A DNA stretch of 52,230 nt, counting the filler, from Sphacelaria rigidula (lineage: Eukaryota), in assembly GCA_964200075.2 (NCBI GenBank). It is 4 parts of 4 records of this genome, joined end to end, with 100 filler letters (N's around TTAATTAATTAA, not from the genome) between each part and the next. Parts side by side here need not be neighbours in the genome. Positions count along the whole stretch, not along the records: positions 26,167 to 39,149 come from CAXNAA020003250.1; 3 more parts are not named here. One strand, written 5' to 3'. Each line of letters starts with the position of its first letter. The first letter of the stretch is position 1. The position numbers and the translations under genes are program-made. The notes under the pieces are model-generated. The model was not told the DNA's origin and made no database searches. It saw nothing but the letters and a program-made list of their open reading frames with translations. Below, in pieces: positions 1 through 52,230 of the stretch.

Positions 1-767
1 TCTGTTGATGCTTGCGGCGCGAGCCGGGGGAGTGGTGTGCGGGTGAGGTGGAGCGGGGTAGTTAATCAAGATCTTGCAGGTCATATCTATTCGGCCATTG
101 ATCTTGTATCCCTACAAAGCCGGGGCACGCGGTTTGAACCTCTGCGACCTACTGCTTGGTATTCATGTACGGCACATTCCTGCTTAAGAATATTATTCTG
201 GCAGGTGCATCGTTCAAGCTGTGTGCTCCTACAGGCAGCGCGCACGCCGTTTTTGCAGCGATGGTAGTTGGAGCATTGCTTCACTTTTACTGCTACAAGG
301 AAAACATGCAAATGAAGTTTTTTCTCCACCCAGGCTGTCAAATACGTTCCACTGGATTCATAGCCTAGTGCAGTATCAAAGGTTGTCGGGCATACAGCGC
401 CAGTTCGCCTCAGAACCGTCAATTTGGGCCCAAGCTTCGTGTCATGAATATGGAGGTACTGAACTCTAGAGTTTCCATATATTGTGTGTAGGATTTACTA
501 TTATGCACAACCTCTAACCGAGCCGCATCCCCCGTGTCAAAGTTCTTTTTAACGCGGAAGTCGTATTCCTTAGCCGGCCGTTTCCTACTGACGGGCCGGA
601 TCTGCATCTACTTTCCCTCACGCTAGCTAGCAACCGAGAGCGATATACAGCTGTGCACTGAGACTGATGAGAGGCTTGATCCAATAGTTGCCAGCACGCA
701 CCAGAGATGAATCTAGGTTTTTCGACAGTAATGTTTTATTTTTTCATCAACATGCTCGGCACTCGTA

Positions 768-1095
768 CAGGCTGGTTCACGCTGATCACCCCAAAATATA
801 TTCATCGGCAAAATATCACGCCGCTTCGTGGAGTTAAACTCCAAGAATTTCACATATGTACTGTGGGTCATCGGGAAATCTTCGATGGACGAGGTGTGTT
901 TGGTTTTTTATTTCCCCCCGGTTGTCAGGGTTTTCAGGGTTGTCGTGGGTCTTGTACCCCCCTGAGACCCCCAAAAGTCGGCGAGCAAACGAAAAATAAA
1001 GAGCCTCGACCATCGAAAGTTTTAGTAACCTATGGTTCATAGTATGTTTGTATAAAACTTGTCAGGGTCTAACTCCATACAACGGCGCGAAGATT
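768..1095. mobile_element. Partial palindromic MITE, TA-CAGGCTGGTTCA family (Tc1/mariner-type end)
   Basis: TA|CAGGCTGGTTCA at 766-779; body similar to 42130-42469, which ends TGAACCAGCCTG|TA; right end missing here. Confidence 0.6.
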
Positions 1096-1299
1096 TGCGC
1101 CTCTTCCCGATTACATTTGTCGTGCCCGGTGCAAACTTCTAACTACCTGATTGGTATGGAAACGCCGGTGTCGGGTATGTTCAAGGTTAAAACGAGAAAT
1201 ATTGCATCAGGTTTTCTCGACACGAAACAAAAACTTTGTGCAAACGTTGCTCGGACCTCCTCGGAATCCATGACAGTATTTTGTTTGTGATCTTCGCGC

Positions 1300-2300
1300 C
1301 GAGACCCCCGGAAGCCGATAAAGGGCGGAAAACGTTCGAACTATTCTTCAACCACATATGTTTGCATTGGGAGCAGTAGAACCCATCGAACTGTAAAATT
1401 TGAGGGCTGTCGGAGACTTTTTACGACATATATGGGGGACATTGTCACATGGCTTTCTGGGTCCTTCGGGCCTATCATCAGTGAAAATCCGACGACACCG
1501 AAACGCCGCATTATCCCAATACCGTGGTATTGGGTACAATTCGGTCCCATCATGGGCGTTTTCAAATCTTTTTTCTTCCCGCCAGATTCCCGAGGTGATG
1601 ACGGTTATTGCTATTTGAAGCATGCGGAAGATTCGGTAGTAGAGCTCTAGTTGGTTATGGAATCCGTACTTTCAACTCCAGAACAATTTGAAGGCCCGCT
1701 GATTGGTCGAGGTACCTGTTCGCCCATAGCGCCACCCCTATGGTCTTGAAAACGCCAGACTATTTGACCGTCCTCTGTTGTCCATGGCATTGCATTTACT
1801 GATGACACTATTTGAGGTGATGGGCGCGAACTGCTGTCACCTGTGTAGCAAATGGTTTTGCCACTAACCACCATCACAAGAAGTGTTCCTGTGGCCCATA
1901 CAGAGGATTCAAGCAGAGAGTTGGTTAAGCTTTCGTCCAGGTATACCAATTTTCAACGGCTACACCGCAATTGCGGAACCTTGGTGAGCATCAGTAGTTG
2001 TGAATGAATTAATTCTCGAAAGCGCTAACCCGCATATATATCTTGAAGTTTTCGACACCCCGGACAATATGTGCTCAATAGTCTCATTAGAAACAATGCA
2101 CTGCGCGAAGTATGGGCATATTGCCACTATTGTCGGACCGAAGACAGACGCAACAAGGCTATATTTTACGCAGAACAATTTGATGTATATTGCAACCATG
2201 AACCGCAAAATGCTCGGGGTGTGAATTCCGCTGGACGGCCCAAATTGCACTCAACTAATAAATACACCCAGCATCTTCACCTACTAGCGTAAAATCTTCC
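1300..2300 (-). pseudogene. Degenerate Tc1/mariner (IS630-like) DDE transposase
   Basis: LVYLDES (~1930-1950) and WDNAAF (~1505-1520) resemble the first two catalytic-Asp motifs (VYxDES, MDNAxYH); split by stops and frameshifts; third acidic motif not found. Confidence 0.55.
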
Positions 2301-3662
2301 GCAGCTCCCGAACAACTGCCTTGTGATAGGCGTCATCCACGCGCATGCACTTTTTCCTTGCTGCCACGGAGCGGTTTGCGCGGGCATATATAATGGGCCT
2401 AGTATCCTCGATTTTGCTCAAACTGCGAACCCTTCTCGGCCACGTGTCGCTACGGCGGGTTCAACAAAGTGAATGGGATTCGAGAGCGAAAGCCTTCCTG
2501 GGGCAGAAAAAAACAGAGTTGACAACAACAACAACAACAACAAAAGGTGAAAGTCATGCGGTCTGTCACCGTCTGAGACCGGACAAGCAGAACTGCCGGG
2601 AATCCCGCAGGCGTTCGGTTCTTCAATGTGGTTGGCTCACCCTTGTGTAACTGTTGGTTGCCTGTGTCAAGACATTGTTTTTCCCTCTGAAGGAGTTCGT
2701 GGGTATTAATACCCCATTCTCCATGAACACGTTTGTAACACGTCAGAAATGCTTGTTAATCTGGACCGAAAAATCGAGTCGAAAACTCCGTCGGTAAAGC
2801 TAAAGCAACTGCCATCTCCCCTTCGACCGATTCGAACTCCTCTGATACTGCTAGGTGTCCTTCGGCGTATTGGCCTTTGCGCCAGAAAACCATTCCATCG
2901 CGTTTCGTGTGGCCACAGCCGCTTCGGGGGCCTGTGTATTCAAGCTGGGCTTAGGCCGGGTTCTAGGTTCGCCCGGAGAGATATTCAAGATCCTCGACGA
3001 TCCTCTGGGTGATACGTGCAGTTCCTCAAGGTATTGATTTTCCGCGTGTTGGCGGCGGATAATTATCGGGCGCTTTATGGCGTCACTTCGTGCGGTTCCG
3101 AGTGAGCGCCATGGTCCAAACTAGGGGGTATTGAACCAAAGGGCTCTTTGCCCTACCTTGCTTTTTTAGCCCTCGCTATTGCTAGATCAGAGTAATATTC
3201 GCAGCAGGCGTCCTCAGGGAGTGCTGTCGTGAAGATGTCTTGGATACAACGTCAACACAAACCAAACAACGTCGACACAAAACCACGCCCACCGACATGT
3301 GCAATTTTGATCGCCGCTTACGCTACACAGGGTGTTCTTTATTAACCATTTCATCCTTTCTACGACCCCATGACGCGAAAACGTACCACTTGAGTAAAAA
3401 TACGGCATGAAAGATTATGAGTACTACCCCTCCTCCCCATCTTCCCCCTCTCGAACATCTGCGACGTCTTGTGCTTCATGAATGCTTCTCCACCCGACAT
3501 TGTTCATCCCGCGAAACAAAACACAGGACCTGTCGCCATCTGACGTGGGTATCAGTGATCACATTCGTCTGTGGCCTCCTGTGGCAGTTTCTCTTGGGGC
3601 CGTCGCTCTCGCCGACAGTATTCAATGCTCCGAACTTCCCGAGACGAGAAGGATCAGCATCG

Positions 3663-4014
3663 ATGGATAAGTCGGGCGACAAGCCCGCATCGAGGAAACA
3701 AGCCACCAACGAACAGTACCCCCTCTCCACCAAACCACGATCGGCAACGATGGCTGTCAGGCGACACTACAAACAGTCCGCAGGGGCTGGCGGTGGCGGT
3801 ACAGTGGGGGAAGACTTTACCAATAGCGCTCGCGAGGGTAATGCTGCTGGGAGTAAAGGCACCTTTGCACACCTTCCTACACGTGACAACGGGAATAACA
3901 GTGAGCCAACCGATGAAAATGAGCCCGGCACTATGCAGGAGGAGCTGCGGGTGGCTGAGAATTATGATGAATCTAGATCGCATAACGGTCCACGTAGTCC
4001 ACGTAGTCCACGCA

Positions 4015-4048
<34 letters not shown>

Positions 4049-4084
4049 CCGGTGGAAGTCTGCCCTTCTTTCTGGAGCCAAGTC
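3663..4084 (+). CDS. Exon A of a multi-exon gene, uncharacterised low-complexity protein
   Basis: ATG at 3663 in ORF 3417-4088 (true start uncertain); donor TC|GTAAGT at 4085 (phase 2); poly-Ala from (GCT)n. Confidence 0.65.
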
Positions 4085-4501
4085 GTAAGTTCAGCAGTAG
4101 TGAGAAAACGCGAATAGGTCGGCACTACGACTGCAGAGAAGTTGCGAGGTTATATTTTGGTTGGTTCGTTGATGGCGAAGCCTTGAAAGATACTCGTGGC
4201 TGCTACTTGTTTCAGTGAAGAAAATGATTAAGGACGACAAAATACTAGACCTTACGCGAAACTCTAACAGATGAGCGGAAGAGATCATATATTACCTGGT
4301 CAGAGTGAATGCGCCCTGCCCGACGTCCTGCGGAGGTGATTCCGTTTCGAAAAGAAGTGACGGCAGCTACTTCCCAATTGTCAGGAGCAGCTTTACAGAG
4401 CACAAAAAGTGGGGATAGATAACTCGAGACAACGAAATGTTTCTCTGACAAAAACACATCGCACCCATCCTTCCCTGTCTATACACGGTTCATGTACGCA
4501 G

Positions 4502-4719
4502 CATTTTCCGTGGCCGCCGCACGGAAAGGCAACCGCCCCTGTCCCATCAAGGCAATAGCACCGCCAAAGCAAGTGCCGCTAGCCTTCTGGACAGTCCAAC
4601 GCCAGTGCCCGTGCCGACGGCCTACACCATCGTTTCCAACGGCAGAGAAGACACGATAGAGCTCGTGGTTCACAGTCCGACAAACAAAACGCTTCAGCAG
4701 CGCCGACGTCCTAGGCTAG
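4502..4719 (+). CDS. Exon B of the same gene (not in ORF track)
   Basis: Acceptor tacgcAG|, donor G|GTAAAT; 218 bp open (IFRGRRTERQPP...RRRPRL); phase 2 in and phase 1 out bridge exons A and C exactly. Confidence 0.7.
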
Positions 4720-5371
4720 GTAAATCACTGGACAGCCAGTCAGAGTCTAAAACGATAGGTGAGGCCCCTCTGTAGTCGACGGTACGACTCTATTCCCTGA
4801 TAGTTTTATTGCGTCCACTTTTTCTTCTTCCTGTGAGCATATACTCGGAAACGAGGAGAGAAAACCGTACTCCCCCCGACCTTGCCAGTGATGTTCACCG
4901 CCACATTTCCCATTTTTCTTAACTGTCATCAAGTACCCCTGTTTGGAATACCGGGAATAATTCTTCAACTCAGCCTCAGTCTGTCGCGGCCCATGGCAAT
5001 AATAAAGAGACATGGGCGACTTGGGGGACTTCCGGGAGTGTGGCAAGATGTAATGATATCGTTCGCAAGAGGCCTTAGTCGCTCAACGGCAGAGGCGGGT
5101 GGAGGTGCGACTGGAAAATTTGAATTCTCCCCGCGTATTTTATTAACGTTTCGTACCCCCCTTCCCTCCTCTCCCTTGCCCCCCCCGCCGAAGGGTACCA
5201 TTGATTCCATTCATTTTCTCATAATTTTGAGGCACTCTAGGTTGTTTACGCAATGCCGGGGATGGCAGGGCGTCAACACCCCAGGATAGGCAGTTGCCAA
5301 AACATCGCCGTCAACTATGTGTCAAGCGATGTTTGCCTCCTCTCCCTTGTATCTTGGAACGATCGACTCAG

Positions 5372-7157
5372 GCGCAGCTGTCGATACGACGAGGCAGGGG
5401 TCAGGTCTGATGGAAAACAGCGATAACAAGCGGGGACATTCTCTGTCGACCGTGACAAGTGGGGGGCGAGATGAAAGTCCGCGTCACCGGGTATTGCCAC
5501 AGTCTGCGCCACCCGACACCTCGAACGACACAGGTGGCAAATTAGGTTCGACTGAAGATGGAACTGATGACAGCCCAAGGGAGTATTCTTCAAGCCTTCG
5601 GTACCCGTGGCTTTCCCTGCCCGATTTCTTCAACTCTGCACGAGTGGAAGGGGAAAAGGTGAAACAGCAGCCAGCCGCAGGTCGACTAGCCCAAGCGTTC
5701 TCCCAGAGATGGGCCGGGTGGGCAACACACCCCGCCAGCGCCTCAAGCACAATTACAGCTCCAACTCCATCTGCAACGGCAACTGCAAGCACAACGCACG
5801 ACGACTGTGATGTAGAAGAAGGACAGGAATGTGAGGACAAGGACTCGCGTGAGCATTCGGGCGCGGACGGCGGTGTCACCTTCCGTGGAGCACGTCATTT
5901 TGACCGCGAAGCTCTCATTCTAGACCCGAGCGAAAACCAACCATTACACCACTGGGGGAACCGCACACCAGCACCGACGGCAGCCTCACCTCCAGTCTCT
6001 CTCACGAGCGGTGGCGATATGTTCTCGCGTCCTTCCGAGCCCTCTTCCTCGAGCGTTGCCGCCGGCGACGAAGCAGCAGACATGTCGCACGTACAAGTAG
6101 CACCGCCCTCACACTTGCCGTCATCACCAGGTAATTTCGCCGCCGCGAATGCTAGGCTCAAAGCATTGCTCTCTGCTCAAGCAGACGACGTCGATCTTGA
6201 TGATGGGGACAGTACCAATGTCGTGGACAACATAGATCTCGGCGAGGACTTTGCTGCGGAAGTGCTGCGAGGAGGATATTCGGAATCGCTGGTTGGCCCT
6301 CAAACATTACCGTCGACCATGCGGGCCCCTCTCTCCGACGCAGCAGCTGGTGGTGTTGACGATGGCGGAAATCGTGATAGTTCTGGTTTTACTGGCTGGT
6401 ATGCTGGTGATGGTCCTATAAAGGGGTCGTTCGCCGTCGATGAAAGTGCACGCAACGACGCAAGCCAACGTGGTGTAGCACACGATGGGCCTGCCGCCCA
6501 CGATGCAAATTCGGAACGTGCGAGCCACCAAGACGAGCGGGAGAGGAAAAGTATTGGATCGCTGTTGGGTTCAGTGCTGACGGGGCGAAACAGACAACCT
6601 GCACTGGAGAGAAGCAACGATGGCGGTAGCAGCAGTAGACGCAGCAGGAGCCGATCATCGCCTCAATCTAAACCTGGGCAGTCCATCTCACCGCGCCAGT
6701 TCGTCTCACTATCGGGAGGAGGCGGCGGTGGAGCTTTGAGCGAGAGAAGCGGAGGATCGTTGTCTAGACGGACAGCGAAGTTATTTTCTCGTTCCACTTC
6801 ACCGGCGGCTTCATCTCGCTATGCTAACGAAACGAAGCCCACGCAAAAGCAACGGCAAACCCTGGCATTATTGTCTGGTGGAGAAGGAGGTCGACCTGAT
6901 ATTAAACGTCATGGGTACGAGCATGGAGGTGACACCGCCATGAACAATGCAGCTGGAACGGTACCTGCTGTTGCTGCGGCAGCAGCTACCACGGTGACAG
7001 CACACGTCGGGTATACCACTAGAAATCGCATGCCTTCTGGTTCGCCGAAATCTGGGACGGAATTAGACGGCAACGCTGCGAGAAAAGTCTCGCCATGCTT
7101 CTTCCACGGAGATTCACAGCGCTCCGATAGGGGGCTCTCTCTTAAAGAGATCGTTCT
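5372..7157 (+). CDS. Exon C (large, Ser/Gly/Ala-rich, probably disordered)
   Basis: Within 614-aa ORF 5317-7161; acceptor gactcAG| (phase 1); donor CT|GTGAGG at 7158 (phase 2). Confidence 0.8.
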
Positions 7158-7481
7158 GTGAGGAAGTTTAGTACTCAAGTTTCGATTGGAGGGGCTGTCG
7201 GCTGTCGGGTGCAGGAGCGCGAATGGCTACGATATTGGAGGGACGTATCCTGTATATTGCATCTCCGCGCTTGTGGAAAGACCATGCTGAATATCGTCAT
7301 GCATGGGAGTAGCGGTACGTCCTTCCGGTGTGTATTTTGCGTTCGTACTAAGCGTTGGGAATATTTGTGTATATCACGTGTTTCATGGTGGTGGGTGTTC
7401 TCTCACGGCCCCGTATACGGAAGTGCCGTTTGGTGTCGGTCTACATACGGGGAGAAACGTGTACTATTCGGTGACCTACAG

Positions 7482-7674
7482 AGAAAGACGAATCGCTGCG
7501 ATCGAGGCAGTCGACGCATTCGTGGATAATTCTGGTGATACACGACGAGCGGGGGTAGAAGGACAATGGATGCGTCGCAGTACAGAAGCACTGAGGAGCG
7601 GAGGGTTTGGATCGCGACCCAGCTCTCTTCCTAGCCTCCATTTCGTCATGCTCCAACTTGTACAGTACCAGGAG
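7482..7674 (+). CDS. Exon D of the same gene; further exons expected downstream
   Basis: Acceptor cctacAG|, phase 2 matches exon C; reads ERRIAAIEAVDAFVD...LQLVQYQE; donor GAG|GTGTGG. Confidence 0.65.
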
Positions 7675-10600
7675 GTGTGGTGAGAAAATTGTGTTTTACA
7701 GCGGGTCCTCGACAGTGCTGTTCATTTTTTAGGCTGTATGATAGTGTAAGGTATAGCATGTACTTCGGTTTGATCCCTGTATGACTTTGAATCCCACTCG
7801 ATGGTAAATGTGCGTTTCATCCTAAAATATCGATGCACGCAAACATACAGACGTACATAGATTACATGAAACGCGTAAACAGGGCAAGCTCATATGCTCT
7901 GCAGTAGTGTGTTGATGTTCTAGATGATGAAGAATAGTGTCAATTCTTCGCTTCTGTGATGGCGTATGTAGCAGCGCTACCGTATTTCGCATTTTCGGGT
8001 GTGTCGATATTGATCGATGTCGAGGGAGTAATAATCGTCCGATTGGACAGTGAATAAATTATCCCATTTTCTGAGACTAAGAGAAAACGTCAAACGGTGG
8101 ATACATGGGGAAAGAAGCAGTTGAAGAGCACAACAACCATCATGAGTCACACTGATCCATCGTCCACGCTTTATTGGGGGTGGACATCGAACCGAACAAT
8201 GATTAGACATGGAGAACAAGTTATAGGCCGAGCACGACTCGCGCAGCAGTCAAAGTAGACCACGTACTAAGAGTTGCGCGAAGACATGCACGAGATATAG
8301 CCGACACAACTTTGTAAAGTGGAAAACCTCACAGCCGACTCATCCTATGTTTGAAGTCAGCGTTAGTGTCAATTCGTGAGATTTGGGGGGAAGATCAATG
8401 AGCTGCTAGAATCAAAAATATAGTTTACGCGAGGCATCGGTGCATGAAGTACATTTTAGACACGCTCGAGTACGGTACCCCTACAAGTACATGGTGTTAG
8501 TGTGGAAACCAGTAGACAAAATATAAGTCCAAGCATGATATTTTCAAGAAGTCTCATGTGTGTTGTGGTGTACCCGGGAGTCAACGTTTTGCGTTCCTGG
8601 GTGACTGACACCAAAGCATCTACATGAAAAGGGGGGACTACAGCATAACCGTTGCCATTGCCCAGAGCGGCATAATGAGATGCATGCTTCTCTGAATTAA
8701 TAACGATACGTCGCGGCAGCAGCTCATCGGACAGCAGATGAAGCATGACGCGTTCGTGGTGCATCTGGTACGTTGGATGCAGTGTCTCCTTTTAAAGATA
8801 TTTGAGGTACAGCGACAGACACTTTTAGTAAGGGCGGGACGTGATACGCATCGTACTGCAGTGCACCTTGACGCTAGTAGTATTGTGACTCGAGGGTAAC
8901 AACACGCGTTCTGTAGTCCGGTGAGGTTGGACTCATTCTGAATAGCGGAGATAATTTTCCCCCGTGAGACCAGCGATACAACACGCGCACTATGTTGGTA
9001 GTCATAGTGCGCGACAAACCACGTTTTCGCATGGCCTCGCCATTCGGGGCTTCCGATAATATTACGACGAGTATTGCGTGCCCGAGGGAATGCTATGCAT
9101 GAAAATGAAGGCTCTCTTCCCTTTTCGCTGCCGGTCAATTCCGGCACTTCCGCGGGATGGGCTCGTACGTACGTCCAGGGCAGTTCATCAGCGCCGTCCA
9201 AATATGCGACGAACTTACAACATACGCACAAAGCGCTCTTAAGCAATAGCTATTATGAGGCCACATTTTTTCGCCGTGGGTCGAAAAGGTTTCTTGACCC
9301 GATCATCCCCAAGATTTATTGTCTGAAATCGTTGCCTGTGCTTTGACTAACGCCGAGTTTACAGCGGATGTCTTCGTGGGGTTACCACTACTGTATAGTA
9401 CTGACGGCGCAGTCAGTACTGCAGTACGGGCTGTGCCAGCGTACACGCCGACCTATACGGAAATGTGGACTTAGCGGTTTTGAGGATTGTGCTTTGAAAC
9501 TCGGTATGAAACATCGCACGGGGATTAAGAAAACAACGCCAAGCCAGGCCACCCTAAGAACGGATTGAATACTGAGAACATAGAGTGGTCCCTGAAAAAA
9601 GGCTCGTCAACTCGTTGATGTAAAACGTGCCCTGGGCCGTGCATAAGGAGAGGCATAGCACGGCTGTACTTCTCAAATGCTGGCCTCACAATGCATGCAT
9701 ACATAGCCCGAAATGATATAAGGAGATGGGAGAAATCAAATGCATAATACAACATAGACAAACACGCCTTCATCCACAATCAAGGCTCACTTGTAGGGAC
9801 TTGGCTAGTCCGCAGGAGCAAGAGGCATTATCTTGTCCTAAATGCAGCTGTCATTATCTACCAGGTCAATTCGCTAAGCCTCCGAAGAAGAAAGTCACGG
9901 AGCCAAGTGAGGGCGAGGGGGGCTGCCCTATCATGCGACAAGACCAGTCCTACTACATTCGTCGGTCACCTTATTACCGACGGAAACCAACACGAAAGCG
10001 AGATCACACAACAGGAACGAAAACATCCTCCACTGCAGCCCCAACCAGTAACTTGCCGAACCGAAAACACGCCATTTGCACGTAAAGATTCAGTGAAGTC
10101 ATCTGAAAGTGAGATTCGGTGCCACGCTAGCCAGTTAGTTGCCTGGGCTTCTCCAACCTGCCCAACATAGAACAGAGCTTTGTGGAACAACGTCGGAGTC
10201 AACCGTGAGCCACATCCAGGCGTTGTCCAACAGTCCTATTGACCTGCACAGATCGGAATCTTCATGTCCAAATCAATCAAGCCTGTATCGTACACGAAAC
10301 CATATAAGATCTTAGCATGTGCGAAGAAACGCCAACGGCAGCTCTCGTTGGGGTATTTGCCGCTCCCCAAGAGCACCTCGGAGTACCATAACATGAAGCT
10401 GTCCCAGCCATATCTCGTCGACGAAGACGAACTGAATCATGATTCTCACATCTTGTTAATCACCCTGTCGGGGGGAAGGTGGCCTCCATCTACTCAACAA
10501 CCCGGTCAAGTGCGTTCTCCTTTCAAAAACGTTATGTCGAGCAAATCCCGTCACGCACGGAAGGATATCCCGGTACTAAAGTCTGCACGAAACCCCATCA

Positions 10601-10997
10601 CAAAACCATCAAGGAATCATCACAAAATCATCAGCTGATGGAGCTGATATTTGGTTACAGCATTTCTTGAGGCGCGGAGAGAGGGTCAGTACCTCACCTT
10701 CGTTTAGTTCGTGATATATGGACAGATATGGCGCGCATAAGATCCGGCACCATATTTAAGAGAGTACGTGGAGAGACGCTAAATCTGGATTTCGCGTCTC
10801 ATCTTCAAGAGTTGTGCTTCGACATTTGGTATGAATTATGTCAAGGGCAAAACAAAACAATGCATGCTGCACCCTTCTATGTTCGTTTTTTCTTCATGAG
10901 TGACGGGTGTTTGTGTGAAACATGTATCATACTTTTTCTCCTTAACCAGTGGTTGTCGACAAAAATCATTCTGGACCCTCCTACCGTTTTTCACTTT

Positions 10998-11082
10998 CGG
11001 CCCCCGGAGGAGGGGGGCGTACTCATTTGTTGCTTGCCTTAGTCATTTGACCATTGACCACGCATCCCTTTCGAGACGGAGC
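10998..11082 (+). repeat. Copy of dispersed GGGGCGTACTCAT...CCATTGACC...GACGGAGC family
   Basis: Near-identical to 30055-30141; related copies at ~60-130, 26167-26240 (-) and 52140-52200 (-). Confidence 0.8.
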
Positions 11083-11089
11083 GTCATTA

Positions 11090-12020
11090 CTACTCCTAAG
11101 AGAGACACCTCCAACACTTGGGCGCCCGTTACGTTTTCTCCGTACATTACACAAAACATTTCACATATGTTTCCCTATCTCGCCGCCTGTGTCCACCATC
11201 TACCTCCTGGTATATCGATTGTTTTCTCGCTCCCATCTAAAGGACCAAGCGGAACCATGCCACCTTTGTTTAGTTCCCACATTTCCCCCTCTACAGTAGC
11301 ACGTCCCGCACCTCTTTGTATAGTTCACATTCTGACACTGTATGAGTTCTGCTCTATTGGTTTGGCACAGGAACAATCCTGTGCATCCACTTCCTTCTCC
11401 ACCCCACTACTCGTACATCTCTTCATCCTTCTGGCAGGTCCAGGTCTCCCACCCGAAATCGCAGTGTCAACTTTCTTCGCGTAGTCTATTGGGCGGCGCA
11501 TTTATGTTCTCGTCGCTATCTTTTCCTTCAACCCCCCGAATATCTTCAGGTACTTTGCCTCGTCTACTCTCTGTCTGAGCGCTTGTTTTCCTTTCATTTA
11601 TATTTTGCCTCTTACTCTTGTCTTGTCTTCGTTTCCTCCTATGTCCTTAAATACTTTCTCGACTACACTTTTCCACCTTGTTCCAGCTTGATATTCCGTT
11701 AGTTTCTTCAATACAGTCAGCCCTATCAACATTGACTACCAATCCGCTTCTTGGTATGCCCCTTATTATTTAGATAACGTGGGTGATAAAGTGCATCCTT
11801 GTGTAACTCCATGTAAAATGTCGAAATATTTCGATTTTTCCCCATCTAGTGACATGGCACTTCTCGCACATTCCATCATACTTCCCCCCATTCTCCACGT
11901 ATATCCTCTGATTCTAGTTTCCTACAACTCTTTCCACAGCCCATTCTACATACTGTGTCATACGTTTTTCGTACACCTAGAAAGAAACGGTACGTTGTTA
12001 GCCCCGCGTCCTGCCTACCT
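11090..12020 (-). mobile_element. Degenerate LINE reverse-transcriptase fragment
   Basis: Minus strand reads GVTQGCTLSPTL at ~11775-11812 (QGxxLSP motif of non-LTR RT); many stops. Confidence 0.7.
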
Positions 12021-12112
12021 TGAATAATCTTATCTAATGTGTAGAAATGGGAGGGGGATTGGTATACTTAATTCCACGTGAGGCTAGTTCCACGCTACTT
12101 TCTGTACGAAAC

Positions 12113-12360
12113 GGGTCACTGGATCTTAGACTGGGGAGGAAGTTACTTGAAGCGGGTATAGTTTAACCGCGTCACTTGACTTCAGACTAACCATGCAAGT
12201 TACTTGAACTAAGTAAAAGTAAACCACGTCACCTGATCTTAGACCAGCTGAGGTAAGTTACTTGAACTGAGAATGGGTGAACCAGCAAGGCTCTTGATAT
12301 TAGATTGACGAGGTAACTTACTTGAGCTGGGTATAGGTGAACCACGTCACTTGATGTTGG
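12113..12360. repeat. Diverged ~57-bp tandem repeat (~4.5 units)
   Basis: Recurring GTCACTTGATCTTAGAC...AAGTTACTTGAACT...AACCAC. Confidence 0.75.
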
Positions 12361-13083
12361 TGAAAGTGTCGAATTACTATTAAGTGTAAGTGTACTCTTT
12401 GGAGTCAGTCGAGGTAGGTGAAGTTCAGAGTTGGCACAAGATAACATAAATAACAGGTTTTTCTTTTTTCATGCTTGTCGTGCTATCGCTTGGTATTGGT
12501 GGCACTGACTTATGGGACCGATTCCATGAATCCACACAAATCTTCAGCCTTCGGGGTCCCATGTGCACTTATAATTGTCCAGATTAGCTACATCAGCTAC
12601 AACAAATGGCGCATACAACAACTATGATAGCAACCTTTTTTCGGTCTTGTTCCTGTTGCGTTCGTGCAGGCAAGCCGTTTTTTGCTGTGCTACACTATCG
12701 CAGATGTCGTAATGATGACGCACTGCATTGCATCACAATCGAACGACCACAGTGCGTTGCATCTTGTTGTCACGATGATATGCAGGCAATCCTGAGAAAT
12801 GGGAACAAGCTTCTTCTATGGGAACGAATTGTGTATTGTTAGGCTTAGTGCCCATGAGACGTGCCTTAAAGGCAGCCTTTCTTTGAGGGATACTATTATA
12901 GGTTCAATAGGATGTAACAGCCGATCCTATTTTTTGGGGTTGAAACATAAAATGAGGTTGAAGTCCCATTTCTCCATTCCAGGNNNNNNNNNNNNNNNNN
13001 NNNNNNNNNNNNNNNNNNNNNNNNNNNTTAATTAATTAANNNNNNNNNNNNNNNNNNNNNNNNNNNNNNNNNNNNNNNNNNNN

Positions 13084-13145
13084 ATACACCGAAAGATGTA
13101 GACTGGTGCCCAGAATAGATGGGACGACAACACAACACACACACA
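13084..13145 (+). mobile_element. 3' end of tRNA-derived SINE with (CA)n tail, cut by assembly gap
   Basis: Reverse complement of the 15146-15225 SINE end. Confidence 0.75.
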
Positions 13146-13473
13146 CAGGCGATTTTCTCGCGTTGATTGATTTTTCGGGCCCCAGTCCGTTGGGCAATGT
13201 TTTTCGGCTAGCTGTGAGCGAACCAGATCAATTCTCCGATTTTCTGGGCGTTGACTTTCGATACATGACTGTTCTACTGAAATAGGGACACTACCGCATT
13301 TTTGAAAAAATCGGGGGAGATGCGGGAGTGTCCCGATCTGGGCAGAAAGGTGGTCAGCCGAAAGTCAACTTCTAGAAAATCGGAGAGCTGATCTGGTTTG
13401 CTCCCAGCTAGCCGAAAAACATTGCCCAACGGACTGAGGTCCGAAAAATCAATTCACGCGAGAAAATCACCTG
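13146..13473. mobile_element. MITE with ~115-bp terminal inverted repeats (CAGG...CCTG|TA)
   Basis: CAGGCGATTTTCTCGCG...GTTGGGCAATGTTTTTCGGCTAGCTG mirrored by CAGCTAGCCGAAAAACATTGCCCAAC...CGCGAGAAAATCACCTG followed by TA. Confidence 0.85.
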
Positions 13474-13538
13474 TAGGCGGGTTGAATTTTCGTATTTGTA
13501 CGCATCGAGATTCGTTGCCATAAAAGTGGGTATGATGA

Positions 13539-14360
13539 GGCCGTGTCCTATCAGTTGTTTCCGACTCGAACGAGTTCGTGCGGCGGAATTGAGTAAGATC
13601 ACTGTGCTGTGCTTGGGTTCGAGCGAATTTGCAAGACTTGGGTCGAAAAGGCTCAACGAAATTTGTGAGGTGGTTCGTGTTTACTTGCACTTGATGCAGA
13701 CAGCAGTACAGGAAATACAGACAGTATAAATGCTGCCTGTGCACCGTGCATACGCGTAGTGTGTTTCGTACAGCATGCAGGAGCGATGTGGAAAAGAAGC
13801 GGGCAACGTGACATACTCGGCATACAGGAGGATGTAAAGAAGATCTGAATGACCTGCAGTTTTATACTGCCTCTACTGTCCATGAGAATGTCGCGATTCG
13901 GTCGCCCACCCCAACATGCAACTCCAACTCCATTTGTGGACCTTGCCACAAAATTAAATGCCCAAGTTTTCGTCAATAAAAAAAAAACATATCATGCCAA
14001 GAGGGTGGCGGTGTCGGTTCCCTCACTGGATGTATCCCTGTGCTACGCTCGTAATCTATGCTGCAGGGTTGAGTTGGTAGCTGTGAATGAATCCTGTGGG
14101 TTTTGCACAGTCCCGTGAAAAAGTGATATCTGGCATGGTTGTCTGCAACATGGGAGTCATGTACGCCTTCCTTCTTTTCCGCCGCTCGTTCGAGAAAGCT
14201 GAGCTTTTCTGTTTTTGATCCTGCCCGTCGCGTGCAAATTATTATAAAATTAAATCGACACCATCTAAAAACATAAATGCCGTCGACGTATCTGACAGGG
14301 CCTCGTAGCGACCAATTCGATTCGACCGGAAGTCGTTTTTGTTCTTCATGAGACACGGCC
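13539..14360. mobile_element. Non-autonomous PIF/Harbinger-like element
   Basis: tga|GGCCGTGTC...GACACGGCC|cga; interior homologous to ~50185-51045. Confidence 0.65.
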
Positions 14361-15145
14361 CGATGAGCGCCTGTTGTTCCAGTGGGTGGTGAAAAGTGGT
14401 TGCTAAGTGGGAACATTCTCTGTTTTGAAAGCGTCGAATCGATGCGTTCAACAGGGCGGGGACATATCTCAGGCCGTGATTTAGGAAAGTGTATTGCGAT
14501 CGACGAATGCGGCCGAGAGGAAAAATTCAAAAATTCCGATCTCAGAGATCGTTATGTCAACGTCATGTATGTCGAAATCACGACATGCCGGTTCGGAAAT
14601 CTTCTTCCCCACCTTGTCCCCACCGCCCTTTTTCGATCGAGAAAGTACGATGGGAAGGATATTGTTCGATTGGATAGGTTCACGTGATTCATTTCTTAGC
14701 TGGCTTCAAACCGAGTTTTTGATTGATTTGATTGATCGTCGCACTTTAACTGACCACCCATGGGTCAAGCCGTGGTCGCATTATAGACGTACCCAAGAAA
14801 AGCAAAACTGGAACACTCGTTCAAGAAAACGAAGGATTAGAAACAAGTCGAACATAACAAACTCTTATATCCGCGCGCGAGCGCAAGGGAAAATATTAAA
14901 ATATGCCGAAGATTTGCCTTTCAATCAAGAACATGCCGAGGAAGGGGGGCAAATCACTCCCATCTTGGAACCCATCACACCCGATACCACCCGTTCAGAG
15001 GCCACACAAGCGACTCAGCTACCACCGCAACCCTGTAGCATACAAGTATTATCTATCCGGTTCTAATCAGCAGATCTCGTCAAGTATATATGCCGCGCGA
15101 CACCCGTAAGATATTCAAGCAGCCATCAGCAGCGCCGTGACAGCC

Positions 15146-15526
15146 GTGTGTGTGTGTGTGTGTATGTGTGTGCGCGCGCGTTGTCGTCCCGTTTATTCTG
15201 GGCGCCGGTCTACACCTTTCGGTATAAGTGGGCGCACCAGCCGGGGTCACACAGGAGGAAGATCACAGGAGCTTTTTTCTCTTTTGTTTGTTTTTAGGAC
15301 CCCCTTCCCTTCTGCGGTGCTTGCCTTTATTTTTTATCGCGAGAGGGGTTCAGCAGCCCCTTTCCCTCGTCAACCGCTACGTCGAATTTTGTGTATCCAC
15401 GACATAGTCGCTCTCCACTGTTGGCCATGGTGTGAGAAAATAACCCAGATCGCTCCAAGAATTGAACCCACGACCCACCCGTCAAAAGGTGCTAAGGTTA
15501 CCAACTGAGTCACCGGGGCGACCGGC
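15146..15526 (-). mobile_element. tRNA-derived SINE, full-length copy
   Basis: Minus-strand head with A-box-like TGACTCAGTTGG and B-box-like GGTTCAATTC; (CA)n tail; homologous to 31905-32243 and 49704-50035. Confidence 0.85.
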
Positions 15527-18500
15527 ATTCGTCTAGGGACCAAAATCGTCGCGCAAATGTAGCACAGACAGTTTATGTAGTCAATAAAAGCAGCTCTTGT
15601 TCTTCACGGTCTCTTCTCTTATTCGTGTGCGCGAGGTTTGCGGGGAATTGTCCCCCATTCTTGACAGCCAACTGAAAACGGAGAGGACAACTTGGGGTTA
15701 ACACGAGCAACGCGCGTGGAACCGCGGTAGTGGGCTTGTCATGGTGGGGAGCAAGGTGTAATGTATATATATATATATATATATATATAATATCCATCGC
15801 CCCAACCATACCCGTGTCGGCACTCACTGCTGGTTCGATATACGTTAGCCCAAGAAGGTGCACCCGCCTCGCTCAACAATGACAGAATCGGGCTGCGATT
15901 ATATGCCAGGCCGCTTCTAATGGTCCGAAAAAATACATTTATCGGAAAAGCGTGAGTTTACCCTTCTGTTACCTTCGCCCGAGCAAGGGCTTTGCGGAGT
16001 CTGGTTCCCTCTCCTCCGCGAACATGTGATCTATTACCCAGGGGGATTCCGGCATACGTTTTATGTTCACCGGTGCACAAGGTTTCACCTTTGCCCGGAT
16101 CGGACATTTTTTGCGCAAATTACCATGAGCCATTCGCGCGGAAAGGTACCGAGTGTCTTAAAAAATTCCTGGAGTTTGAAGTTATGTCCGTGAAATTGCA
16201 AATCTGGACAAAAACATTGCCAACGAAAAGCGCAAGGGTGTCTCGTAGGTTATACTAGTAGGAGCTGGGCCAGCCTAGAAACGGATTCAAGCTCTCAGAG
16301 CAATATCTCATCGACGCAGACAAGTTGGGCCATGGTCCTCGTATTGTATCGATCGTCTAATCAAGGGGGAGGTGCTCATCTATCTGCTCAAAAACCTGGG
16401 CCAATATTTTCTCATTGATTAAGCCTCATGTCTGGTAATTCCTATACCGTACGGTGATAGCGTCCACACTAAAATCTGTATGAACCCCCGATCGATACAT
16501 TCAGCGGATGGCGATCTTATTCCTTGGAGCACAGGGAGACGATAGATACCCCCACCTTCACCTAATTCGTTATCTATCTCGAGATATGGCGCACATAAGT
16601 TTCCGTACTAAAATCAGTACATTACGAGAAGAGGCACTAAATGACCTAGCCACGGTCCACACAAAGTTTCAATACACCAACACAAAACGTGGGTTGGGAA
16701 GTGGCCTGCACAATACTGTTCCGAATTTCTTCTGACCCCGTCACTAAACGTCCCATTTACGGCCAATATTTATATTTAGGGTTGGACCCTGAAATTTGGT
16801 ACGGGCAATGGATAGGGCATAATGAAAACAAATACCAGTGCATACAAGGTTTTTTGTTCATGAATGAAGGGTATTTTGAGGATTAATCCCCTTAACTCGG
16901 CTGGCCCAGCTCGTATATATACACTGCGAGATGTTTCCGTCTACACGCAAGGGCCTTTTTGTGAATTGGCATCATCACTTCTACTTGAAAACGAATTACG
17001 ATGATACCGAGTGACAAAAAGACCCCTGCGCGCCAACACCATGTCTCTGAGAGCCCGGTCCCAAAATGGTTACATACCCGAATTTCAGCCAATATACCCT
17101 ACAGAACACAACCTTGCGAAGGTGCCCTCGAGCCGTCTGAAGGAGGACGGCAGGTCATTCAGACGTGTCCGAATCCGCCCTGAGCCTCTTTCCGAGCACG
17201 CGGAAGCATCAAATGGGCTCTTTTCTGGACAATGTTCTCTTCTAACTAGGAAGAGCAACGGACCTAACCTTCGGGTTTGCACCACTTTCGAGTAAAACCC
17301 GCATCCTTTTAGCGTCCGCCTATGCCTAAAAACACCATCCTCCACTAAATCGCGCAAGTGTACGAAAAATAATGAAATTTCGGGAGCGAATCCAGTAGCG
17401 CTCGAAGGGCGCAACAAAGTTTTGATTGACTGCGGTGATACGTTGGATCGGCATGGTGTCGATTGAGAAGTGAGTGCCATGACTGTGAGGGGACCGCACT
17501 TGGCGGCGAAGGATTCAAGATCGACCCCCGGATGGGCAATCCGTTGGATCGGCACAATTTAAAAAACATGACTAGAAGGTTGCATCCCCCACTTCGGCGG
17601 CCACAGGAAATTCTGCGATTCACCGTACTTGGATAGACAACTGATATTGACAGTCGTTCATGCAGTCAAAATGTGGTCGTTTCAGGAGATCCGCACGCAG
17701 CCGTGGGCGCGCAGTGAGTGTGAAAATACCTCGAACTCGGCTTTTGGCCGACACTTCTCGTGATTACGCGCGTGTTCTGTGTTTTTGACCCGCCTACCGT
17801 GGCGCATGGCGTACGCTGGGGTGGTGGTGTGTGCGAAGATGATTACTGCAGTTTTGGAAATACTGTGCTGTCTTTCATCTTGGCAGATAAATGTACAACA
17901 CCAACCCAACTTTCTTGACCCTTTGATTGCGAGCGATTGTCCACTTGTGAATTGACATCATTTTCACTTACAAAAGGAGAAGATGGATGCCAGGTCAATC
18001 GGACGGGACAACAACGAAGCCAACACAGCAATGACGACGATCCAGAGAAGGGGGTGGGGGGTGGGGGGTGAACCCCCCCGATGAGGGGTGTCGTCATGTC
18101 ATGCGGTGCTTGTCTTGATATGCCTGGTATACTTTTACGTATGGCTGTCCCTCGAGAGGTCGAAGGATAGAACCTTGCGATTCTCAGTTCTCTCGTTGGC
18201 CTTTTTGGCCTTGCATTTCGCCCGTAGTCGGACCCCATTTTCATTTCTACTTGGCCTCGCAAACTCGAGTTGGAAAGTCGGGCGCCACCCCCTGACGTTC
18301 CCATGGTCACCTGCGGCACCGGATCTTTCGAGTTTAGCCATATTTACTCTCTTCACTATTGATTCCTGTTTTGCTCGTATCTCGAGTTTTTTTTCCGGGC
18401 TTTTTTTTTTTTCAGTTTCCTCATACCTCAATATATATATAGGTACGAGAGGCTAGCTTGTGACCGCGGAAGGCGTTCGCATCAGATGCCCAGCACGAAT

Positions 18501-21500
18501 GTAACGCGTAGATATCGGAACGTTTTTCAAAGTGTAAAAACAAGTTCACAAATGGATAACCGCCCGCACTCAAAGGACTCACCCTTCCACCGCCAGGGTA
18601 CGTCATTTGTTGCAACGGCTTTCTTTTCACGTCAAAGCTGATAAAAGGTCTCAGGTAACCTGCGCTGGCAGCCAAAGGGTTGACTCTTCGAGCGCCCGAG
18701 ACATGGACAACACTCGAGTCTCGGGCTCATCTTTCAAGTTGTCATAATGCCGATTCAAGAGATGCACGGACCTGGGCAATCGATGTGTCTAGCACTCTCC
18801 CAAGCCTATTGTTGTACTACTGGAGTTGTACACTCTGCAACTGTACGCAGAGCCTGATGTGGCCATGTGACAACGAGTGGCCAGGTTGTGACAACAGTAA
18901 TCGTATGCATGGGAGTTTGATTTACCGATTGACAGTTCACGTCAATCTCTTTAGCGCCAGTAGTTGGACTAGCCGATGGACTAGCCGATTTGCACGAGAA
19001 CCCAATCGCATTCTCGAGACAGCTATTCCGCTCTGCCCAAAGAAACAGATAATGAAAACACTTGGAAGACAAAAATGGAAAGAACGAAAAAAAAGGGATA
19101 AAACGGAACAAGTAGAGCCATGAACCCTCCGACAGCTAGGGTGGGTCACCTCAACCTTTATCTCAATTCATCACGAAAAAATGATGCCGACTGAACCCGT
19201 TGACTACGAAGGGCTTGGGATCTTCACTGTACATCAGCATAGATGAACTCTGCGGATATATGGGTTGGGTTTGATCCCTTGAGACCAAGGACTCTTCCCG
19301 AGGAAAGGTGTTCGTGACAGGAAAAAAAGAGAGGTGAAAGCTGAGCATAGATATCCTAAAATTGAGCTGCTTCGAGGTCGACTGGCAACGACGACCATAC
19401 CCTTGACCGCAAGGGGTGATTTCCTGTTCAGTCGGTATCATATCTACAGGAAAATGAGTACGACTGGCATGACCAACTCTAGCGGCCAGAGTGGGTCATC
19501 TGTTGAATTGGCATCACTTTGATGTGGAAAATGAGTCCAAAAACTCAGCGAAAAAAGATACACTGCGGCAAGGCGGTAGCATTTAGATGCCAAAAAAAAA
19601 CGCGAGGACGGTGGACAACTTGGATAACGTATTACTTGTGGACATGGAACGCATCTCACCTTGAGAACAACGGACGGATCCATCCCGAGAGAAGCGCACT
19701 GAATATTGCCCGTCACGCAGCCAGCGAATCGGATCTGCATTTTTTCGCAGGCAACGTCTCCGATCAAAATGCCCTCGACGTACACCTGCGAGTAGGAAGG
19801 GATTTTCGTCGTTAGAGAAGTATGTACACGATGGTTGACTGTCCTTCCGGGCGATCAGTTATAATGTTCTCCGCATCCAGTGAACGGAAATTGGACATTT
19901 CCCCTGCCCACCGTCCTTATCTATTTGGCGAGTATGCTGCTTCCAGACGATTGTCCGACAGGGCTTTCCTCAACATATACGGTGATAAATGCCGTTCGTT
20001 GTACACGGCATACTCGTGAGCAACCCGAGGGCACGGGCACACAGTACCTCGATATGCCACATTCTTCCAAAAATAACAGATACTTTTGCATCCAGCCAAG
20101 TGCACCAGATGGTCAAAAACGGCAGAAAGAAAGTCACAAGTTGAATAACCCTATGCTCACAACATCGCATGTCCCCGAAGCTTTGGTGTGCACAGACTGC
20201 GTATCTGGTCCGGTTGCATTACCCACCACGTAATTACGTTGATTCACATTATATTTGATCAGGATGGTTCGAATGAATGTTGACGGTAAATGGTACGCAC
20301 CTCATGCAATCCTTTGAGGTTGCTGATAACCTCCGCCGTCGGACCAATGATTAGGCTTCCACTGCCAACAAGTTCCCCCTTCTCGCGGACAAAGCAGGAC
20401 ATGAGAACACAGGGGGCAAGTCGAGCGGACGTTTATGTGGAGGAGACGACTAGACAGGCGCTGTTGCTTGCTTTCCACCATGTTGAAATCGGTCGCCATC
20501 TCCTGCTCATCTACGATTAATGCCACAGGCGTCACCTTGCCCCTACTTGACCTGGGGAAGGGACAGGGCATCTGAAGGACTTTGCGGAACGTGACGACGG
20601 ACGATGGATGCCATTTGGGAGTTGAGCCGAACGACGGCAGGTGGAGGCAGTAAGCGAATTTGACAGGTTTGTCAAGGCAGCAGCTACTCACGACATCAAC
20701 CCGTTACCTTTTACCAGCCGTGCAGAGTTGTCAACGCGTACGGACTCGCCAACGGAAACAGTCATCCGTGGGTTTTGACTGCCGTAAAAATGAAACTTCA
20801 AAATTTCACGGCTGCACCCAAAGGATATTTATTGTCAGCACCCTTCCACTCCACGAAGAAAATGAATATCCGGCATTCACGTATCCGCGACATTTCAATA
20901 TGCAGTATGGACTTACCTCGAAGTGGCCATCGATGCGCAGGAGGTTTTTGAACTCCACCCGTCCTGAGACTACCAGTGTTTCGCCGATGACATTGTCGGG
21001 GGTCTGCATGGTGATGCTGGGAGGGCTCTCTGGTTTCCTCTCAGGAATGACCATACCATTCGCAGGTTGCTACATACCGTAGAAGAAAACGTGGTGCGGA
21101 ATGGAAGATCGAAATAGGGCAAGCTGTTTTCAAAACCATGAGGATGGGACGAAGATACAAGCAGACGCCCCCAGCTCTACCCGGCTTCTATAGAGAAATC
21201 ACTACGCCTGTATATGCCTCGCGCGCGACACCACAAACACAAAGCTCTCCTGCACGGACTGCGCACTTCCAACGAATGTAGTATAACTCGATCACATTTT
21301 GGGGTGGTCGATGCTCACACGACAGGGAAAAGGGGACGCGTAATTTCTGTTCTTCATCTCACCGCAATCGGTGCGCCGTTTGAATCGAGCATGCGCTTGC
21401 TGTTGGAGGAAACTGGGGCTCTTCCTTCTAAGGCGTCGCGTTCTGACTCTCTCCTGCGTAAGGAAACGCACATGGTTTATCGGTGGACATCAGTCAGCCA

Positions 21501-22944
21501 GCAGCAAAACTTCCGCCCAAGCCGCCACTCGTAACGCATGGCCCCGCCCCTCCTCAAGGTGGTGGGCGGTGTGTATGTACAACGCAGCACACCAAAAAAA
21601 TACTGCTGCCAACACCGTATCACATTTTATGCAGGGGTTACTTTTAGACCAGGTGCCGAGAATGAGGGGCAATGAAACTGAACCTCCTCTGTGCGCGTGG
21701 CAGGTAATTATACTCACCGACTGCTACCAAATATCGCCATGGGAGCTGTCTGTACTGTACTACTGTACTGTCCAATGTAGCGGACTGCACTTGTTGTACT
21801 GTACAGACTGATCGGAGTAGCGGACCGTCAGAGAGTGAATGTGTTGGAGTGTATTGGGGCGGGCGAAGGTTTTGGGCGCACGCAATATATGTGATTCATC
21901 CTCTGTTGTAACTTGCTCTTCGAAGGTAAACCGTGCAGACCATAATATATTCTTCATGTACACTGTCCGTTTCTACGTGTACAAGAAATAAGAGACCATT
22001 GGAGAGCTCCATGACTCGATATATTATGCTTACGACCGTACCTGGTGAGCTTCGTGAACTTCATGCCACCGGCAGACTATCACCTCGGAGAGCTCAGTCG
22101 ACTAGTCTTTGTGTGGGTGGGGTGAGGAGCCGGATTCACGGACAGTGTCGGCTGTACAGTCCACTAGTCCAGTTCAAATCACCACCTCACAACTGGTCGA
22201 ATACACCTCCGAAGATAAAGTACTGCAGTGACAACGAACGAAAAGTGTTGTGTGGGTGTCATAAATTGCAAAATTGTACCAGATACTTGTGTTTTTTTTT
22301 GTTTTCCAACGTCTCTCATATAACCTGTTCTTTATGTACACAATAGTCAGAACAGTACAACGGGACACCACACAGGAGTATATGACAATACAGTATGCAA
22401 CAGTATACAGGCCAATATGTAGTTGTACGCGAAAGGAGACGGTCTGGGAGTCTTCAGTGTTTGGAAATTGCTCCATTTTTCAAGTTGAAGATTCCCACTA
22501 ACAGTCTGCCACGCGTGCGATTGACGCGTCGGTAGAACAGCTGGCCGAAGTGATCAGGGCGTAAACTTGTCGATGTCCCAGTTCATGTTGTCTCAGGGCC
22601 GATTCGTTGAAGGTCGGACGTGGTCGCCATATTTGGAACGGTTTCTACAACCTCTTCAAGAAGCCAATTTCAAACTTCGACCTACTTTCAGCAGTGACAA
22701 GTGAAACAGCCAACACATTGAGACAACCATTTTTGTACCACATGTCTTCAAAACATCTTTTCAAAACGTATTATTTTCCAACTGGTCCACACCATTGAGA
22801 TCGAGGACAGCAATCATGAGAACAACCATGTGGGCGAAGAAAACAGTAGATGTATGGACGAGTAGACCTATAGCTTTGAGCCTATACCTATGGTTGACGC
22901 GATGAGTACTTGATTTTAGCCTCCAGAAAGTTTTGAGAAATTTC

Positions 22945-23118
22945 ATGGGTTAGGGCAGGGGAGCAGTGGACCCAGCTCGTCAAGAAGGTGTTCTTGTCCA
23001 AATGGGCGCCTGCGGGGTCGATTTGGGGTCTGCAAATGCACACCTTTCCCCGGGAATTTCGTGCACCCCGTTTCCCGAGGGTCTCGTATGCCTCGGGTTG
23101 GGGTTAGCGTTAGGTTAC
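22945..23118 (-). repeat. Dispersed element carrying telomere-like (CCCTAA)n, copy 1
   Basis: Reverse complement aligns with 24550-24740 and 25770-26066. Confidence 0.6.
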
Positions 23119-24178
23119 ATATCTCTGGGCAAAAGAGTGACTTTGGCTGGCTGCTGGAAAGCGTGTTTGTGTTAGTATGTTCGACAAACCAACCATAAAT
23201 TTTCGCCAAAGCTGTACGTCGAAGAAAAAGTCAACCACGGGGAAACAAATATATCTCCATACAGTGTATGTGGTATGTATATATGTATTTTGTCTTCCAC
23301 CACCTCCACCTCTCCAATATATCTCCTACGAGTACTTTTCTCGTACATCCTCCAAAATTTTGAATCTTCCAGCTCCAGGAAATTACAAATTCGCGAAAAT
23401 GAAAGTTGCACGCAAAGGGTATGACATGCTCCAATAGAATATCATACCCTTCGGTTGCACATCAAATGCTCCATATTTTCCCGATATCTTCGTACAAGCA
23501 CATATCTGCTGATCGAGAAATGGGTACCATACATGACCGCACTTCCGTTACGTACAGCTTGTCATCAGGACGCGATCATCGCTGAGGTGTGAGCTGGTAT
23601 CTTCGCGAATTCACAGCCACTTGAACAACTGGCACAATCATCCCTTGTGCTTTGATGTATCAACTTTCATCCATCAACCCTAAACCTGCAGGATCTGCTG
23701 AATCGTCACCATCAGTGGCTGAATACAACGGTAATACTAAACAGTCAGGGTACCATCGCTCTCCACTGAACACACAGTCTCCCACTGCTCGGTGTTGATG
23801 TCTCTGCCCAGTGTTCCGCGACATCACTGCAGACAGTAGTGCGAAGCTATGCTGGCACCACGAAGGGGTTCGGCACGCAGATGGCGAATACAGACTCCGG
23901 GCAGAGCGAGAATCTCGCCTTTTGCCCATACTTCTTACGGTTGAGTGCTCGATACGAAAATGGATCAACAGCTTCGCTGCGACGCTGAGACAAGAGTATA
24001 TACATACCATACACACAGAACGATGCGATACATGTTGTCTATAAGTACCAACCTGTAGAGTTTTTATAGTATAATATACTGTACGGACAGTTGTTGCACT
24101 GGCCACTGTTCGAGGTCTCAAGTTCGCAACGCAACCAGCCGCACTCAGGACTCAAGTGTTGCATGGTATTATTATGAA

Positions 24179-24373
24179 GGCGTGTTTTTTAGCACATTAG
24201 TTTTCGATCATAATTGTGCGGTGGAAGACAAAAATCCCGATCTGATAGGTCGTAATTTCAACCATCGCTGTTAATTTTGAAAGATGATTGAAATCATAGC
24301 CCATCAGGTCGGGATTTTTGCTTTCCGCCGCACTTTTTCAATCGACAACTACGGTGATGTCCTAGACACGGCC
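24179..24373. mobile_element. Palindromic PIF/Harbinger-like MITE
   Basis: GGCGTGT...AAAAATCCCGATCTGAT / ATCAGGTCGGGATTTTT...ACACGGCC|tta; right end matches that of 13539-14360. Confidence 0.7.
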
Positions 24374-24549
24374 TTATTGTCGCACTTTAACTGACCCCCC
24401 AGGAACCCAGCCGTGGTCACGTGATAGACGTGCCTAAGACCAATTATTTGCCTGAAAAACATATTTTTCTGCGGACTTGACGCCGTTTTTTGGAGTTATC
24501 CTGAGATATTGAGGACTGTTTGTGGTCGGGAACACCAGTAGTTTGTACT

Positions 24550-24740
24550 ATGAATGAGGTGCCGCCAACCCTGGTGCTAACCCTAACCCTAACCCTAACC
24601 CTAATTCGGACAAGACACAATCGAATCGTTGGGCGCGTGGGGTGCAGAGGGTGTGCTGGGGAAAGTGTGCGTACTGGCAAACTACAAACGGGCGCTTGTA
24701 GCACCGATTTTGAATGAAAGCACGTTCTGGACAAGCTACA
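24550..24740 (+). repeat. Dispersed element with ~4 perfect CCCTAA units, copy 2
   Basis: CTAACCCTAACCCTAACCCTAACCCTAA at 24577-24604; shares CACGTTCTGGACAAGCT with ~26033-26050. Confidence 0.65.
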
Positions 24741-24914
24741 ACTAGTCCATTATAGTGTTTACCAACATACTGTAGGGCTAAAACACGTTCATGGTTGTTA
24801 GTACTTGATTTGAGTGTCAAAAAAGAGAATCGGATCTTTCAATGGAGTGACAGTCCCGTGTGCTAAGGGAGCGCCCTGTATCTCTCTTACCCGAGGCTGG
24901 AGGGTTCTCGATAT

Positions 24915-25707
24915 GCGTTGGATTGGATAGGCCACAGCTACTGAATCGCGGCATCAATATTCACTTCGAAAAAGTGTGCGTAATCCAGACAGACAACCCG
25001 CACCGCGGTCCATGGGTTACGGTTGTAGGGGTAGCGATAGTTGTAAAATGTGTCAACTATGAACATACTTCATAATTTAGCCCAACGCTAGTAGTTACCC
25101 TTAGACTGCGATGCGGGTAGTCCACCTGGATCTCGCACACTTTTGCAAGTGAAATTGATGCCGATTCAGCAGGTCGCCTACCGTGGCGGTCAAAGTGTCA
25201 AACCTTAGACCCCGGTGCGGGTAGTCCATCTGGATGACGCATGCTTCTTTGAAGTGAATAGTGAATACTGATGTTTTGATGCCGATTCAGCAGGTGACCT
25301 ACCCTCGTGGTCGAAGGGTTATAACCCTTTGACCGCTATGGTAGTCCATCCGGATCATGCATACGAGCATCTTTTTTCCAAGTGAAATTCATGCCATATC
25401 AACAGATGACCTACTCTAGCTGTCCAATTAAGGCTTAGACCGCGATCGAGGGTAGGTCACCTGCTGAATCGGCATCATCTTCACTTCATACTACTTGTAG
25501 TTACTTGGACCGGGAGCATAGTCCATCTGGACCACGTACACCTTTTTCAAGTGAAGATGATGCTGATTCAGCAGGTGACCTACTCTCGTCGTCTAGGGTT
25601 AACCCTTCGACCACGAGGGTAGTCCATCTGTATGATGCATACTTTTTTTCAAGTGAAATTGATGTCGATTCAGCAGGTGACCTTCCCTCGCGCGGTCTGA
25701 TGGTTAA
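24915..25707. repeat. Cluster of ~7 piggyBac-type ~100-bp MITE units
   Basis: Repeated CCCTTAGACCGCG...AAGTGAAATTGATGCCGATTCAGCAGGTGACC...CGGTCTAAGGG units, two inverted; GGG-TTAA-CCC junction at ~25596-25605. Confidence 0.8.
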
Positions 25708-25873
25708 CTAGCCTCACTATTTTGAAGGAGGCCTCTTGACCCACTGGTCGGAAAAAATGGTTGATGCGAATAATGAGGCGCCTCCTACATACCTCGAACG
25801 CTGACCCTAACCCTGACCACGGCGAAGACATACCGAGAACCCTCGGGCGAGGGGGGTGCAAAGTGCTCCTTAA

Positions 25874-25971
25874 CCCTTAGACCGCGAGATTAGTCTTTCT
25901 GGATCACGCATACTTTTTTTCACTTGAAATTGGTGCCGATTCAACAGAAGACTAACCTAGCGGTCTAAGGG
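25874..25971. mobile_element. 98-bp piggyBac-type MITE with TTAA TSD
   Basis: TTAA|CCCTTAGACCGC...GCGGTCTAAGGG|TTAA; interrupts the third copy of the CCCTAA element. Confidence 0.9.
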
Positions 25972-26166
25972 TTAAGCACAGTGTGCGTTTCCAGAGCTCA
26001 AATAGATGCCTTTCAGCCGATTTTGGAACAAAACACGTTCTGGACAAGCTGGGTCTATTGCTCACCNNNNNNNNNNNNNNNNNNNNNNNNNNNNNNNNNN
26101 NNNNNNNNNNTTAATTAATTAANNNNNNNNNNNNNNNNNNNNNNNNNNNNNNNNNNNNNNNNNNNN

Positions 26167-26240
26167 CTCCGCCCCGGCATTGTAGGGATGCGAGGTCAAT
26201 GGTCTGATGACTATGGCACGCATGATCATGAGTACACCCC
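26167..26240 (-). repeat. Copy of GGGG-TACTCAT/GACGGAGC family, truncated by gap
   Basis: Reverse complement matches 29968-30043. Confidence 0.8.
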
Positions 26241-26844
26241 ACGTCAGCTACTGACGGCGTCGGCACGCACAAGTGAGTACAAAGAAGAAAGCAGCAATGG
26301 AATAGGGCCGAAGTGGGAGGCATCCAGAGACCTCAAGAATATAGCACGTTTCGTAGTTTGCAGCCTCCCATCCCGCTATTACCAAAATCTCGTACCAGCC
26401 CCTCTCAGACACGAAGTGCAAAACAAGACCGTGAGCGGGAAAGACCTGCCCAACACGGTCGCGGAGGGAAACTCAATAGACATCAACAGAACAAAGCTTC
26501 CACGTGAAACATTGTCAATTCCCCCTCCCTCGTTTCTATCTTACACAGATGTCCTCCCCTTTGTTCTTTGATCTTGAAACCCCACTCACTGCCAAACCTT
26601 TCCCACACCAATTTCCGTTCCTCCTTGTAATCTTGAACTATCTGCCAACGTCCATATCTACTGATGCACTTCTTACCCTTTTCATAGTTTAGAGGTACAC
26701 TTCAAGCCCATGTACGCAATGTTTCGCGGTCTACAAAGGAAGCTGCCCGCCAATAAAACTCCGCCCGCCCCTTGCGCACAGATACCTCACTCGCACCGTC
26801 GCTTTACCGGATACCAGCAGGAAAAAAAGCGTGCACCCATCCTT

Positions 26845-27486
26845 TCACGAGGTACCAGACACATTCAATTCAAACTTCACGTCGGTTTCCTTCTTTTTAG
26901 ATATCACATCATCCCCAGCGTCTACATCAAATGCTGACTCCACCCGTGCCGTCCGGCGTAGCCGCTTTGTGTCCCTTCTATTGGCGATGCTGCAGCCCGC
27001 GCTCCCGTTTCTGGTCGTGCTGCCGGAGCCGCCAAGGGCCATGCTGTCGCAGCTACTGGATCGCGCAGTAACTAGTTCGCTACTTGTTAACTTCTCATTA
27101 ACTCGCTCAGGCGCAATGGTCGTTTCCATTTCCACTTTCACGCGCGTTTCTTCTCCACCAGAAGAAACACTATTTGCTCCCGCCGCGCCGGGGGGCTGTC
27201 CCGAGGCGGCAGGCAACATGGCTGTAGAATTCGCACCCGGTCCCCTGGCACGAGTGGCACACGAGCTCCGGCGAGGATCAGCGTTACGACCACCATCCTT
27301 TGTCGTAGGACCGGCATCCGATGGATGGCTGGGTCTTTCACCTCGTCCATCAACACCGACGCTAGTGTCTTCTACGGCTAAGTCATCGTTCGGGCGGTTG
27401 TCCCCCCGGATCTGTCCTGCGGCATCAGACGCCATGGTCAAGCGATGTCCAGCTTGATGGCAGGTACTCCGGTGCTCCGGCACCCG
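26845..27486 (-). pseudogene. C-terminal low-complexity tail of the EsV-1-7 protein, in frame behind a single TAA
   Basis: ...TGT TCG TAA CGG GTG CCG...: same frame as 27487-29016; ~213 codons with RRDTKRLRR, VKVE and VKFE. Confidence 0.75.
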
Positions 27487-29016
27487 TTACGAACAGCGCT
27501 GAAAGGCACGTTCATTGCCGTGCACGAAGATCATCCCTACGCCGGCGTGTGTGGCGCAGAACTCCACCCTCCTGCTACCGGCTGCACCGAACGATGGTCG
27601 TGTAAAGCACCCCTCATAGCCGCACGCTGTGCGTCTTACATAGACCATGCCCGCTCGGGCGTCTGTGGCGCAGAAATCAGCCTTCCTGCTACCAGCTGCA
27701 CGGAACGATGAGTGCGTGAAGCAGCCCTCCTGGCTGTACCGCCTGCTCCTCACATCGATCATGCCCTCTCGGGCGTGTGTGGCGCAGTACTCAGCCTTCC
27801 TGCTACCGGCTGCACCGAACGATGAGTGCGTAGAGCAGCCCTCCTGGCTGCACCGCCTGCTTCTCACATTGATCATGCCCTCTCGGGCGTGTGTAGCGCA
27901 GAACTCCGCCTTCCTTCTACCGGCTGCACCGAAAGAAGGGACTTTGTAGCAGCTCTCCTCGCTGCACCAGTTGCTTGCCACACCCATCATGTCCACCCGG
28001 GCGTGTGTGGCGCAATACTCCGCCTTCCTGCTACCGGCTGAACCGAACGATGCTCGTTTGGAACATCCATCTTCTGCGCACATCATGCGTGCTACATGGA
28101 CCATGCCCGCTCGGGCATGTGTGGCGCAGTACTCAGCCTTCCTGCTACCGGCCGCACCGAACGGTGGCTGCGTGGAGCAGCCCTCCTGGCTGCCCCACCT
28201 GCTTCTCACATTGATCATGCCCTCCTGGGCGTGTGTAGCGCAGAACTCCGCCTTCCTGATACCGGCTGCACCGAACAAAGGGGATTTGTAGCAGCTCTCT
28301 CGTGCGCACCGCTTGTTTACCAAATTGACCATGCCCGCTCGGTCGTCCGTGGCGCAGCACTCAACCTTGCTGGTACCGGCTGCACCGAACGATGAGTGCG
28401 TGGAGCAGCCCTCCTGGCTGCACCGCCTGCTTCTCACGTTGATCATGGCCTCTCGGGCGTGTGTAGCGCAGTATTCTCTCTTCCTGCCACCGGCTGCACC
28501 GAACGAAGGGGTTTTGTAGCAGCGCTCCTCACTGCACCGCTTGCTTGCCACATCGATCATGCCCGCTCTGGCATGTGTGGCGCAGAACTCCGTCTTCCTG
28601 CCAACGGGTGCACCGAACGAAGGGTATTTGTAGCAGCCCTCCTCGCCGCACGTAGTGCGTACTACATTCACCATGTCCGGCTGGGCGTGTGCGGCGCAGA
28701 ACTTCGCCTTCCTGCTACTGGCTGCACCAAACGATGGGTATGTGGAGCAGCCCTCCTCGCTGCAGCGCTTATTCACCACATTGACCATGTCTGCTCGAGC
28801 GTGTGTGGCGCAGAACTTCGCCTTCCTGCCACCAGCTGCACCGAACGATGGGTATTTGGAACAGTCCTCCTCTACGCACCGCTTTTTCTTCACGTCAACC
28901 ATGCCCACTCGAGCGTGTGTGCCGCAGAACTGCGCCTTCCTGCCACTGGCTGCACCGAACAACGCTCGTTTAGAACAGCCCTCTTGTACGCACCGCTTGT
29001 TCTTTACGTCAACCAT
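27487..29016 (-). CDS. EsV-1-7 cysteine-rich repeat protein (13 full 38-aa repeats); possibly a pseudogenising allele
   Basis: 114-bp/38-aa tandem units MVNVxxKRCxxEGCSKxPSFGAAGxRKAEFCATHARxG match the EsV-1-7 motif; no introns in the array. Confidence 0.9.
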   Translation of the reverse strand: MVDVKNKRCVQEGCSKRALFGAASGRKAQFCGTHARVGMVDVKKKRCVEEDCSKYPSFGAAGGRKAKFCATHARADMVNVVNKRCSEEGCSTYPSFGAASSRKAKFCAAHAQPDMVNVVRTTCGEEGCYKYPSFGAPVGRKTEFCATHARAGMIDVASKRCSEERCYKTPSFGAAGGRKREYCATHAREAMINVRSRRCSQEGCSTHSSFGAAGTSKVECCATDDRAGMVNLVNKRCARESCYKSPLFGAAGIRKAEFCATHAQEGMINVRSRWGSQEGCSTQPPFGAAGSRKAEYCATHARAGMVHVARMMCAEDGCSKRASFGSAGSRKAEYCATHARVDMMGVASNWCSEESCYKVPSFGAAGRRKAEFCATHAREGMINVRSRRCSQEGCSTHSSFGAAGSRKAEYCATHAREGMIDVRSRRYSQEGCFTHSSFRAAGSRKADFCATDARAGMVYVRRTACGYEGCFTRPSFGAAGSRRVEFCATHAGVGMIFVHGNERAFQRCS

Positions 29017-29440
29017 GCCCGCTCGAGCGTGTGTGACGCAGAACTCGGCCTTCCTGCCACTGGCTGCACCAAACGATGCTCACATAAAGCACCTTGTTTC
29101 GCCGCACCGCATGCCTCCTATATCGACAAGGCCCGCTCGGGCGCGTGTAGCACAGTACCCCGTCTTCATCCCCCGTCTGCACAAAACAACAGGTATGTGA
29201 AACGGCCCTCCTCCTGCACCGGTTGCTTACCACGCAGCCTGGGCACGCTCGGGCGTGTGAGGCGCAGAGTTCCGCTCTCCTGCACCCGGCTAGACCGAGC
29301 GGAGGGAACTCGGAGCACCCCTTCTCGCACACCCGCCTGCTTACTTTGTCGACCCTTCTCGCCCACGTGTATACGGCGTAGTATCCCGTCTTGTCCCTAC
29401 TCGCTACGACAGATGATGCCGCTGTGGTTTAATCCGTGCG
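29017..29440 (-). pseudogene. Decayed upstream EsV-1-7 repeats
   Basis: In-frame TGA at 29080-29082 (CFM*ASFG vs CSKRASFG); frameshifted CEKGCSEFPPLG...ELCASHARA further upstream. Confidence 0.75.
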
Positions 29441-29952
29441 GGTGCATCAAATGGGCATCCCTTCCACGACAATACTAGAGAAAGGGATCGAGGCTGCGGT
29501 AGTCTCACTGCGGCTGCCGCAATTCACACCGTCTCCAATCCGTCCAAGGGGACAAACGCATTATTCCAGCAGCAGCCTCCAACAAACAACCACTAAAGAT
29601 AACATTAGGCCCTGCTCGTGTGAAAGGTAGGTGGGCTGTCAATATCATTTTTTTGTGGTCGCAATCAGGCACCTGGACTAGCGTTGACGGAGAAGGTAAC
29701 CGTGGCGTCGCCAGGTAACGAGGATTGCTGCTCCGGCACCGTCGCTCCAGGGGGGGTGCGCTTCGTTTATAATAAGCGAAGTGTCGATACTATTATTGCC
29801 GCGCGTCGGGACGACCGAAGACAGGAAAGCATGTTCAACTCTGAACATGCACAGCGATCAAGAGTGCCGAGATTGTTTGCATGGTTCTTTCACCCATCAC
29901 ATTTACTCAAAACATGACGCGCTAACGGCCACCCTGCTCTGTGCACCTCACT

Positions 29953-30141
29953 TTTGGGGGGGGGGAGGGGGGTCGTACTCATGATCATGCATGCCACAGT
30001 CATAAGACCATTGACCTCGCATCCGTACAAAGCCGGGACGGAGCACGCCGGGTTTTCGCCGGACCAGGGGGGGGGGCGTACTCATTCGTTGCTTGCCTTG
30101 ATCGTTTGGCCATTGACCACGCATCCCTTTCGAGACGGAGC
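29953..30141 (+). repeat. Longest copy of the bipartite GGGG-TACTCAT/GACGGAGC family
   Basis: Two related submodules, each G-run-CGTACTCAT...CCATTGACC.CGCATCC...GACGGAGC. Confidence 0.8.
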
Positions 30142-30239
30142 ATTCGGCACCTCATATTGGGGGGATACAAACGATCGACACCCACTTCATGTCGGTGACA
30201 TCACTCAGCAATAAACGTTTGGCGCCAAAAGTTCATACT

Positions 30240-33031
30240 AGCGAGATGATATAGCCGTGTGCAGCATACGCCGATTCATCACGTGTTTAGGATACCGTCA
30301 TGCGCCGTTGGGAGATAGCACCCCATCCTGTGTGAATAGGCGAAATGTGCGGAACACTGGATGTGGTGGCTATCGACATTGACCCGAGAGTTACGCATGC
30401 CACTGCACCCACAATACGGCCCTCGCCAGGCGGCATTACAACAGCAAGCTGTGCTCACATCATTCGCTTCTGTCGCCACCTGCATCGGAAAACTACATAC
30501 CTCCGAGCGAGGGATGTGTGGGGAATACACCCGTGTTTGATATTGATGCTACACTGCGGCGGTTGATTTCGATGGACATTTTCGCACCCGCGCTGATAGC
30601 TCCACCAAGGTAGATGCACGTCCCTGTCTGCTTATACTGTTGATCGGCAGCTTTGAAGTTCAAGGCGGTCACCGTGGGACTAGGTACTGACCAGAGGCGC
30701 ATTGGACACTACCTCGCTCTCGGAGACCTTTAGGCCGAATTCTTGGTAGGTCATCACTATCACGGCCATCAGTCGAGCAAGGCCGTCTGACGTCTTCGAG
30801 GCTGTGCCGGCGTCGTCCGCATGAAGCATCGCCCACACCGCGCGTCGAATCGGTTTTAGCGATGTCTCTTGCACGGCTTCACCACGGTCACATTTTGGCG
30901 CATCATCTAAAACGACTGAGTGTAAGATGATAACTGGGTGCGCCGCAAACCGCTGAACGATCATCTTCACCAATCTTGCTTCCAAAATGTTGAACATTAG
31001 AGGGGACGAAACGCAACCTTGTCTGAAGCTCTGGCAGACATGAAACCACGCTGATAGTTCGCCACTATCTAGCTGTACCCGAGCTCGCATGCTGCCGTAA
31101 AACATTGGAATGATCGTGATAATTGGCGACGGAACTCGGGACCGAGCAAGCACTTCCCACAGGAGCGTGCGGTCTACGGAATCGTAAGCTTTCTGCAGAT
31201 AGATAAAGCACATGTTCATTGGGACATTGTTCGTCCGTCCCAACTCCTGAGATTGACATACTACGAACATCATGTCTGTGGTCGAGCTTTGGCGCCAAAG
31301 GCCGCATCGTTCTTCGGAGAAGACATCGTTTTCCTCACAAACACTACTTAGCCTGTTGGCCACGATTATGACTGGAACTTTAGCAGTATATGACACAAGG
31401 GAAAAAAATCCCTTTGGAGTTACCACACTCGGTCCTATTCTGTGTTTGTGTAGCACTTTGATGAGGACATGTTTCCATTCTTGCGGCACCTCGCCAGATC
31501 TCCAAACCGCTGAGACGATGCTGTGGAAGTGGTAGAGAATCTTCGACGCCTCCTCGTTCAGTCCAAGCTTCTGGAGTTTAGCAGGAACACCATCCGGACC
31601 GGTTGCTTTGCCGTTCGACACAGCTCTTAGAGCCTCCTCAGTTTCAATTGGACTTGGCGCGTCTCCTATTCATAGCTCTATTGGTCGTTAAGCAATCATC
31701 TTGATGGCGGTTTGGTCGATATTCGCCGAGATGGCGTTCAGCACTGTGGAGAAGTACCGACCCCGTCTCCCACTGATCAAACCTTTGTCCCGCAGTGAAT
31801 TGCCGTCCTCATCTTGAATGTACCGCTCACTCTCGACTGGTCGTCCAGACAGTCTCCACCCTCTATTGAGATGTCTGTACCATTCTCCCATGCCCTCCAC
31901 TCGAGTATGTGTTGTCGTCTTATCTATTGTGGGCACCGGTCTACACCTTTCGATATAATGTGTGGGCGCACGAGTCGGGATCACACAGAACGCAGGTTAG
32001 CACAGGATGTTTTTTGTTTTATACGCCGCAATCCTTCTACGGTGCTTCCCTTTATTTTTTATCGCGAGAGGCGTTCAGCAGTCCCTTTCCATGGTTTAGT
32101 CGTTCTTGTGTACCCACGGCATAGTCGCGCTCCACTGTTGGGCATCGTGTGAGAAACAATCCCGGACCGCACCGATATTCGAAATCACGACCCAACCGTC
32201 ACAAGGTTTCGACATTACTAACTGAGCCACCGGGGCGACCGGCGAGCGACATGTAGCGGGTATACCCCTCTAGTTCTCCAGCATACACATCCAAAAAATA
32301 TATCTACCTAAACTTGGATCACCTCTTTGATTTTATTCATGCTGCTCGTGATGTGCGCTATGCGGGTTTATCTCGAGAAAGTCCCAGTTTCACCGTTGAT
32401 CTCGCCCATTTTCCTCTACACCCAGGCCTGTTCGAATTCGGTTCTGACTTCAGCATCCTCGAACCACCCCCGGTAAATGTGGCTGTCGGGTCAAAGGGGA
32501 TACCCCCTTCTCCGCGGCGCTCAAGAGTACGTCGACCAAGGTCGTAGCCAGCGAACTGATTCCATCACCAGATATACTCCGTTTGATCTCGCCGACGAGT
32601 AGCTGGGTTAGAGTCTGACGTCTGTGGGGGTCAGATACTATTGCCTGTCTTTCGATCGGTCTACCCCCAATTGGGATTGATCTAGGTCTGTCGTGTGCGA
32701 AGCGACCAAGCAGCCGCACTGAGGCGCACACGATGTGGTGGTCAAAGTCCGGCGATATGGGGAGTTGAGAGTGGACGGTAACATTGCGAACAAGGCTGCA
32801 GTAATCTCGCCGTGTGAGAGTATAGTCAATGTGTTTCTTGTCCACGGGGCGATTCGCAACACCGTGGGACGTAGGCGAGGTCCTTTTCTTGGTGATGAAA
32901 ACAAACGTGTTGACCAGGGGAAGCTTATGATCGCCCGCGAAGTGCATTTAAAATTGCCCGCGTGGGACCCGAGAGACATACCACGGTAGTTGCCGCATTC
33001 GTGCGGGTCCTGTTTCTTGAAAAGCGCCTTG
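30240..33031 (-). mobile_element. Degenerate RTE-type LINE (APE endonuclease C-terminus + RT), SINE-interrupted, with a second RT fragment fused upstream
   Basis: KATGPDG, GEVPQEWK, KAYDSV, RQGCVSSP, LHADD in 30680-31621; HIDY...DHH in 32450-32947; KKQDPHECGNYRGMSL at ~32970-33030. Confidence 0.9.
31905..32243 (-). mobile_element. tRNA-derived SINE inserted in the LINE
   Basis: Homologous to 15146-15526; head GCCGGTCGCCCCGGTGGCTCAGTT. Confidence 0.85.
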
Positions 33032-33281
33032 GACACCCCCTAGGATACCCCCGTCTGACACCCAGCCCAAACCTCTCACGAAGGAAATGATCGTACTGCG
33101 CCTGATGTTTGGTTTCAGACCGCGTGAAGCGCCTCATATGGGCGACGTTGGCAAAAAACAAACCCAAGCGCGGCAATTCCCATACCTTGTTGAGCTCGGC
33201 TTATTTTATTTCAATCAATGTCCAGATTTTTTCTCCCTGAACTAGCCATAGTTTCACGGGGGGGCTGTCGTAGAAAGTGTC
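33032..33281. mobile_element. MITE with GACAC...GTGTC ends and 4-bp TSD (CTTG)
   Basis: cttg|GACAC...TAGAAAGTGTC|cttg; interior matches 34222-34464. Confidence 0.75.
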
Positions 33282-33288
33282 CTTGATG

Positions 33289-33538
33289 GACTGCTGCCGA
33301 GATAGCCCCCCCCCGAACCGGCCAAAAAAGTGCACGAAGGCAATGATCATAAATGCCGTTAGAGCTGGTTTGGTGCTGCACGACGCGACTCATTTGGGCA
33401 TTATAGCTGGTTTTGGGATTGCTACAGGCCTCCCGCGTGGGCGAAATTGCTGCAAACGAGCCCAGTAATGAGATCGCAGCCGGTTTGTCCGCCGGTCTCC
33501 GGTGCACTTTTTGTGGGGGGGCTATCTCGGCATGAGTC
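33289..33538. mobile_element. Related MITE with TGCCGAGATAGCCCCCCC inverted repeats
   Basis: 33295-33312 mirrored at 33515-33532; GAC...GTC ends; no TSD seen. Confidence 0.7.
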
Positions 33539-33699
33539 TTCTGATCCGAATGTTTGCTGTTTTTTTATCTTGAATCAAACCTCATCATAGGTGGGTAACT
33601 TTGGGAATACCTCGGTATTTCCTCTACCCGAGTTTGAGTATCGTGCGTACGGACTTGAATATTGAAGTTGAAGTTATAGGTTTTCGGCACATCAGATAA

Positions 33700-34095
33700 T
33701 CTACTCGACGTTTGAGTAGGTCGAGTACGACCTCAAATACTCTACTCAAAGTTTGAGTAGATCGAGTACGGCCTCCGATACTCTACTCAGAATTTGAGTA
33801 GGTCGAGTATGGTCTCCAATACTCTGCTCGAATTTTGAGTAGATCGAGTACGACCTCAAATACTCTACTCAAGTTTTGAGTGAGTACTCTCAGTAATACT
33901 CAAGTATAGAGTATCACTTGAGTATGACCTCAATACTCTACTCAAAATTTGAGTAGATCGAGTACGGCCTCAAATTAAATACTCTACTCAAAATTTGAGT
34001 AGGTCGGGTATGGTGTCCAATACTCTACTCAAATTTTGAGTACTAAAAGTATGACTCTTCAAAAATACTGAGTATTGAGTATACTCTACTCGACC
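33700..34095. repeat. ~39-bp minisatellite with palindromic core
   Basis: ~9 units of AATACTCTACTCAAAATTTGAGTAGGTCGAGTACGACCTCA. Confidence 0.85.
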
Positions 34096-34221
34096 TTATT
34101 ATTATTGTTATATTATTATTATATCCATCACATTAGCTCGATCCCTCGAACCCGTGGTCGACCTACCCTTGCAATATTATCCCCCCTGGCGGCACATGGG
34201 GAATTGGATTTGTGCTGGTAA

Positions 34222-34464
34222 GATACTTTCTACGATAGCCCCCCCAAAAAACCAGCTAAAAGTGTCACGAAAAAAATGACCATACAGCGCCTGATGTTCG
34301 NNNNNNNNNNGTTCAGGCTGCATGAAGCGCCTCATATTGGCGACATTGGCTAGAACGAACCCAAGCGTGGGAATTCCCAGCTTCTCGTTGTGCTCGATTT
34401 ACGTGAAGATTTTGCCTCCCAAAAAGATGCACTCTTGGGGGGGGGGGCTATCGTAGAAAGTGTC
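34222..34464. mobile_element. MITE with ~24-bp TIR and 4-bp TSD (GTAA)
   Basis: gtaa|GATACTTTCTACGATAGCCCCCCC...GGGGGGGCTATCGTAGAAAGTGTC|gtaa. Confidence 0.8.
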
Positions 34465-37005
34465 GTAACATCATACCAATCTCTCGAGCCATTGGGAACC
34501 GCCGAACGAGGACACACAATGGACACGGACGAGGAGCTGCCTCTCCACCGTTGCTCCTCCGGTGGTATCGCCATCGACACGCGTGTACACCGCAGTCGTT
34601 CCATGAACCTATCCACACCTGCTGAACTGCTACAGATTTTTGTGGGTAAAAGATGCTTTCCCTTGTTGTAGCTGTTTGGCACGATTCCTGCAAAAACGTT
34701 ATGCCGTTTGAACCTCATTTTTGTGTTCAACCCCATTTTTGAGAATCGCGATTGCTAGTTATTTGTTTGCCATAAGAACCGGCCTGTGATGCCGAGTGGT
34801 GACGGCCCCACCGACGAAACAGGAGTCGGCACAGCACGTGTGCGTATGTACGTTATATCGCCCGCGGCGATCCCAAAGGCACGACTCATGGACCACCCCA
34901 GCAAAAAAGTCATGCACATCTTTGTAGCGGCTTTTCAATCGGCGGGCGACGGTGAACTTCCCATGAAATGGTTCGGGGGAAGATGACTCCAAGAATAAAT
35001 GCGGCGCAATTACTGCCCGCGCTCATTTTGGATACCAGCCTACGCGTGGCTCTGATTCGGTGGTTTTGCACCGTGTCCTACTTATCCCATCACCTCCGCA
35101 CTTAGATGACAATGTCTCGATGCACACAGCAACTGCAGAGAAAAATCGAGTTGCTCTGTGTAGCTACGACGCGTACCTACCAGTCCTGTATCTGTTCTGG
35201 CTCCGAAGACCCTTGCTGATGAAAATCGTGAGGTAAGGTGAAGCTCATCTCTTCGTTGAAACTTTGCACTATCCCAAAAGGTGATTGATGAAATTTCATG
35301 TTGGTTAATAGTAGCACGTTTTATCAGCTTCCTGCTTCATGTGCAGTGCGATTCATCCTTGTTGATCGCGTGTCTGTCGATCATGCTGAATAATGGCTTG
35401 TACAGATATCGCTAAATGTTGCGGAGGGTTATCCCTCGTTTGTGTGCTGCTGTACTGGGTGGAATTGAAGTGGACTTCGATGGAGGCTTAGCTTCGAATA
35501 CCCATTATCACTATACGTCACTATCGCTGTCATTGTTGTACCTTGACAACTTATATTGCTCCGTCGGCTCCCGTTCTTGGGGTGGTGGTGAACAACGTGA
35601 TGGTTTTCCTCGAGTGGTCGATCGCGGGTCGAACGGGCATATTGGAAAATGACATCTTCGGGCGTACCAAGAGCAACGCGTGAATAAGCTGCTTCGAGAG
35701 AGGTATCCATCGCTGGGTTGTGCGCTGTACGGTATGTACTTGAGCCAATCGTTCCAAGGACATACATTCAGACACATACTACAACTTTGTACCGGAACCG
35801 TTTCGATTCCGTGATCTATACACTTCTTTGGCTCTGTCGCGCGTTTGTTCTTGGGGGTGGTGATGAAAAACGTGACACTAAACTGGGTGCAGCAGCGGTT
35901 CACCAGGGTGCCTTGGGTACACACAGAATTTTCCCGTCGATTTCCCCGCGTGATTTTGAGCTTGTGAACCGAGGTGATCATGAGGTTGCGGACCGTCATA
36001 ATAATCATGGCCATTGCCACAATATCATTCTCATATTTTTCTTTCGGGGCCTCAGTTATGCGGGCTGATGGTACCGTAGCGTATCTGTACCAAGATGAGC
36101 GGAATACGTCCGTAACCCCCGCATGCACTTGACAGGACCATCTGCACTGCCTGTCTTTGTACTGTTGACTGCCGTCCTGACTGTACACCTAGCTTGGCGT
36201 GCAAGTAGGTGGAAGACAATTGGAAGATAATTGCAAGTGAAAGGGGTTGTCCAGCTAATTACTACGGCTGGTGCTGGTCCCGGTGACGACGAACCGTCGT
36301 CGAACACGAAATACGTTGCCCTCACGAAACTACATTCAACAGTAACGGTGCTTTCGTGATATTGGCCGCGATCAAGCACGACAGCTCGCGAAGGAAGATC
36401 AAGACGGGGGCGGAAGTCCCTTCAGAACAGCAGCAGCAGAAGCAGCAGCAGCTATTGCCAGTGAGCATCATGTGGTGAGTGCTGTGTTCATGTATGGGCG
36501 AGGAGGGACGAGGAGGCACGGGAGTTGCCACGGAAAGCAAACGTAGGGGATGGCGATTACCGCGCACACCCCCAACCGTCGAATGCAAAAACAGGAAACA
36601 ACAAACGTGCTTCCACACCACACCTGTTCCGAAATCGCACTTCCGAAGAGTCATACCCGTGAACCGGGGAATTCATGTCTCGGCGAGCTCATGGTCTCAA
36701 CTGTCGAGAGAGTTTCCCATGTGGAGCACGTGAGGCACACGACTTGAACATGGATTGGTCTTGCAAGGTCGCCAAACACGCGTGGTCATCAGTTAATGTA
36801 CCACGTAAAATCATAGTCAGCGTCGATGAAGAATGTTCAACAGTTCTTTTTGTGAGAGTAGAGTAGTACTTGTACTACAGTGCAACAGCAAGATCGTCTG
36901 TGTAATACCACACCATGGACAATAAGAGACGACTGCTTGACTACAGACTTATCACCAGAGTATGATAAAACATTGCGGCCAACGAAAGCCCCGAGAATGT
37001 GTTGA

Positions 37006-37103
37006 CCCTTAGACCGCGAGATTAGTCTTTCTGGACCATGCATACTTTTTTTCACTTGCAATTGATGCCGATTCAACAGAAGACTAACCTCGCGGTCTAA
37101 GGG
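37006..37103. mobile_element. 98-bp piggyBac-type MITE, solo copy
   Basis: TTGA|CCCTTAGACCGCGAG...CTCGCGGTCTAAGGG|TTAA; nearly identical to 25874-25971. Confidence 0.9.
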
Positions 37104-37269
37104 TTAATTTTCACCGTCAGTCACGCGTGACTGGCATCGCTGTCCATCAATAGGCTCTGAATCGCAGACAAGGGCACTGCGCAAAGGTGTTCGTCGCAAA
37201 AGGCTGTGATTCGCGTGCAGCAATGCCCCTTGGTAGTCACAGTACGACCTGAATCGCGTCCATCACTAC

Positions 37270-37600
37270 TGTTGTGCCAGTTCGGAGAAACGATTATCTG
37301 GGACATGGGAGTCTTTTTCATCCTCGGAAGTACTATTGCGGTCGGTGTGTCGAGGACCCAGCGCAATGTATTGCTGTCCACTACTGAGGTGGAGTACGTC
37401 GCAGCTAATGGGGTGGCAAAGGATATGCTGTCCGTGCGGGGGATCAATGGGTTCTGGCGGCCACTTAAACCTCTGAATTGCGGCCATCATGTCTACAGCT
37501 GGCCACAATAATGGCAACCGAACGTGTCCATCAATAGCCAGCCGTTGATCCATCATCCAAAGATGCACATTTGACAAGAGTTGATGTGGGGCGAAAGTGT
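37270..37600 (+). mobile_element. Ty1/Copia RT-RNaseH remnant
   Basis: SRTQRNVLLSTTEVEYVA matches the Copia SxxQxxVxLSTxEAEYVA motif. Confidence 0.8.
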
Positions 37601-37863
37601 TGGTTGTGTGCGTACACTGGAATGTGTGCATTTCATTTTTCCGATCTTGGACGCTCGTGGCAATTTGTAACTTTAATTTTTTCCACGTGTTTTTTTTTGT
37701 GATCCAGCCGTGCAGCGGCCACTCCAGTCGAAAGTTGTGTTTGCATACAAGCTGGCCCGGGTTGGATGTGATATTTGCTTTTGGTTCAAGAATTATGGAT
37801 TATTTGGGATGTAGAAGAGACGTAAAACTCACACGAACAAAACTGCGAAACAAAAAAAGCAAG

Positions 37864-38741
37864 TTTGCTTCGGCTCAAGAGTTCTGGTATTATGTGTTGT
37901 CCCGTTTCCACGTACGGCAGTGTCTCACTGGAATTACCGCAAATTAAAATGCCTGCAACCAAAAACAAATCGAACTCAAAGCGGTATGCACTCGGTGCAT
38001 TTTTTGTCCCCATGAACTCATCAACCACTACATACTATTAATCAGGCTTACCCGAAAATCGACGCTGACGACTATGTTATTACTATCCCCTGCGGAGCTA
38101 TCCACCTCTCCCCCTACTGTTACGGTAGAGCTACTCCACACAGTCACCTATCCACTTTTTGCACCCTGGTTCCACCCTTTCTTGAGCGACGGGACGGCGG
38201 GTGGGAAAGTCGACCGATTCTCTGCGAAGCGCGCTAATTCGTGCCTACTTCTCCCTACTTGTGCTGAATATACCAGTCGGCCGCTGCTAGATGAATGCTA
38301 CTTGTTGCTGGTGATGGTATCTGTACTCGTGTGTGCGGCAACCTAGCTGCGATGGCCAACTTTTCTACTGACAGCGGCACTGCAGCTGGGAAACAAGGAC
38401 AGACACCGTACCGTTTTTCTGCACGTACGTCCCACATTGTCAGAATTCGTACACGCCTACGCAAACACCGCTTTCATACTGAACGCTACATTTTGCTTCG
38501 GCTCAAGAATTTTGGTATTATGTGTTGTCCCGTTTCTACGTACGGCAGTGTCTCACTAGAATTACCGCAAATTAAAATGCCTGCAACCAAAAACAAATTG
38601 AACTCAATGCGGTATGCACTCGGTGCATTTTTGTCCCCATGAACTCATCAACCAATACATACTATTAATCAGGCTAACCCGAAAATCGACGCTGACGATT
38701 ATGTTATTACTATCCCCTGCGGAGCTATCCACCTCTCCCCC
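37864..38741. repeat. Two ~250-bp highly similar direct repeats (37864-38114 and 38492-38741)
   Basis: TTTGCTTCGGCTCAAGA...GGAGCTATCCACCTCTCCCCC present twice with a ~377-bp spacer. Confidence 0.9.
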
Positions 38742-38800
38742 ATCAGGCGAACCTGATTGGCAGTCGAGTATCTTGTTAAACTCTAACTTTTAGCGTCTCG

Positions 38801-39149
38801 CTACCCTACTCGCTGTTCTCCTAGCGCTACGGAGACGTCCTCTGCGCCCTCCCCCGCCTCCCTGACGTAAACCATAAACGCCCTCGACTTCCACCGTCCT
38901 GCTCGTTGAATCTGTAGTTCGGAGATTCTTGGAGCCGCTAGATGCGTGGCCCCGCCGATCCTGCCTGACTGTAAGGCGTATTCGGCCGGGTCTCTACCCG
39001 CACGGCTGACCATGGTTCTTAGCGCTGTTACTGCTTCAATCCGAGTAAAAGCCTTCCATCCCGTCGGCGTGGCTCTCGTGGTCAGGGGGGCGTGGCCTGG
39101 CAGTTGTGGGTGCACGTCCAACAAGTCCAAAAGCGCCTCGAACGCGCCC
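38801..39149 (-). mobile_element. C-terminal tyrosine recombinase of a DIRS/Ngaro-type retroelement (cut by gap)
   Basis: YALQSGRIGGATHLA...IQRAGRWKSRAFMVYVR fits HSxRxGGAT...GRWxS...Y; catalytic His reads Gln. Confidence 0.85.
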
Positions 39150-39257
39150 NNNNNNNNNNNNNNNNNNNNNNNNNNNNNNNNNNNNNNNNNNNNTTAATTA
39201 ATTAANNNNNNNNNNNNNNNNNNNNNNNNNNNNNNNNNNNNNNNNNNNNCACTTAAA

Positions 39258-39500
39258 GCGAATGATCAAAGCCACTCTCAATCGTATCATCTACTCTCAA
39301 TCTCACGAAAACACTGTCTTACGGCTATACGTCGATATCGTACTCAGGGATATCAAGGGCCTCCGTGGCGAGCTACTCCAGAAAGCATATCAGGCCTCGT
39401 GGAGGGGCATTTCGGAACTGAAACTCATAATTCACAAATTGAGCTGCTCCCTCTCAATCGTATCCTGTACTCTCAACATCACGAAAACATTGTTCATAGT
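39258..39500 (+). repeat. Dispersed repeat with an inverted copy at ~41270-41455 and a partial copy at ~41519-41570
   Basis: CTCTCAATCGTATC..TACTCTCAA..TCACGAAAACA and CTCAGGGATATCAAGGGC shared. Confidence 0.75.
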
Positions 39501-40527
39501 ACCCGCCCGGCGATCAATGAACATGCTACTTTTCGACGCTTGTTTCTATTCCGCTCTTTTTCTTGTGTCGGTAAGACACGGCCCTATTTTGTCTGGAAAA
39601 GGAACAGGAAAACCCTTTGAACCAATCCTGGCGACCAAAAGGGTCACGTAACTTCAGATATGTGGCGAAACTTGTTGTCGACAGAAGTTGGTTCAGATGA
39701 CAGAATTAGTCAAAACAGTACCGATTCTGGAGCAAAAACGTACCCTATGGGGATGAACAATACATGCCGCAGGTCACAGAAGCCGGGCCGATGTGATGCG
39801 GAAACTGAGGAAGAAGGTCGACCGGCCGGTCACAGAGTTGCCCGTAGACCACTACCCCTCACCGGGTAGGAAATGATCAGGACAGCTAACTGAGTGCCCC
39901 TATGCGTCAGGTCACTCCTGAAGCTGCTGAATTTGCCCGGAGAGTTTGTGCCTTCAAGCTGCTTCTCGGCCAGTGTGGAATATGAAGATGGTCGCATGAG
40001 CTAGTCAGAGATGCGGGAGAGTGGTGCCCATATTGGAAACGATAAGCGCACTCTTTCCACAGTCCACCACTATGGGTGATCCCCCACACTCTGACACCTC
40101 ACAGGGGCGCTCCCACACAAAGCAGACGAGAAATACATGGAAATGGCGACAAGTGCTTGTCGGTAACGAGTATGATGCAAACCGCCCAACAAGCGGGGGT
40201 ATAGCATGATTCATGATTGAGTGGTACACACCAACACACGGAGGGCATGTAAAAATTACGAGCAGCCGCAACGGGTAATGGAACAAGACTAAAAACATTC
40301 CAACAAAGAATCCGCGTAAAAATCATTCCCGTCCTTTGAGAAGTATCTCCTTCGCCTCGTTTATCTTCGCAGCCATGTATTTGGATCCTCCTTTGTCTGG
40401 ATGGTTGATCATGAGTATTCTCCGATGAGCATCCTGCAGCGTCAACCGCGAAAACGAACAGAGTCACCGAAAAAGACGGACGTGGCGTGTTGACAAGTGT
40501 TCAAGGTTGTGTTCTGTAGGGCGGGTA

Positions 40528-42469
40528 TAGGCTGGTTCAGCCTCATCACCCAAAATTGTGTCATCCGCGAGTGCCCTCCGCAATACCTACCCAATCGTCG
40601 CATACAGATATACTGACCGCCATGGACAGCTCAAGAGCATGACATAGTCGGATTTGTGTTCAAGGCCATAGTGGTGGCGCTAAGAGCAGAAAGGTACCTC
40701 GATCAATCAGCGCCTCTCGAACTATCCTGAAATCGAAAATACGGATTCTTAGCCCAATTTCCACCCGAAGTTCGAATGCTTCAAATCGTGGTAACCGCCA
40801 TCAGCTTGAGAGTCTAGCGGGAAAAAAAAAATTGAAAACGGTTACTACAAGGTCGAACTATACCCGAAACCGTGGTATTTCGGTGATGTGGGGTTTTGGC
40901 GTCTAATTTCCGCTCATGATATGCACGTAAGACTCAGAGAGCCTCGTGACGGTTTCCCTCGTATGTTGTAGAAAAGCTCAGATCGGTCTCAAACGTGGAC
41001 GTTCCGTAGGTATTGATGCTCCAAACGGAATAAGTATTTTCTTGAGAACATTTCAACGCTCCTCCGTTCTTTACCGGCTTCCGGGTGTCCCAGTACGATT
41101 TTGATTCGATGCTCCAAACGGAATAATTACATTATTGACAGCATTTCAACGCTCCTCCGTTCTCTACCGGGTTCCGGGTGTCCCAGTACGAAGACTCCCG
41201 GATGGCGATACAGAACGCCTTGAGAGGAGAAAAAAAAACGACGCGTCCCGGGGTAGTCCACGAAACAGATGTAGCAATGTTTTCGTGAAATTGAGAGTAG
41301 AGGATACGATTGAGGGTGAGAAGCGGTCAATTAGTGAAGGAATAGTTTCAGTTCCGAAATGACCCTTCACGAGGCCCGAAAGGCTTCCTTCCTGTGGTAG
41401 CTCGCCACTGGGGCCCTTGATATCCCTGAGTAGGATATCGACGTGTAGCTATAAGCACACACCAGTGATGGAGGCAAATAAAAGCACACACGGCATGAAA
41501 AATTGGCTAGGTTGGAGCAAATGATCAAAGCCACTCTCAATCAGAGTCTACTCTCAATCTCACGAAAGCGTTGTTATGTACTGTATATACAGTTTGGTCG
41601 AGAAACTCGAAAACCTCAAGGTTTTTTTCGCCTCAACCCTGTTGGAACTCACGAGAAACAGCACAAACTCCCATATACGAGCTACCAGGAAAACGTAACT
41701 TTGAGTTCGGTGCACGAATTTATCACATCAAAATACTTGAACTTATAGTGGTGCACCGTTGTATTGGGCTGCATCATCAACACTTGCAGAAAAACAAGCA
41801 TACCTTACCCAATTATTACTTTTATTATTTTACTATTATTTCCGCGCATTAGTTCGACCTCGTGAACCCGTGGTCACTAACGTAGGCTCGCCTTTCCAAT
41901 ACCGTTTCCTGCTAGTCCTTACAAGACACACTACCAAAAAAAAAAAATGAGAAGAGAGACGCCACGAAAACCGGTGAGAAGTAGCTCCCCCGAATCAAAC
42001 GTCAATTGTAAATCTTCATTTTTCCATCGACGGTTCCACAAGGGTTGACGTGAAATTCACCGGAAATAGATGTTTCCATACCAAAACCAAGTAGTTATGA
42101 GTTTGCACGTCTCAAACTCACGTCATCTCACAACGCGTATAACTTTACGCTGTTATTTTTAATAGGAGTGAGACCCTGAAATTTTGCACAAATGTGCTAT
42201 GGGTCATCACGCAACTTTCGATTAACGAAGTTTTTTTTATTTACTCTATCGACTTTTTCACCGTTTTTCGGGAGTCCGGCGGGATGCAAATTTACCCCAA
42301 ACCCCTGGGACCCCCGAGAAACGGTAGCAAAAACCAAGAGGTAGAAAAAAACTCGGCCAAGTTGAGTGATGACCCATGGCAAAATCGTGCACAATTTCAG
42401 GGTCCAACTCCTAAAAACGGCGCGAAGTGTTGTGGATGAGTATTTCTAGGTTGAGCATGAACCAGCCTG
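40528..42469. mobile_element. Possible composite non-autonomous element bounded by (C/T)AGGCTGGTTCA TIRs
   Basis: TA|TAGGCTGGTTCA at 40526 and TGAACCAGCCTG|TA at 42458-42471; the two ends could belong to separate elements. Confidence 0.45.
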
Positions 42470-42479
42470 TACGATTTAT

Positions 42480-43142
42480 TTTATACCCGGGGTATATACC
42501 GGGGTATTTACCCGTACCCGATAGTTATGTGCGTTCTGTAAGCTTCTCATATCGGTACCCGACAGTTGTGTGAGATATCTACGAAACATTTACCTTCACC
42601 AGGGGTACGGGTATGCCGTTGTAGAAATATCCGGCTGCAGGTAGGGGTTTCCTTGCAACCAACCTCCATCCCGTACCCGAGAAGTACTGTAAATTCTGCA
42701 AGACTACCATACCGGTACCCGACAGTTCTGTACGTACTGTAAGGAATATCATTCCCTACCGAATATCCCCGTACCCTACAAAAACATAACCTTGGAAATT
42801 CCTTCCTTATCAGCCGTCCTATTCCTAGGGACAAGAAGACTAGAACGAAAGGCAAACCCAACCGCAACAAATGCACACACCACAACGTATCAAAGCATGT
42901 TCTCAGAATATGTCAAGATCATGTTCTCCTGTAGGCTACGATTATTTGTATACCCAAGGTATTTACCGAGTATTACCCGTACCCGATAGGTTATACGATC
43001 TCTGTACGCTCCCCACATCCATACCCGACGGTTATGAAAGTTCAGCAATACTTCCATACCGCTACCCGACAGGTTTGAAAGTTGTGTAAAACATCTGATA
43101 CCCCACTAAACATACCCGTAGCCTACAAAACACAACCTTGAA
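42480..43142. repeat. Repeat built of TACCCGTACCCGA modules with an internal duplication
   Basis: 42480-42800 resembles 42945-43142 (both end CCTACAAAAC..AACCTTG). Confidence 0.6.
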
Positions 43143-43779
43143 AAAATCGACCCACATGTGCTTGGCATGGTTTCTTATCTGCACTCTATAGTGGATCACT
43201 CGTTCGGTAAAAAAATTCACCTCGCGACGGCGAGGCATGGTTTTACATCAGCTCCTTCCTCGGAACCTCTCCCGCGGTAGTTTTCCCGCGGTTTATTCCG
43301 GTATACGGAACTTAATCGCAGTTTCGCAAGAATTTGCGAAATCCTGTACCGCACCATACCACGGTATCGCAAAATTATCTTTCCATTACCGTGACATACT
43401 GTGCCGCGATTCGCTGATGCCGTATCATACGCCCCCCGCACATCACCCGTACGGTGCCGTATGTATCGTGAACTACGAATGCCGCGTTCTAAATATAAAT
43501 CGCACCTGGGATCCCACATGCCTTGTGAGGTATGGCTCAGAGCTACGCATGCCGTCCCTCCTCACGATGCCCCGGACAGACTTTCGAATCCCCCGCGTAT
43601 GACTTGTTTTACCAACTTGTCGCTTTCATGGGTGAAACATCTCTGTTGCGGTAATTTTGATAAAAAATCCAACGTTTAACACTCAGATCCTGGTTATGTC
43701 AACAGAGGGTACAGTAACTATTTTGATATCTACGGTGCAGTAGCGGCGCATTCGTACCATGTGCTTCAACACTTACACG

Positions 43780-45700
43780 CGGCGAGATTCACCACCATGA
43801 TTGGCGTTTCGGAGACGTACGTGAATGCGCAGTTCCTACGCGGAATGTGTGGTCGTCCACGGCACACTCTTGCTTGGCGAACCCAGCCGCAAACTTTCCT
43901 TCATAACAAAACATTGGCCAAACCCCTGCCGGTACCTGGACCATCCACCAGGATCCACGGTGGAGAGGGTTGACCCAGTCCTTCGATAATACACTAGAAA
44001 GTCGGCGATTTCATGCTTTGGCGGCAATAAGCAGCATATTCGTGAAAACCAGATTGTAACTGTAACATCAGATCCTTGGTCATTCTTTAGTTCATACAAT
44101 TGGCCTGAAATTGCATTAGCTGTGCAGCAGATGCGCCCCAGACGAAGGTTGAACCCCTTGTTTGTGCGACGATACGAGTGTGCCATTTCTGCTTCGACGA
44201 TCCGGCAATATCCGGCGAAGTTACAGTCAATCTCTTCAGAATCGGTCAATTGACCAAATCGGTATCTTCTTTTCTCTTGACTGTCATGGACACTTGACAT
44301 TTGACGCAACTCAACAACTCCGGCGGATGTGATGGCATCCGAAAAGTAGACACGGCATATTGTTCCCACAAAAGAAGACTTCAACCGCTGATCAGGGTGC
44401 CTTGACTCAACAATCAATCCATTGTTCACATGAAGAAAAAAAAAATGTAGCCAACCAGGGTGTATACGGTCGAGGGTTCTGGAAAAAAAAAAGTGAAGAT
44501 CTGGTTTACACGAGTAGACCGTTAATATTCGATTGTGTTCAGAAACAGACCAAAAGCCAAGAGAAAGAACGTGCCCTCCTACCTGTAGCAACCGAAAAAT
44601 AGAGGTACCCTCGTGTAGGATGATCAGAGTTGAGGAACACGAGATAGCCACCAGCTGGATTTTGATGATGGGCACCAGAGGGTGTTGAAAAAACGGCGTT
44701 CGAAGAAGGGAAAATATTGTCCGGATACGCTGTTCCTTCATGTTGAAAAAGAACGCCGGAAAAAAAGACGTTATTTCTTGGTATCACGTCGAGAATACGA
44801 CCAAACTCCTAGTAGAGTACCTGCATAGCACTCGTCGAGAATCTGACAACCACTCAGCCTCTCTGGCCGAGGCTGCCCTCACTAGCACGATCTTATCCGC
44901 AGCTACCTGCTGGTAGGTCGGCGACATTCGGCTCCGATTGCGTCATAAGCTGTGCACTCAAACAATACTCAGACCACCTACCAAACACTTACACGCCGAC
45001 CAAAGTATTACCGCAGCGCGTGATGATTGATTCTTCTGTGTGGTGGCGGGACTTGAGTCAAGGATGGGAGAACACTCTATTACGTCGTTTTCTATCTCTG
45101 AGCGTCGTGGGATGGATATCCTTGATCCTCTGCAGATCGTCTTCACCAGTTATTTCGGCTGATGGGGTACTCGGTATTGTGCATTTGGCATTGGTATATT
45201 TCGTGTATTCAGTAGCATATTCGTGTGGATCAGATCGTAACCCTTTGTAATATCCTTGATCCTACGTCCTAGTTTTCCGGAGTTTTGACCTGAACGGCAG
45301 ACTATTATTTTCAGTCAGCCCACCCTTGACAACGGCTGAAGCCCTTACTCGTGGGAACAACACGTATCTTCGTTTTGTCGACCTGATCGCATCCGGCCAA
45401 GTAATACAGTTTCATCAAGTGTTCATGGTGGGCATGTCAAGAGATTGACCCTGATTTCGTCAATTGGCCAAACTCGAAGAGACTGCTGTAACTTCGCTCG
45501 GTGTTGTCGGATTTATGAGCGAGACACGGCAAATTGTTTACACGAGTGAAAGGAGAGCTTCAACCATCGTTCGGGGTGCATCGCCTGCACAGTCCGTCAC
45601 TCAGACCACTTGTGGACACCAGACAGTGGTCAACACGAGTACTCTGAATGAAAGATTACGATCTGACTTGACACGAGTATGCTGCTACTTGCGTATGATA
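43780..45700 (-). pseudogene. Highly degenerate hAT-like transposase
   Basis: Ordered motif ghosts: PSGAHHQN (CxAHxLN), PYTPWLAT (TRWxS), DPGGW...SPSKSV...HSA...RLR (dimerisation domain); ACCGT-rich subterminal repeats and an AAGCCCTG end at ~46331. Confidence 0.4.
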
Positions 45701-46346
45701 CATATCCGCAATTTCTCCTCTTGCCTCAGCTGTCGTATTTCTCATTTCGGTTGTATCGCACTCCACCCGTATTTTCGTTATTTCCTTCTTCTGTTGCGAT
45801 CACCGCTGGATCTACTTGCGCTTTCTGCTGTCCTGTAAGTCTCATCACGGTTGTAATTCATCATTCGCGATTAGCTTCATTTAAGATTTGGAACAACATG
45901 AGTGATCGATTATCGCACCGCTCTTGATTTTCGCCATATTTTGTTCAGATTTCATTTCCATGTCTCTGCACGATGACTATCGGGGTCGCACTACTGATTG
46001 AAAATGCAAACGCGCGCATGAACACACATGTACAGTGAAGCACGCCAACTACCCCTCGTGACCCTGCACCGTGTTTCCAGATTTCAGCAGCTCCCGCGGC
46101 GTTTTTACTTTACTGCGTAGGTGGTACCACATTCGTTCGGCGGCGTACCGTCCGTACCGTACATTCGGAGAGCCAGATCCCGAGGTACCGTAGGATACGA
46201 CATAACAGGATACCGCACCGGACACACCGCACCGTGTAGGTGCTCAAACACCGTGTACCGCGATGATATCGCGCAAGTCAAGTATCATACCGTATAGTCA
46301 TCACCCAATAACCGGTTCCGAGAAAAGCCCTGGTACACATAGTATA

Positions 46347-47209
46347 CAGTAGCGGCTACGGTTTAAGAGAACTTATTCAAGAGAAAGTACGGATTCAAGA
46401 GAGTAAAACTGGCTTGTCCCGACCAAAATCGATCTGAGAAAGAATGCCTCTTATTTCCGAGATTTTCTCTTAAGTCGAACCCGAGGGAAACCAAGTAGAC
46501 GTGCATGAGAGACTTCCTGTGACGGTTACAGCAGAGATAGAGTTGAGGCTGACAGGCCGTTCGGGGCGCGTTGGTTTTCTGCGCTTTGTGTTGATTTGTA
46601 GCGCGAGCGATAGTCTCGTGATGGGAAGCTCGTTTATTTCGTTGACTCGGGTTTTTGTCGTGGGGTTGAAATGGGTGGGATGAGGGGTTGTGGGTGTTGT
46701 GTGCAGGGGAGGGTGGGGTAGGAGTGGTTTAGTGGCTGAGTGGGTGCATTTTTCCTTGGGATCTGGTGCATCCGCAACCTCGTGTTGTCCTCCTACAAGA
46801 AGAGGTGCGAGTATGAAGCACAGCTATAACAACTCAACAGCCGAGTTTACGTGTCCACGTGCAAAATTTGTATCGCGACACCATTTATTTTTCCGACGCA
46901 GGTGTACCAAGAGCGCACCACGTACTGTACTTGGGTCCACATGCTCGCCAACCAAGAGAATGAGCGGCGTTTGGAGGTAGCCCAAGGTGCGAACGCTTGC
47001 TGACTTACGTGACATGAATGATACACTCTCCTTGACCTCTTACGGCATGTAGTTGGGATGAGAGCGTCCATCTCTGACGGTCTTTCGTATTGGTTACGGT
47101 ATAAGAGCGTTTTCTCTTATACAGTAGCCAATACAGTATAAGAAAAAGCCGGATTTGAGAGAGAAAAATTGGCTTGTCCCGGCCCTCTCTTAAACCGTAG
47201 CCGCTACTG
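46347..47209. mobile_element. 863-bp MITE with perfect 24-bp TIRs and TA TSD (Tc1/mariner-pogo type)
   Basis: TA|CAGTAGCGGCTACGGTTTAAGAGA...TCTCTTAAACCGTAGCCGCTACTG|TA. Confidence 0.9.
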
Positions 47210-49146
47210 TACACGGGACTCAACTTGCCCACCTACCCGAGCGACAGTACACCTCCAATTCTTGCTACAAGGCTTTGGGCTGCGAGCAACAGTAGAGGTT
47301 ACTCCAGTTCAGCGCCAATAATCAATGGTTGAAAACATAGTTGGTGCAAGTGTAGACCGTCAAACTCAGACCTCTACAAGGCTCACTGTCGCACCGCGTG
47401 CGCTCAGCGTCCGCTCAGCATTTCCAGCACATACTTCGGCTCAAGTCGGCGCTTGAGGTGCCCATTTCAGCCAAAATGAGGCACGCTTTGTCCACGGGAT
47501 CCTTGGTACTATGTTTGTTCAATGGCTCTCGCTCTGCGTTCGCTCGGGGTTGGGTTTCGGTTAGCGCTATGATTTGAATAACAAAAACACACATCATGTG
47601 TCAACCATCGATCATTTGGAGTCGAACTGTGAGAAAACCCGCCTCGCGCCAAGACCATCGGGAGGTTAACTCAACCCATGCGATCCAGGATATTAGTTCG
47701 TCGCGGCAACATTTTCGAGGTGAGTAGAGTGCATGGTCATCCTCCGAAAATGCACCCGTACTTGTTCACAACAATTTCACGCGGGCCACATCCTCAAACA
47801 CACACAAAGGTGCCCTACGTACGTCCACATGGATCAGTCGACCGTCGTGATCAAACCAGATTTGTCAGTGGACTGCGTGTATTCCCGACCGGACGATCGC
47901 TGAAGAGGAGGAATCAGCATCTACGTCCTTGATAACGCCCACCAGAATCGATTTCAGATTTCGGTGATCCTAGGAGGGTGGGTGGGTGGGAGGGAGGGGG
48001 CGGCATTTCCACCCCGGACGGCGTACGGATTTGCATACAGGTAAAAGTTTCACCCGAACAAGACTTGGAGCAAGATAAGTAGAGTTGAGTCACGGATGGA
48101 TTGCAAACAGGTCTGTTTTGACCTTTTGAGACAACCTCATGGTTGTAACTGGTGTTGCGGCCGATACCATCGTTCGGTTTTGAATATTCTTCATGTTCAA
48201 AATCTCACTACATCATTTCGACCAATTTTCTGTTAACTAATACCTGCGCTGTTTCTTACTGCGTCTTCACCATTTGGGAGGGAAAATTCCACGGCCGGTT
48301 CGAAACACCAAATCCACGATTTTTCAGGCCTAATTGCTCGAAAGAGAAAAAAAAGTTGACCGCTGGTCAAAAAGGTCTCCACGCAGTTCTTGCGCCATTC
48401 CACGTGCCTGGGCTGCGCGTACCTGGGTTGCAACGCTGTAAGCAACGCTTAAGGATTGATTCGTATGGTGCGAATCAATCACACTAAAATCAAGTAATTT
48501 TCAGACGAATCACCCGTTCACTCAACCCCTGGAGAGTTCGCGGATTTCGAGCGTGCCCAAGAAACATGTTGCTGTCCTTGGGTTTTAAGACTATCTTCTG
48601 CCAAGTTCAAGTTCAAAACTGCTACCTGCGATATCATCTGCTGGACCTGTGCCCCTCATGGGAGGAGACGAACACTGTAGGCACAGAGTTGATAAGGTAT
48701 ACAAAGTAATATATCGAGAGCTTATTTCACTTTTCATGCTGCTCAATAACCTCACTACACTGTCGACCATGTGAATATTGCAGATTTGACTGTAGATCCC
48801 AGTATAGAAGTTGGCACTCACGATTTGACCAACACTAACGATAAAACACTACGAACACAACGCGTTGACATTTTTATGCTCACAAGTTTTTTTTTTTTTT
48901 TCACAAACATCAACACTGCTGCGACTTCAACACCCCTTCCTCGCGAGACGGTGATTTAAACCCTGCTCCATGACACCTTTCTTACATTGAACCCTTATCC
49001 TCTCAGGGAGGAGAAGAAGAGGTGATTTCAAGACACAGGAGACTCCATGGGTGTGCCATACGACCCCACAGGGTCGGTCGGTATGGGCTTGATCGTGGGT
49101 GAAAGCATTGTCAGGCGGTGTCATCACGTATGGGTGATGCTACGAT

Positions 49147-49370
49147 AGGGGGGAGGGGGTCTTTCGGGCTATTTTTTCCACGAAATTCCACCTGAAATCG
49201 TCGTTGAAAGCAGCAACGGTTGTTCGAACCGCTTGCTAGAGATAATATATACTCGTTTACACCGCTTTACACCGTTTTCACCAAGATACAAACGTACCGC
49301 GCGTAGCTAGGTCATCTGGCACACCTGTGAGCCCTGTTTTTTCGTGGAATCAACCTCCTCCCCCCCCCTA
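49147..49370. mobile_element. Small MITE with G-rich/C-rich inverted ends
   Basis: TAGGGGGAGGGGG...CCACGAAA vs TTTCGTGG...CCTCCTCCCCCCCCCTA. Confidence 0.5.
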
Positions 49371-49703
49371 TATTAATTTCAAGAGCATTCGAATAAATGC
49401 TGTGGCGTGCACCGACGCTTGAAGTCACTCCCCGCGGGAAGTGGTCTCGAACATCGTTCCAACTGTCGTGAGGGGAAAAGTAAGTATTTCACGGGAACCG
49501 TAGGTAAGGTACCGTACGGAGCGTACCCCCGGTATTTACCGGGGTATCCCATACCGTGGTATGCGTGGGTATTGTAGGTATGAGTTTTGAAAATACCCGA
49601 TTGAGCGGGTACGGTAGGTATTGGAACCTCGAAATACCTTGGCATCATAGGTATCGCGGGTATGACATTTGAAAATGCCCGATTGGGCAAGTGCGATATG
49701 TAC

Positions 49704-50035
49704 TGTGTGTTGTCATCCCATCTATGCTGGACGCCGGTCTACACCTTTCGGGGTCACACAGGAGGAAGGTCAACACAGGAGTTCTTCAGTTTTTCCTTGT
49801 TTTAGTTCTCCACCTTCCTTCTGCGGTGCTTGCCTTTCTTTTTTATCGCGAGAGGGGCTCAGCAGTCCCTTTCCCTCGTCGATCGTGAAGTCGAATTTTG
49901 TGTACCCACGATACAGTCGCTCTCCACTGTTTGGCATTGTGTAAGGAAAAATCCCAGGTCATTCCGAGATTTGAACCAACGACCCAAGCGTCAGAGGGTT
50001 TCGAGGTTACCAACTGAGCCACCGGGGCGATCGGC
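49704..50035 (-). mobile_element. tRNA-derived SINE
   Basis: A-box TGGCTCAGTTGG, B-box GGTTCAAATC, short CA tail. Confidence 0.85.
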
Positions 50036-50184
50036 CGGTACTGATATCTCGAAATACCGTGGTATCGTAGGTATCGTAGGTATGACATTTTAAAATACCC
50101 ATTTGGACCGGTATCGGTAGGGTATGAGATGTCCCAAATGCGAGTGTTTCAAAATGTCATCCGGCAGTACGGAGAAGTGTTTCA

Positions 50185-51045
50185 GGGCGTGTCTTCGCAC
50201 TCTTTTCTTCAATCGAAAAATTGGGGCGGTGGAATCGATTTGAGCGAACATCGCTCATTTTTGTCAAGTTGGGTCTAAGTGAATTTTTAAGCTTTCGATC
50301 GAAAAAAGACAGCGAAATTCGTGAAGCGGTATATGGTCACTCGTGTACAGTTTAGACAGTCTGTGCTGTCTGCACTGCTCGCAAGCAGCGTCTTGAGTGC
50401 GCATGTGCGTGTTTCGTACAGTAGGATTTTGAAGAGAAGCGGGCAACGTGCAGTGCAGACAGCCAAGGACTATCAGTTCTCTCTGCTTACAACGGGACGT
50501 GAAAAAGAATTCAACAACGTGCAGCTTTGTACTGCCTGCACTGTCCATGAGCGTGGACGCAACTCGGTTGCCCACCGCACCACGCAGTTCCGTCGCTGAT
50601 CCTACCATGAAAAAAATGCGCAAGTTTACGTCAAGAAAACAAAACAAAACGCACCCAACTACTGCAGTGTATCTGTCCCTGTGCTCAGCTCGTACTCGAT
50701 GCTGCAGGTTGCGGTGGTAGCTGAAAATGAGTTGGATGGAGTTAGCATGGTTCTGTGAACAGGTGCTTTATTTGGCGTGGTGGTTCGTAAGATAAGAGTC
50801 AAGTGTCACTTCGTGCCTTTCGCCCGCATGTTTTCGATGGAAGAATCTTAGCTTCATTGTATTGTAGTTTTTCCCCGCGCGCCACTATTATAATAACTAC
50901 AAATTTGAGTTGAAGCCTTTTAAGAACATCAATGCGGTAGACTTATCAGATCGAGAAAAGGAAATTCGACCGCACTTCAGACTACGTAATGATAAGTTCA
51001 TTCGAATTGATCTGGGTATATAGTACTTGTGAAAACAAGACGTAC
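50185..51045. mobile_element. Diverged copy of the Harbinger-like element at 13539-14360
   Basis: Starts GGGCGTGTCT; shares GTGTTTCGTACAG, AGAAGCGGGCAACGTG, TACTGCCT..ACTGTCCATGAG and TCCCTGTGCT..GCTCGTA. Confidence 0.7.
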
Positions 51046-51761
51046 CTACTCCGACAACTTTTGGCCTTTGCGTAAGCTGGGACCAGCTGCTGCACCGTGG
51101 GGAGTGCATCGCGTCCGGTATTTACCGGGTATACCTCTGGTATTTACCGGGGTATCCCATACTGTTGTTATGCGTGGGTATTGTAGGTATGACTCTTGAA
51201 AATACCTGATTGAGCGGGTACGGTATTGAAATCTCGAAATACCGTGGTATCGTAGGTATCGTGGGTATTACATTTAAAAATACCCGATTGGACCGGTATC
51301 AGTAGGGTACGAGATGTCCCAAATACCAGTACCGGTTACCTACCTTGCCTACGGTACCTGTGAAATACTTGAGATTTTGAAAAATTCACCATTTCATGTT
51401 CGTGTTTTTCCTCGCCCCACGGTTATCACGTCAAAGGATAAGACGAAACGACAAGAATAACAGTGACAATATGTATCATTCGCCATGCACCTTGCAAGTG
51501 TAGTGTGTCGAACGCTTACTTCCAGAGAGAGACAAGTGCTCACAGCATCGACGTTTCACACAATACCACCAGCACAGCAGCATATCGTGGAAGCAAAACG
51601 GGGTACAGACAGATCAAGCGCAGAGGTAAAACCACTCATGAGTAAATGTGTACACACCTAGAGCACTGTAATAATATCACTCACTCTCTACTGCAGGAAT
51701 CAACTGAAGATGATGAAATATCCATCCTTTTTCCCAGACATGTAGTGGAAACTCTTCACAC

Positions 51762-51980
51762 CTTGATTCTCTGCGGTGCTGCACTCTCTCTGACGCCCAA
51801 AATAAGGGCGGCCTCCCTTCTTGTCATTTTATCGTCAAAGCCCCCCTCGTAGAAATTTTTCCCGAAAGCCCCGAAGAAGGAACTACTCGCAGTGCTCGCC
51901 CCTGCCGCTTGTGCCTCCCCGGCAGTTCTGCCGTCTTTGCCGGGTTGTGTTGCTGTGGACTCTGGCTTAGGTTGTTGAGC
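51762..51980 (-). CDS. PAM18: Internal exon of mitochondrial import J-protein PAM18/TIM14 (DNAJC19-like)
   Basis: FYEGGFDDKMTRREAALILGVRESAAPQRIK is the PAM18 signature; acceptor gatacAG|GCT, donor AAG|GTGTGA; 219 bp, phase 0/0. Confidence 0.9.
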
Positions 51981-52230
51981 CTGTATCATCACCGCGGAAA
52001 CGGCACGAAGAGAAAAGCATTCGCGAGATTGAGCAGCGCAACAGCTGGCATGGGGAATAGTTCGGGCTTACTAAATCGCTGGTATACGAGCTCCAAACTA
52101 CCAACTGCTGATGGGCCATCGGCGACGCGCTTGCCTCCCCCTCCCCCCCCCCTCAGATGGTCCGGCGAGAACCCGGCGTGCTCCGTCCCGGCTTTGTAGG
52201 GGCGGACCCCCGATGGGGTTGGCGTCGCTT

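What the first reader, a model, noticed from the sequence alone, without database searches (positions are those of the whole stretch)
27487..29016. EsV-1-7 array resembles a modular zinc-finger/TALE-like recognition code
Seen: 13 exact 38-aa units with a nearly invariant scaffold C9-x4-C14-x16-C31-x2-H34, F20-G21 and basic R26-K27. Variation is concentrated at a few positions. Position 17 reads R,Y,Y,Y,T,H,S,Q,R,V,H,H,R; positions 15-16 read SK/ST/YK/FT; positions 5-6 read KN,KK,VN,VR,AS,RS,VN,RS,AR,AS,RS,RS,RR. Known: EsV-1-7 repeats occur in phaeovirus EsV-1 and are expanded in brown algae (e.g. Ectocarpus IMMEDIATE UPRIGHT); I know of no established molecular function. Inference: a basic CCCH-type tandem array with a fixed frame and hypervariable polar/aromatic residues parallels C2H2 fingerprint residues and TALE/PPR codes. 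It could be a reprogrammable DNA/RNA-binding system, e.g. a stramenopile analogue of KRAB-ZFPs acting on the abundant TEs or viruses.
Basis: partly seen in the sequence, partly recalled or inferred. Interest (0 to 1): 0.85.

Follow-up and report, generated by a model that had tools for sequence, protein, structure and literature searches.

The report
Truncated EsV-1-7 zinc-repeat gene copy
A gene made of 13 tandem cysteine-rich EsV-1-7 units is really there, but a stop codon cuts it off from the tail that its relatives carry, and the idea that its variable residues form a DNA-reading code remains an interesting, untested lead.

Summary

The locus is larger than reported and is damaged:
- At least two decayed units with stops or a frameshift lie upstream.
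- Past the TAA that ends the ORF, the same frame stays open for 213 more codons. These are 45-50% identical (E down to 2e-44) to the C-terminal tails of Sphacelaria rigidula EsV-1-7 proteins.
- So this is probably a recently truncated copy or pseudogene of a fast-turning-over, lineage-specific subfamily.

The "code" idea is partly supported:
- In 139 multi-unit relatives, positions 17, 6 and 5 have the highest within-protein entropy in 2000 of 2000 bootstraps.
- They hold only 13% of the total entropy, so variation is broad.
- They are conserved among close algal (mostly Ectocarpus) orthologues (2 changes in 129 columns). They change faster than average in metagenomic clusters and at the average rate at 65-90% identity.
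- omega at these sites is 1.6, which is not significant.

AlphaFold models are confident per unit, but no solved fold matches. Nucleic-acid binding rests only on basic charge and on fusions reported elsewhere. EsV-1-7 as a putative zinc finger is already published. Verdict: new member of a known kind, moderate-to-low interest.

The parts
27490..29016 (-). Open array of 13 tandem 38-aa EsV-1-7 units (114-nt period), 509 codons, starting at the Met of unit 1
   Evidence: exact 38-aa units, PF19114 with 13 stretches and E 1.7e-169, TRF period 114
27487..27489 (-). In-frame TAA that separates the array from the conserved tail. Paralogues have K, N, T or D at this codon.
   Evidence: DNA contigs of runs X1 and X2 cover it without differences (table 8, records 1 and 9). 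These runs may be the assembly's own sample.
26848..27486 (-). 213-codon continuation of the same frame. It is homologous to the C-terminal tail of Sphacelaria rigidula EsV-1-7 proteins, contains a conserved basic TKRLRR motif, and ends at TGA 26847..26845, about 13-20 aa before the paralogues end.
   Evidence: 45-50% identity over 206-214 aa, E 2e-44 to 3.5e-29 for 9 paralogues; alignment; 23 representatives with E <= 0.001 in 1.84 billion; 2 of 20000 shuffles stay open; the other frames have 10 and 18 stops
29017..29130 (-). Decayed unit 0, in frame with the array, with a TGA at unit position 17 (29082..29080)
   Evidence: (76% to the reference copy)
29131..29342 (-). Further decayed array remnants. 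One degraded unit is followed by a frame-shifted unit at 29243-29342. There are three more stops in the array frame.
   Evidence: translation; copy at 29243-29342, 71%; PF19114 E 0.007, 16.6 bits, below cut-off, in another frame
27649..28446 (-). Span that contains the young unit subfamily: units 6 (28333-28446), 8 (28105-28218), 11 (27763-27876) and 12 (27649-27762). They are 85-92% identical in DNA, and all three ligand-defective units belong to it.
26167..26245 (.). Arm of a 79-nt inverted repeat (87% complementary) that brackets the locus. The partner arm is 29965-30043. The element carries G-runs.
   Evidence: The very high contig depth may be a poly-G artefact.
29965..30043 (.). Second arm of the inverted repeat

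Best explanation
This is a real but probably disabled copy of a lineage-specific EsV-1-7 repeat gene.

Shown here:
- The gene type is an N-terminal run of 38-aa C-x4-C-x16-C-x2-H modules that starts at the first Met, followed by a conserved tail of about 200-240 aa.
- In this copy the array grew to at least 16 units by in-register duplication of 114-nt units. The latest burst produced units 6, 8, 11 and 12.
- The three most upstream units have since decayed.
- A TAA now ends translation one codon before the tail, so at most a 509-aa tail-less array could be made.

Inferred:
- Each unit folds round one zinc ion, with the first knuckle C9..C14 followed by a small hairpin at positions 20-22 and 28-30 and a short helical turn carrying C31 and H34.
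- Intact family members act in the nucleus as basic multi-finger proteins that bind nucleic acid, most likely DNA.
- Residues beside the first knuckle (5, 6, 17) contribute most to differences between units.
- A one-unit-per-base-group code is possible but not shown.
For: Array and family:
- 13 units, PF19114 E 1.7e-169.
- In 119 homologues the median stretch before the first unit is 14 aa (quartiles 0-48), the median C-tail is 205 aa, and 105 of 119 have a tail of 150 aa or more.

Truncation:
- The frame continues past the TAA for 213 codons. These align end to end with the tails of 9 Sphacelaria rigidula proteins at 45-50% identity, E 2e-44 to 3.5e-29.
- The paralogues read this junction as coding, with K/N/T/D at the stop position and no gap that would suggest an intron.
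- Only 2 of 20000 shuffles of the tail DNA stay open.

Upstream decay:
- Unit 0 has a TGA, and further remnants are frame-shifted.

Recent neutral-looking change:
- Units 6, 8, 11 and 12 are 85-92% identical, with dN/dS 0.56-0.86.
- Of their 19 private amino-acid changes, 9 hit family-conserved positions (7.5 expected if uniform) and 1 hits 5/6/17.

Older constraint:
- Scaffold omega is 0.17-0.26 against 0.65 overall.

Fold:
- AF2 gives mean pLDDT 82.1 for 4 units and 76.1 for 2 units, with strands at unit positions 1-3, 20-22 and 28-30 and a helical turn at 32-34.

Nucleic-acid lead:
- pI 9.38, net +37.
- Of the 30 viral predicted structures that match the model at E <= 0.001, four are named 'Endonuclease' and one 'DNA primase' (these are UniProt names, not verified here).
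- Positions 17, 6 and 5 lead the within-protein entropy (1.71, 1.65, 1.63; next is 1.37) in 2000 of 2000 bootstraps.
Against: - The 509-codon array frame is still open, and overall omega is below 1 (median pairwise 0.56; 0.65 on the tree). The copy may therefore still be functional as a tail-less protein or may have been inactivated only very recently.
- Four of 119 homologues also have C-tails under 30 aa.
- Ligand loss is not diagnostic. Defective units are 3 of 13 here, 17 of 55 in the annotated Sphacelaria paralogues and 55 of 409 in other homologues.
- The contigs that confirm the TAA (runs X1 and X2, one study) may come from the sample the assembly was built from.
- Expression could not be assessed.
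- Zinc binding, nuclear location and nucleic-acid binding are all inferred. The best, though insignificant, solved-structure matches are RING, B-box, LIM and PHD modules, which mostly bind proteins.
Confidence: 0.6

Rival explanations
1. One reading: the array is a modular, programmable nucleic-acid reader. Each 38-aa unit contacts a fixed number of bases through a few specificity residues (17, 5-6, perhaps 15-16) on an invariant zinc scaffold, as in C2H2, TALE or PPR arrays.
For: - Positions 17, 6 and 5 have the highest mean within-protein entropy in 139 multi-unit relatives, and are top three in 2000 of 2000 bootstraps.
- Residue use there is rich in R, Q, H, N, S and K.
- On the tree of the 13 units, position 17 changed 11 times non-synonymously against 1 synonymous change, and position 5 changed 8 against 2. 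omega for 5+6+17 is 1.6, against 0.17-0.26 for the scaffold.
- In 10 clusters of algal sequences at 90% identity or more (8 Ectocarpus, 1 Pylaiella, 1 Coccomyxa), these three positions changed in 2 of 129 columns. The expected counts are 6.2 if uniform (P 0.054), 7.65 for the non-scaffold rate (P 0.018) and 12.2 if scaled to the metagenome-set rates (P 0.0005).
- The array is basic.
- A transposase fusion is reported, and some viral matches are named endonuclease or primase.
Against: - The three positions hold only 13% of the summed within-protein entropy family-wide and 17% in this array. Twenty-two of 38 positions here carry 3 or more residue types.
- omega of 1.6 is not significant (P 0.26).
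- In 10 metagenomic clusters at 90% identity or more, the same positions changed in 40 of 153 columns, above the non-scaffold mean of 0.166 (P 0.0045).
- At 65-90% identity they changed at about the average rate: brown algae 22 of 71 against 0.265, metagenome 47 of 119 against 0.344.
- The dipeptides at 15-16 follow unit clades, so they are not independent variation.
- Spacing is 38 aa in 369 of 598 unit pairs and ranges mostly over 35-44.
- Inter-unit geometry is not predicted with confidence (pTM 0.42-0.48).
- No binding data exist.
Confidence: 0.15
2. The 509-aa ORF is an intact, functional, tail-less gene. The stop is the true end of a neofunctionalised array-only protein, and ligand-poor units are tolerated.
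For: - The frame is open for 509 codons, with 13 in-register units and no frameshift.
- Median pairwise dN/dS is 0.56.
- Four of 119 homologues have C-tails under 30 aa.
- Ligand-defective units are as frequent in annotated paralogues (17 of 55).
Against: - The tail is still fully alignable and open in the same frame right after the stop. That fits a recent nonsense change better than an old, selected truncation.
- The youngest units change as often at conserved positions as elsewhere (9 of 19), with dN/dS up to 0.86.
- The upstream part of the array is already decayed.
- The protein itself was not among the hits of a search of 5.8 billion predicted proteins. This is weak evidence.
Confidence: 0.2
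3. EsV-1-7 arrays are protein-protein interaction scaffolds rather than nucleic-acid binders, like LIM, RING, B-box or PHD zinc modules. On this reading the variable positions tune partner choice or are simply loosely constrained surface.
For: - The only solved-structure matches, all insignificant, are RING, B-box, LIM, PHD/PZP modules and the nsp13 zinc-binding domain: VIA Z of 2.8 or less and Foldseek E of 0.81 or more.
- IMM is described as a protein of unknown function (PMC7457493, passage read).
- At moderate divergence, variation is spread almost evenly over non-scaffold positions.
Against: - Strong net positive charge in every unit, +1 to +6.
- Fusion to a transposase N-terminus, where DNA-binding domains usually sit (the usual location is recalled knowledge).
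- Viral matches named endonuclease or primase.
- A sub-threshold Pfam hit to the primase/Mcm10 zinc finger: 22.3 bits against a cut-off of 28.8.
Confidence: 0.2

Closest known systems
EsV-1-7 domain protein family of brown algae (Pfam PF19114; includes Ectocarpus IMMEDIATE UPRIGHT)
   Same: - It has the same Pfam repeat and the same C-x4-C-x16-C-x2-H motif, with tandem units.
- The family is reported as hugely expanded, often lying in tandem gene arrays, and as a possible novel zinc finger (10.1101/2024.02.19.579948, passages read).
   Different: - There are 13 open units here, against 2-11 in the 119 homologues examined and five in IMM.
- The IMM-specific N-terminal domain was not looked for here.
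- This copy is cut from its tail by a stop.
Sphacelaria rigidula tail-bearing EsV-1-7 proteins (P0005, P0043, P0046, P0083, P0025, P0115, P0007, P0011, P0056)
   Same: - The architecture is the same: the array starts at Met 1 and is followed by a tail of about 240 aa.
- The tails are 45-50% identical over their full length, and the TKRLRR motif is conserved.
   Different: - The paralogues have 4-8 units and an uninterrupted frame.
- The window copy has 13 units, a TAA at the junction and an earlier end of the tail.
- No orthologue closer than 63% local identity was found.
Giant-virus EsV-1-7-like proteins (EsV-1 ORF EsV-1-7 and relatives in Marseille-, Pitho-, Cedrat- and Klosneu-type viruses)
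   Same: - The predicted fold of 4 units matches 30 viral models at E <= 0.001. These include EsV-1-7 of EsV-1 (E 1.6e-15, 46% identity).
- P0051-type proteins lie on giant-virus contigs.
   Different: - The viral proteins carry other C-terminal parts. Four are named 'Endonuclease' and one 'DNA primase'; the names were not verified here.
- No viral gene was recognised beside the window locus: Pfam found only a reverse-transcriptase fragment.
C2H2 zinc-finger arrays, including KRAB-ZFPs (works-like comparison only)
   Same: Both are tandem small zinc modules at a near-fixed period. Both are basic, vary in unit number between paralogues and turn over by birth and death.
   Different: - The ligand set and spacing differ (CCCH, 38 aa).
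- There is no Pfam C2H2 or KRAB match at E <= 0.01.
- There is no long recognition helix in the models.
- Variability is not confined to a few contact positions. From recalled knowledge, C2H2 variability concentrates at helix positions -1, 2, 3 and 6.
TALE and PPR repeat codes (works-like comparison only)
   Same: A repeat length of about 34-38 aa, with some positions more variable than the rest.
   Different: - From recalled knowledge, TALE and PPR units are helical hairpins without metal, with specificity in two positions. Here the models are mostly coil and short strands around Cys/His ligands.
- About 25 positions vary.
Primase/Mcm10-type zinc finger (Pfam PF09329 zf-primase)
   Same: - A CCCH/CCHC-type single zinc site.
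- A weak match of residues 178-198 to the C-terminal half of the profile.
- One viral structural match is named DNA primase.
   Different: - The score of 22.3 bits is below the curated 28.8.
- The Mcm10 internal domain appears only at Foldseek E 9.3.

Membership tests
EsV-1-7 cysteine-rich repeat family (PF19114) | Match to the Pfam model above its gathering score | tested here: met
   549.7 bits against a cut-off of 25, 13 stretches
EsV-1-7 cysteine-rich repeat family (PF19114) | C-x4-C-x16-C-x2-H ligand pattern in each unit | tested here: met
   10 of 13 units are intact. Units 6, 8 and 12 lack one or two ligands. A similar defect rate is seen in paralogues.
EsV-1-7 cysteine-rich repeat family (PF19114) | Zinc coordination by the four ligands | not testable with these tools
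Biochemistry is needed.
Sphacelaria-type tail-bearing EsV-1-7 subfamily | Conserved C-terminal tail of about 200-240 aa translated in one frame with the array | tested here: not met
   The tail is present and homologous (E 2e-44) but is separated from the array by an in-frame TAA. The copy is a member by descent but does not have the intact architecture.
Pseudogene (unprocessed, recent) | Premature stop relative to intact paralogues | tested here: met
   TAA at 27489..27487 where paralogues have K/N/T/D. Unit 0 has a TGA, and the upstream remnants are frame-shifted.
Pseudogene (unprocessed, recent) | Neutral substitution pattern | tested here: inconclusive
   The young units have dN/dS 0.56-0.86, and 9 of their 19 private changes fall at conserved positions. 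Overall omega is 0.65, and scaffold omega is 0.17-0.26 over the older history.
Pseudogene (unprocessed, recent) | No functional transcript or protein | not testable with these tools
   No listed holder is on record as RNA, and contigs cannot show expression.
C2H2 / KRAB zinc-finger proteins | C2H2 finger and KRAB-type effector domain recognisable by profile | tested here: not met
   There is no C2H2 or KRAB family at E <= 0.01 for the array and no Pfam family at all for the tail ORF (protein 10).
C2H2 / KRAB zinc-finger proteins | Variability confined to a few base-contact positions | tested here: not met
   The top three positions hold 13% of within-protein entropy family-wide and 17% here. 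Twenty-two of 38 positions have 3 or more residue types.
TALE / PPR helical repeat codes | Two-helix repeat units | tested here: not met
   DSSP on both models shows short strands and one 3-residue helical turn per unit, with no helix of 4 or more residues.
Primase/Mcm10 zinc finger (PF09329) | Match above the curated score | tested here: not met
   22.3 bits against 28.8, on the C-terminal half of the profile only
Any solved zinc-finger fold group | Significant structural match | tested here: inconclusive
   Foldseek against PDB gave a best E of 0.81 (4 units) and 2.8 (2 units). VIA wide gave a best Z of 2.8 and 2.2.

The most novel reading that the evidence does not exclude
EsV-1-7 arrays could be a further natural modular nucleic-acid recognition system, shared by brown algae and giant viruses. 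On this reading each 38-aa zinc unit reads a short, fixed stretch of DNA or RNA. Residues 17, 6 and 5, beside the first zinc knuckle, would set specificity. Arrays would be attached to different effector parts: lineage-specific tails, a Tc1/mariner transposase, and viral nucleases or primases. This would be a natural counterpart of ZFNs and TALENs, and a fast-evolving regulator or defence family in brown algae.
Probability: 0.13. Interest if true: 0.9.

Novelty: new member of a known kind. Interest (0 to 1): 0.35.

Why it matters
EsV-1-7 proteins are described as one of the largest gene-family expansions in brown algae, with 2018 proteins in 31 genomes and the largest orthogroup in a 15-species atlas (passages read). 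One member, IMM, controls early development. Even so, their molecular function is unknown.

This locus adds little in itself. It is an unusually long (13-unit) but truncated copy.

The family-wide analysis it prompted does give a concrete, testable lead. Three positions beside the first zinc knuckle (17, 6, 5) are consistently the most different between units of one protein. They were almost unchanged among close algal (mostly Ectocarpus) orthologues.

If that reflects specificity for nucleic acid, the family would be a new programmable binder and a key to brown-algal gene regulation. If it does not, these positions are simply the loosest part of a small zinc domain.

Tried and rejected
- **Whole genome:** none is held, so per-genome entropy and dN/dS over all EsV-1-7 genes could not be run.
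- **Expression:** no RNA holder is listed. Four runs were laid, all as contigs. X1 and X2 behave like DNA, with even depth of about 18 and 69 on the unique flanks. X8 (guessed to be RNA) has contigs at least 95% alike over parts of the array but none on most unique flanks. That cannot be assigned to this locus or taken as evidence of expression.
- **Intron across the TAA:** I looked by eye for a short intron removing the stop. The candidate GT..AG spans of 74 and 79 nt shift the frame into early stops, and the paralogues read the junction as coding. Rejected.
- **Fold searches:** Foldseek against PDB and VIA wide on the 4-unit and 2-unit models gave nothing significant. A PDB sequence profile search with the 13 units gave only chance Cys-motif hits, E of 0.15 or more.
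- **Model coordinates:** they are not available to scripts, so burial or exposure of positions 5, 6 and 17 could not be measured.
- **Tail identity:** no Pfam family, no Atlas hit, and none found by the word-indexed search among longer proteins (weak evidence, because BLAST and phmmer do find them).
- **Close orthologue of an Ectocarpus member (P0021):** none above 65% identity.
- **Co-domains listed for homologues:** on re-scanning these were mostly overlapping Cys-rich chance hits. There was one copia gag fusion and no nuclease.
- **Viral contigs:** the alignment A1 was unusable, A2 found 1 locus and P0051 found 12 loci. None were analysed further and no nuclease fusion was verified.
- **Rfam on 26167-30700:** no match.
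- **Macaisne et al. 2017 (10.1242/dev.141523):** not held, so its content is known only through citing passages. Supplementary tables of the cited papers were not seen. Table S17 of 10.1101/2024.02.19.579948 may list this gene.
- **Ligand loss as a sign of decay:** rejected as diagnostic after the comparison with paralogues.
- **Complex prediction:** not used, because no protein partner is claimed.
Full report
The minus-strand ORF 27487..29016 encodes 509 aa. It divides into 13 units of exactly 38 aa plus a 15-aa end. Tandem Repeats Finder reports a 114-nt period with 13.5 copies at 27544-29078. Pfam finds EsV_1_7_cys (PF19114) 13 times, at 549.7 bits and E 1.7e-169. C14, C31, F20 and M1 are invariant. 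C9 and H34 are present in 11 of 13 units, and G21, R26 and K27 in 12 of 13. Three units lack a ligand: unit 6 H34D, unit 8 C9G, and unit 12 C9Y plus H34D.

**2. The locus is larger than reported, and it is broken.**
- Upstream in the same frame lies a further unit (29017-29130) with a TGA at unit position 17 (29082..29080). Beyond it are more remnants with three further stops and a frame-shifted unit at 29243-29342.
- Downstream, the TAA at 27489..27487 is followed by 213 more open codons in the same frame. Only 2 of 20000 shuffles of that DNA stay open, and the other two frames carry 10 and 18 stops.
- This stretch aligns end to end with the C-terminal tails of nine Sphacelaria rigidula EsV-1-7 proteins, at 45-50% identity and E 2e-44 to 3.5e-29. 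Four more match more weakly.
- In the multiple alignment the paralogues read straight through the junction, with K, N, T or D where the window has TAA. This argues against an intron there. A basic TKRLRR motif is conserved in all tails. Reading it as a nuclear localisation signal is my inference.
- Among 119 homologues, units start at or near residue 1 (median 14 aa before the first unit). The median C-tail is 205 aa; 105 have a tail of 150 aa or more, and only 4 have under 30 aa.
- The tail family is small: 23 representatives at E <= 0.001 among 1.84 billion. It has no Pfam family and no Atlas hit.
- Contigs of runs X1 and X2 cover both stops without differences, but they may come from the assembly's own sample.
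- The simplest reading is a recent nonsense change in a gene of the array-plus-tail type, in a copy whose 5' units had already decayed.

**3. How the array evolved.**
- Units are 67-92% identical in DNA. Units 6, 8, 11 and 12 form a young clade at 85-92% (support 0.99), and units 5, 7 and 10 form another.
- Annotated paralogues have 3-8 units, and units within one protein resemble each other more than units of other proteins. Arrays therefore turn over by intragenic duplication.
- Median pairwise dN/dS among units is 0.56, and 0.56-0.86 in the young clade.
- Tree-based counts give omega 0.65 overall and 0.17-0.26 for 16 scaffold positions. Position 17 shows 11 non-synonymous against 1 synonymous change, and position 5 shows 8 against 2. 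The pooled omega for 5+6+17 is 1.6, which is not significant (P 0.26).
- The 19 private changes of the young units fall on family-conserved positions 9 times (7.5 expected if uniform) and on 5/6/17 once. That looks neutral.
- Ligand loss does not mark this copy out. Defective units are 3 of 13 here, 17 of 55 in the Sphacelaria paralogues and 55 of 409 in the others.

**4. Is variation concentrated?**
- In this array, position 17 is the most variable (2.6 bits, 7 residue types). It is followed by 7, 5, 3, 25, 37, 6, 10, 8 and 11. Twenty-two of 38 positions have 3 or more residue types, and the top three hold 17% of the entropy.
- The dipeptides at 15-16 track unit clades.
- Family-wide, I extracted 906 units with exact ligand spacing from 206 of 221 representative proteins. 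In the 139 proteins with 4 or more such units, mean within-protein entropy is highest at 17 (1.71), 6 (1.65) and 5 (1.63). Position 32 is next at 1.37. These three are the top three in 2000 of 2000 bootstraps, but they account for only 13% of the summed entropy. An earlier HMM-based sample of 331 units gave the same three leaders.
- Unit spacing is 38 aa in 369 of 598 successive pairs; the rest are mostly 35-44.

**5. Orthologue tests.** A specificity residue should differ between units yet be conserved between orthologues.

| Set | Changes at 5, 6, 17 | Comparison |
|---|---|---|
| 10 algal clusters at 90% identity or more (8 Ectocarpus, 1 Pylaiella, 1 Coccomyxa) | 0 of 40, 2 of 43, 0 of 46 columns | Expected 6.2 if uniform (P 0.054), 7.65 non-scaffold (P 0.018), 12.2 scaled to the metagenome rates (P 0.0005) |
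| 10 metagenomic clusters at 90% identity or more | 14 of 48, 11 of 51, 15 of 54 | Above the non-scaffold mean of 0.166 (P 0.0045) |
| 6 brown-algal groups at 65-90% identity | 22 of 71 | Non-scaffold rate 0.265 |
| 12 metagenome groups at 65-90% identity | 47 of 119 | Non-scaffold rate 0.344 |

- In the first set, fragments under 100 aa were dropped, and 3 of 6 and 3 of 11 members were used in two clusters. Repeats changed in 79 of 1647 columns, against 364 of 3112 outside the repeats.
- The evidence is therefore mixed. It is encouraging in close algal (mostly Ectocarpus) relatives, opposite in the metagenomic set and flat at greater distance.

**6. Structure.**
- AF2 on four units, with a 70-row in-register alignment, gives mean pLDDT 82.1 and pTM 0.42. 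On two units with 112 rows it gives 76.1 and 0.48.
- DSSP shows short strands at unit positions 1-3, 20-22 and 28-30 and a three-residue helical turn at 32-34. The first unit of the 4-unit model has single bridges at positions 8 and 17.
- From this I infer, without coordinates, that 5-8 and 15-19 are the two arms flanking the C9..C14 knuckle, so that 5/6 and 17 are likely neighbours.
- No solved structure matches. Foldseek gave a best E of 0.81 and 2.8. VIA wide gave a best Z of 2.8 and 2.2, to RING, B-box and nsp13 zinc modules. A PDB profile search found nothing.
- Against predicted viral structures there are 30 matches at E <= 0.001. These include EsV-1-7 of EsV-1 (E 1.6e-15), four proteins named 'Endonuclease' and one 'DNA primase'. 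The names were not verified.

**7. What is known.**
[quoted passage not shown] The family has 2018 members in 31 genomes, reaches 335 members in one species, and its genes tend to lie in tandem arrays. IMM has five repeats (10.1101/2024.02.19.579948).
- The genes form the largest orthogroup, are stage-specific and carry no other Pfam domain in Ectocarpus (10.64898/2026.04.27.720984).
- IMM is a protein of unknown function (PMC7457493).
- Searches for 'EsV-1-7' (11 papers), 'IMMEDIATE UPRIGHT' with 'cysteine-rich' (19 papers) and the Pfam/InterPro accessions (2 papers) turned up no passage proposing a residue code or reporting binding data. I read only the matching passages. The founding paper is not held.

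**8. Surroundings.**
- The window contains three N44-TTAATTAATTAA-N44 linkers, at 12984-13083, 26067-26166 and 39150-39249. It is therefore four pieces of about 12,983 nt, and the locus lies at the start of the piece 26167-39149.
- A 79-nt inverted repeat (26167-26245 and 29965-30043, 87%) brackets the locus. It carries G-runs, so its enormous contig depth may be an artefact.
- The only other recognisable coding remnant nearby is a reverse-transcriptase fragment at 30683-31669 on the minus strand (RVT_1, E 9e-11).
- The array is 60% G+C, against 50% for the rest of the piece.
- The long plus-strand ORFs across the array are antisense by-products of the repeat.

**9. Verdict.**
- The locus is a new, unusually long but probably disabled member of a known, already described family.
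- The recognition-code idea is not refuted. It gains one robust fact: positions 17, 6 and 5 lead within-array diversity across the family. But variation is broad, the orthologue and selection tests are inconsistent or non-significant, no nucleic-acid-binding fold is recognised, and nothing about binding could be tested.

Noticed in passing
window 12984-13083, 26067-26166, 39150-39249: There are three identical linkers: 44 N, TTAATTAATTAA, 44 N. They sit at a regular spacing of 13,083 nt, so the window looks like four pieces of about 12,983 nt joined artificially. Neighbourhood across them should not be assumed.
   Followed up: partly
window 26167-26346 and 29875-30168: A short repeated element with long G-runs flanks the locus as an inverted pair (79 nt, 87%). 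The summed contig depth there is 1e5-1e6 in the laid runs. This may reflect poly-G artefact contigs rather than copy number.
   Followed up: partly
window 30683-31669 (-): A reverse-transcriptase fragment (RVT_1, E 9e-11) lies on the same strand, upstream of the array. No other retroelement domain was found in ORFs of 90 aa or more between 29400 and 39149.
   Followed up: partly
window 25099-25963: A cluster of short direct and inverted repeats (48-83 nt, 65-95% alike) that looks MITE-like. It lies in the piece before the linker.
   Followed up: no
window 5317-7161 (+): The longest other ORF in the window (614 aa) has no Pfam family at E <= 0.001.
   Followed up: no
window 26848-27486 (-), and tails of P0005, P0043 and others: A basic motif TKRLRR is conserved near the end of the lineage-specific tail in all nine aligned paralogues and in the window copy. 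It is followed by an acidic DVK-EL end. It may be a nuclear localisation signal.
   Followed up: no
window array residues 178-198: A sub-threshold Pfam match to the primase/Mcm10 zinc finger (PF09329, 22.3 bits against 28.8). Some Ectocarpus relatives give weak partial hits to PF24906 Zf_WRKY19, overlapping EsV-1-7 units.
   Followed up: no
L002-L013 (IMG/VR giant-virus contigs): Twelve giant-virus contigs encode P0051-type EsV-1-7 array proteins at 42-100% identity. They could serve for a virus-side test of which unit positions vary.
   Followed up: no
window 28396-29478 (+) and other plus-strand ORFs over the array: Long open frames run antisense to the array (up to 360 aa). They repeat with the same 114-nt period and are best explained as by-products of the G+C-rich repeat.
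   Followed up: no
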